DNA of 61,282 nucleotides, filler included, from Dimargaris cristalligena (Eukaryota): NCBI GenBank assembly GCA_003614675.1. It is 5 parts of 5 records of this genome, joined end to end, with 100 filler letters (N's around TTAATTAATTAA, not from the genome) between each part and the next. Parts side by side here need not be neighbours in the genome. Positions count along the whole stretch, not along the records: positions 1 to 12,215 come from ML003046.1; 4 more parts are not named here. The stretch is one strand, 5' to 3'. The notes below the pieces were generated by a model that was given only the letters and a program-made list of their open reading frames with translations, searched no databases and was not told the origin of the DNA. How positions within the stretch are numbered: position 1 is the stretch's first letter; every line of letters starts with the position of its first letter. The position numbers were made by a program, and so were the translations under genes. Positions 1 to 61,282 of the stretch are shown here, piece by piece.

Positions 1-73
1 TAAACATCCCACCAATTTTCCCATACACATATCGGTTAAACCCTTATACAACCAAGCTGAACTTTACCCATAT
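1..73. mobile_element. MITE-like element, partial copy cut by the window edge
   Basis: 1..73 is a near-perfect reverse complement of 138..210 and ends in CCC-ATAT like the other copies. Confidence 0.6.
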
Positions 74-137
74 GCATCTTCCGTGCTAGTTGCATAAGTG
101 CGCTGTTATTATTATACCATTGGGATATGTTTGAACG

Positions 138-281
138 ATATGGGTGAAGTTCAGCTTGGCTGTATAAGGTTTTAACTGATATGTGTAGGGGAAAATCGGT
201 GGGATGTTTATTTTCAACCAGTAGTATATGCCTCAACAAATGGATTTTTCATTATACAGTCTTGTTAAACTACTCCCATAT
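138..281. mobile_element. MITE-like element (~136 bp), ATAT-GGG...CCC-ATAT ends
   Basis: Imperfect terminal inverted repeats (GGGTGAAGTTCAGCTTGGCTGTATAA / TTATACAGTCTTGTTAAACTACTCCC) flanked by ATAT; homologous to 7008..7133 and 35655..35795. Confidence 0.65.
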
Positions 282-1104
282 TAATTAAAACCCTGGATTA
301 AAGGTTCAATATGTGGCCGGTATATTGGCATGGAGTCGTTTAATACCTTATCATTTCCATGACCCCTCCTCCCCCCAGTTATCTTTAATTTTTAATTTCG
401 ACTCATTGTGTTAATAATATTTTTATTAGTTATATATATACGTCTATACTGTATATAAAGCATTGGCTATGGTGTATGATTACGATCTGATGTCTATGGA
501 TTAGTTAAGGAATAAACTGCTAGCTATCCGATATTTCTTGATAGACACCTCGCTTATTGGGCTAATATATAGGAGGGAGAACTCCACCCCGTATCGTGCC
601 ACGTCATTGGCTTTCTGAGAAGGGTTCCCTTTATAACCGGTATACATTATAGAATCCATTTATATTTCAACTTAGGCTCAGGGGATGGCTACTCCACTAT
701 TTATCGACTCATACATATACACACTGAGTGTTACACCACCATCTTTTACTCTTTTTATAATAGGGATGTAGGAAAATGTCAGGGGTAGTAGCTAAAGTGA
801 CTAAACATACAATTGCAAGTCAATCAGATGCTCTGATTCTAGGTAATTAGGCGGTGTTTGGTGGCCACAGCATCTCAATTATCTATATATTACAGCTATT
901 AATTTTGAAGCAATATAAGCTTAGCAACAGTGGGCCAAAAATGGTACATAAAGAATACTGAGACTGCGCTCATTACAAATTATAATTAAATGGTAGACTT
1001 ATTCTGAATCTATATATAGCTATTATCTGTTACAGCTAAACTGGATTGGTATAACTGCTACACTCGCATGATGTAAACTAATGTGGATTTAATAAAAATG
1101 ACCG

Positions 1105-2254
1105 ATTATTAAACTACACTTTATTTGACATGTCTTGCTGATTTTGGGCTTGATGTAATCCTCTGCCTTAGGCTACCAAATAAGACCCTATCAGCCAAGC
1201 CTACTCACATTCCAGAACTGCTACTATTGCAGCAGGTAGCCACTCTAATCCAATGCTAGAGTCCATGGATTTGGATTCCTATATAGTATAGCCATTGGTA
1301 TTGGCTCTACTATGACTTATTCAAGAGGAATTGACTGGGGATATCAATATATATAGGAGTTTAGGAATTGGGTTCTAAATCAAGACAAATATGCAGGAGT
1401 CCTAGTGGCTGAAAATTGTAAATTAAGTAAGTATAGGCTAAGAAATGCCAGACTGTACCCCTGGTGGAGTATTTATAAGTGGGGGTGCCACCAGAGATTA
1501 TTACAATAGTTGCCATGATGGCACTAAAAGAACTATTAGATCAACAATGTGGGCTTAGCAGATGCCCTCCAGTATCACCAGTACTCTTCCTGGTTGGCCA
1601 TCTGATGTGGTCTCCATATATTCATACTCTCCCAGGTGTATTCCTTATTATTTATCAGCTTATATCTACAGTATATATCCCAATATACCAGTGGAAGCTA
1701 ATCACCAGTAATTATTTTTACATTTAGTCCCATATATCAACCCCCCTCTTTATACTGACCTATATCAGTATGTTTGAATAAAAACAGCTCCAAGTGACAT
1801 GTTCTTAGGAAACCTGACTGTGTGGACTCTAGTACACTGCTGTAATAGATAGTCATGATGGTAGTCTCATTATTCATTTTTAACCTACTTAATAATTGGC
1901 CAAAAGGTACTATATATTAAAATATATTTATATTAGGCTTTCATAGTTGAATATATATTCCTTTTATAATTAGAAATAGTCTGTTTTTACAAGCTGGTTA
2001 ATAATCAGAATAAATATAATATTCAGATATGATTGATCATCAAATTAAAGCTCTGGTTTCACAAAAATAAAACCATGACTGGCATTTTTCCATTATAAGA
2101 GCTTAATAACTAACTAATACCACAATATAAAAGATTGCCAGTGGAATAAAATAGATGCCCCATCATCAAGGAGATTTATAGTTACACTACTTGACTTAAT
2201 ATCCTAAAAAACTGCAAAGTAACAATGGGTATAAGTATATTATCACTTTTTATT
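1105..2254. repeat. AT-rich, CpG-free degenerate repeat or transposon-derived DNA
   Basis: No CG dinucleotide found by eye, TA-rich, no credible ORF; abuts the LTR cluster. Confidence 0.4.
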
Positions 2255-2671
2255 TATTACCTAGGTTAACTACCCTTAGCCCATCAAGAGTTCTGAGGAT
2301 AGGCTTCTAACAATAGGTAGGGCTTAGATTCAGCTAAATAGGCTACTGGTATTAGGTATAGGGTACTATACTAACTAATAAAGGCTATAGTATGGATATA
2401 TAAGGGACATAAAGTGGGCATACTTACTAGTCAAAATGGGGGAATAAGTATATATATAGAGTTTATAGGGAATAAACTAGGGGAAAAAATAAGCAAAGGA
2501 ACCTAACTAGTCCTAATGGGGCCTAGTTATATATATGCAGGAATAATTCCAGAGGGAGGTCCTAAGGAAAGGATACTACTAAAACTAAAGTATAAGTATA
2601 TAGGCTAACCAGGAAGTCATGAGTATACAGAAGACTCTGATGGTAACTAGAAGAGTCTTCAGATTAGTACT
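2255..2671 (-). mobile_element. Truncated LTR copy
   Basis: Begins TATTACCTAGGTTAAC (a mutated TGTCGCCCGGGTTAAC); colinear with 10145..10560; broken by the full copy at 2672. Confidence 0.75.
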
Positions 2672-3246
2672 TGTTGGCCCTCCTAATCTGACTTAATCTG
2701 GACATAACAATTGTCCATCCCTATTAGGCCTTATAGTGCCATATTAACCTTCCCATGGTCACCCCCAGTACTATGGGATCACCCTATATTATATAACCCT
2801 TCCCTTCTTGACTCCAGAACCCATTATTCACCCCTGGGCTGATCTAATGACTCTTCCAGTTCCCAGCCAAGTCTTCTATGCCCCTATACCATCCAGTTAA
2901 CTAGTTTATCCATCAGTAGTCTTAGTAGTATCTTCCTTTAGGGACCTCCCTTTGGAGTAGTCCCCCACATATATATAACCAGCCCCCACTGGGACCAGTT
3001 AGATGGTAGCTTATTCATGTCCCCCAGTTTACCTCAATAAACTCTATATATACTCACCCCCCATACTAACTAGTAAGTGTGTCTGCTGCACATCCCTTAC
3101 ATATACTGGTGCTTATCCTTTATTGGTTAGTGCTGCACCCCCATCCTAATGCTAGTAGCCTACTTGGCTGAGTCTAAGCCCCACCTACTATTAGAAGACT
3201 ATCCTTGGGACTCTTGATGGACTAAGAGTGGTTAACCTGGGCAACA
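2672..3246 (+). mobile_element. Solo LTR of an LTR retrotransposon (575 bp); strand labels for this family are relative
   Basis: TGTTGGCCC...GGGCAACA inverted termini; internal TATATATAA and AATAAA; close reverse complement of 11148..11722. Confidence 0.85.
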
Positions 3247-3635
3247 ATGAGTATATATAGAGTTTATTGGGATGGACTAGGGGGGGTAAGAATAAGCTAA
3301 TGTTAACCAGTCCCAGCAGGGGCCAGTTATATATACGCAGGGGACTACTCTAAAGGGAGGTCCCCAAAGTGAGATACTATGGAGGAATACTGATGGATAG
3401 AGACTAGCTGGATAGTGAAAGGGTATGGAAGACTCTGCTGGGAATTGGAAGAGTTGTCAGATCAGCCCGAGAGTGATTAATGGTACTCCAGCATCCAGAA
3501 AGAGAAGGGTTATATGATATAAGGGGATCCTATAGTACTGGGGGTGACTGTGGGAGGGAAAATATGGCACTATAAGGCCTAATAGGGAGGGATGATTATT
3601 AAGTCTGGATTTAGGTTAGATTAGGAGGGCCGATA
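3247..3635 (-). mobile_element. Truncated LTR copy
   Basis: Same family in the opposite orientation; ends GATTAGGAGGGCCGATA, the LTR terminus. Confidence 0.75.
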
Positions 3636-4204
3636 CTAACTATAAAAGGGGGTATATAATAAGGATTAATTAACTAAAGAATAACTATAGGAATTGGCTC
3701 AGCTTTATATAGCCTAATAGACTAATGATAAAGGCATTGAAATAGCATGGAAGATTCTGGATGACACTATTAGATAGTGATATAATGAATAGCTAATAAT
3801 ATATGGATATATAGTAGAGGGGATATATGGAATAGGTGAATAGAGTGGTGGGAATGGTTGAAGGAAGGTGATCCTTCATTAAGGCCAACTTCCCGTACCT
3901 CATTAATGGAACTAAGCAATGATGGCACCTAATCAATCATAGTTAGCCAGCTTTAATCCTCTGGATTATTAAGCACGATAATAACCAATAGAAATAATTT
4001 AGGAGCACCAAATGCTTAAAATAGGATTCCACAAATTGATAGGTTCAACTGTTTAACAAACTACAACATTTGGCTGTCACTATAGACAAGCCAAAATAAT
4101 AGTTCATAATGTGGATCACTGCTGAAATATACTGCAATCAAGTATTGGTAGCCAAATGACTTAACCCAGAGTTATGGCCGCCACAACGAACTATTTTGGT
4201 ATCA

Positions 4205-5572
4205 TTACTTCGGCAAAAGCCGAAAAATAATATGGGAATGTTCATTTCGGATTCGGGGTAGATCATCACGGAAGATCCAGAGGACATATACTTCCTGAAG
4301 GTTGGGTAGGCGCGATAATATAGCCGCGAGTTCATGTAAATTGGTCAGTCGAAACGACAAGGCAATTTGTGGAAGTGTACTAGAAAAAAAGTCTTGATCG
4401 ACTAGCTGGCGCATAAAATCCACGCCACTATCTTGTATAGTCAGAGACTTGAGCTTAACGCACTTGTATAAAGTTTGTGCAGTGGTAACTGCAAGATCAG
4501 CAAGATCAATTAGGATAAGGGTGTGGAGTCTTGGATAACTCTGGGCAATAAGTAGACCAAGATCGGGAACCGTGATATTACCAGCAATGCCTAATATAGT
4601 AAGTCGTGCCCGGGGTAGTTTAAAAAACTGGTGTAAGGCTTCTTGCTTATCGGGGGATGACGATGGGTTTGATCCAAAATTGATTGTTATCTTAGTCAAA
4701 CAAGGAAACCTATCTTCGGTTATATTGCTAAGAGCCTGTAGTCGGTTTAATATTTGGCCAATGTTCAAATTAAGAGATACCAGCTTCTGGGGATATGGCA
4801 AGTGATAGTTACACACAAGGCGGAGATTCTGACGAGAAATCATCAACATGTCGGTATATCGAGGGACACGGCTCTGCCCTATACTGTAAAGACGATCATC
4901 AGGCGGGTCTCTGTGGGGTCTTGGGTGCTGATATAGAGGACGTTCCCTTAGATGCTGGATTGTGACGCCATCGCCTATGGGTTGGATATTTAGGGCGAGG
5001 TCCTCGAGTTGATACCATAGAGAATACAATGCCTCTAGAGAGTACGGGTCCCGATCAAGCTGGATGGATCGGCGAATTGTATTTAAGCCACGATAGTTAC
5101 ACACGACTAATTTACGTGGTGGCTGAGCCAAACTTGTCAAGCAATTCAAAAAAATCGACCAAGAGTTCAAATCAGGCAGGTTGAATTCGATAGTATGTAA
5201 GTGAGATAGTTGCTTAAATAGCAAACGGAGTTGATTTGGACTGGGTACTCCAGCTTGTCCCACGTTATTAAGTTTTAAACTATATACGCGCGGGCGGTGG
5301 CGACTGATAAACTGAGTAAGATTGTCACTGAGGTAGCCACGTCCCTGAAATGATAATTTTATCAGGTAGGCTGAGGTGACGAATGGACGGAGCGTACGGC
5401 AGACGGCCGCTAAGTGTAATTGGTCAGCTTGGTGGAGATAGCGAACAAACCGGTAACCAAGCAAATGGTTGGCCGGGTTCAATATACACACCAGTAGTCC
5501 AAGGCCGGGGGACTGGATGGTTTGCGGTTGGCCATCAGGTCCGAAGGATTGATTAGAGAAACTAGAAAACAT
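4205..5572 (-). CDS. Lineage-specific F-box-like/LRR (RNI-like) protein, paralogue A, 455 aa
   Basis: Intact ORF; F-box-like YLHQADQLHLAAVCRTLRPF; leucine-rich repeats (FPCLTKITI, YPRLHTLIL, LPNLQEVYV); colinear with the 7333..8712 protein. Confidence 0.75.
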   Translation of the reverse strand: MFSSFSNQSFGPDGQPQTIQSPGLGLLVCILNPANHLLGYRFVRYLHQADQLHLAAVCRTLRPFVTSAYLIKLSFQGRGYLSDNLTQFISRHRPRVYSLKLNNVGQAGVPSPNQLRLLFKQLSHLHTIEFNLPDLNSWSIFLNCLTSLAQPPRKLVVCNYRGLNTIRRSIQLDRDPYSLEALYSLWYQLEDLALNIQPIGDGVTIQHLRERPLYQHPRPHRDPPDDRLYSIGQSRVPRYTDMLMISRQNLRLVCNYHLPYPQKLVSLNLNIGQILNRLQALSNITEDRFPCLTKITINFGSNPSSSPDKQEALHQFFKLPRARLTILGIAGNITVPDLGLLIAQSYPRLHTLILIDLADLAVTTAQTLYKCVKLKSLTIQDSGVDFMRQLVDQDFFSSTLPQIALSFRLTNLHELAAILSRLPNLQEVYVLWIFRDDLPRIRNEHSHIIFRLLPK

Positions 5573-7007
5573 GGTGACTGCATTAATGGCCCAAGACCAA
5601 TTGGCGAATTGCCCGAGTTCCGGTACTATAAAACTGAGGGGGTCAGCTCCCTTAGAGCTAGAAATAAGAAACGGAGTAGTAGACTTCTGAAAATATTACG
5701 AGAGTATGGATCTATGGTAAGTGTAAGTAGGTATTGCTAAGTTGATGCAGCATACCGGGAGATACGGACTTGAAAGAATAGAGGAAATTTCTTATAATTT
5801 ATTGGAGATGCGATATAGACGGTTTATATCCCGAAAATTGTAGCTTAGTTGCTCAATATGAGGTCTACTGGTCACTGCGCTGTCGTTGCTACTGTCATAA
5901 AGACCATGGTGAATGATGCCGTGGCTTCCGATTGAAAGCCAATAACTCTGCCAAAGAGAAAAAAATAGAACAGGTGGGTCTAAGGATCTTCCAGTAGTAG
6001 ATAAGACTAAGGCCAGGTTGTAGCTAATTGGCAAATGAATACACTGCTTGGAAAAAGGGCGGCCTCACTGCTAGCCATTGATGAATTGGCCATTCAAGCC
6101 GTCGAACAATGAACCCGAAGCGGTTTTCCCTCCTCCTGGAAGAAGTGGAAGGCCACCATAGGATTGTTCTAAAAGCCTTGATTAACGGCGGAAACGTCAC
6201 CTGAATTTCTTTATGTGGCCATTAAACGCTTTCCACGATGTCCGCCTCCGCCAGAGTGCCATTAAACTGACAAGGTAGATAATTATCAAGCCCGTAAATT
6301 CATAATTCTAACTGCTACAGACTTAAGATGGAAGACCAATAATGGTGTCATAAATTTCCACCCTCAGGCATCATTAATAAGTAGGTGCAATATCTTAATA
6401 CATGATGTATGGGGAAAGACCCATATCAATGAGGCGGTAGTACTTGAATAGTTGAATTTCGCAATAGGACCACACCATTAACCTAGACGTTGTACATTTT
6501 AGGCAATTTGCCTCAAAAATACTACCGCCCTTGCTACGGATTTTTCTTGTGGAGTGAGTATGTTTATTTTGCTGGGAGACTCGGCCTTCGACGTGACAGG
6601 TTTGGAGATCTGCGAAACAACTTTGATGTTCTTACCAGGCAGCTTTGATGTCAATATAGAAGGCCCCAATTTGACAGTTTTGGGGATGCTTAAGGGTCCA
6701 TATTATGTGGTTTTGGGGTGCCGGGAATCATAATAGACACTGTGTATATTTGCAGGAAACAAGGAAATTTCAACTTCTGATATGCTTGGAATTACCAATG
6801 AAAATATTTAAGTGTTTATTGGCATGCATAATAGTATCCAAATAATATGTGAACTTCAATGTGTAGACAATTTATTTGTTCTCCTTCACAGGATTCTAAC
6901 GCCTTCTATATGCGAATTCGGATAATTTGGAAATGCTAGTTGCGTTGTAAGAAGAGATACAAAGAAAGTAAAAAATTAAAGCTACAATGAATATTTCTAT
7001 TAAAACC

Positions 7008-7133
7008 ATATGGGAATAGTTCAACCAGGCTGTATAACAAACAATGCTACTAGGTGGAAATACATATCCCACTGATTTTTCCATATACATATCAGTTAAA
7101 ACCTTATACAGCCGAGCCAAGCTTCACCCATAT
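7008..7133. mobile_element. MITE-like element copy
   Basis: ATAT-GGG...CCC-ATAT ends; shares ACATATCAGTTAAAACCTTATACAGCC with the reverse complement of 138..281. Confidence 0.65.
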
Positions 7134-7332
7134 TAAGGATGGGGAAATTGAAATGTTATTAATCGCAGTAATAATATAAATGAAAATTATCACAGTAGAT
7201 ATTGGTAGGATAAAAAACAAGCAAACGATAGGTTTGCTGGCTAAGCCATGATTGAATTTTATACCAGCCACTAGCAATCAAGCATGGCATGCCGGATAGT
7301 CCAACAAATCACAGCCACCACAACCTAATATT

Positions 7333-8712
7333 TTAAGATGCAAATGCTCGAAAAAATCGAAAAATTATATGAGGATACTCATTTTGGATTTGGAGTAGAT
7401 CACCGCAGATAGGCAGACGGACATATACTTCCTGAAGGTTGGGTAGACGCGGTAATATGGCCGAAAGTTCGCGTAGATTGGTATGTCGATTCAGCAAGAC
7501 AATTTGTGGAAGTGTACTAGAATAAAAGTCTTGATCGAATAGCTGGCGCATAAAATCCACGTTACCATCATATATAGTCATTGACTTGAGCTTAGCGCAA
7601 TTGGATAAAATGTATGCAGTGGTAGCTGCAAGATTAACAAGACACGCTAGGGTAAGGACGCGGAGTTTTGGAAAACCCTGAGCAATAAGAGGGCCAAGAT
7701 TGGGAACCCTAATATTTCCAAGAATGTATAATTTAGTGAGTCCTACCCAAGGCATTTTAAAAAATTGGTATAAAGCATCTTGTTCATCGGGGGATAGCGG
7801 CGGAGCTGGTCTAAAAGTGATGATTAGTGTAGTCAAATAAGGATACCTTGCTTCGGTTAGTTTTCCAAGGGCCAGAAACTGGTCCAACCCCTGGCCGATG
7901 AACAAACTAAGGGAGACTGGCTGTTGGGGATACGGCTGAGATGGACTGCGCAGGAGGCGACAACCCCAATGCCTAACCAATGGCATAATATCGGTATGCT
8001 GAGAGTTGCGGCTTGGTTCCGTATGGCGAGGGAAATCCCCAGGTTGGTCTCTGCGGGGTTGCAGGCGCCGAAAATGGGGGTGGTCATGTAAAATGTGAAT
8101 GCCAATGGCATTATCCATGATCTGAGTGCCTAGGATGGGTCCTTGAAGTTGATTAAATAAATCGTGTAACACCTCTGAATAGTATTGCTCTGGATCAAGC
8201 CGGACGGATCGACGAACCAACATCAAACCATGTTTACTGATCACAGCTAATATACGAGGTGAATTAGCAAGACTTGGTAAGTAATTGAAAACAAACGACC
8301 AAGAGTTCAAACAAGGTAGTCCGAATTCTATTGTGTGTACGTGGGATACTTGACGAATAAGTAGGCAGATTTGAATATAGCGGGATATTTTAGGCATTCT
8401 CATGTTGATGATATATAAATGTCGTACACGCGGGCGATAGCGACCGATAAACTGTATAAGGCTGTCGTGGATGTTCCTATACAAATCAAAACATATATTT
8501 ATCTGGTAGGCTGAGGTGATAAATGGACGGAGCATACAGCAGACAGCCGCCAGGCGTAATTGATCCAGTTGGGGGAGGTAGCAAATAAATTGTTTACCAA
8601 GTAAGTGGTGGGTCGGGTTCAATATAAGCAACAGCAGTTTGAGGCCAGGGGAATAAATGGGGTGTGGTTGACACTGAGGGCCAGTGGAATGAGTAAGAAT
8701 ATGAGAAGACAT
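7333..8712 (-). CDS. Lineage-specific F-box-like/LRR protein, paralogue B, ~459 aa
   Basis: ORF 7333..8976; start reassigned to the ATG at 8712 (MSSHIL) because homology with paralogue A begins there; shares DFMRQL.DQDF.SSTLPQI and LPNLQEVYV. Confidence 0.75.
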   Translation of the reverse strand: MSSHILTHSTGPQCQPHPIYSPGLKLLLLILNPTHHLLGKQFICYLPQLDQLRLAAVCCMLRPFITSAYQINICFDLYRNIHDSLIQFIGRYRPRVRHLYIINMRMPKISRYIQICLLIRQVSHVHTIEFGLPCLNSWSFVFNYLPSLANSPRILAVISKHGLMLVRRSVRLDPEQYYSEVLHDLFNQLQGPILGTQIMDNAIGIHILHDHPHFRRLQPRRDQPGDFPRHTEPSRNSQHTDIMPLVRHWGCRLLRSPSQPYPQQPVSLSLFIGQGLDQFLALGKLTEARYPYLTTLIITFRPAPPLSPDEQDALYQFFKMPWVGLTKLYILGNIRVPNLGPLIAQGFPKLRVLTLACLVNLAATTAYILSNCAKLKSMTIYDGNVDFMRQLFDQDFYSSTLPQIVLLNRHTNLRELSAILPRLPNLQEVYVRLPICGDLLQIQNEYPHIIFRFFRAFAS

Positions 8713-10144
8713 GGCAACTACGTTGGTGGTTGACAGGAAACAAGGATAGTACGAATACTGCGACAAGAGAAATAGGGACAACCAAACCAGGCTGAGTTCA
8801 ATGTGCTTGAATAGGAAATGGGCAGCTTTTAAATCAACCATTCCCAAGTTTATCATCATATATATCATTGTGATGGCCGGACTTTTGACGCTTCCCACAT
8901 TGCCTTCCAGAATATACAGACTACTTAAAGAATTACAAGTGTATAATGGCAACGCCGTAGAAATACGGACTCCCACTGCTGTTCAATGCAAGCCCCAAGT
9001 AAACATTGGAGTATTTACATTCCCAATGTCATACTGCGGATCAACAGAAACCGGAATTTGGTATATTCCTTACCCCCCTGGATTGCCTCTTCACTGGCAT
9101 GGGGGGCTGACCCACGAATACAGGTTATTGGCACTATATCGCCAGCTTTTAGCCCAGCCCCCCATGTTTACAGCGGGTCATGACAGCGTAAACCCACCAG
9201 AGACTGTATTGTCAGAAAGGCTGTTCGGTGATGGCGTTGGTTGACCGTTTTCAGGAATGTCCGTCTCGGAATACTTTTTTTTTCGACCCACTTATCTGGA
9301 CATGCCCATGTCCCAATGGCCATTGGGGATGTGGGAGTCCGCTCGGGAGTTGAAATGAAACGTAACATAATCTTAGTAATTACGCCATGCAACTTGTCGC
9401 CATTTATAGCTCGGCATTTATCGAACTATTCGTTTGCAGGGGATTATTAAAGCCCGAATCATCATGATGAGCACGCCATCCTTGGAGATAATGCATGGTG
9501 CTATTCAAAAAGGTATTACCCGACCCCTTACCCCACCAAGTCATGCGGGGATGTAGTAGTAATGGATGTAAAATACTATGGTTTCAAGCCGATGTATACT
9601 GAGTTCTCATGGCAGACCATCCATGCTAGAGCCATATTAAAATACTTAAAAATATATTCCGATGGGTCTATTATTCTCTTCTGTTTTTAACTAATTATGC
9701 TGGTGTATTGGTCATTCTATGTCCTCTCATTTTAACTGCTTAAAATTCCTCCTACTGGCTATATTATTTAATATGACTAGCCACATAGATGCTTACCGCC
9801 CTCTAGCTACTCTCTTCCCTTTACTTGATTTTGTTGACGCACCTATAGCAGTTATAACTGGTTAACTGGGAAACAATGTGGAGAATGGTGGTTGAAGTGT
9901 CAATCATCTGTGGGCTTTGTCTGGGTTTGTGGTTAAAAATTAAATAAAGAACTGGGAAATAGATATGCTGAGAAATAAAATACTAAACCAAGGTCAAGTA
10001 TAAGATTGGTGAAGAGAACAGAGTAAACCATCAATAATCTCTAGAAGATACCAAGATACTATCAAGTATATATACCCCAAAAACACATGAAATCAAAATA
10101 AATCAAATACACAGTATGTAGTGTAAACTGTTAGACTTAATCTC

Positions 10145-10729
10145 TGTTGCCTGAGTTAACTACTCTTAGTTCATCAAGAGTCTCAGGGACAGGCTTCTAA
10201 TGGTAGATGGGGCTTAGACTTAGCCAACTGGGTCCTAGCATTAGGTGGGGGGCACAGTACTAACTAATAAAGGCTAAGCACAGGTATTTATAAGGGATGT
10301 TCAGGGAGCACACTTACTAGTCAATATAAGGGGGGTGAGCATATATAGAGTTTATTGTGATAAACTAAAGGGGTAAGAAAATAAGCTGAGGTGTTGAACC
10401 AGTCCCCATAGGACCTGGTTATATATATGTGGAGGATGACTCTAGAGGGAGGTCCCTAAAGGAGGATACTACTAAGACTAAGGTATAATAAATAAGCCAA
10501 CCAGATAGCCATGAGGATCTGGAAGACTCAGGTGGTAACCAGAAGAGTCTTTGGATTGGCACTATAGTGATTAGTTTCAACTAAGGAGTCTGGAAGGGGA
10601 ATAGTTATGTGATATAGGGTGATCCCATAGTACTAAGGGTGACTATGGGAAGGTTAATATGCTACTATAAGGCCTAATAGGGATGGATAATCACTACATC
10701 TAGATTAAGTTGGATTAGAAGGGCCAACA
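10145..10729 (-). mobile_element. Solo LTR (585 bp) with perfect 5-bp target-site duplication ATCTC
   Basis: TGTTGCC...GGCCAACA termini; ATCTC at 10140..10144 and 10730..10734. Confidence 0.9.
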
Positions 10730-11147
10730 ATCTCCTTGTGGATCCTTCCTCCTGTTTATCTATATTAGTAAATTATATTATTTTTTTCTATCTTAGTATA
10801 GCATACTGTAGAAGAATCTGATGTTATCCCTAACATAAATAACTTATTTCTTAATTAGAAAGTGGGTAACTATTGTATTAATTACTCTACTGTTTGGCCC
10901 TGGATTTGCCTAGTATATCTGACACTGGCATATTGACAGTTTTCACCAGTACCACTAAACTACTATACAAAACATAATAATAGAGCTATGGGTATTCTGA
11001 AATGTGAAATTTCTTACTAAGGACCATGGTGGTAAAAATGAGAAAGGTTGTATATATCAACAAATGGGCAGGATACCCCATTGGATTCAATATCTTAGTC
11101 ACTAAAACTACACTTATGGAATTACAAATAGTTTAATTGTATGTGGG

Positions 11148-11722
11148 TGTCACCTGGGTTAACCACTCTTATTTCATCAAGAGTCCTGAGGATAGGCTTC
11201 TAACAGTATGCAGGGCTTAGACTCAGCCAAGTGGGCTGCTAGCATTAGGATAGGGAGCAGTATTAACCAATAAAGGATAAGTACTGGTATATGTAAGGGA
11301 CATGCAGTGGGTACACTTACTAGTTGGTACAAGGGGGGTAAGTGTATATAGAGTTTATTGAGGTAAACTGGGGGATATGAATAAGCTACCATCTAACTGG
11401 TCCCAGTGGGGGCTGGTTATATATATGTGGGGGACTACTCCAAAGGGAGGTCCCCAAAGGAAGATACTACTAAGACTACTGATAGATAACTAGCTAACTG
11501 GATGGTGTAGGGGTATGGAATACTTGGCTGGGAACTGGAAGAGTCATTAGATCAGCCCAGGGGTGAATGATGAGTTCTGGAGTCAAGAAGGGAAGGGTTA
11601 TATAATATAGGAGGATCCCATAGTACTAAGGGTGACTATGGGATGATAAATATGGTACTATAAGGCCTAATAGGGATGATCCAGTATTATATCCAGATTA
11701 AGCCAGATTAGAAGGGCTAACA
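11148..11722 (-). mobile_element. Solo LTR (575 bp)
   Basis: TGTCACC...GGCTAACA termini; near-identical inverted copy of 2672..3246. Confidence 0.85.
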
Positions 11723-12215
11723 GTATTGATGTTTAAATATATATCCTACTTTCATCATGCTGCCATGAGTACTTCTGGCTGTTTTCAAGACTTAAAGGCA
11801 ACTATGTCTGGGGAGATTATCTAACTACTCAATTTTGTAGAAAATGTCCTAGAAGAGATACTTATGAAATTGACACATAAAGACCTGTCATGGTTCAATA
11901 AGATGGTGATAATTTAATCAAATAGTATCATTTCTTTTCAAGTTATGCCATCCCATTGACTTGGAGATCCTTGCTATAGTTTAGTATACCTGATACTTCT
12001 CCCCCTAAAATGTTTTCAGCTATATTAGTTATTATAGGAAAAATATCTGAATATTTGCTAATAAATCCCAGTAATACCATAACTCTCAATTAATAAGTAA
12101 AATAATGACCAAAAACTAGGTTTTGCCTTGAATTACTTACATCTGGAAACCCAGGTGTAAAGAACTGAAATCAAATCCTTGAAAACTGAACTTTATTTGA
12201 AAAGATAGATAATAA

Positions 12216-12315
12216 NNNNNNNNNNNNNNNNNNNNNNNNNNNNNNNNNNNNNNNNNNNNTTAATTAATTAANNNNNNNNNNNNNNNNNNNNNNNNNNNNN
12301 NNNNNNNNNNNNNNN
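12216..12315. other. Assembly gap (Ns plus TTAATTAATTAA linker)
   Basis: Directly visible. Confidence 0.99.
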
Positions 12316-12372
12316 GTTAGAAGCCTACCCCCGAGACTCTTGACGGACTAAGAGTGGTTAACTCGGGTGACA
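12316..12372 (+). mobile_element. LTR end fragment with CpGs retained
   Basis: GTTAGAAGCCTACCCCCGAGACTCTTGACGGACTAAGAGTGGTTAACTCGGGTGACA aligns to 3190..3246. Confidence 0.8.
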
Positions 12373-13626
12373 ATGGACCAGGCCAAAGTGTGGACACAGA
12401 GGACCAGGCGCGTGCCCATTCATAGAAAAAAAGGTAGAGTTACGATGCCTCCAATCTTGGGAAGCAAGACTACCTAGGACAGCCATACTGCTTAGCAGTG
12501 GAACCTTGACTGGCCGAACACAGGTGAGCTATTCAAAAGGGTCTATTCAATTCTCGTTCCTTCTGTCTGTGCTTATATTGTTAGCCAGCGTGTGAGTGTT
12601 TAGGGCCAAGGAGATGTCGCATTTAGAATAATAGTTATTTTGATGGCAGATTGTTGAGCCCGATGAGTTTTCATTTGCGACTATATTTTAGTAAATCATT
12701 GGAAATAACCACCAAATTACGCATAAAAAAGAATGCGTTTTGACATAAAACCTCGCAAGAGTTTGCAGGTATATTCGAATCCCGGCTGACGAAACCATAC
12801 AGCGATGAACTTATTGAGAATTCGACATTGCTAGGGGGTCAGCTTTTATCCTCACCACCATACCTTTCGTCCACTGATGTTAGGCTGTAGCAATATTACC
12901 CACCCCGCTTCTGGAAATTGAAATATGTTAACTTTCGATGGAACTGGCGCCGTTTTTGATGGAGGAAGATCTGTCGTGGATTCCTTCTAAAGGAATTTCC
13001 TAAATAGCACTTGGCTGTCGGTAGGGAAGTCGGCGATACTGGGAACCAGGCCGTTGGTGACCGTAAGCCACCCTTTGACATGTCAAGCATACGGCCAAGT
13101 TGATTGCTTACTGCGAAGATAATGTGGATCCGCCACCATCATTTATTCCTTCGAGTTTGGTTGGGAACGAATTAATGGCCGACGAAGAAGACTAAGTAGC
13201 CAAGCTACAGGTTAGGTTGGGTTTCGAAATTTCAGAAGGAGTGATATACTCTTCGTTACTTCCCAAATCGAAGTCCGGAATTGTATGAACTAGGTTATGT
13301 GAAGTGCGGTGTAGCCTCGGGGATCACTGTACTTCAGCAATTGGCGTTGACGAGAATAAAAGGATGGCATCCGGCCCTCCAACCAGACCCATCATTAACA
13401 ATACATCGTTCCCTATTTCCTACACCCATTTCTTCTCTCAGCTACGCGCCACTCGGATACTAAGTATTCACCCCCGACTTCAACCCTTGCAGTATCCACC
13501 ACCATTTGACCAATCCGCTGCCCAATTACCCACAAATCCGAAACTTCTGGCACCAAACCTCTACAATTATTATCACTCATTTCGACGCCAAGAATATTCC
13601 ACTAAAATTACAAAATAAACCCTATC

Positions 13627-14853
13627 ATGCCCCGCCGACTCACCAGAAGCAACCTCATTGACCATCAACCAGACAAGCTGCATCGCACATTCGTAGATGG
13701 GTTGAGCAAATATGCCCGCAACAAAGACATCCTATCGTTATTTTCGGTCGGTCGTGCCCAAGAACAGGTCCTCCGTCCCTTTTGCTTTCGACGTGTACGC
13801 ATTGCAACGAGCTCCTCCGATGCCCATGAAATGCACAGTGTCTTAAGGAAATACCGGGAAAATATCCACCAAGTTACCCTGGTATTGGATAGCGAATTTA
13901 CCGCCGACCCCCGTTTTTGTGATACCCTTGGCCGTGTCATCAACATATTGGCAAAACTAAAAAGCCTGGTCATTGAAGTGTACCACCCCGCCCTCTTGCA
14001 AATGCTGGTCCGCCTTTTGGGCCCAGCTATTCAACAAGTTGAGAAATTTAAACTGGTGAACCCCATGCGCACGAATTTCTACATGAACCCATGGCCCGTT
14101 TTGATTCCAGAGAGACTACCTTATGGAATTGAAAATGATAATAGCACACTGGTTCTGGGTTGACACATCCACTGGGATGCTCATAGATGGCAGGCCGTAC
14201 TCAACTGCCACCAGAGTTTACGACGCCTAGTCCTACAGGACACAGCCATTTGCCATCTCTTGGATGTACTGTGAGCAACTTGGCAGTGCAATCATGTCAG
14301 AACAGTGGTGCTTCGGTGCCTAATTACACATGGCCCAATTGCCCTGGCAGCACCTCAGGCGGTGCCATTTCATATGAACCAGCAAATGGCCGGGTCAATT
14401 ACCAGTCTGGTTTTTCACGAGGTGGCTTTTGGTAGCAACCTCCTGAAGAGGGTAATTGACCTAGCCGGGTTCAATGTTTGGAAATTGCGGCTAGTTAATT
14501 GCACCTGTGATGAGCAGGAGATTAATTATGCACTGCGTTTCTGTCCACAGTTGACACACTTTGATTTGTGTCATCGTGATGCAATATTCACCAGGGATCT
14601 CGTCCCTAGTGAATTATCGACCACTATTTTAACACATGTGCGAGTCGCAGTAAACTACATTGTGACTGCATGGGTTTTGCCAGCCCTACACAGGCAGCAT
14701 TATTTACTGCGACTCAGCATATATAAGCCTAGCTGCCCCAGTTTTCGGGCTTTACAGCAGGCTCTTCCTCGGTTGAAGATACACTTCCTTTCAACCGAGG
14801 AGTATAATAATCTCGTAAATCGGAAATTTGTAGAGCGGGCAACAGATGGGTGA
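13627..14853 (+). pseudogene. F-box-like/LRR gene interrupted by two in-frame TGA codons (14161, 14272)
   Basis: ORFs 13627..14163 and 14305..14853 are in the same frame; the intervening sequence reads G*HIHWDAHRWQAVLNCHQSLRRLVLQDTAICHLLDVL*ATWQCNHVRTVVL; LRR-like motifs (FCPQLTHFDL, ALPRLKI). Confidence 0.7.
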
Positions 14854-16669
14854 TTTCTACTACCCGATCTGTGGTTATTTAGTATTGTAAATAAAATTCA
14901 AGGTTTTATATTTTGTTGTCATGTAGTTCAAGGGAGTTAGCGGCCACTATTTATATTCAGATGTGATGGGTCAGAGGGTACTGGTTAGGAAAATATTTGG
15001 GTAAAGAGCGGCCGCGGGTTATATTTCAATTGTGCTTCTTATGCTGTGTAGTGTTTTAGCAATCGGGCAGGTGGTTGAAAGTGGCTTCAAGTGGCGGTGA
15101 TAGTGTGATTGATTGTTTTTTGGTGCATTTGACTTCTTATAACATTTGTTGTAGAATGACCGACACTCCAGTCGCACATACTCAAGGGGATGCTAGATTG
15201 TAAAAGGTCCAGGGGTCCGGGGTCGTTGGTTGGTGGTACTTATTATAATTAAATGTTCAATGTGCATTTACCCTTCATTAAATGCCTGCGTTGGTGTTAA
15301 CGGTACAATTTGTCTATATCAGAGCTATTGTCTCACAGCCCCCCTATTATTATTTAGTAACATGTGACCTACCTAACGCCTAGTAAACTCGGTACTTTTC
15401 TTCCGGATTTGTTAGTTGTATATATCAGTGTTGTCGTCCACTAGCTATTCGATTCTAATTCCAGTTCTTGTAGGCCTGAGCCGGTAGTTTGGGTAGATCG
15501 ACATCATTCTAAAGGAGGCCAATTTCTAGAATCCGCTGACCAGTTGGTATCCATTTATTACAATTGGGTGATTCTGGCCCACTTTCGATTTTGGGCAACA
15601 TCGCCTTAGCCACAGTCATGTCTTAGAGTTGTGGCACGGCCCTTTGTCTATTTTTACTTAAATATCCTTAATGGCAGACTTAAACATTCCTGTAATTTTA
15701 TTATAGATTTGTTTTTGGATGATAAGGCATCGCCCAGGCGTCAATAGCGAAAAGCTCATCGTCGACTCTGTCCACTCTGTCAGGAATAGGGCGTATCTTG
15801 TGAAGCGCCGTAGGCGACTTTCTTTGGGCGTAAAACTAGAATTTGGCATATTGCGATACTTTCGGGGCATATTGAACCAATTAGGCATGTGGAAAATAAT
15901 GGAATAACTTCAATGGTTTGGTTGGTAGTACCAAAGTGGGTTTTAATTGTGAAATGATTTTTTATCATCGAACGTTTCCACCGTTATTTGCCTCAGTTGA
16001 TACGCTCCCGTACCATTACTGAGTGTTTTTAACATGTTCAGTTGCCAATTGAAACCATTAGATATATTAACGTTTTTTACATCTCCGATAGTTTTATGTT
16101 AGTCTATTTAACCGAAATCTTGAGATTTGCTGTACTCAACTGCATATACCAATATTAATCTGCCGTGGGTCACTCTTTAAGTGCCATCGTTTTCGCAGAG
16201 GCCAAAATATAACTCGAAAATGAACGGCCCCGTGTTGGCTTTCGAAAATGGTCAAGTGATCCGATATAATATTAAAGGATTCGTTTTAGTTCACTAATGG
16301 AAACATATTGGTTCTGTTAACTATCGAACATGTGGCCATACGAGGTGACCCGGCCATTGTTACTGTTGTGGATGGAAGGGTACAATACTGTAAAAATATT
16401 GTGTTTTGGAACTAACTTTAGTCATCGAAGCCCCCCAATGGTTTTTTCACCAAATGCCGTTCCGAGCTGGGACCCCATATTTATTACGGGCCACTCCCTC
16501 TTTTTCATTGGGGTAAAATCTCGGTTTATTTTACTCCATTGCGTTTCCAATTATTTCTACTCCAGTCTGTATATTTTATTATAGACTCCCTTCACATACA
16601 ACTTATTTTCCGACATCGCCCTCATTATTTAGTCCAGTGTTTAGTGTACTCAATACTGCTGCATTTACC

Positions 16670-16954
16670 ATGTTCAAAAAGATTTTTACAGCTATATTAG
16701 TCGGTCTGGTTGCTGGTCAGTTGTTTACGATAGTCAAAGCCGATGAAACTTCAATATTGGAGGATATTGGACCGAGAAGTGGAATTCAGCGTGCCATGAA
16801 ATTACAAGACATGAAAGTAAATGAATCCAGCTAGGGTTTGCTTGGGGATACAATGGACCATCGGTATACGCCTAAGTATAGTGGCAAAAGCCCCCCTGAT
16901 CCCTTGCTACTGAGCAAACAATACTCAAGTGTGTCCTTTTGGGCAGTATACTAA
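16670..16954 (+). pseudogene. Small signal-peptide ORF or degraded secreted-protein gene
   Basis: MFKKIFTAILVGLVAGQLFTIVKA looks like a signal peptide; TAG at 16832 is followed by 39 more open codons. Confidence 0.35.
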
Positions 16955-17502
16955 CCATGGCTAAGCAGGGCTAGGAAGATATCTGTTGGTTTTGGAAGGG
17001 ATTTAAAAATGATACAATAAACCATAGTATTAGCTCGCCCATCAATCCGGGGCTTTGCATGTGCCTGGAGTGTCTTTGGAAGAAACAATTGGATAAGGAT
17101 TAAAAGGTGAGGTATTATTTGGTGAGGCCACTGGGCATTGTGGAAATGGAATAGATACATGTTGTGTTGATTAGGTATGGAATGAGCCCTATTGGTAGGG
17201 TAGGGCACTTGAACCAATAATGCTGACCAAGCACTGGTTAATAGCTCTGCATAGGCTAACCGAGGAGTGTGCCAGTCAGGTCAACGTATTATTTAGTTTT
17301 GGCATGGCTGAAAACTGAATAATACAAGCAGACGTGGCCAAGGACCCGCTAATCACCACACCCTTTCCTATACTCTACTCACTGGCTATTTTATTCAGTG
17401 TCTTCGACTTTAAGACGGCCCAATGTGTTGTTGCGGTAACCAGTTGTTACTTTTCCGAATCTCTGGCACCCGTACCCGTATCTCCCAAGCTGGACCATAC
17501 CA

Positions 17503-17934
17503 ATGTTACAACCCCATTCTCTAGCTGGGCTGACCAGGTCAGTAGTATATAGAACCAAACTAAACCCCACAAGCGTCTTTCTGGTCCGGTACAAGACAAC
17601 ACAAGAAGGCGACTCCCCTGCCCCCCCTCTACACCGCCTCGTGGCCCAATTACCGGCCAAGCCCGAAGTTCCGTCCAGTGACATGTGCTGTATGAGCGGC
17701 TGTGCCCGCTGTGTCTGGGACATTTACAACGACGAACTCCACGAATTCGAACAGAGCTTGGAGACCGTGCAAAAGGCGTTCCGGGAAGCGGGGCAGCCGC
17801 TGCCCCAACGGGTCCAGGCGCTGCTCCAGGATGTCAAAGGGGATCAGGCTGGGAATCCCCTGGCGAAACCCGTTTCCCCAGAAATGGCGGCCATGCATGC
17901 GTTTATGGAACTAGAAAAGAAACTCGAGTCATGA
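17503..17934 (+). CDS. Oxidoreductase-like domain protein (OXLD1/UPF0651 family), possibly mitochondrial
   Basis: Family motif PEVPSSDMCCMSGCARCVWDIY; basic N-terminus; C-terminal AFMELEKKL. Confidence 0.85.
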   Translation: MLQPHSLAGLTRSVVYRTKLNPTSVFLVRYKTTQEGDSPAPPLHRLVAQLPAKPEVPSSDMCCMSGCARCVWDIYNDELHEFEQSLETVQKAFREAGQPLPQRVQALLQDVKGDQAGNPLAKPVSPEMAAMHAFMELEKKLES

Positions 17935-19384
17935 CCCAAGGCAGCTGGTCAAGGTGGTCCGTGGGGATGGAGTGTGGTATATATCTACGGGTGTGTGGGT
18001 ACAAGCCCCTCCTCCTCTTCTACTTCAACCGTAACCGCTGCCACTGGAGCCAGGCCTAGGATGCACCGAAGTGGGGACACCTGCTCCATTGCCCTCCCTC
18101 CTCGTATTTGGAAAGTGAATAACCAACCTGTCACTACTGGCCTCTAGGGGGGCAGCACATTGGACAAGGTTTTTCAATTCAGCAGGAGAAGTGTGGTGGC
18201 AGTGGAGGTCAACCATTGTTTAATTAGCCCAGGGGAGTAGCGCAACTGCAACCAAGGGGTTCGGGCCAGTGTGCCAGGAACTGTGGAGGTTCATCAGACT
18301 GTCCCACCTGCCCTTGTGTAGGGCAAGTCATTGTTGAACTCCCCCGGCTCTTTTTCACTCACTCCTCCCGTCGTCTCGCGATTCTCAATGAGAGGGAGAC
18401 GGGAGGAGGACTGGCTTGGCAGCCACCGAGGAGACGATATATCAGCATTGCATTGTCAATGGGTCGATAAAACATCCCCAATCCGCCCCACCTGTCCCCC
18501 ATTAGCGGGTGTACTTTAATCTCGACCCTCCCCAATAGCTCCAGCTGTGTCCGACAGTCTGTTTCATATTGCCCAATAATAATGAGAATATAATCATAAT
18601 AATAATAAAAGAAACCGACAAGTATCCTCCCAGGGCCCCGAAACCAAGTAGTGGAGAGAGAGAGGTTCCCATGGAACTCATAGTTGGTTTGTTTAGAATA
18701 CCTTCCAGCCACACGCCAACTAAGGCTGTGAGGAGAATCCAGATACCAGGGATCGTCGCGTGTATCTGACAAGGTGAAAGTGTCCTGCTGAATCGCCTTG
18801 AGGGTGGGGTGGGGTTGCATGCGCGGTCCAATGGACTCTAGGGAGGTGGGTGCAGGTTAGTGATACCGGCTGACTGACTACCTAACCGTCCGCCATGCAA
18901 GCTTGGGCAAAAGAACCCTACCTCCCGCGATATAAATAGGGCAAATTTGGTTAATATAAATAGATATAAGGGGTAAGAGGAGGAGGGGGACAACTATGTA
19001 AAAGAAGTGTACCTGCCCGGGAGGAGGGCAATCATTCGCCTAAAGGAGGAGGTGTCGATTTGATTCGTTCCAGGTCGAAATATTCGAGAGGCATGGAATG
19101 GCGGCTTTAAATAGCGGAGGGTGTGGGCCCCCGTTGTTCGGACCCCTTTCCCCTGTCAATTGGGTATCAACCGGCGATTATTTTTACCCCGTCTGTTTGG
19201 CTAGCTAGAATACCTTCTTATTTGTCGTTCTAGCTTTCTCCGCTTCACCCTATGTACTATAACTCCGCCACCGCTCTCTGCTTGACTGGACACATTCACC
19301 GCTGGTCCTTCCTTTAGCCCGCTTTTGCTACTCTATTCACCCGCTCTTCTTCTAGACTCCTAATATTCTCCACTAATTAATTAA

Positions 19385-19411
19385 ACACACACACACACAC
19401 ACACACACACA
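19385..19411. repeat. (AC)n microsatellite just upstream of the 19423 ATG
   Basis: Directly visible. Confidence 0.9.
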
Positions 19412-19422
19412 TTTACACTCGC

Positions 19423-22400
19423 ATGGCCCACGATTTCAGCGACTTCAACTTTGTCGATTCCATTTCGCCTCCTCAACCCCAAGCCGCCTCCCCGCCACCA
19501 ATACAACTCCCCCATCCACCGGCTCCTCAGCGCCGCGTTCAGCCCTACCTACCCCCGCCCCAGTACCTCCGCCCACCCGAGTCGGGGGGCTATTCGCCAC
19601 GGTCGGAGGAGATCGGCACCACCACCACCGCCATAGCCCCCGTTCCCAAACGCCGGTCTATCCTCCCGGAGCAAGTGCTACCCCACCAGGCCCTGCATGC
19701 CCTCAAACAGACCCCCAATAGTCGTCTCAACCAGCAGCACCCCTTAACTAACATCGCCAATGACGAACTGCCCGACTGGCTAGAGCCTCCACCCAAAGGC
19801 AAGCAGCCGCGTCCGCTCCGTCCGGCCCAGGTCCAATCGTCCACCCGTTGGGACGGACACCACCCCCTCGCCTCTGCCGTCAGCGTCGCCTCCCAGGCCG
19901 ACGACGGAGGGAGCAACATTGGGAACCCCCGGGGAGGTGGCGGTGGTCGCCCCCCACCCGGGCCAGGTCGGACGGCAACCGCCACTTCGTTCACCGGTAG
20001 TATGGCCAGCATACGTCAGATCGCCGCCTCCCGTTCCCGGCTCCGCTTACCTAAGCCCCCTGCCCTCAAAGTCATTCACCCCGCCGTGCACCACCACTCC
20101 GCTGCCGTGGAAGCCGTTCAGGCCCCTGTGTTGCGCGTGTTTATTGGGCCTTTAACCCCCGACTGGATGACCTTCTCCCTTAAACGAAGGTGGCGGGCCT
20201 ACGCCCCCCGGGACTCCACGGGGACCGGTCCTTCCCCGCCACCAGCGCTGTCAGGGCCCGCTGGCGGTGACGCCCCGCCGCAGTCCCACACCCGCACCAT
20301 CGACCACGTCGGGTCCATGTCCATTCCGCTCATTCGCGAGCCTACCATGGCCCTCCCAGCCGACCCCGACCCCCTTAGTAGTGCTGGTGAAGGCGACGAA
20401 GTGTTCGTCGGCTCCCCCCGCTCGCTCCTTGACGATACCCCTCGACTGCAGTCCCAGCGGTCGAACGTTACCTTCCGTATGCGACAGTCCCATGCCCCTC
20501 GGCACTCCCGCTCGACTATCAGTCAGTACCACACTCCCATGACCATGGTGACGAGTACCACGACTACCAGTCGGGCCGAGTCGTTCCATACCGCCGCCGA
20601 TAATATGTCCGTGGCAACCACCGAGAGTCTCGTCTACTCCCCGGGCCGGCCCCTGCCGGATCCGTACCCGTCGGACCCGTACGCCCCCCACTCGCGCCTT
20701 CACGACCCTCCACGTTCCCCCGCCGACCGCAAAAGTCTACGCAGTCAGAATTCGGGCCACTTGGCCCGTTCCCCACCAGGGCATGGTGCCCCCAATCCCT
20801 GGTTCGATCACTGTCAGGACGAGGCGGCTACTTCACTGCAGTCGCCCAGCCACCCCCTTGACCCGGATGGGGGTGAGTTGGTTCCTAACCCCGACCACCA
20901 GTTGGCCGACATCCAGGCCCGCGTCGAATCCTCTTTGCTCCAAAACACCCACGCAACTATCGTCCTGTCCCGCGTGGCCCCCGTGGCCATGCGGCGCGAT
21001 TACTGCCGACCCGAAATTGCCATGATGCACTATAACGAGTACTCGGCCCCCAAGTGTCGCATCATATCGGACAAATGGAAACACACCACCTGTATGATCC
21101 AACCCGGCGAGATTAATTTCTACCGTCGGTCCACCACCAAACCGGCCCTTACCATTCATCTTAGCAGCCGCACTCGGCTGTCCCTCTTTTCTAGCCTGGA
21201 CAACTCGTTGGCCATCACCTACTTTGAGCAGGATAGCGAACAGAAATCACGACATCAGTACCGGCGCTCCCTCCGACATTATTACCGTTCCCATCAGGCC
21301 AAGTCCATTTCGCACCGCCGGGTCGGCACCCAGCGCTCCCTTGACCTAAATGTCGGCCGGTACAACCAGGAACCCCACGCCGCGAATGCCAGTGGAGACA
21401 CGAGCCAACGCACGCCCACTCTACCCTCATCAGTGGGGGCGTTCACCCCCTTCAATTTGAGTGGCATCATCCACAGTGCTAACCGGGTCCGGCCCAAGCG
21501 CAGCCGTTCCCACCACCACCACCGCCATGCGAGCAAGAAGAATATCACTACGGCCGCGGCCATGTCCACGTCCGCCGCCGCCGCATCCGCTGCCCAAAGC
21601 AACAAACCCGTGCAGGCCGTGATCATTCGCTTCCCCACCGCCGCCGAGGCAAAAATCTGGTACCGCATCCTCCACTGCCACATTCTGCACGTGACTCCGA
21701 TTCCACGGACCATTGATCTCACCTGCCCCACTTTAAGCGCCTCCCCCTTCCGGTCCGTCAAGGTGGAGATTCCCCTCCAGGCCCTGCCCGTGGCAGCTTC
21801 GCCGACCCAGGGGGGCAGTCTATCGCCCGAGCACCCCAACCTCCCCTTCGCCGCTCAGTTTGAAATCACTGGTCCTCGGAGTGTCTGGGATGTGCGCACC
21901 ATGGCCGCCTTTGAGCTCATCGTGGAGTCCGAATGGGCCGGTGAGCTGGCCCGCTGGATCGAGAACCGGTCGTTGGCCGTCTGCATGAAACGGTTCGATC
22001 GGATCGACTGGTGCGTGTCTAATCTCACCGACGGCTGGGATGCCCTGGACCATAAATTGGTCATGGAGGGATACCGTATCGCCCAGATGATGAGTGAAGA
22101 TGATAGCGATGCCATGAGTGAGGAGGACAATGCCGCGGCCGCTCGGGAAAGGGCCTTGCGCGACCGTAACACCCGGTTGAATATGATTTCATCCTACAAG
22201 GGGGCGGTGCCCCCCACTCCTGGCCCAGGCCACTATGCTGCGACACCGGACCGCTTATTATTATTATCGGAAGACAGCAAAGCATCACCCTCATACACTT
22301 TCGATGCCTCAGGAGGGCGTGACGATGGGCTCGGGGATGACTCACCACGCTCACCCACTTTTCGCCGTCCCCCTGCTCATACTCCGTATATTGCCAAACC

Positions 22401-24516
22401 AGGGCGCCCGCGGCCCAATCGCCGAGGCAATGAAACCAAGCCGACTGTCGGGACGTCGACTGGGGGTGTGCACGGGAACTTTTACGGTCACCCGACGGAA
22501 AACGAATCGTCCTACTTTAGTGGGGTTGGGCTCCGCGAAGCCCATCTCGGTGGGACTTCTTCCCCCCAGCAACGGCAGCCGTACCCCCCTTCGCCCCTAA
22601 AATCCGTCTACCCGGGAACCGGACCCTCCCAGCAACACCAGCCGAGTTATGCTACTTCGGTGGACGACCACCCGCTCAGCCAATCCGCCCCCGTGGATCG
22701 GGTCCGTCGGCTGAAGGCTCGGCCGTCCTTCCCTGCCCTTTCCAACGCCGATACCGACGACGACGACGAAGACGATGTCCACCGGCGTCTCAGTTTCGAT
22801 ACGAAATCGTCCGGCCCGCGAAGCCAACGCCTGGCCGATTTACGTGATATCCTAGCCTCCCGCCCCGACCTGACTGACCACAATATCGTCGCCCACTTAC
22901 CCAGTGTCCACACCCCCTACGTCGGGCGATCCCCCACCCAGCCCTTCGGGGCCGCCCCAATCGACCCTACCCGGGGCGAAGGCCCCTCGGTGAATATGCC
23001 CGCCACACCTTTTAGCGAAAATGTGGCGGACCATCCCATTCTGTCCACCCATTTCATCGAACAGACCCACGAAATGCAACTCCGCGAACACTGTCACTAC
23101 CCCGATGCCGTGGTCCTTCCCAATGCCCACGAAATGCCCGAACCGAACCCCCTCGAAGGGTACCTGCTGCGGCGGCCCAAGCCCCACTCGTATATCGGTC
23201 GGTACCGGCAGATGTTCGTCATGACTTTTGACCACCACCTCGTGTGCGTCTCGTCCTACCGGGCCAAACAGTACGTGGAATCCGCCCTCCATACACCCGT
23301 GGAATCCCCCCCGCCCGACCAGCGGGACAACGATAGTATCCGTAACCCTTCGATCATTTCGTCGCACGTCAGTCAACCCCCCTCCCGCCGGGCCCAGCGG
23401 GAACCGACCCGTGACTTCACCGCACACCACCACTCCGCTTCGGCTTCGGCTTCGGGGCATCACCACCATCCCAATATTCGCCAGGTCAAACAAAAACTCG
23501 GCAGTAAACATGCGGGAGCAACCAAAGAACAGGTGATGGTTCAGCGGAATAATCCTTACGCTAATGATAATACGGTAGACTCGGCGGACTTTGTCATCCC
23601 CACCTCAATGCGGACCCGCCAACAGCGGGCCCGGAGTCGAGCCCCTTCGGCCCATCCCCGACTGCGGACATTATCCCGCTTGTTCGGCGCCTCCAAAGAA
23701 AACCTGGGCGACCTTGCCCCTGGACCGCTACTCCAGCCGGCCAGTTCGGCCTCCCCGGGGCATCTCGGATATGCCGCTACGACGTCGGGGGGAGCTTCGC
23801 TGTCCCAGATTCCTTACCAGTACCATTATAGTACCCATGCCCGGCTAGGTACTATGCTACGGCATGCGGGCGGGTTCTTTGACTTGACCCAGATTCGCTT
23901 TATTTACCCCGTGTCTTCCAGTGGGGTGTCCTACTTGTCGGATGCCGCTTCCCTCATGAATATGCCCCTGGCCGACAGTCACTCCGAGTTTGCCACAGCG
24001 GGCCATCTTGGTCGGGGTGGGGCGGGCGCTCAGCCTAACCCTTACGGCAGTTACGCCAGTTCCCATTTCCCCCACCACCATCATCGCCCCAGTAAGGGGG
24101 TGCTCGCCCGGTTCGGCGAGAGCCTTATGTTCTGGCGCTCCAAAGCCGACGAGGACCACTATACTTCGCATCCCCACCATGCAGCCCCCCCACCGGGGGG
24201 AGGAGGAGGACCCTCTCTCTATCGCCACGAGGTGTACCAAGTGGTAAATGACGGGCAGGGTCGGGAGCGGGAGGAGCGAGTCGCGGATGCGGCTTTGCGA
24301 AAGGAAACACGGTTCGATATCGTCATGAACAACGGTGCCGTCCTTCGACTCCAAGCGCCCACGAACGCCACTATGCGTGAATGGATCCGCCGACTCCTGG
24401 ACCTCCGAACCTACTGGATCTGTCGCCTCCAAGCGGATGCCCGCCACCGCTCCGAAGCGGCCCGGGTTAATTTGGGCCTCCAGATCGATACGCTGGGCTG
24501 CGAATCGGACATTCCC
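19423..24516 (+). CDS. Large PH-domain protein, Spo71/Mug56-like; 3' end lost in the gap
   Basis: About 1698 uninterrupted codons; PH segments (IHLSSRTRLSLFSSLDNSLAI, LAVCMKRFDRIDW, PNPLEGYL, NGAVLRLQAP...REWIRRLLDLRTYW) resemble fungal Spo71. Confidence 0.75.
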
Positions 24517-24616
24517 NNNNNNNNNNNNNNNNNNNNNNNNNNNNNNNNNNNNNNNNNNNNTTAATTAATTAANNNNNNNNNNNNNNNNNNNNNNNNNNNN
24601 NNNNNNNNNNNNNNNN
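24517..24616. other. Assembly gap
   Basis: Directly visible; both flanking convergent genes lose their 3' ends here, so the true gap exceeds 100 nt. Confidence 0.99.
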
Positions 24617-26073
24617 TCGAAATCAAAGTGGCACCGGTGGCCCGGGCAATACGGCGCAGATCGTCCTTGTTGCAGCGACGGACAGCAATGGCACCGGCTT
24701 CGACGAAAAGCTTCAGGCACATGTCGTCAATACCCTTGGTGGTCAGCACCACGTTGGCACCGGTGGCCAGGATCTTGCGGATCCGTTCCGTGGTGATCTC
24801 GGCCTCACTAGGGTGGTTAGGCGGATAAATAATGGTGAAGGTTAGTATTAAGATTAAACAGGAAGTCGGCTATACCACCATGTATACGGTCCATATATTC
24901 CATAAAATACGGAATCCAGTACTTACCGGCGACGGATGTCTTCCAGCTTGTCGGGGTCGTCCACCACAATGTTCACGCCCAGGTGCATGCGCACCTTCTG
25001 CAGGTTGATATCAAGACAGGCAATCTTAGCATTCGTGATACGGGTCTTCATCGCCTGGGAGGCCACGGTGCAGTTCAAGGCGTAACCCTTGACCAGGGTA
25101 CTTTCCTGGGCACTCTGGCCGTGGGCCTTCAAGATGTTCACCGACTTGACGGGGTACTTGATTTCACCACTCTGGTTGGTGGTCTTGACGGCCAGCATGG
25201 CATCCACCACCATACCGGCGAAAAACTGGGAGTGGGTCCCGATGATCTTACTGGCCATACTGGTCTTGGCCACGTTGACCAGGCAACCCCGGCCCAAAGC
25301 TTCGGTCTTGGTGGTCAATTGATCCGCAATGAACTTGCAGGCCTCCTTACTGGCCAGCCGGTACCCGGCGATCACGGTGGTGGGGTGGATTTTGTTCTTG
25401 ACCAACTCGTTGGCCCGGCGGAGCAGTTCGGAGGCAATGATCACGACCGACGTGGTACCGTCACCGACCTCTTCGTCCTGACGATGGGCGAGTTCAACCA
25501 GGACACGGCCGGCCGGGTGCTCGACTTCGAGTAGACTGAGGATGGTCGCTCCGTCGTTGGAAATGGTGACATCGCCGATTTCGTCGACTAACATCTTATC
25601 GAGACCAACCGGTCCGAGGGAGGACTTGACGACGTTGGCAATGGACATGGCGGCCATCACTAAATCAAGGCCGGTGGATAGACGGGGGAAGGGGAGGGAG
25701 TCAAATAAAAAAGAGGTTAATATCGTACGAGGGAGGCACCTTAAGCGATATCTCGTTGGTAGAGTGCTTGGGGTAGGAATAGACCCACCAACCGCTAGGG
25801 GCCAGTCGGGGAAGCAACTCGCGGATCGTTCATCTGTTTTTGGGTAAAGGCCACTAACCCGAGCCCGAGGATTTCCTCCACTCGAACCGGAGTCTACTGG
25901 CCGATGGCCGAGTATCGATATCCTGGAATGCATATCCAGCCTACGCAGAACAATTTCTTTAAGTGGTGCTTTGCAGGATGACTTCTCTTACCGTTCTGGG
26001 CGCGAACCTCGGCACCGGTGGTCCGCTCGCCGCCGATGGCCAAGGAGTTGCTTGAACTATCCTGGGAATACAT
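24617..26073 (-). CDS. TCP1: T-complex protein 1 subunit alpha (CCT1), 3' partial; exons 26073-25992, 25659-24927, 24807-<24617
   Basis: Motifs [43 protein letters not shown] donors and AG acceptors keep the frame. Confidence 0.95.
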
Positions 26074-27602
26074 TGTATGTGCTAAGGGCTAGATGAGTAG
26101 GAGGGAACGAATATAACACTAGTAGTAAGGTATAGGAATGGTGAGCAGAAAGAGCAACCCTAGGGAATGGACAAAGGGGATCGGGTAAGTGGAGAAAGGC
26201 AAGGGTTGAAGAGCAAGTGAAGTGGAGTCTGATCAGGTCAACTATACTTGGAAAAAACCAGCGGCCAAAGCGAATCTAGTTGGTCGGAGTGTATGTGTGT
26301 GTTAACAGAGGGGTCAATGAGCTCGAGTGCCAGCAAAGGATCTCGCTTAGGTTTGTGTTAGTCAGAACTTTGGGTGAGTATTGAAGGGTTCGGGCTTCTG
26401 CTAGCTGTTGTCCCATGGGCTGGACTTGCTCCGCTTGGTCTCAAGGTCCAGTCTCCGCATGCTACGGACTACCCCGTACCTAAAGAGCCTTTAAATCACG
26501 TGCGCAGCCCCAATACTAACTACTACCTCCTCCACTGTCACAAAGCCCTACAACATCCATAGTCCAAGCGATTTAGATATACTGATCAAGAGCGGCTCCA
26601 GCTGGACTCATTTCACCACTGCCTAGATACGGTAGGCCAGGAGACTAACCGTTTAGGAGTACTGAATTAGCCGACATGAGAAGGCTCCTGCAGCTTCACC
26701 GTCACCTGCCAAACCACCATATCTCGATATCATTTACCTGTTCCCCACTCAATCCGCCCCATTATTCAGCCGGATTCTTCAGTTGTATTATAGCCAACCC
26801 CTTGATTATATCGGGTTAAAACTTCCCTATCAGCTCACGTCGTCATACACCTTCCGGTTGCCCCAATCCGCCTGCCTAGAAATGGACATCGACTTCATAT
26901 CCTCAGTTTCGACTGATACAGGATATTTTTGGAGGCCAGGGCTGCCAAGCTAGTCAAGACAGCGACGTCGGAATCGTAGCTACCGTAGCGACTACTACCA
27001 AGTACACTCGCAGTATACAATTCAGCCGCTGCATTTGTAAAAGTGACATCCTCCCTTCGAGGGTAAACTGAGGAATGGGGAACCGAGCTCAACGTGTGCA
27101 TCCAATCCTACATATTAGAAAGGTTATGTTGGAGTGGAGCACCACCGCAGTCGCCTAGTTATTGGACTAGGTAAAATACTAATCCCCACTAAAGAAATAA
27201 AGCCTTAGCAATTCGATTGATGCTGGATGACTCGGCTTTGGGTGGGAGCCAACTGGCACCTGTTTATCCCCCACTGGCAATCATAATTATTTAACTTGAG
27301 ACCCTCGGTTTATGTATTTGAGTGTAAACTGATAAGCACCACAGCCTTTATATGGTAAAGATCATTTCACTGATGACTCGTGGTTAGCTCACAGCCAGGA
27401 CTCAAGTCGAATCCACTACGAACATTGGAAACAATCCGCTCGCTACTGATCATGCAAAATAATACTAATAGTAATAGTAATAGCAATAGTAAATGGACGG
27501 GCGCTCTACTCGAGCTAGGGTTCACAGGTGGCACAGAAGAAGGCGTTCCTTTGAATAGTGATGTGTGATATAGTTAATTGGTAGGAGAGAGACTGCTCAA
27601 CT

Positions 27603-29235
27603 TCATTCAGTAGGAGATGCATTTCCTGAGGGCAAAGTCACATCAAGTTCCACTCCCACACCATAATGGTCCGAAATTTGGTGGAAATAATCACTTGGGT
27701 GGATCTCCTCGGTTAAAATCGGCACAATGATGGCCCGCTGGGGCTTAATGACAGTAGTCGAGGCGGGTGGGGGGGTTGAATAGGAGGACTTCAATGAATC
27801 GGAATCCGTCGAATCGTCAGGGCCTTTCCCATTCGACCGCGGACTGGCTCCATGGGTCGCCCGGCCGTCTATCCACAGGGCGTAGTCTAACCGCTGGCAC
27901 GAGCAGTGGGCCTCACTGCCCGTCAATACCGTATCCCGGGGAGTGAGGTTCCCATCCTCGGCCACTTTCACGTCACCGAAAGTCACGGGGTGGTAGCCTA
28001 ACATATCGAACACCAAGTCGCGAAACGGTAATGGAGGGGCCAGGGATAAATCACTGGCCCCTGGGCTCCGACCATTGGCGTTCCCCGGCGGACCGTCGTA
28101 ACCGCCGCCCCGCAGGATAGTAAGCATGGCGGCATATTCCTCACTGGACCGAGTATCCGTTAGGTTTTCGGTCGTACCATCATGCACCCGCGCATCCACA
28201 TTCAAATCACCCAGGAGTAAAACCGGCTCGCCAGCGGGTCGGGATTGCGTCTTGGTCCGGATAAAATGGTGAAGCATTAGAAACTGCTTGCGTCGAATTA
28301 CCACAGTGGGATCGTTAAGGGACAGAACAGGGGCGTAGGAGGCTTGGGTATGGGTGGTGAACAGATGCAAGTGCAGCGTGGGCTGGAGGGCAATGCGAGT
28401 GTATATGGCCCCCTTGGCGGCCAGCCTAAAGGTGGAGGAGGAGGGGGGGTTCAAGTTACACCAAGATATTTCAGCCCAAGGAACAATAATAGAGCAAGAG
28501 AAATCGAACAGTTGGGTGGGGGGAGGTTAGAATGGTATTAGCAGGCTTGTGGAGCGTCGATTGACGAATTAAGAAGGCATAGTTGCGAAACTCCGGGAAT
28601 CTAAATGGATATTCCGAATTAATCAATCCAGGCTTCGGATCCCTTCTTTTGGTGCATCTCCGTAATAATGAAGTGCTTAGAAGAGACAGGGCTTTCCCGA
28701 ATCCAATAGATAGCATGTTAGTCGCCTGATCGTTTCCGCTTGGGCAAATGGTGTAGAGCTCCACAACCAACCTTCACCCACCAACCGGAGTACTAAGAAC
28801 ACCCCAAACTTACCAGTCGCTGTATTTTCCCCGTGGGTACCGAATGGCGTCCGTTTGGACGATGGGAAGCCGGCTAATGGTCAGTAGTCCGCCGTCGATG
28901 GCGAGGTTCCACAGCGACTGCTCGCGACTTCCGTACCAGTGGGTGTAGCCCAATTGCCGGGCGGCCTGGATAATACGGGCCCGGCGGTCGCTACCGAAGG
29001 CAAATAGTTCCTGGAAACAAACAACATCGTAATTGGGTAAGACATGGTCAATGACGTACTGGACCCGGGCGTCCTTAAAGTCCGACGCATTGGTTTTGAT
29101 TCCCGGCGGACGAATGAATAGATTAATAGTCAGAATGCGAATAGACTGCGTATGGGCAGTAGCACTTGCGGCCGTGGGGGTGGTGCCCATTGTAGTCGCG
29201 GCGTTATTGGCGGGGATTACGGGTGAGTCCTCCAT
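27603..29235 (-). CDS. Endonuclease/exonuclease/phosphatase family, neutral sphingomyelinase-like; exons 29235-28814 and 28425-27603 (414 aa)
   Basis: Motifs LTIN, CFQELF, DGGL, AKG, THTQA, LLGDLN, RLDY, ISDHYGV; splicing gives DW|LAAKG. Confidence 0.88.
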
Positions 29236-31029
29236 GGCGTCGCTGGTCTGTACGGAAGAATGAAGCGGCGGGAGAATCGATAATAGTGTGAATGAGGGGG
29301 AGAAAAAGTCAAAAAGAGTGGGTTAAATGAGTTCTTCCGCCAATAAAAAAAAGGAGGTGCGACCAAACTATAGCCGGGGAGGTGGGCTTGGCAAAGAGCG
29401 AGTAGCGCGGGTGGGGGAAAGGGCAGCAGGCAGTGGGGGATATCCCTCTAACCAGCGAACTTATAGTAAGTAAAGGAAAGCAAATTGTAGGGGTAAGATT
29501 GGGAGTAAGCCTTACCAGGACCCAAGACATTCTGTATGCAAAGGAGTACGGGAGGTAGAGCCCCTGCGCTACTCGCAGCAGGTCCACAATGCGGAAGCAC
29601 CGGCGGGCTTGCCATAGTGGCTCCGACACCCGATTGGTCTCGAAGGATTCGGCCCAGAGTGAATACCGGGTGTTCGCCTATAAACCAGAAGTGTATTGAT
29701 AAGGAGCGAGTAGTCCAGCTAGGCCAGGTCTCGAGCAGTAGCCCGGTCCCCTATTCACCGGGTACTGGGAATCATACGCTTGGTATATTTGACCAACATA
29801 TCCAACTCTAGGGGGGGAGTACGTTTCTTGAGCAGCGGGGATGGTAATAATTGTTTCATTGGTTCACCTCATCTATTTAACGATACTATCTAGGGTATTG
29901 TCCGGCTAGGATATACACCTTTAGTGACTCTCCTACAGGCAATAACCATCCCCACATATAACTGCTAGCGACACCCAAAGCCAACAGGCCGAACCTTCAC
30001 TATATATAACTAGTTGCGTTGCTTTGTAGAGTATGGTGCCAGCATTAAGCATTGCTTAAACCCCCAAACCGGTTTGGGGGACTCGGGTAAAGGAAACCCC
30101 GGGATTATAGGTATCGTTTGGGATGGCATAATATCACCTGTGAACTTAAAAGCCCCTGACTAGCGTTGGAATGTGTGTGATTAAAATAATACCGGGCCAA
30201 CAGGCACTCCACATACTAGTGGCCTATCTACTGCACATAAAACCGGACTTAAACCTTAGTATACACTTTATATCCAGTCGGTTTCACCAGCGTGTATATG
30301 GAGGGATCACGTTAATCATGTCCACCAGAGAATGGATCCCTGGGCAATTTAACCTGGTTTCAGGATTCAGTGAAGGAACCAGTATAAAATATATGGTGGT
30401 TTTTCCACCCTCTCATTGGGAGATAAGCTCCGACGTTAATTAAGAGGCGCGAGCCCTGCCTAAAAAAAACAGCGATTGGCTATTTCCCTTCACACCCTCC
30501 CCATTCATTTAATGGTTTGTGATGGTCAACGTAATCCATTTTATTCATCAACATCTCTCACACTATCACATACCCCACGTAATTTGTCATCTGGTTCCGA
30601 AGAGGCATAGGCTGGCAACCTTGGTACTGAAATGGCTTTTCAGTGGATGAACCATTAGTGTTTCTTACCTACCCTTTTATTTCTCCTTTTAACCATTATT
30701 TTTTTAGACATATTTATCACTCTAGTAGCTTTATCTGTACCCTAGGCCTACTATGGCCCACCTTTTTTGTACAACACTCACTTATATCCAATTCTAGTAA
30801 ATTTTTTCTTTCAAAAAGCGGTCCTCGTACATGACCTCGTTTTTGAGCCTACTTTTCTCCTCGAGTTTGAAAACATCGTCGCAGGTTCAAGTTAACGCTC
30901 TCTCCCCCCGTCGTATTCTATTGCGTACACCTTACCCACCGCAATCAATACAGTTTCTCTAGAGGCCGTTTATAAATCCGTTCCAGCTGCATACCTTAAT
31001 TCCCCCAATATTACTAGGTCACCCGAAAA

Positions 31030-32464
31030 ATGGCTGTACCATCCCAAGCGTCGGTGGAAAACAAGCAAGTTAGTAATGACCCCGAAAAACGGCCCCTTAC
31101 CCACAATACTGATGAAATACTGACCACTTCCGAAAGTGGTTCATCCCTAAATGATCTTCCCAGTGTTGGCATTGCCTCTCCGGAGCAGCCAGGCCGGCGG
31201 AAAAGTCTTCGGCGCCGCATAAAAGGCATTTACAAGGCATCCGTGGCCATTTTCACCGACTACGGGTCTCCCGATATAGAACGCTGGGTCACCTCCAACC
31301 TCGTTTCTCCCCGCACCCTGCTGCTGGTTCGGGTGCTTATCCTCCTGTTTTCCTTAGCGACCACCGTGTGTTTGTTCGTCTACGAGGGCTATACATTCTT
31401 CTACTATTTTACCGACTGGTCCTTTTTGGGACTAACTCTCTATTTCATTGTAAGTACGGAAACTTTATTTTACTAATATCTCGAAGACACCGGGAGGAAG
31501 TGGAACAATGGCAAAGCATTAGGCCCCTTAGACCCCTTTGGTGGGAAAGATTTGAGCCCACCTGGTGCTGTTACTGGGCATGCCTTTGAACTGTCGACAT
31601 CCACTCGATCTTATACATATACCCTTAAACGGAGTGCACCTAATACCAGCCCAGCTCTAATTTTTGGCCAATTGGGCACTATACTAAAACTCTGCAGTTT
31701 GGAGAAGTGGCCAAATGAATGGCGCCATTGCCCCCTGCATATGCACACAATATCCCACCAAATGCCAAATTGGATGTGGGATCTCGAGGACCAGTCATCG
31801 GAGGATGCGGTCCAAGTAAGATCACATATAATTTTACTAATACTTATTATTAACCACAATCCTTTATACATTTTTCCAGATGGCCGTCACCATATCGGCA
31901 GTATACTGTTGGCATGGGGAGTCCGTCTCCGCCCTTGACCGATGGCTACCCAAACCACGACCCCTCCGCCTCGCCTACTGGATTTGGTACGAGAGTTTCG
32001 CCACCTTCCATCTACTCGTGCCCATAATCTATTGGGCGGCTCTATCACGTGGGTTTAAGACGGACACCCCCCTCATTACCTATTGCAGTCTTGCGCCCCA
32101 CTCCCTCGATTTGGTGATACTCATCATCGAACAAACCCTCAACCGCATGCGTTTCTATCCCAGCCATGTTGTATTTATCGTTGCCGTCTTGGCCGGCTAT
32201 TTAGTTCTGACATACGTTATCCTCGCTGCCGATGGTGTCTATGTGTATATATTTTTGGATTATAGGGAGTACCACGGGTTCGTTGTCCTTTTTCTGCTCG
32301 GCTTTTTAGTTGGTACTATTGTTCTATTTTACATTCAAGTTTGGCTGCATACTCGAAGGGACCGGTGGGTGGTTCGGTTATTCAGGAAATCCCCTTATGT
32401 AAGTGCGGCCGATAATAGAACCACTTTGGAGGAAGAAGATAAAGAATCTGTCGAGACTGCCTAA
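31030..32464 (+). CDS. Multi-pass membrane protein, rolling-stone/FAR-17a-AIG1-like; exons 31030-31449 and 31880-32464 (334 aa)
   Basis: Hydrophobic helices with YFTDWS, IYWAAL, PHSLD, EQTLNRM, VYIFLD; phase-0 intron GTAAGT...TACTAAT...CAG. Confidence 0.8.
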
Positions 32465-34814
32465 AGTCAGTTAGACGCATGCGCTTCAGCGGTCATGTTT
32501 TTATGCCCATTGGCTACACCACCTTGTCACTGGCTAGTTGTGGAGGTAATGTATTAAATAAGCCAAATTGGGTAATTATGGGCTGTACTACACCCAATAG
32601 TCCCCGTACATTGGGATTAATAAACGATTCAACGAATTATACACACAAGGTTATAAATAAAATAAAAAGTATTTTGGGGATGATATGCGTTATGGATAAG
32701 GGGACTTGGTGGCCTAGTTTGAAAAATAAGAGTTGCGATATTGATTAGGCAAATTAGTGTAGCAAATCGTCGGATCGGTAGCCAGTTTATCTTCGCTATA
32801 TATACATGTTAGTATGTGCGAATAGTTAGTTAGCTGGAAGTAATAGGATACTTCTAGCTCAACTTATGTAATCCGAAAAATATAAACAACCTAGAAATTG
32901 TGGCTGGTACAGTACGATCAGAGCTTGCGATAAAAATAACGACAACACTGACCCTCTCGCTACGGCACCAACTTTAATATCCCAGAATGCTCCATTGTGA
33001 GCCTATACTATAAACGGTTCGCTTAAACCATGAACAACTCACGCATTAAATATTTTGCCTCTCGAAATATCGTTGCAGATAATATGCACCGACCGTACCG
33101 TTGGTGAGGTCACTTTTCCGTTCGATATCCAATCGATACCTCTACTCAAAAGTCGAATATTACATTTCCGTCATAATATTCCAATATTTCTGTTCACCAA
33201 AAATGCCTGGAAAACCAACACCACGGTCCCTACTTACATTTTGGGGATTGAATATTGTGTTAGCTGTCGAGTGACGGGTTTGCTATACGAGTGCACCTAG
33301 CCGTAAATTAAATTACCAATGACTATGGGCCTAGGTACCAACCGGGCGGAATCTGTTTGGGTTTATTTTTGCCATATTGCTCTGCAGCTTGGCCCGGCCC
33401 GTAGCTCCCAACATACGGCGCGCTAGATTTAAAAATATCTAACAATCATGCATGTTACACACAGCACACTGTGGAATAACCGGATCCATTCGAACCAAAG
33501 TACTAATATATAAACTGGGGCCGGCCAGCCACTCCATACCAACTTAGTCCACACTTCCGCAGGCTGAACTTAATCCTGAAACTGCAGGGTTCTGTCTTCC
33601 ATCAACCCTTATTCCGATTGGAGGCTAGCGACTCAGGCTGAATAGTCGTGCAACATGGCTGAGAAATAGGTGGCCCTTTTAACTAGGCCCTGCCTTCAGT
33701 ACATTGGTGTGATGGAGCCAAAACCATTGACCAAAAGGGAATCTGACCTAGATACACTACTAATATAGCTACCAATTCCCGGATATATTGCCATTGGTTA
33801 ATAAATCCTAGTATACCAAAATCCGGAAAATGCATGATGCATATGCTTCAGGAGGGTGCTTACTGGTCGCCACGTCTTATAGGTTGCTTTTTTTATTACA
33901 CACTTCCAGTACAAAGTATTTCCAGCTGATTATGTTCGATAAAGGATCCGGTATCATACACATAGTTCAGGGGGGGGGGGGAACTCTAACAACATGGTTG
34001 ATATCACCCACATAATAAATCCCCAACCTAAGATCCTGTAGGGGAGTATTCTCCTTAGTAAATGACCTAGCCGCTGTGTGGCCAAGTCTTGACGTGCCAC
34101 TTATTTCTCTTTAAAAGCGGGCTTGTCTAACCACTGTACCTCGTACGTTTGTAACGTCTAGGGAATCCGACACAGTTAAATGGGTATAAGGCCGACAACC
34201 GCTTTAGTGATTATCGGTATTGGCCGGAAGTTCATCGATTTATAAATCCGGATATCAAAATTCTATGTTAGGATGCAGATTAGGACTTATAAAGTGAAAT
34301 AACGTAAAACAATTCATACACTGAGATGAAGCGATGGCCTTTACTTCAACTGCATACATCGGTTGTACATGTAATTTCCACAAATCTACCAAAATAACAT
34401 TGTTTCCATTTACTTCTACATAGCGTAAAGGTGGACTATAGGCCTTGATCATCTACACGGTTATGGTCTAAATAACCAAAGCGCTCTATGGTTGCTGATG
34501 GAAGCCAAAATGGTTACACTGGTGAAGGTCCGGTCTTCCTTCAGCTGATGCCTAGGGCAACTTGACAATCCGATGAAGGGTCATTGGTCTAAAGGGAGGG
34601 GAGGGGCATGCCTATAATCGGTCTTAGTGAAGCCCCAACACGTCAAATACCTAGTCGTTCCCATCACAATACATAAATACTTGGGTTCGTCGCTCCTTCA
34701 TAACCCAACCAACAGCAGCCCAGTCCGCTGGATTTGAGGATTATCGACGTTTGTTACTTTTCTTCCTCCATAACCATTTCATTCACTCACCCGTTCCATC
34801 ACCCACTAACCATC

Positions 34815-35423
34815 ATGAAGTTGTTTACCATTAGCACCCTGGCCCTCGCTGTCTCGCCCGCCCTCGCCAGCAGTCTTCCCGCCGTTCCGAGTACCAACTC
34901 CTGCCAATTCCCCCCTCAAATCCCTCGTGGGATGAAATCGGCGGTGGCGGAGGTTACAGGCTCTCTGTGCCGCTTTGGCCCGACCCAAGCCCGGGTCCTT
35001 GTAGAAGATTTTATTCAGGAAAAGGGTTACGCCGGTCAGGCCTGTGCTGACCAGGCGGAATGCGCCCGACGTCTAGCTGAACTGGCCGACTACGTGGCGA
35101 GCAAGTCCGGGACCCCATCGACGGCATTTTTTTCCGAGGATGTCACCGCTACTGGTCAGGATAGTTCCGTTGGACCAACCCTACATCGCCGCCAAGAAAG
35201 AAATTATAGACTTCGTACAACCAAACAAATATTCGAGTGGGATGAAATGGATGACTGTTGCGGATGTTCCGGAGAGACATGTTGTTTGATTACTTTCATA
35301 CCTTGTGGCATATACGAGATATTCATAGTCGGCCCCTTTAACTATATATTGGATGCGGTATCCCGCGATGTTCGTAATATTAACGAGGCGTCGCGTGAGG
35401 AAAGCCGGGACAAAACTGAATAG
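34815..35423 (+). CDS. Secreted prepro-protein with LHRR site and Cys-rich hydrophobic C-terminal peptide (202 aa)
   Basis: Signal peptide MKLFTISTLALAVSPALA; dibasic HRR; CCGCSGETCCLITFIPCGIYEIFIVGPF; AATAAA at ~35588. Confidence 0.75.
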   Translation: MKLFTISTLALAVSPALASSLPAVPSTNSCQFPPQIPRGMKSAVAEVTGSLCRFGPTQARVLVEDFIQEKGYAGQACADQAECARRLAELADYVASKSGTPSTAFFSEDVTATGQDSSVGPTLHRRQERNYRLRTTKQIFEWDEMDDCCGCSGETCCLITFIPCGIYEIFIVGPFNYILDAVSRDVRNINEASREESRDKTE

Positions 35424-35654
35424 CCTAAAACGTGTATTGTTTTCCTAAGATTTAATCCGAGACAGTATCTGTCCAAGTGCGGCGTTTTAACCATGGCAAT
35501 GATTGCTTAGGCCATTTCATTTTTGACCAATTTTTGAATAACTTTGTAACAAGGGAATGGAAATTTCAACAGCTAGTCGAGATTTTCAATAAAATGAAAT
35601 AGAGATGTCGATCGATTTCTCCAGCGGTCTGGATAAATTGCGCTCACCATGTAC

Positions 35655-35795
35655 ATATGGGAGAAGTTCATTCAGGCAGTATAATGAAAAATCCGTTGGA
35701 TGAGGCAATATTACTGGTTAAAAGCTATTCTCACATGTTCGCCCATACACGTATTATGTAAAGCCTTATACAGCTGATTTGAATTTCATCCATAT
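35655..35795. mobile_element. MITE-like element copy (diverged)
   Basis: ATATGGGAGAAGTTCA...TGAATTTCATCCATAT; colinear with the reverse complement of 138..281. Confidence 0.6.
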
Positions 35796-36399
35796 TCATA
35801 TTTTAGTAGCATGCTAAGTCTGCTGTAGAGTGAAACCCTATTGAATGATAGAATTCCAACATTTATAAAAATTGTACTTAGAGGACACTCAAGACAAGAA
35901 TGCGAGAAGTACTTTAGGCATTGGTATAGTGATGCATATTGGCACAAAGGTAGGTCAACTAGCTATGAGGGTGCTAATGTATAGCTAATTTACTCAAGAA
36001 TAACTATACAGATAGGCACAGCTGGATATAGCCAAGTAGACTAAGGACACACGTGTAGAACCAACCTGGCAATCTCTGGAAAATACTCAGAGAAGGCAAA
36101 ACCTATAGTATGCAAATAATGAAGGTGTAAAAATAAGTGGGATTATTGCACCTGCTAGTCTGGCCTAATGATCCCAATGTTTTACTATCTGAATGGCCTA
36201 TATCAGGTATTTCTGTATCATATTACCTTCCAATGGTAATGCCCAGTCCCATAAGGATCCTATATCCTATCCAGTTGCCACTGTTGTTTACTACTGCTCT
36301 TTTCCACTACTGATTCAAAGACCCTTTCATTCCCACCAGATTCCTCTGTATACCAGCAACCTCTGACTAATACTATTAGTATATCAGAAATTGTGTGAT

Positions 36400-36794
36400 T
36401 ATTGGCCCTCCTAATCCAACTTAATCTGGGCCTAATGATTACCCATCCTTATTAGGCTTTATAGTACCATATCAACCTTCCCATAGTCACCCCTGGTACT
36501 ATAGGTCATCATTTATTATATATCCCTACTTATTCCAACCCCAATGCTTTGCACCCCAAACACCCAACTTGCTGATCCAAGACTCTTCCAGTTCCCATGA
36601 GAGTCTTCCCAATGTGAAGCTATCTGGTTGGATTCTTTACTTATCCATACCTTAGTCTTAGTAGTATTTCCCTTGGGACCTCCCTCTGGAGCTGTCCCTG
36701 CATATATATAACCAGGCCCTACTGGGACTGGTCCAATTCCTTAGCTTATTCCTACCCCTTAGTTTACCTCAATAAACTCTATATACACTCACCC
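36400..36794 (+). mobile_element. LTR copy truncated by the gap
   Basis: Starts TATTGGCCCTCCTAATCC; colinear with 2672..3058. Confidence 0.8.
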
Positions 36795-36894
36795 NNNNNN
36801 NNNNNNNNNNNNNNNNNNNNNNNNNNNNNNNNNNNNNNTTAATTAATTAANNNNNNNNNNNNNNNNNNNNNNNNNNNNNNNNNNNNNNNNNNNN
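36795..36894. other. Assembly gap
   Basis: Directly visible. Confidence 0.99.
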
Positions 36895-37079
36895 CATGGG
36901 AATTGGAAGGCACTAAGATCACCTACGAGTGATTAGTGTGAACTCCGGGGGGCCTGGCCGGTTAAGGGCTATCAATGATGTTCGGCCTGGTTAGGGCCGG
37001 GGGGTATACTATGGCGCTATACGGCCTGATATAATGGCGGTCATATCGGTTGGATTAGGACGGATTAGGAGGGGCGACA
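36895..37079 (-). mobile_element. Diverged, CpG-rich LTR fragment
   Basis: Ends GGATTAGGAGGGGCGACA; contains ATGGCGCTATACGGCCTGAT where other copies have ATGGCACTATAAGGCCTAAT. Confidence 0.7.
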
Positions 37080-37219
37080 ACTATACTAATGAAAATGGAG
37101 GAAAAATGACTATACTTATCAGGGGTAGGGGCAGGGGTGCATTCACTCATCAGGGGCGTAGTTCCAATAAGTATAAAAATAGATAAAAAATAAAAGTAGG
37201 TTAAAATAAGGTAAGTTCA

Positions 37220-37723
37220 CCATAGCTACCCCTAGTACTATGGGATTATCCTATATCATATAACTCTTCCCCTTCTAGACTCTGCCCCTTTACACTAGTT
37301 ACTTAAGTACTAATCCAAAGACTCTTCTGGTTACCATTAGAGTCTTCCAGATACTCACAGCTATCTAGTCAGGCCCAAATATCTATCCTATAATTTTAGT
37401 AGTATCCTTCCCTCAGGACAACCCTCTAGAGTTGTCCCTGTATATATAAAACTGGGCCCTTTTGGGACCAGTTAGTTTCCTCAGCTTATTCTTACCCCCA
37501 GCTTACCCCTAATAAACTCTATATATACTTACCCCCTCCTATACTAACTAATAAGTGTGCCCACTGCACATCCCTTGCATATACCTACCATAGCCTTTAT
37601 TAGTTAGTATTATGCCTGTAGCTGATGCTAGTAGCCCACTTAGCTGAGCCTAAAGCCCTGCCTACCATTAGAAGCCTATCCTTGGGACTCTTGATGGACT
37701 AAGAGAGATTAACCCAGGCAATA
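37220..37723 (+). mobile_element. 5'-truncated LTR copy
   Basis: Colinear with 2753..3246; ends AACCCAGGCAATA. Confidence 0.8.
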
Positions 37724-38993
37724 TACAGCTAGGTTGATCCCAATATGCATCTATTATAGCAGACTATTTATACTGTCTGGCATTATTGTGATAATGATGC
37801 ATTTATAGTTTTTTTGGGTGGACAAATGTCAGTTATAAAAGTTTAAAGGGAATGGGTCATATATAGCACTTATAACAAAGTCCAAGAACTGTTACCTTTG
37901 GTGTAATTGGTATGACACCAACCAGTTCCGGTAGATTATGGCAGCTCCAGCTAGGGTGGTCAGATAACCCAATTCTAAGGCCGAGACATCTAATAGGAGG
38001 TTGGTAGAAGTCCGAAGATATTAAAAATTTGATTCAATTACAAGAAAATAACCACGGTGTTATCGTTAATTATGGCACTGTGATCTATACTCAGGGAAAC
38101 ATAGCACAATGGATGGGTAAATACGGCTAATCCGCCTTAACTATGGCCATGGTTTGGCCGACAGACCAGTGGCATGAATGCTCCTAATAACATTCACTGC
38201 TATACCTGATCGTAAATATATTGGCCCTTTTGGCATTTGTTTTTCTGCCCGTGAATTATATTGCCTGCTTTGGTGTCCGAATTTCCACAGCATTCTTTCC
38301 CCACATTCGTCCCAACCCTCTCTTTTTATTTTCCATACCACCTTACCCCAAGATTAGAATATCATACATATTGCATATCAGGCTACTGTGTGACCAATCC
38401 TATATACAATGACTCAATGGAAGGTCCTGGACCCACGGACTACATAGCCCAAACAGACTCGATCCAGTTAAAGTCACATGTTATGGCATATTCTATTGGG
38501 TGATGGTTAATAATTCGTGCAAGTGAGCATAGCTTTATTTCTCGAAATACAGTGAGCAGAATGTCTCACATGAAACTCGAAAATGCAGGGGGTAGAAGTA
38601 TACATGATACTATGGAAAGAACAGGTACGTCGTTTTGTTGACAATTGGTGGAAATTGATAGTCGATGGGGTTCGTGAAACAAGTCACAGGCAAGGGTTAA
38701 TGATACATTAGCGAAGTGGTAATCAGTGTATCGAATTATTTTGTAAAAAATAATCTGTGGTTCAAATGACCTATGCAATTATTTCGTTTAAAAAGATGGA
38801 AAACACAAATGAATGCCCAGAAAGCCGTAAAACACAAAATGTAGAACACAAATAATGAAGACGTAAATTAATGAGCTTGACGGTCTCATACACTAGTAAA
38901 TTATGGGGTTAAAGCGATAAAAAGGGAGTGAAAAAATAAGAAAAGAGGTAAGGTTAGGGGATAACAGGGGGGCGGCCTATTAATGTGGGAATT

Positions 38994-40412
38994 TTACATG
39001 GAGGATGCGGCGTGGAGGCTGAAGGTTTGAGTGGAGGCTGAGGAGTATTGTACATGGCTAGTGTAAGAATGGTGTTGGTTTAGGGGGGAAGGTACTGATC
39101 CATCATTGGCATGGGGGAAGGGATAACCCATGTAGACCGAGGTCAAAGTGGGGTCCGAGTGGAGGAATCCGGCCTGGTGGGTGGTGTTCAAGGGCAGCGT
39201 GCGGGGGGTGACCATGTCCGCTTCGAGCGAGTGGTGGAGCTGGTATGCGTTCATCTGGGAATCGTTGGAAGTCACGGACGGGGCCAGAAACGCCGGTCGG
39301 GGCAGGAGGGGTTCGGTGGGGGTGGCTGTTCCCATTGACGCGGACGTGGGCCAGTAGGGGGACGACAGGCCCATGGGCGAAGAAGACACGGGGGCCAACG
39401 AATCCATCGAGGGCAGCGTGACCGTCATACCCCCCAGGTGGGAGTACTTGTCGGGGTGCAGTCGACGCTGAAGCAGACCGGAAGCGGTGGGCGAGGTGGT
39501 GGATGACGACGAGGCCGGTGGGGATGCGTAATGCGCGCTAAAATAGGCATTGGCATCGAGGGCATGGGTGGACGAACCGGTATGGTCCGTAGGCGACTGC
39601 GGTGAGAGTGTAGAGAAGAAGGCCATCGGCGGCGTGGCGTACAGGGAGAGGTTCAGTGCATTGGCGGGGCTGGGCAGCGAGGGGGAGGTGGGATCAGTCG
39701 AGAATCCCGGCATAGTGGTTGATCCAACGAGGGTGGTCCCCGACAGTGGACTAGTGTTCCCCGAAGACAGTAGGGTTCCCCCACCTCCTGTGGCCGCCGC
39801 CGCCGCCGCGGCTGCACGGGTAAAGGCGGACGGTCTGCCTCGGAGTGACGTAGGTGGATTACGGTGGTGGGGGTGGAAATGCCCCTGGGTCTTGTTGCGC
39901 GTTCGGAGGGCCTGGCGCTTGTTTTGGAACCAGATTTGCACCGTGCGGGGGGTCATGCTCAGCTGTAAGGCCAGCTGTCGACGTACTTCGGTAGAGGGGA
40001 AGTACGTCTGTTCAAAAACCTGATTGAGGACATGGACCTGTTCGGGAGTGGCCCGCTTTCTCTTGGCCTTGAGCACAAAGTTAAGGGGCACCTCTTCCTC
40101 GTCCTCATCGAAAGTCAGGGCGTAGTTGGGCGGGAGCGCGGAGTTGGTGACCATGGTGCAAGACGATGACGATGAAGACGACGACAGCGGCAGCGGAGGA
40201 GGGCGTGCCATGGGTGGCTGCCTGACTAGGCCTCCCGTGTACTGATTGGGGCTGAGGTAGGAGGGAGTCGAGGTACTCCCCCCGCCCGCGATGAAAGATG
40301 CCTGGTCAGCGGGTGCTAAGTCTTTGATACTCATAGCCAAAGTTCCGTAGGGGGGCAGTGGAGAGGCGCAGCCACTGGAAGCCGGAGTGGGGTAAGGTAC
40401 CGAGGAATTCAT
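38994..40412 (-). CDS. Homeodomain transcription factor (Yox1/Yhp1-like), 472 aa
   Basis: KAKRKRATPEQVHVLNQVFEQTYFPSTEVRRQLALQLSMTPRTVQIWFQNKRQ within Ser/Pro-rich low-complexity sequence. Confidence 0.9.
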   Translation of the reverse strand: MNSSVPYPTPASSGCASPLPPYGTLAMSIKDLAPADQASFIAGGGSTSTPSYLSPNQYTGGLVRQPPMARPPPLPLSSSSSSSSCTMVTNSALPPNYALTFDEDEEEVPLNFVLKAKRKRATPEQVHVLNQVFEQTYFPSTEVRRQLALQLSMTPRTVQIWFQNKRQALRTRNKTQGHFHPHHRNPPTSLRGRPSAFTRAAAAAAAATGGGGTLLSSGNTSPLSGTTLVGSTTMPGFSTDPTSPSLPSPANALNLSLYATPPMAFFSTLSPQSPTDHTGSSTHALDANAYFSAHYASPPASSSSTTSPTASGLLQRRLHPDKYSHLGGMTVTLPSMDSLAPVSSSPMGLSSPYWPTSASMGTATPTEPLLPRPAFLAPSVTSNDSQMNAYQLHHSLEADMVTPRTLPLNTTHQAGFLHSDPTLTSVYMGYPFPHANDGSVPSPLNQHHSYTSHVQYSSASTQTFSLHAASSM

Positions 40413-41716
40413 TTTTTTTATTTTAGATCTGCGAACGATAGATTAACCGATGGCTGTACAGTCGACTTGGCCGAGTCTCAAATTTATGCAAAAACAATTA
40501 ATAACTAGGAGATCAGATAAACGGCGAGGATCGGCACGAAGTGAGGACAGTAAGAATGTAAATATTGGGAAGTACAGTTACGAGAAAAGGGGGTCTCTCG
40601 TTGAATAGGAACACAACTATGGAATCAGTGAAGCTGGGGGAGGGGTAATAATACGACAAAGGATGGGGAAGGGTACAGCTAATTGACTGTCTAAAGTCAT
40701 TGGCAGATACAAGTGGATATCATCGTTAGAATTGATTTAGGAAGCAATGGTCCGTTCTTTTTATATTAATTGGCCGAGCGGGTAGGAAATGAGCTGAACG
40801 CTTGGACGATCCCTCACTCTCTGTTCTTGAGCAGAAAACTAGTTTTGAAATCAACTGGGCTGCCCTTTTAGTGATTGTCCCCCCACCCAACCAATTCCAT
40901 CACGAATCCCTATTTGTGGAGATTGGTGGACGTGGGGGTGACTTCATTTACGAGATGATTGTAGTTTACATAGCCGACACAGGGTGGGGCGCAGAAGGTG
41001 CAAGGCGGACTAGACACAGGGAGGTGGAGTGGGAATATAGAGGGGTAGGTGGAAGGGGAGCATACTCAGTCACACCCATCATGGCGCCTTGGTGGTCACT
41101 GTGGGGAGTCGGGGTTGCTAACGCTATGGTTGAACGGACAGAGAACCGAGAAAACCAGGATGACCGCCCAAGGCGCTGAAGGGAAGTCTGAGAGGGGGGG
41201 TTTCGATACCAGGGGGTTAGAGAGAAACCCCCCACTAACTAGAGCATGTTGGTGAGCGAGGGTGAGGGAGGGGGTTGGGGGCAAAATTAACGCCGGCTGA
41301 AATTCCACACAGAAGGAGATGGATGGTGGTGATACTAGCTTAGTAGCGATTTGCGAGTATAGTCATTTTTTCTTCGATTTAGAAGTCTTATTTCCACTGG
41401 TGGGGTGTATTTGACCTCAGGAGTAAGCAGGAGGAAGGACTAGGGACTAAAGGGGGTGGCTCATAGGCACCAAGTGGCATCGCATAATGTGAGGTATATG
41501 TGGGGTTTAGTTACTCGGGGTACTCTAATTGATGTATTAAACTATATTATTCTATTACCCGCCACCACTCCATGGCCTTACATGAATCGGTTGGTTGTAA
41601 TACTTCCCATTAAATTGCACAAGGCTCCGTCATTCTAAGGCCATCGATATGTAGTGAGTTGGTTAGGGTCATCGATCTGGTAAGTGGTTGGCCAAACATG
41701 GGCCTGGGGCTAATAC

Positions 41717-41718
41717 AT

Positions 41719-41764
<46 letters not shown>

Positions 41765-41765
41765 G
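41717..41765. repeat. Compound (AC)n(AT)n microsatellite
   Basis: Directly visible. Confidence 0.9.
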
Positions 41766-44700
41766 TTTTATTGTGGTAGGTCGCTTCCGAATCAGTGGGG
41801 TGGATTAGCCGTCGATGCCTTTTCTCGCATTCCACTTTTCATCGGCCCGATCGGTCCCATCCCGATGACATCATACCGTTTGTGGGCTCTTCATTTTCGC
41901 CTAGTATCATGTTGCTCTTAGCTCCACAATAGTACGCCATACCACTGTAGATTGTATGAAGTAGAATCATGGAATCCCCCCGGGTTATCGAGCAGTCCAC
42001 GATGCCGGATTTAAGGAATTTGCTTTAAACATACCTTTAGTATTAAATAAAAAGGGTAAACGTGGTAGTTATAAAGCCGCATGTATATCTGGGACTAAAG
42101 TGGCCAACTAGGCTAAGCATCTTTAATTTATGCAGCGAGGACCTACCTTAAGTGGCTGGCAATTAAATTAAACTAGGACAGGTGCCTGAATAAATAAGTG
42201 GGCATTTTCTTTTTCAGCAAGGCCGAGATTATAGCGGGTGTGATGAATATCTATATAAGTCAGTAATAAATACAGCGTATATTGAAACAGTGCATTTTAT
42301 TAGATCTTTTGTTTGGCCATGTGGGCCTCTCGTAAAGGTACCTGAACAGTTGACCATGAGCAATCGTGAAATTTGGTGTGTGGGAGAACGCATCAGTAGA
42401 CACTAGCTGAAAGGGTTGGGAAGAGAGGGGGGGAAGTCGCCAGAATTCTTTAGGGTTTGCCACGAACGGCTCACACTAACTCCGCCATGCATTTGGCCGG
42501 AAGTCCATGGGAGGAATGATGGACTTTCGAGCCCACACCAACGAACTCTATAGTATGGCCCCATCAAATAATTCACTGGATTTCCCCCATGGCCCACTTT
42601 AGGATCCGGCCAGTATTTTTCTCGCTTACTGTCAATAGCTGCAGTCCGTAACACGCGGCCTGAATTGGCCATGAGAGTATGGAATCAGAACGAGTTTTAA
42701 TTGTCCCGCAACTGGTCGGGTACTATAGCACGGAGTCCACCAACTTGTTCCCTGCCAGTTTGGCCAGGCCAGAGGGCTCTATCAAAGTAAACTTGGTCAA
42801 TTGCGGATGAATCCCGTATTGGCCTTTTTCGCTCTCGCGTTATCTTGAAAATCTTGTGTAAAGTAAACCGACGACACCAAACCGGTCTTATAACAGGGGG
42901 ATCAGGTTTTAAACCATTGAACACTCTGGCCCGATCAGGGTAGGCCGAAGTTACCTCCGTATTTTATGACTCAACTTGAGTTCATAAAAAGGGGGGGTGG
43001 GTTTCCCAATAGTCTTTAGCTAGTGAGTAGCACATTGTGACGTGTCTACGTAATGTTCAGGAGTCCATTAATCCATACTTTCCGGTATGTCTCTCTGAAT
43101 AGCAATGTAATAGACATGGTCAACCCAGTCAATGAATAATATCTTTGTAGAGTCCATTATTTTCCTCGGATCAAGTCACCCGAAACCGTATAATTAAGGC
43201 AGGTTGTTGTACCTGGGGATTGAGGGAGTTGTGGGGGTTGCACCTGCGGGGGAAAGGGGAACTGCGGAGGGGTAAGACGACCCTGTAGCTTGAAACGTGG
43301 TCAGCTGCAGACGGTGGGTAGTGACGGATACATTGACTTACATGTTAATTGAAAAAATAACCTGGTGGGAAAGCCACCCACTAATGAAGACGCACTTGAT
43401 CTAGCAGATGGTGATTGTACCACTGTTCTGGGGTAGTGAATTCCCCTCGCTCAAATGATTAGAATACCCCTCTCTTCCAGGCAGGCAGAGAGGTCACCAC
43501 CTACTATGTTCCCAGTCGAAAGTTTATGGTTGTGAAGACTGCTATGCTCCGCTGACGTCATCAAGACAAGTTCAACCGGTATGGCTTTGAATAGACCTCG
43601 ACAAGGAATGCGGATGTCCCCGGAACACTATCGAGAACCATCGCATTAAATCCATTCGTTGGACAGCCTGGTGATGGGTGGGAGGGGGTTCAATGTCAAG
43701 GAATGGGAAGGGGGAAACTGCCTAGGTTACGGTGAGGGCTCGCGTAAGAGAATTGACATGGCAAATGTGGGTGGGGTTCAGTGACCAGTTATGGGGTACG
43801 TTGGTAAGGAGGGGTCTACTGTCACAGTCAGGCGAATCCGCCACTCCTTCTGCACGCTGACCGACTGGGAGGGGGGTTAGCGGAACAGCGGTATACCGAA
43901 TGAGCGAACTCACGGTGTACTGGTAGGGAGTGTACTGCTTCGGCCGAAACGGCATCTAATACGGAAGGTGTGGTCGCGTTCGACATCTTTTCCGGGAATG
44001 AGGGGAGGTGGGAGGTGGTAATAGCCAGGATTCTGGTAGTCCTTCCCCGTCTACTCAAAAGAATTTTATCCACTCACCCCAACCCGACTTTCGGCTCGTC
44101 GACTAGACCCTTGTTCGAAATTAGATGGGGTAATTCTCTTCAAGGATTAATGGTTTGGCCAAGCAAAAGCCGTACAGTCACCAATGGATTGAAGTGTCCC
44201 TGAGGACAGGTGGTGCTATTCAGGATAAATGCCTAATAAAATGGGTGAGGTGCAGTAATAGGGTCCCATATACTCTCCTCAATATTCTTAATTCAATAAC
44301 CCCCCACCAAGCACCCGGCAAAAATGTGTTCTTTATCAGATATAGTCCTAAGTCTCTCACTCACCATGTTCCCCTTATTCATGCCAACTAGTGCTGAGTG
44401 TAGCTAAAATTAAGAGACTGACTATGGAGCGGTCCTACCATACCTTTGTCTTGCTTCCATACACAGTACTAGTTTCAGTGGCACTAAAACTAAGGACCCA
44501 GCGCTAATATCTCTCTCGATGGCCTGAAAAATCGGCCAACTATCCCGGGATTACTGCCAGGCACCATTGGCTGATATTTATCCCCAACCATTCCTTCTCA
44601 CCCTATATTAAACTGATATTCGTTCCCACCCGCTCACTTCAATCTGGATCTACCTCGCCAAGGGGCTGTAAATACAAAAAAAAAGTGAGTACACTACGTT

Positions 44701-47699
44701 TCGGACATGTGGGGTTTCTCGAGGAAACAGGATAGCAATACTAGATTTCCTGTTTAGGGATATCAGGAGTGCTTACCTGGTCACAGTTTCCCCATCTCCC
44801 CCCTATTCTTCTCTCATGTACGCCTCCCCTGGCGCATCAGTGTCCATTGCCACAGTCTTTAGATATTATGGCTGCTGAATTCAATATCCGATTCTTCCTC
44901 CGAGCTAATGAGGATATTCTGACTGCCGTTTATTATGTCCTGGTTATAATATACTTTCCAAAAAAAAATACACACCGCAGGGTAAACTGAAGTTGGCCTA
45001 CCTGAGTGTGTGTGGCCATTGCCCTTGCCAGCCGCTTAACCGAGCAGCCACGGTTACCTATGTGTTATGGTAAACTGAAGGAACTGTGATGAGGTGAATG
45101 GGGCGGTACGAAGTGATGCAGGCGTGATTAGGATAGTAATCAGGGGGACTCCCGTAAGAGCATTGATGATTACCACCACCGACCGTTAATCTTCGACGGT
45201 CGACCACTGATATTAGTAATTGAGGGGCCCGTCCACTATTAAAAGACGTGGTCAAAACAAACAGGTAGATCATTGGGGATGTTCTAAACATATCGAGAGA
45301 TCTAGATATTATTTATAGGCCAATGTCCCTCTATAGGAGTGGAAACGCATTTTCCAAAAGGCGGAACACTTACATTGGAATCCCGGCTAGTTTCAATATC
45401 CGAATAAAATCGCCTGTTTAAAAGTTTTTTTTTCAGTCCTAGAGAATTTCGGGATGTAGGGTAAGGGGGTGCCCGGTATGCCTGGGCAGAGGTGATGTAG
45501 CCGGGTCGATAGTATAGTATATTCATTGCCGTAAAAAGTAGAAGCAATTCTTATCCGCATGGGAACTCGATAGTACTTCATCTTCAAACCAGTTAAATTC
45601 GCCAAATGACGAGTTTCGGCTCAAAAAAGGCATACACCCCACATTTTTGCACGGGATGTGATTGTTGTTTTCGATTTAATGGTGTATATATAAGTCAGGG
45701 GCATCATATATTTAGTGCTGGTTTTCCGATCCCCATGGGTTTTGATTTCTACCACGTCCTACCTGTCCTAGTACAGCGTTGTGGCTGGTTACTCTAGTGG
45801 TCTGATTCACACGTATACATGAGTTGTCCTCGTTTCCAGTAACGGTAATATTCATTCAGACTAGGGTTTTTCATACTCAATTCGCCAAATCCATGGCGCC
45901 ATGGAGAATGCCTGGCTAACAAAGTGATTTTGATTTAAGATTTTAAGTAGTGATGTTGCGGGTACCGGCAATTTTGTATTACAAGATTCCCGAGCCCGAC
46001 TTGCAATTTGCGAATCCCGTATGCACCTCTCGAATCCATTAAAAGAATAAACGCTTGTATCGAGCAACTGTGTGCATCAAGCAAATAAAACCGGCCATTT
46101 AGTTCAATTTGGTATCTCTCTTAATGAGTCAGGACTTCACAATACCGTATTATACAGGGAACTCCAATAGATAATCGGAGGTATTAAGGTCAGGTAGATG
46201 CATGCAGATGGAGTTGGGTCAACAGCCAGGCCATTAAGAAGAATGCTTATACTAGGCCTCAGTGTGACCAATATGGTTAAAGTGACGGCCGAAGGCGAGG
46301 CAGGGGCACGGTTTCTCATACTGAAAGTCCGAATCGAGGATGTCGTGATATGATCCTGATTTCCAATTCCGCGATGGGACTACTCTCGCTTTTGACTACA
46401 CCCTTAGTTCCGAACAATCAACATACACCTTGCATTATGAAGCCATACAACAGTAAGCCGATTTAATACAGACCACAAGATGGTAATATGATGAGTAGTG
46501 CATTGTCCCTTTATGGGATTCTGGACTTAATAGGCACTCTTATTCAACTACCACGGATCCCCTCTAATGGCACCCATATTTACCAAGTGGTACCGAGTTG
46601 CTTGAGCCAAAAGGGCCAAGGAAATATAGATGTATTTGTATTGGTATGTAATTTTAGCGATTGGTGGATTAAGTGCAATAGTAAATGTTGATATTTATTA
46701 CAAATGCTTGTGACCTACATTAATATATATATATATATATACAGCATGTGCTGTCAAAAAGTACACATGTGATGAAAGAAAGCTCTGTGGTGGTGATTCA
46801 CCAGAGATGCCGGCTAGAGGAAATTGGGCCCTTGCTAAATCAGCTGTGCAAGTAAAGGAACCTTGTTAGTTGGGAATAACTTGTTGGTTCAGGTAGTCAA
46901 CTAATTATTATTTCCATATTCATGAAGTACTGCAGTTAATGCAATATGGTTACATACACATGGGGAAATGGCCACATGGGTTGGCCACTTTTAATCAACC
47001 AAGAGTCTATGTGTGTAGGTTTCTATTGGGTATGGCACTGTGAGTATCTTTAACAAATGTCTATTACTTGATAGGTACAGCAAACCACAGTAGGACGATG
47101 CTGATAAATATAGCCACTTGCATATTTATTGTTGTGAGGGTGAGTATATAAGGGTCTATTAAATAAACAGAAGGTAATATGGGCTAGAAAACAAACAATT
47201 ATGGAACCTGAGTAGTATATTTATTTGCTTATACAATAGTGCGGGGTTGTTTATAAGCGGATACTAGGGATGTTGGTCAAAGACAATTAATAGCTGGAAG
47301 ACTCTAATGGTAACAACCGAGTAATAGACTAGGAGATCTTTGCTGTAGAAGGTGCTACCGTGAGTTATTAGGGTACAATTAGGCCTAATATGGGCAAGTT
47401 GCACGAAGGTTGTCATCCAAATTAAGTCAGATTCGCCAGCACCATATATCCGGATTCTTCGATTATAAACGAACCATTACTCGTTAAATCTAGAATGTTT
47501 TAATCATTTTACCGTCGACCCGAGTCTCTGTTAGAGATATTGTCAGCATCATTTTAGCTCATCTGGACTCTCTCTCCCGGGGGCCAGCATATTGGGTTTA
47601 TAACCCCCCCCCCGCCGGGACCTGGTTATCCTCTACCTGTCAAGATTCGCCGAATCCTCCCAGATCCCGCCATAACTATTCCAGCATCCCCCTAATCAA

Positions 47700-48899
47700 T
47701 CAACACAAATGTCTTATTAACCCATTATATTTCCCCCTCTTGACTTTATTGGCTTCATAAGCTCCATTCACTAATTTAAATGACCCATCCATCTCTTTGG
47801 GAGTGCTAAAGATGGGCATACTACTATACCGAAATAAAGAAGATTTGATACCTGCGGTGTCCCAGAGTCTACCACATAAAAAGCCCTGGTTACCTGTGAA
47901 GAAGTGCGCAACTACGGTTTGGAGTTTGGCATTCCACTCCAATGTATAGAGGAGAGAAGGTGATTCCAGGCCGGATCGATGTTTATTTCGAAACTCGGAT
48001 AATCTTGCCAGATTGTTATCGGGCCCTCTGGGCTTACGGGTACGATTAGGGCGATCGGCTAGCTTTTTATCGCGTTTCACCCGGGCCCTGTGTCTGCGCA
48101 AAATTTCCTGAATATGGAAAGTAACAGAGTAACTAACGTCGGGATAACCTTGGGAAAATGCTTTTCCGGAAAGCATAACACAGGTATTAAAAAACTCTTT
48201 TTCGGTTATGAGATCGGAAATGTCGTCTTCTGATGGCTGTGCATATGGCATCCAGCCATTGGCACCTTGGTGTTGTTGATTGCCCTTTTGGATACGAATC
48301 GGGCCTGCCGATGATGTGATGGGGTGCGGCTGCTCACTAGCTCGATCGTCTACTGTCCCTGGTCCATTGTGCGGATATGTATAGTCAGGTTTCCCAAAGC
48401 CGGTAGAGATCGCGAAATTTGTAGGATAATTCTGTTAGGGAAACGCATTATCCCAGTAGCCCGACGGGGTTGCAAAAGTTGAATGCGGGTTATTATCAAA
48501 GCCAGCCGGAGTATTCTGGTAGGTGGTAACCGACCTGCCCTCGCCGTCGTATGTCGTCCCTAGCTCCCCGCCCTGTTGGTTATAGCTGGTATTAACCTTG
48601 AAATCTCCTGCTTGGCACTCGATGAGTGGAGGTAGAGGAGGTGCCTGACCCATCATGGTATTAGGGTAATCCTGGTCCCTGGTTTGGTCCACTGTCGGAG
48701 GTTTGAAGAGATCCCTGGGGGACTGAGCCCAAGAAAGAATGCCTTTCCCTGGAATATAGTCGCCTATCTGATATACATTTTGTTCGGTAGATACCTGGGC
48801 TGGGTTCACGCTATATTTGCCGGTCGCTGAAATGGAAACGGCGAGCGACAGAAGGCAGGTTACGGCGACTACACTACCGGATAGCTTGGCAACCGACAT
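47700..48899 (-). pseudogene. Secreted-protein gene (400 codons) with a single in-frame TAA at 48437-48435
   Basis: Signal peptide MSVAKLSGSVVAVTCLLSLAVSISA; ORFs 48435..48980 and 47700..48251 share a frame, and the 61 codons between them are open. Confidence 0.7.
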
Positions 48900-49050
48900 G
48901 ATGCGGGTTAGGGGGCTTATTAGGGTTGGAAAGACGGGATAAAGACGGTATACACTATGCACTAGGAGAGTAATCCCCACAGATATCGTGGCGATAATGC
49001 TAACTTGAAAGCGGGTGATAAAATAAAACTAAGATGGGGCTTTGGGGAGA

Positions 49051-49150
49051 NNNNNNNNNNNNNNNNNNNNNNNNNNNNNNNNNNNNNNNNNNNNTTAATT
49101 AATTAANNNNNNNNNNNNNNNNNNNNNNNNNNNNNNNNNNNNNNNNNNNN
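49051..49150. other. Assembly gap
   Basis: Directly visible. Confidence 0.99.
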
Positions 49151-50078
49151 CATTTAATAGTCAATATCTATCAAAAGATAATCTGCACGATTATAACGTC
49201 TTTACCTTGGCCCTATCCCACACTAGTCCGAATTGTAATATAAACCTATTCCATACCAACACCCTGTGACATAATAGGCATTTGCCTAGGCCCAGCCGAT
49301 TAAAAAGACTATGTAACTGAATCATTACATTGAACTAAAGCCCAGTTTAGTTACTAACAGTGCCTTTCGTGTATTGGCAGATGCAAAGTGGAGTTGCCAT
49401 TACTATTCCTGGATAACCCCACTAGTGTTATCCCAACTATAACTATTTCCCTTCCAGATTATTTTTTTGTTTATATTTATATGGCTACCTAATATACCCC
49501 TCATACGCCCACTTCAAATAAGGGCTCGGGTTTAGGTACCTATATAATGATATCCCGGCGCGTGTCATCCATTAGTAATACCCGGCCGAGAGAGTACCTA
49601 CACATATATTAGTAATATCCCATTAGATTATTAGTGCGGTTTACCACTTCGACATTTAGAATGAATGAATGAATGACACATAAGTGATATATAGACGGTG
49701 TCAGAAAATCTCGTAGTCACTCTACAGGGATAGCAATTGCTACGTCGGTGTTTACCGATACTGAATAATGTACTTTAACACATCAGCAAAAACCAACACC
49801 ACTGGGCACCAACTGTTTACCAACCACATAATGGCCGTGACTATTTCAGCTATAAGGCCCACTAGGGAACAGATGTAATAATTTAACACCCACAACTAAA
49901 TAGTAAAATGTATAGAGAGTGAAAGATTCACCAAGAATATAGAGGAGATTAAAAACAGCCGCATATGGATCTGAGGGAAGTATATTTGGACAGGCAGAGT
50001 GAAAACATATATAAGAGCCGACAAAGCATGGTCTGTTAAACTGATTGGTCGCCTAGTTACTGGCCTGACCATATTTAG

Positions 50079-50990
50079 CTAAGCGGACCAAACAAATTTA
50101 GACATAGACTGTTCCAACAGCCCCTCGGACTCCTTGAAAGACAAAATAGCATTCTCACCGTCCTTGACCAACTTGAGGAACTCCGACCTGCGAACACGAA
50201 GAGCTACAATGGGCTGACCACCGTCCGCGGGCCTGTTTACGATGAAATTCTCCGAGTATCCTAGGCCGCTGTAGTAGGCTTCGGGATCAGGAAATGTTCG
50301 AGATACATCAAAAGGGTTATTCTTGATATGCATTACAGCATTGTTATACCCGAGGAATCGGGCGCATAGGAGCGGGTTATCACCACGCCCTTTGAATATT
50401 TTGATTGTCTGACTAAACAGCTCTTCAATATCGAATTCCAGCACCATAAGACCGAGAAAAATTTTAGTCACCTTCCTATACTCATGATCGGGGAACTTGA
50501 GCCCTTCGCGATACATTGCTTTCATAGTCTCCAAATTGCCATAGCGGGCTGCGAGGGCGAACAGAAAAGGTAGAAACTTTTTGAAGTAGAACGTGTCCAT
50601 GATAAGGCTCGACGCGGGAAGAACAGTCACTGTGCTATTGGCGGGCGGGTTGTACTCTGTGGTGTAGAGTCCAAGGCTTTTGTAATCTTTTTGATGCCAG
50701 TTGTAGATATCAGGATACACACTACCGTTCAGGATACCAGTGAGCCATGGGAAGGCGGCCTTTCGCTGATTAACGTCCAATGCATCGTAATTAGCATATA
50801 CCCAATCATTATATGTCTTACTCTTCTTGTAATCTGATTCAGAATACAGGAGCGAGAATTTGCCGGTTGTTGTATTCTGACCATACTTTTTGCCAAATTC
50901 CATCCCAGACGAACCACTTTCCAAGGGAGCCAATTGACTGAAGAATATATCGGCTGGAACTTCTCTCTTTCTAGAACCGTCAGCCGCCAT
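50079..50990 (-). CDS. Hypothetical protein (303 aa), possibly the last exon of the upstream secreted gene
   Basis: Long ORF with an ankyrin-like helix pair LFALAARYGNLETMKAMY; preceded by a TACTAAC branch motif (~51058) and an AG at ~51006 in frame with the ORF. Confidence 0.65.
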   Translation of the reverse strand: MAADGSRKREVPADIFFSQLAPLESGSSGMEFGKKYGQNTTTGKFSLLYSESDYKKSKTYNDWVYANYDALDVNQRKAAFPWLTGILNGSVYPDIYNWHQKDYKSLGLYTTEYNPPANSTVTVLPASSLIMDTFYFKKFLPFLFALAARYGNLETMKAMYREGLKFPDHEYRKVTKIFLGLMVLEFDIEELFSQTIKIFKGRGDNPLLCARFLGYNNAVMHIKNNPFDVSRTFPDPEAYYSGLGYSENFIVNRPADGGQPIVALRVRRSEFLKLVKDGENAILSFKESEGLLEQSMSKFVWSA

Positions 50991-51189
50991 GCCGTGGGAG
51001 TCGTACTATTGTTATTAATGGGTTGGTTAATTGAAAAATAATGAATGGTTGGGTTAGTAAAGCATCTAGCGGAATACATATAATACCTGTGTGATACGGG
51101 TAGCTGGTGATAGAAGTAAATACAGTCAAACTAAATTATGCGATATTGCCGAAACATTTATTTTCCGCATAAAGACAGATTGCCACCTA

Positions 51190-52149
51190 CTAGTATGATT
51201 TATAAGCAAGTACATTTCTAGGTAAAGAGAAACCAAAATCAGAACCTACTTTATCGGGTATATCTCCGGATGTAGGTACTTTATGATAGAATACAATAAC
51301 GTCATCGTCGTCATCGTCATCATCGTCGTCGTCGTATTCGTCCTCGATATCCAAATTCTCCTGAACAAATTCCTCTTTTTTAGGATATCCGTTTTTCATA
51401 TAGTTTAAAGGCTGAATCTCATATCACTTCGCCGGAGAGGGGGCTGGGGGAGCAGTGGGGGGATGAATGCGCGCGAGCTCTTCGGCCTCATTGATTTCCT
51501 TATAGAGAATCCCATCCACAACGACATATCCATTTCCCAGAAATTCTACAACAGGTAATTCGGGTGTTGTATTTACCAAGTCTTCAACACGATTGGGATA
51601 GGAAAATTCGACCATTTCCGTCGTACGAGGATCTGGACTGGAATTAGCGGCCGTGTCTTGAGTCACGCTTCCAACACTATCTTGAGGGCCCTTTTCGACA
51701 TGGTCTTCACTCCGATGATTGTTCCCGGTTAGGTCCTCAATATTAATATCACCGCCGCCATCGTCATTAAAGTTATCGAGCACCTCCATTTCTAATTCAT
51801 CAGCATAGTTGTGGCGATCGTCATGAAACGTACCGAGTACCTCCATTTCCAATTCATCAGCACGATTGACATTAGAACCGTCGGTTATTTCCGTCGTACG
51901 GGGCTCTAGACCGACATTGGTAGCCCCGTATTGAGCCATTCCGCCGTTACGGCCTTCAGGAGCCGGATCCTGCCAGCCCTCCTCGTCAAGGTGATCGGAT
52001 GCATCGAAAAACTCGGTATCATCACCCCAGTCAGTATTCAGCATTAATTCTGAAGGGGGGCGGCCTAGGCTGACTGGTTGGGGGCGACATGCAGCATAAA
52101 GAGCCATGGATAGGCTCAGTACCGGCACCGAAACAAGCGAGGGTCTCAT
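51190..52149 (-). pseudogene. Secreted acidic protein gene with in-frame TGA at 51426-51424 (or an intact 241-aa CDS ending there)
   Basis: Signal peptide MRPSLVSVPVLSLSMALYAAC; the frame continues PAK*YEIQPLNYMKNGYPKKEEF into a poly-Asp tract. Confidence 0.6.
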
Positions 52150-53411
52150 GGTGGACGGGTTGGAATCAAAGGGAGTGGATATTGGGCGGGCGAAGAAAAA
52201 AAGAACTGGCGATAGGCCTCGGTAATTTGGTAGCTATGGTTAGCAAAGACACTCTGCGGTAGACAGAATGTGGTATTAGACACAAAATAGGGCGTTGTGT
52301 TAAAAATTTAATTGATAAAAAAAGGGGGGATGGGCGTCTTTATATATTCAACCGGGATGTCAGTTGATTAGCTGAGTACTCAAAGCCCACTTTCCACCCG
52401 CCTAGAGACGGTAGACGGCAAACGGCAAACGGGGGCACTCGCCCTACAGAGGCTGGTTGTGGTGCGGCCACTCGAGACCAACCACATTAGAGGCAACGAC
52501 ATTTGTATCCCCGGACCAGCGGACTGTGTCGTTGAGGATATTCATTTTTAGGCCCATCAGGCACCCTGTTGTTTCTTTTTACCTTTGGTATCATTTTCCA
52601 GGTGCATCTATGGGGCCGGGGACTGCACCCCGTGCCTTAGGAAGCCTTGTTTATCACCAAGGCCTACCATGGTCCCATTCATTGGTGGTACAAAGGACGC
52701 ACTGCGAATTGGCCATTGTTCAAGACCACATTTAAAAGGCTTGATAAAGCTGCCCTTTGAGGGCTCAAAGGTGGATCCCGCACCCGACTTGGATTCACCG
52801 AATGGCTGGGTGCAGGGAAAGAGGGTCCGTGGCTCGATTATCAACCCTTTTTCCTAACCACGCAGCAGCCAATAACTGTGCAAGACCATTGACCAACCAT
52901 ATCAAGGGGTGCATTCCGAGTGTAATCCTCCTTTCCCCCCAAACAAGGCGAAATTTGTTTGTGTTCACATTTAGAGTGCAACACTGTCCTTGGACTTACA
53001 CAGCCCAAATACTGCCCATGCATTATGAAATCTGGCTCTTTTATGGTATTGGTGGCAGTCCATCCCTCTTTCACCTTGGATGTACAATCAAGGAGGTTTG
53101 TATAACCCAGTCTCTTTCATTTCCCTTCTGCTAGGTAGCAAGTGTCTTCCAGCAACAGCTTTTTGGTGGGGAGGTTGTATATTGTACAGTTGTTAGTAGC
53201 CAGTCACTAGGTCTAACCAAAGTATTTGCTGTCTCTCCCCATAAAAACCACTATCCACAAATTGTAAATCTATACTAAGCCTTAATGCAATAAGTAGAAA
53301 GTCCATGTAATTTGAAATCAACCAATACCTTAAATTGGGATTTAATATTTTTATAGATGACTGGCCTTCTCTGGGAACCACTGTCCTTAGATTCTGGCAG
53401 CCTACCATATC

Positions 53412-53608
53412 TGTCACCTGGGTTAACCACTCTTAGTCTATCAAGAGTCCTGAGGATAGGCTTCTAATAGTAGGCAGTGCTTAGATATAGCCAAGTGGGC
53501 TACTAGCATCAGGTATAGGGTATAATACTAACTAATAAAGGCTAACTAGCAGGGATAGGTAAGGGATCTACAGTGGGCACACTTACTAATCAGTATAGGG
53601 GGAGTGAG
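53412..53608 (-). mobile_element. Truncated LTR copy
   Basis: Starts TGTCACCTGGGTTAACCACTCTTAG; interrupted by a second copy. Confidence 0.8.
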
Positions 53609-53897
53609 TGTCACCTGTGTTAACCACTCTTAGTCCATCAAGAGTCCTAAGAATAGGCCTCTAATGGTGGATAAGGCTTGGGCTTGGCCAAGTGGGTCAC
53701 TAGTATTAGGTACAGATATGGCACTAACTAATAAAGGCTAAGTGCAGGTATAGGCAAGGGATATGCAGTAGGCATACTTACTAGTCAGTATAAGGGGGAT
53801 GAGTATATATAGGGTTTATTAGGGGTAAACTAGGGGTAGGAAATAAGCTGAAGAATCTAACTAGTCCCAATGGGGCCCAGTTATATATATGTGGGGT
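53609..53897 (-). mobile_element. Nested or tandem truncated LTR copy
   Basis: Starts TGTCACCTGTGTTAACCACTCTTAG; ends abruptly at the 55-bp duplicated segment. Confidence 0.8.
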
Positions 53898-55507
53898 GTA
53901 AAGACGTTATAATCGTGCAGATTATCTTTTGATAGATATTGACTATTAAATGTAAATGCATACCACCTGAAATAGTATCTGTTGTGCTTAATATTCGATG
54001 TGATTTAAGCCAGCATGTCGTTAAGGACTAGGCACCAGCATTGCCTAGTTCCATCAATGAGGTGCGGGAATTCTCCCTTGTCGACGGATCACCTTACTTC
54101 AACCATTCCCACCACCCTATTCATCTACTACATATACCCGCCCATTATTACCTAACATTCATATTACCATCTAGTAGCGTCTTCCAGCACGTTCTGCGCT
54201 TGTTCAGCGCGGTTATCCTCAGCCTGCTCAGCTTTATAAAGCGGATACAATTCTTATAGCTGATTCTTAAGTTAATTGGAGTGCATTCCATACCCCCTTT
54301 TATTAGCTAACTCAACCTATCACAATCTCTCATATGTGCTACATATAAAGCGCCCTTCGTACCACCTATTTGTATGTTCATTCTTACTACTCATGCTAGG
54401 CATATGCTTTTAGTCACCCGCGGGAGTATTACATACGACAGTGTCAGCGGGCGAACGATCTTACCTTAGAGGCATATGTCAACATTTTATGACTTATCTT
54501 AGCACATGTATACTGATAAATGCACGGGTTGAAATCAGGCCCGAGTTGAGGGGTCCAACCATTTTGTACTATAATACATCTGCGCCAAACTTAAATCACC
54601 TCTTTCACTAATATTTAGGCTGGCGGCTGGCGCCTCTGCTAGTCTTTCGAAAGATCATACTGATTACATTGAAGAGAGAAACAGTTCAATTTTTTGTAAA
54701 GAGGATACTGCTATAATAAAAAAGGGCAGGGCTTCTGGTCGCCCTTAAAGGGTTCTAGGCAGGGACAAGTCTACTCTGTCGACCCTGACATTAATAAATC
54801 AGTCAATCAGTATGGTCTATGCTTTTGGTTGGCTATGGTATAGGGCGAGGGGTTTTGCCAGCCGCCTTGGTTGTAAGGATCAGGTCTGGTCGAAAGGCGG
54901 TATTTCAATTCAGTCAACGTGCATCCCGACCTGAGGTGTATTCCACCAAGGGTCTGCCGGTGAATGTGAGTCCATCAACTCCTATTTGTTACAACTAAAT
55001 GTGTTAATATATTATAACACACCCCTGGTCGGATATGCTCCTCGCCAAAATGGGTGGACGTAAGGCGTCAAAACAAGTAGGCGGTATGTTTCCCTTCCGA
55101 CCCCAACCTATTCCCAATCATTGGTTGCAATCGCACGAATTCTATAAGGCTTAGCGTGGCGAGAGTATCTCGTATACTGTAGAGGGGATATCAGTTTTCA
55201 TACAGGGGTATCTAAACTGATGGACTCTCAAAACTACCGATTGACCGTCGTAGGCAAGTCTAGGTGCCCCAAAAATAACTTGCCCATATAGTCAGTACGA
55301 CCAATACTATTTGGTGGCTGCATTCCTCTACTAGTTTCCAGTACTATAGGATTGTCCTGGCGATGGTCCCTGAATTTGGCCTTAGCAGTATCTGAGACTG
55401 CCACCAGGGGCTGCTCCTCCTACAGGCATCCGAACTAGTACCGTACTATGCAACAGCTCCATTGGCGAGCTTGTTAATTTCGATCCCTTCTACCACAGAT
55501 GAAGCCG

Positions 55508-55514
55508 TATAAAA
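55508..55514 (+). promoter_or_regulatory. TATA box of peptide gene 1
   Basis: TATAAAA ~150 nt upstream of the ATG at 55661. Confidence 0.5.
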
Positions 55515-55660
55515 GGCGGACCCACCTCCCTCCATTTTTTAAATATTATTAGTATTACCACCACTTCCATCAGCTTAACCACTGCCAGCCCCACCCGTTC
55601 TTCTCGTTAGTTCGATAACCACCCTACACCCTCAACCCACTACCACTACACCCTATCAAT

Positions 55661-55957
55661 ATGCGTTTTTCCACCGCCATCGCTCTCTTCGGCCTTGCCG
55701 TTATTGCTTCTTCCGTGATCGCCGGCCCCGCTGATGCCGAAAACGGTATGGCTTCCCTCGAAGACGATGATATGGAAAATGTTGGCCTGCTCGAAGGCCC
55801 CCTTATTGGCAAACGCGACTTCCAGCAGACCAAGGAGAAGTCCGGTATGATTGGTCTCCCCATTATTTTCGGCGCCAAGGGCCAGAAGACTTGGTTGCAA
55901 CGCCCTGGTCAGGTCAAGGGTCATCGTCATGGCAAGGGATACGGCCGAAAATACTGA
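55661..55957 (+). CDS. Small secreted prepro-peptide 1 (98 aa)
   Basis: Signal peptide, acidic pro-region, KR, then a 46-aa cationic peptide; C-ending codon bias; AATAAA at 56051. Confidence 0.85.
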   Translation: MRFSTAIALFGLAVIASSVIAGPADAENGMASLEDDDMENVGLLEGPLIGKRDFQQTKEKSGMIGLPIIFGAKGQKTWLQRPGQVKGHRHGKGYGRKY

Positions 55958-57018
55958 TTTTCCTTCTAGTTTCAATCGCCATTATTAGGACATAACTTGT
56001 CGTAAAGAGTACCAATGAAATATTCAGCCACCTATACCTAACTCGATTAGAATAAAATAATTGATATATTCCAAAATGGCCTCTTCTATGTTACTAGTTA
56101 GATCGGGCGTTGATTATGAGGTCTAGCTGACATTACGATTTCAAGACGGCACGACTAACGGCGTTGCTTATGGAATAGCACTATGAACGAAAACAATAAC
56201 CTATTACGTTTTAGTGTATTATAGTGCACTCTAAAATTACGAAACAACTAATTTTATGAGCTCTAAGGGCTGCGTGGCTTTATGCGCCCAGTCAATTTTG
56301 AACTCGTGGTATTTGCCCATGGCTCTAATGCAAAAACTGCTTAACTCCTCCCCGGAATTTACAGTGACACATCATTTGGCTAGTCTCTTGGCGAGTATTT
56401 CGTTATTTCCGGAGTTGATGTAGACCCCAGTACACAAGCTAAATAAATAAATAAAAATAGCGCTTACACAAGGAGCTCAATGCTAGATCATCGCATCGAA
56501 TTTGCCAGGGCCGATTTTAATGCAGAATTGCACAGTTTAGGCTACACTACCTATTTTTTTTCCATGCCCGAACTAGAAATTTCCACAAAAACCGGTTGCG
56601 TATTTAATCGAGTGTTAGCAATGGCACGTTCCGAATAGATAATAAAGATAGGACCGGTATCGCCCCTGCTATTATTTACAGCCCCTGTCTATTGTACCGG
56701 ACTCTGTTTTGCTTATATAATGGCACGGAAAAAAGATAAAGGTGAACCCATGGGGCACTGAGATAGCTATCGGATCCCAATCTGACATACCATGTCAATT
56801 AAAATAGTACTCTATCCATCGTCGCTAAAACCAATGCTGTATTTCCGTAAGATGCCCATTACCAACGCTGTTTTAGGCCAAAAATAGCTGTACCTTTTGG
56901 TGTCAGCTTGGGTATATTTCTAGCACTCTTTAGTTTCCTGGGCTTAGTTGTAATTGTAAACTTAAAAAAGGCGGGCAAATAAAGGACGACCTTTTTGAAA
57001 TACGGTCCTCTTAATTCG

Positions 57019-57026
57019 TATAAATA
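57019..57026 (+). promoter_or_regulatory. TATA box of peptide gene 2
   Basis: TATAAATA 150 nt upstream of the ATG at 57169. Confidence 0.5.
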
Positions 57027-57168
57027 GTTGATCTCGGTCTATCAATCTTCTATCCATATCCTTCCACTTCACTTCTCTGCACCAGCATTCTATCTCCACC
57101 GCTACCGGTACTTTTACACCCCGTACCCAACCGAACTTTCCTCGACAACCTTGCGATACCGCTACACC

Positions 57169-57447
57169 ATGCGTTTCTCTACCACTCTAGCCCTCGTTGC
57201 TCTGGCTGCCTTCGTTAGCCACGCGAATGCTGCCCCCTCTCCTGCCACCGGTGCAGAGGCTGAGGCCCAAATGGACGACGGCGAACCCGGGGTGATCGAC
57301 TTCGGCGACTCCGACGGCCTGTTCAAGCGCGATTTCCAACAAACCAAGGAAAAGTGGGGCTGGTTCGGCATTCCGATTGTTTTCCATTTCGGTAGCAAAA
57401 GGACCTGGTTGGACTCGAATTCCGGCTATGACCACCATTATTACTAA
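57169..57447 (+). CDS. Small secreted prepro-peptide 2 (92 aa), paralogue of 55661..55957
   Basis: MRFSTTLALVALAAFVSHANA signal, acidic spacer, KR-DFQQTKEK core; AATAAA at 57526. Confidence 0.85.
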   Translation: MRFSTTLALVALAAFVSHANAAPSPATGAEAEAQMDDGEPGVIDFGDSDGLFKRDFQQTKEKWGWFGIPIVFHFGSKRTWLDSNSGYDHHYY

Positions 57448-58546
57448 TTTCGCCATACACTGGCACCCCAATGCCCATCACAGTGTGATGAAAGTCACGC
57501 GTATCTGAGCCTCTGATCCTATTTCAATAAATGGTTTATTAAAGTCTGTGCGCGAATCTGGTTTAAGGAACCCGTCCCGGCTATTTGCAATGGTTTAATA
57601 GACGAGGCACATGGATAAATTAGCCGAGTGCTGCCCGTTCATTAATCGGTCCATTTCGACTAACAATGGTTAATGGTTAAGGGAAAGGGGGGACCCACGC
57701 CCGGTGGCTCGACGGACAGACCCCATACGGGGCGGCGTCCGGAACTCTACCGGGCACGAATCCAGGTCCAAATATTATCCCAGATGGGGGCCATAGGCCC
57801 CCGCCGGGAATGTAAGTAAGCCAAAGAGGCACGGAACTCAATCCGCGCCCGGGGTGTGTATCCTTACTCGTTGGTTTTGGCAGGGAATCGATGGCCTTCC
57901 ACCCTTACCCTGGGATATAAATAAGAAGCAGCCAGTGGCCTTCCAATGGTAGCCTGCCGCCCTAATGGAGTTGTGGGACTTGGGAATATTGTGGGATTCT
58001 AGCCCAGAGGGAGAATGCTTTACCTTAGTTATGTATAATATACATACTCGCTCTTTAAACGGTAGACTATAAGAAAGGACGGACTACACACCCTACTTAA
58101 CATGCTACTGGTATTTGGGAATGGGAGGTATTTAATATGGCAGTTGCCCTGCTTTCTACTCGGGGGAACCCTGTAACGGCGCCCCTTTTAGGAAAATACG
58201 TGGGCGTGAATACTACGGATACTAATAAGAACCCCCCATGGATGAAGTCCGACAACCCTCGCCTGCCTGAGTCAGCCATATCCGCCAAACCTAGTCCCAG
58301 CGTCACCCAAGGAGCCCTGCAGAGTAGACTTGGCCCATCTGTTCTAAACACTGGCACATTGAGGACCTTGGCCGCTCGCCTCCTCTTCATCTCCGCCCCC
58401 TTTACATTCCAACTTTGGGCCCTCTAATTCCTTAATTCACTTCTTCCTCTTCTCTTCTCCTTAGCTCCTCCGCCCTACCTTCTCCATCTGACTCGTTTGG
58501 CCATCTATTACCACCCCACCCCCTTTATCTCTTCACACTACTTGCC

Positions 58547-59854
58547 ATGGCGTCGGCCATTTTCATACTGGATCTTAAGGGCAAGAGCCTCATTGCCCGG
58601 GACTACCGAGGCGATGTCCCCATGAGTGCCGTCGAGCGCTTTATGCCCCTCCTGCTCGAGCGCGAGGAGGAGGAGCAAACCGCCATCCCGGTCATGACCG
58701 ACAAGGGCATCAACTACCTGCACGTCCGCCACAACAATCTCTACCTGCTGGCCCTGAGCCGCAAGAATTCCAACGCCATGACCATTTTGCTTTTCCTCCA
58801 GAAACTCACCGAAGTCTTCGCCGAATACTTCAAGGTACTGGAGGAAGAGTCGATTCGGGACAACTTTGTCATCATTTACGAGCTGCTCGACGAAATGATG
58901 GATTACGGCCACCCCCAGACCACCGAAAGCAAGATTCTGCAGGAATACATTACCCAGGAAAGCCACAAATTGGAAGTCCAGGTGCGACCGCCCATGGCCG
59001 TGACCAACGCCGTGTCGTGGCGGTCCGAAGGGGTCAAGTACCGTAAGAACGAGGTGTTCCTAGACGTGATCGAGTCGGTGAACTTGCTGGTCAGTTCCAA
59101 CGGCAACGTCCTCCGCAGCGAAATTCTGGGCGCCATCAAAATGAAGTGTTACTTGAGTGGCATGCCCGAACTGCGGCTGGGTCTGAACGACAAGGTGATG
59201 TTCGAAAACACCGGGCGCTCCGCCACCCGAACTAAAGCCGTCGAGATGGAGGACATCAAATTCCACCAGTGCGTGCGCCTCTCCCGGTTCGAAAATGACC
59301 GGACCATCTCGTTTATCCCCCCCGATGGTGAATTCGAACTCATGAGCTACCGGCTCAACACCCAGGTCAAACCCCTGGTGTGGTGCGAAACGGTGGTCGA
59401 GACCCATACGGGGCGGATCGAGTACATGATCAAGGCCAAGGCCCAGTTCAAACGGCGATCCACCGCCAATAACGTGGAAATCCAAGTACCCGTGCCCGAT
59501 GACGTGGACACCCCCCGCTTCAAGTGCAGCATCGGGGCCGTGGCCTACGCCCCCGAACGCTCCGCCCTGGTGTGGAAAATCCGGCAGTTTCCCGGGGGTA
59601 AAGAAGCCCTGCTCCGGGCCCACTTTGGCCTGCCCAGCATCAAGAACGAAGACCCCGAAAAGCGACCCCCCATCTCCGTCAAGTTCGAAATTCCCTACTT
59701 CACCGTGTCCGGGATTCAGGTTCGCTACCTCAAGATTGTTGAAAAATCGGGCTACCAGGCCCTGCCGTGGGTCCGGTACATTACGCAGAATGGCGACTAC
59801 CATATGCGGATGCCCGATAGTATCAAATCGAACTCCCGTCTGCCACCTATTTAG
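58547..59854 (+). CDS. APM1: AP-1 clathrin adaptor complex mu subunit (435 aa)
   Basis: MASAIFILDLKGK, EESIRDNFVIIYELLDEMMD, YLSGMPELRLGLNDK, KFHQCVRL, FIPPDGEFELM, YQALPWVRY. Confidence 0.96.
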   Translation: MASAIFILDLKGKSLIARDYRGDVPMSAVERFMPLLLEREEEEQTAIPVMTDKGINYLHVRHNNLYLLALSRKNSNAMTILLFLQKLTEVFAEYFKVLEEESIRDNFVIIYELLDEMMDYGHPQTTESKILQEYITQESHKLEVQVRPPMAVTNAVSWRSEGVKYRKNEVFLDVIESVNLLVSSNGNVLRSEILGAIKMKCYLSGMPELRLGLNDKVMFENTGRSATRTKAVEMEDIKFHQCVRLSRFENDRTISFIPPDGEFELMSYRLNTQVKPLVWCETVVETHTGRIEYMIKAKAQFKRRSTANNVEIQVPVPDDVDTPRFKCSIGAVAYAPERSALVWKIRQFPGGKEALLRAHFGLPSIKNEDPEKRPPISVKFEIPYFTVSGIQVRYLKIVEKSGYQALPWVRYITQNGDYHMRMPDSIKSNSRLPPI

Positions 59855-61282
59855 TATTCAGACACCCGTCGGGTTTTTTGGTACCCCTCTACCTCCCCAT
59901 TCTTTCATTCCCCCTCGCCCCACTCCCCCCACCGCCGCTCTTACTCGAATATCCGAATCTTATACGGGTCGCTTGGTCAGTGGTGAACCTCACCTACCAG
60001 GGGTCTGTGTTGGCCTTGGGTACAATGGGTCGTATAAATTAACATCATCTTATTCACGGGTGGGTGCAAGAATTATCAATGGATTTCTGAACGGTACATT
60101 TTTATCAGTAAACTTAAAGCTCCATTATCAAGTACTAAGTAATCCATCCTGAAACTGAATCAAAATGGTGTACCAACGCTGGGTCATATATACATTACTA
60201 GCTTCTTTTCGTAATTGTCTACGTTTAGGCTGAGACATGCAGACGGTCCCACTAAGGAATGACATGGGCCTTGCACCATACTCCTCCAATTAGCGGATGA
60301 TTTACTTGAAAGGTATACCTTTTATTTATTCATATATTCTAACAGGTTCGCCTTACTAGCGGAAATCAATCTAACTGGCTAAACCTATAACAGTTAGGGT
60401 AGATCGGGGCTTGGGGAATTGGCCAATTATGGATATTAGGGGTGAAATGTAACTAAAGGGTTGAAATGTCTTGGGGTGGAAATTCAAATATCGAATTATT
60501 GGATAAGACTACGCCGGTGATGGCTAAATGGCAATGATAGGCCATACTCAATTAAGCAGCGGGGGTGGGAGCTGGTGCTTGGGAGCGCTTGAGGATCCAG
60601 CCGACCCAGTGTTCAATAACCTCCTCCTTATTGGGCTCATTGTGCACTATTCGACGGTTCGATTTTCGGGTACAAGAATTTATTGAGGAAGTGTGGAAAG
60701 GTATCAGGAAAGAAATGTAAGTACTTGATTAGTTGGTGTATAGATCGGCCAAAGTAACCTTAAGGGGGATGGCATTTTTAATAGGCAGTCATATATAACT
60801 ACTGGTATTGAAGTAGTTTAAATCAGCATAGTACTTACGTTCATGTAGGCAATCGGGGTACCCCTTATACTCCTTATCCAGAGAAGCCGGCAATTGGTCG
60901 TGAAATTCCTTGGTAGTTTTGGCACTGGTTATAATTTAGCATAAAGGCGGGACAGGATAGATTAGTCTCCATAGGCTTGAATAATAAATCTAATTGGATT
61001 GGATGTCAGATCATTGTCCGTGGAGGAATGAGGAGTCACATGTTGGATTTAATGTAACGCTCCTTCGCTGTATTTACACAGCGCACCTATAGATTGGGTT
61101 ATTTTTACATAATACTTACTTGGTGGTGCGATCGATTTCACCATGGGTTAACAGCACGGGTGTAGTGACATGCCCCAGGCCTGCCTTGATCATAGCCGGA
61201 CCAACAGAAAACATGTCGCCAACTATTGTAAAGCGCAGTAAATTGGTCGGGGGGGGGGGGGGGGTACAAAACAGGGTTGTAA

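Follow-up and report, generated by a model that had tools for sequence, protein, structure and literature searches.

Complete loss of CpG from transposon islands in a Dimargaris-like fungus is consistent with methylation-linked decay

Why should stretches of a fungal genome of up to 2,377 bp contain not a single CG dinucleotide, and what process could have removed them? We addressed this question in a window of 61,282 nt (the whole stretch of DNA that was analysed), which consists of five unrelated draft-assembly contigs joined by N44-TTAATTAATTAA-N44 linkers. Because the linkers separate unrelated contigs, long terminal repeat (LTR) copies on either side of these 'gaps' are not genomic neighbours. 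The host is an early-diverging fungus, as the original prediction had considered possible: the AP-1 mu gene (58547..59854, + strand), which shares a contig with LTR copies H and I described below, encodes a protein with 94% identity to its Dimargaris verticillata (Zoopagomycota) counterpart, the runner-up in the homology search reaching 84%. This result takes precedence over an ESM Atlas hit for AP-1 mu to a cluster whose labels are mostly Basidiomycota. Rfam and tRNA scans of the whole window returned no match, and no DNMT gene was found within its 61,282 nt.

Five CG-free runs, here called zones, total 7,080 bp. The window holds 2,510 CpG dinucleotides, none of them inside the zones, where base composition predicts 261. 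If the expectation is instead taken from how densely CpG occurs in low-GC DNA elsewhere in the window, ~203 would fall in the zones (ln P(0) ~ -203). Of nine further dinucleotides examined, none is missing for longer than 306 bp (CC), and within the zones GpC has an observed/expected ratio (O/E) of 0.80 versus 0.00 for CpG. Outside the zones the CpG O/E is 0.82 (2,502 versus 3,044 expected). The original prediction had placed CG-free tracts at ~1105-3330, ~9845-12215 and ~53000-53897, and all three are present with 0 CpG each: zone 1, on which the finding centres, spans 1104..3336 (2,233 bp); zone 2 spans 9839..12215 (2,377 bp) and reaches the end of contig 1; and zone 5 spans 52950..53905 (956 bp). 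A further tract proposed at ~35760-36794 is CG-free only from 36053 onward (zone 3, 36053..36794, 742 bp, reaching the end of contig 3), with CpG present at 35903 and 36052, and zone 4 (37158..37929, 772 bp) was absent from that list. CpG O/E rises with distance from the zone edges, from 0.46 at 0-250 bp to 0.65 at 250-500 bp and ~0.85 further out.

The zones are made up of old, clustered solo LTRs from a single, highly abundant family, and they also take in 1.15 kb of single-copy sequence. The LTR is ~585 bp long with TGT..ACA termini, and nine old copies, 65-87% alike, together with a fragment (J), are spread over all five contigs. Zone 1 holds copy A (2254..2667, + strand), a partial copy comprising the first ~415 bp and the most TA-rich of all, and full-length copy B (2671..3246, - strand), which is 86.6% identical to copy E; copy C (3248..3631, + strand; the 3' ~385 bp) follows and retains 2 CpG. 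Copy D (10145..10730, + strand), a solo LTR, has the termini TGT..ACA and is bracketed by ATCTC, a 5-bp target-site duplication. Alignment identified full-length copy E (11148..11722, + strand), copy F (36397..36794, - strand), which is truncated by the contig end, copy G (37220..37721, - strand), and partial copies H (53408..53609) and I (53609..53896), both on the + strand. Pieces of the family were matched in three sequencing runs (3,507, 2,379 and 4,085 pieces), with a summed depth of up to 284,008 versus 366 for single-copy DNA. The terminal TGT..ACA, the target-site duplication at copy D and the thousands of pieces in the runs identify these elements as solo LTRs. A conserved 27-nt LTR motif scanned in metagenome contigs gave 0 matches and so added no further copies.

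The direction of change can be read from relatives that still carry CpG: two LTR fragments at contig edges and one internal piece. Contig 2 opens with J (12316..12372, - strand), which comprises the first 57 bp of the LTR and retains 3 CpG; at all three sites the seven old copies with coverage show TG, CA or TA. Contig 4 opens with K (36895..37079, + strand), the 3' terminal part of an LTR that is related and CpG-rich, with 11 CpG in 185 bp (O/E 0.92); K is 50.5-58.5% identical to six old copies, and its CpG sites correspond to TG, CA or TA in old copies. The motifs from which this direction had originally been proposed are where they should be: the CpG-bearing CCCCGAG, GACGGA and CTCGGG at 12329, 12342 and 12362; the converted CTTGGG, GATGGA, CCTGGG and GGCAACA at 3204, 3216, 3236 and 3240; and the further-decayed termini TATTACC at 2255, TATTGGCC at 36400 and GCAATA at 37718. 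GGCGACA, expected in both edge fragments, occurs in the one on contig 4 (37073), but J reads GGTGACA.

To reconstruct ancestral states we applied majority rule with a CpG correction to the nine old copies from this one window. Across 27 inferred ancestral CpG sites (n=182), the old copies now read TG 61, CA 67, TA 52 and CG 2 times, and TG and CA outcomes are strand-symmetric inside each copy; in copy A, the inferred CpG sites read TG 3, CA 7 and TA 10 times. Column pairs with a mixture of TG and CA number 24, compared with 5-15 in seven control classes, which together with J and K bears out the predicted change of CpG to TpG or CpA. Tabulated by context, as the original prediction had suggested, C>T changes per C amount to 235/376 in CpG, 54/246 in CpA, 59/738 in CpC and 44/501 in CpT. 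Estimated from surviving CpG, the CpG rate exceeds the CpC/CpT rate >23-fold, and from the observation of 0 of ~48 expected regenerated CpG the excess is > ~91-fold. The proposed extra step from CpA/TpG to TpA is also visible: the CpA>TpA excess over CpC/CpT is 2.9-fold overall and 5.0-fold (CI 1.8-11.4) among singleton changes (9/51 versus 25/685). In the LTR copies TpA is enriched (O/E 1.54), while TpG (0.82) and CpA (0.84) are not in excess because, as we explain it, CpA changes onward to TpA. Lost CpG follow T in 11 cases, C in 30, A in 8 and G in 5 (strand-symmetrised, 27 sites), and we therefore rejected TCG specificity. Over 32 copy pairs of 65-87% identity the transition/transversion ratio (Ts/Tv) is 1.38-3.88 (~2). 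C>T and G>A changes form 240 runs along the copies versus 215 expected, a measure that old age could blur; in every copy, a fraction of at least 0.48 of the shuffles had no more runs than were observed, and no copy fell beneath its shuffles.

The purge extends beyond the LTRs. The largest part of zone 1, at 1104..2253, is single-copy, non-coding DNA that adjoins the LTR cluster and contains no recognisable repeat, contrary to the earlier view of this interval as repetitive. Bins 1000-2182 are covered by exactly one Logan contig in each of three sequencing runs (depth 366/895/116), and 1000-2310 is reproduced by contigs from two studies with 0, 0 and 2 differing letters. In this stretch run X5 differs by G>T at 1304 and G>C at 1842, too few changes for a mutation spectrum. 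The 6 reading-frame translations of 1104-2253 gave 0 Pfam matches, and neither did any of the 48 stop-masked six-frame translations (6 + 42) that cover all CG-free non-LTR DNA match a Pfam family, which leaves this DNA unassigned to any transposon. No gag-pol internal region was found in this CG-free non-LTR DNA; full elements may sit elsewhere in the genome. Pooled, the same DNA has TpG O/E 1.27 and CpA O/E 1.05 with TpA not in excess. A process strictly targeted to repeats, as first envisaged, does not accommodate a purged 1.15 kb that a single contig covers in three runs.

Nor are all duplicated sequences affected. A second repeat, z1 (3642..3934, + strand), abuts the LTR and is CpG-depleted (1 CpG versus 7.4 expected), whereas its homologue z5 (54026..54303, - strand) bears 10 CpG versus 12.7 expected; in the alignment of the two, z1 retains 1/11 of the z5 CpG. 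With z5 used to assign the direction of z1 changes in this pair, which has no outgroup, CpA>TpA occurred at 15/36 sites. Between zones 1 and 2 lies paralogue 1 (4205..5695, - strand), an open frame of 496 codons with CpG O/E 0.94, and linked to it is paralogue 2 (7333..8982, - strand), an open frame of 549 codons with a weak LRR match and CpG O/E 0.82. These control genes, 66.2% identical with 27/68 CpG common to both, agree with the expectation that genes are CpG-rich. The sparing of a linked duplicated gene pair and of the CpG-bearing repeat copy z5 speaks against strict repeat-targeting.

The reading that we somewhat favour for these observations is CG-centred 5-methylcytosine (5mC) in transposon islands, followed by deamination. 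The islands in this member of the Dimargaritales (Kickxellomycotina, Zoopagomycota), namely the clusters of solo and fragmented LTRs with the DNA between and beside them, would carry cytosine methylation now, or would formerly have carried it for long, chiefly at symmetric CG and more weakly at CA. A candidate enzyme would be of the DNMT1/DNMT5 or Dim-2 type and would work on a chromatin domain. 5mC would change to T one site at a time on either strand, so that each CpG would end as TpG or CpA; new CpG arising by mutation would be removed again, and TpG/CpA would drift to TpA a few-fold faster than background changes accumulate. The process may still be running. The domains would have sharp edges with shoulders of ~0.5 kb, with the genes, including duplicates, lying outside and retaining CpG, and young LTR copies would retain CpG because the process needs time. 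A domain rather than homology is suggested as the target because single-copy 1104-2253 is CG-free and CpG O/E climbs back outside the zones, the more so the further away, and the events are probably old and independent because Ts/Tv is 1.38-3.88 and C>T and G>A show no strand clustering.

Methylated transposons that decay through 5mC, as in Basidiomycota with DNMT1/DNMT5, Rhizophagus irregularis, Phycomyces and Linderina, resemble the present case in their CpG-specific, symmetric change to TpG/CpA, in its limitation to transposon islands and in the retention of CpG by genes and young copies. In Rhizophagus, transposons are CG-methylated and the enzyme is related to DNMT1 (PMC8647823, in excerpt). 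In Phycomyces 5mC lies almost entirely in repeats, a distribution likened to that of Linderina pennispora (Zoopagomycota), a kickxellomycete of the same subphylum as our fungus with 5mC confined to repeats (PMC11258239, in excerpt). In contrast to those systems, the case here is known from sequence alone, the purge is complete (0 versus 261) with a >23- to 91-fold excess, and there is an additional 3-5-fold CpA>TpA component. In vertebrate methylated DNA CpG O/E stays near 0.2. The purge is thus more complete than textbook 5mC decay, with an implied rate excess an order of magnitude higher. The CpA>TpA excess also counts against our favoured reading, since it has the context of RIP or of the Dim-2 mutator and not that of classical CG maintenance. 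A further point against it is that 5mC is described as scarce or near-undetectable in early-diverging fungi and Zoopagomycota, and early-diverging fungi are usually portrayed as 6mA-rich and 5mC-poor (PMC13297926 and PMC11258239, both in excerpt). We found no literature on Dimargaritales in connection with transposon 5mC or CpG decay, and none on cytosine-linked transposon mutation in Zoopagomycota; earlier surveys may already list Kickxellomycotina DNMTs or 5mC.

An unlikely but substantial alternative is a RIP-like, homology-triggered C-to-T mutator that would act before meiosis or during mitotic growth, perhaps relying on a DNMT in the manner of ascomycete Dim-2 pathways, and that would favour CpG above CpA, strike the multi-copy LTR family repeatedly and leak into the flanks. 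A total purge with a >23- to 91-fold excess would be easier to achieve by an enzyme than by spontaneous decay, the target family is very abundant, and the CpA>TpA excess is seen in two independent repeat families. As in RIP of Neurospora and other Pezizomycotina, C>T changes occur in repeats, partly as CpA>TpA, with TpA enrichment. RIP indices are conventionally read against thresholds of TpA/ApT >0.89 and (CpA+TpG)/(ApC+GpT) <1.03; the LTR copies pass both (1.44 and 0.95), whereas the CG-free non-LTR DNA fails the second (1.02 and 1.23). The non-repeat DNA of the zones thus shows CpG loss alone, and the CpA component may therefore be repeat-specific. Analogues exist: Horns et al. (2012) described TpCpG hypermutation of transposons in Pucciniomycotina (PMC3318451, in excerpt), likewise a CpG-context C>T change in a fungus outside Ascomycota but, unlike ours, with a TCG restriction. 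Moller et al. (2021) described a Dim2-dependent mitotic CA>TA mutator in Zymoseptoria tritici (PMC8016269, in excerpt), where C>T is restricted to 5mC-marked transposon regions, CpA is favoured and meiosis is unnecessary; here, in contrast, all CG is lost and CA is a minor target.

Most of the hallmarks of RIP that we tested are nevertheless missing: Ts/Tv is low, changes are not clustered by strand, and the process hits CpG foremost, with CpA second. RIP leakage usually reaches far less than 1.15 kb of flank, but here an entire single-copy flank of that length is purged. The linked 1.4-kb gene duplicates are intact and CpG-rich, and J, K and z5 keep their CpG despite hundreds of relatives. 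To our knowledge RID is confined to Pezizomycotina, and our taxon lies beyond that range. RIP-like signatures are reported to be enriched in ascomycetes only (PMC12543289, in excerpt).

Editing of retrotransposon cDNA before integration by an APOBEC-like cytidine deaminase, so that copies arrive already mutated, is very improbable. Copy A departs from its family chiefly through G>A, which accounts for 9/21 of the best-supported copy A-specific differences listed, as such editing might leave. However, the per-site frequencies of C>T and G>A match in every copy (12/55 and 25/105 in copy A), which led us to reject editing with strand asymmetry; TG and CA outcomes are balanced, and the single-copy flank, never reverse-transcribed, is purged as well. 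Least probable of all is the absence of any mutational process, with repeats intrinsically CG-free (for example because a donor poor in CpG supplied them) or a pattern created by faulty assembly or sequencing, since the draft assembly of short contigs is all that speaks for it, while the same or related LTRs have CpG exactly where old copies read TG, CA or TA, mixed TG and CA column pairs exceed the controls, and contigs of two studies reproduce 1000-2310.

On sequence evidence alone, the transposon islands of a Dimargaris-like mycoparasite underwent an intense CpG to TpG/CpA process with a CpA component. That this reflects an active mutator in Zoopagomycota, either methylation-coupled or RIP-like, which erases CpG fully and drives CpA to TpA in repeats, we regard as rather unlikely. 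If true, mutagenic genome defence would exist outside Dikarya, with a DNMT1- or Dim-2-like enzyme in place of RID, and it might then go back to the ancestor that terrestrial fungi share. In genomes of this kind, dating will make transposon copies look too old if CpG and CpA sites are left in, and the window offers a test case for whether the link between methylation and mutation in fungi predates Dikarya.

Five zones of the window (1104-3336, 9839-12215, 36053-36794, 37158-37929 and 52950-53905) contain none of its 2,510 CpG dinucleotides, and the longest stretch without any of nine other tested dinucleotides is 306 bp. Together the zones span 7,080 bp without a single CpG; 261 would be expected from base composition and ~203 from the CpG density of the window's other low-GC DNA. 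Their edges are sharp, with a pooled CpG observed/expected ratio (O/E) of 0.46 at 0-250 bp, 0.65 at 250-500 bp and ~0.85 farther out; O/E for the rest of the window is 0.82. The CpG loss in the original prediction is therefore real and strong: three of its intervals (~1105-3330, ~9845-12215 and ~53000-53897) agree with zones found here, and a fourth, 35760-36794, includes two CpG, at 35903 and 36052. The LTR motifs it listed lie where it placed them, apart from GGCGACA, which occurs at 37073 only.

The window's contigs (1-12215, 12316-24516, 24617-36794, 36895-49050 and 49151-61282) are arranged from longest to shortest and joined by linkers of the form N44-TTAATTAATTAA-N44 (12216-12315, 24517-24616, 36795-36894 and 49051-49150), which place a stop in all six frames. 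What had been called gaps are draft-assembly contig ends; the five pieces carry no adjacency, and features on different contigs are physically unlinked. Contig 5 begins with 55 bases (49151-49205) that form the exact reverse complement of 53898-53952, 4.7 kb downstream and adjoining the end of LTR copy I, which looks like a k-mer-length overlap or an assembly-graph hairpin and not biology.

Self-BLAST and MAFFT alignment within the window define a repeat unit of ~585 bp with TGT..ACA ends, present as nine copies or fragments (A to I) spread over four of the five contigs. Judged from their sequences these copies are old; they are 65-87% alike, with transition/transversion ratios of 1.38-3.88 in 32 pairs. 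Copy D has ATCTC at either flank and is therefore a solo LTR with a 5-bp target-site duplication, and the flanks of the other copies are mutually different. Two LTR fragments have retained CpG: J, 57 bp at the start of contig 2 (12316-12372), keeps three, and K, at the start of contig 4 (36895-37079), comprises 185 bp from the 3' terminus of a related LTR, has 11 (O/E 0.92) and shares 50.5-58.5% identity with six of the old copies. Pfam searches of 6 and of 42 six-frame stop-masked translations, covering all CG-free non-LTR DNA, returned no family, and tRNA and Rfam scans gave no match. Over 157 bp (2906-3062 and 11333-11489) copies B and E show 97% complementarity, compared with ~89% over the adjoining 235-bp arm and 86.6% across the whole aligned LTR; the 157-bp tract may reflect gene conversion between old copies. 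A separate MITE-like repeat of 70-140 bp (1-73, 138-281, 7044-7133 and 35655-35795) occurs on two contigs, partly as inverted pairs, with 1-3 CpG per copy where 1.3-4.4 would be expected.

Contig 5, which carries copies H and I, also has the AP-1 mu gene. The encoded protein shares 94% identity with its Dimargaris verticillata counterpart, and the matches ranked after it, including Glomeromycotina and chytrids, reach at most 84%. The organism is a member of the Dimargaritales (Kickxellomycotina, Zoopagomycota), an early-diverging fungus as the original prediction had supposed it might be. The common LTR family ties the five contigs to one genome, which matters because cultures of Dimargaritales are reported to contain host DNA (PMC9866270).

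Logan contigs from three runs of two studies were aligned onto 1000-3700 at 80% likeness, recruiting 3,507, 2,379 and 4,085 pieces, and in LTR bins the summed depth reached 284,008, compared with 366 for one contig (run X1). We accordingly call the LTR family very abundant and no more, because contig-summed depth is not a copy number. Bins across 1000-2182 drew exactly one contig per run in all three runs. Thus the proposal of a repeat-targeted C-to-T process, sound in direction and context, was too narrow: 1104-2253, about half of the interval first reported, is single-copy at at least 80% likeness and wholly CG-free. Within this stretch run X5, from the second study, differs from the window by 1304 G>T and 1842 G>C, and its contig has two gaps across 1000-2310; its source was probably a slightly different isolate.

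Mixed TG+CA column pairs number 24 of 577 examined in the LTR alignment, compared with 5-15 in seven control classes. These pairs, plus sites that are CG in J, gave 27 inferred ancestral CpG sites, at which the nine old copies carry TG 61, CA 67, TA 52 and CG 2 times (n=182), bearing out the anticipated change from CpG to TpG/CpA; both surviving CG belong to copy C. The strand-symmetrised 5' neighbours (T 11, C 30, A 8, G 5) follow no TCG rule, unlike the TpCpG hypermutation described in Pucciniomycotina (PMC3318451). With a majority-rule ancestor as the reference, the C>T count per C comes to 235/376 at CpG, 54/246 at CpA, 59/738 at CpC and 44/501 at CpT, and T>C ranges from 10/244 to 27/388. 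Changes private to a single copy, with all others agreeing, retain the CpA excess (9/51, against 12/326 at CpC and 13/359 at CpT; bootstrap ratio 5.0, 95% CI 1.8-11.4). The second step, from CpA/TpG to TpA, is thereby supported, with a concordant order in the second repeat. There, z1 (3642-3934), next to zone 1, keeps one of the 11 CpG of its CpG-bearing homologue z5 (54026-54303); in this pair, which has no outgroup, G>A (26) and C>T (11) compare with A>G (6) and T>C (3), and C>T by context is CpA 15/36, CpG 7/22, CpT 8/40 and CpC 5/36. Within each LTR copy C>T equals G>A per site, TG is about as frequent as CA, and C>T and G>A form 240 strand runs versus 215 expected, with no copy below its own shuffles.

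CG-free non-LTR DNA shows pure CpG decay (TpG O/E 1.27, TpA/ApT 1.02); the LTR copies have a TpA O/E of 1.54 and pass both conventional RIP indices (1.44 and 0.95). The CpG-bearing J, K and z5 coexist with purged repeats. Between zones 1 and 2 lie two tandem paralogous frames on the minus strand (4205-5695 and 7333-8982; 496 and 549 codons), which at 66% DNA identity over 1,490 bp are more diverged than most LTR pairs and have CpG O/E of 0.94 and 0.82, with 27 of 68 CpG in common. One of them matches an LRR family weakly (PF24758, E = 7.7e-4, under the curated cut-off). GC content varies strikingly between genes: a 1,712-codon open frame cut by a contig end (19381-24516, plus strand), with a SPO71-type PH domain match (PF23207, E = 1.6e-7), has 57-67% GC, against 35-50% in other parts of the genome.

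From surviving CpG alone, C>T at CpG exceeds that at CpC/CpT more than 23-fold. Over the same time, TpG/CpA sites would be expected to give rise to about 48 new CpG, and none was seen, raising the bound to ~91-fold or more; the two values are approximate, since pre-insertion divergence is part of copy age. The missing regenerated CpG argue that the process continued long after insertion and was not one burst.

The best fit, and on the sequence a reasonably likely one, would be chromatin-domain-wide cytosine methylation of transposon islands. Methylation would be centred on CG, with some CA, and 5mC would become T one site at a time over a long period of methylation and decay. This would explain the strand symmetry and missing strand runs, the ordinary transition/transversion ratios, the purged single-copy DNA with its graded shoulders, and the CpG kept by duplicated genes and by young copies. 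The total purge, the CpA>TpA component and a hint that repeats show more of this component than the single-copy stretch does would suit a RIP-like or Dim-2-type mutator, which we consider unlikely; PMC12543289 describes RIP-like signatures as enriched in ascomycetes only. Editing of cDNA is disfavoured by equal C>T and G>A per site and by the purged single-copy DNA, and the absence of any process by the TG+CA excess over controls and by CpG-bearing K.

Methylation of the kind preferred here has parallels: Rhizophagus is reported to have CG-methylated transposons and a DNMT1-related protein (PMC8647823), and 5mC in Phycomyces, nearly all in repeats, is described as 'similar to Linderina pennispora (Zoopagomycota)', with 5mC otherwise given as scarce in Mucoromycota and Zoopagomycota (PMC11258239). 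Another source describes 5mC in early-diverging fungi as near-undetectable (PMC13297926). In the literature searched, which gave partial coverage, this footprint was unreported for Dimargaris or Zoopagomycota in connection with methylation, RIP or CpG. On this reading a known kind of process, the methylation-linked decay of CpG in transposon islands, would extend to a lineage not previously described for it, here with a CpG-plus-CpA signature that is unusually complete.
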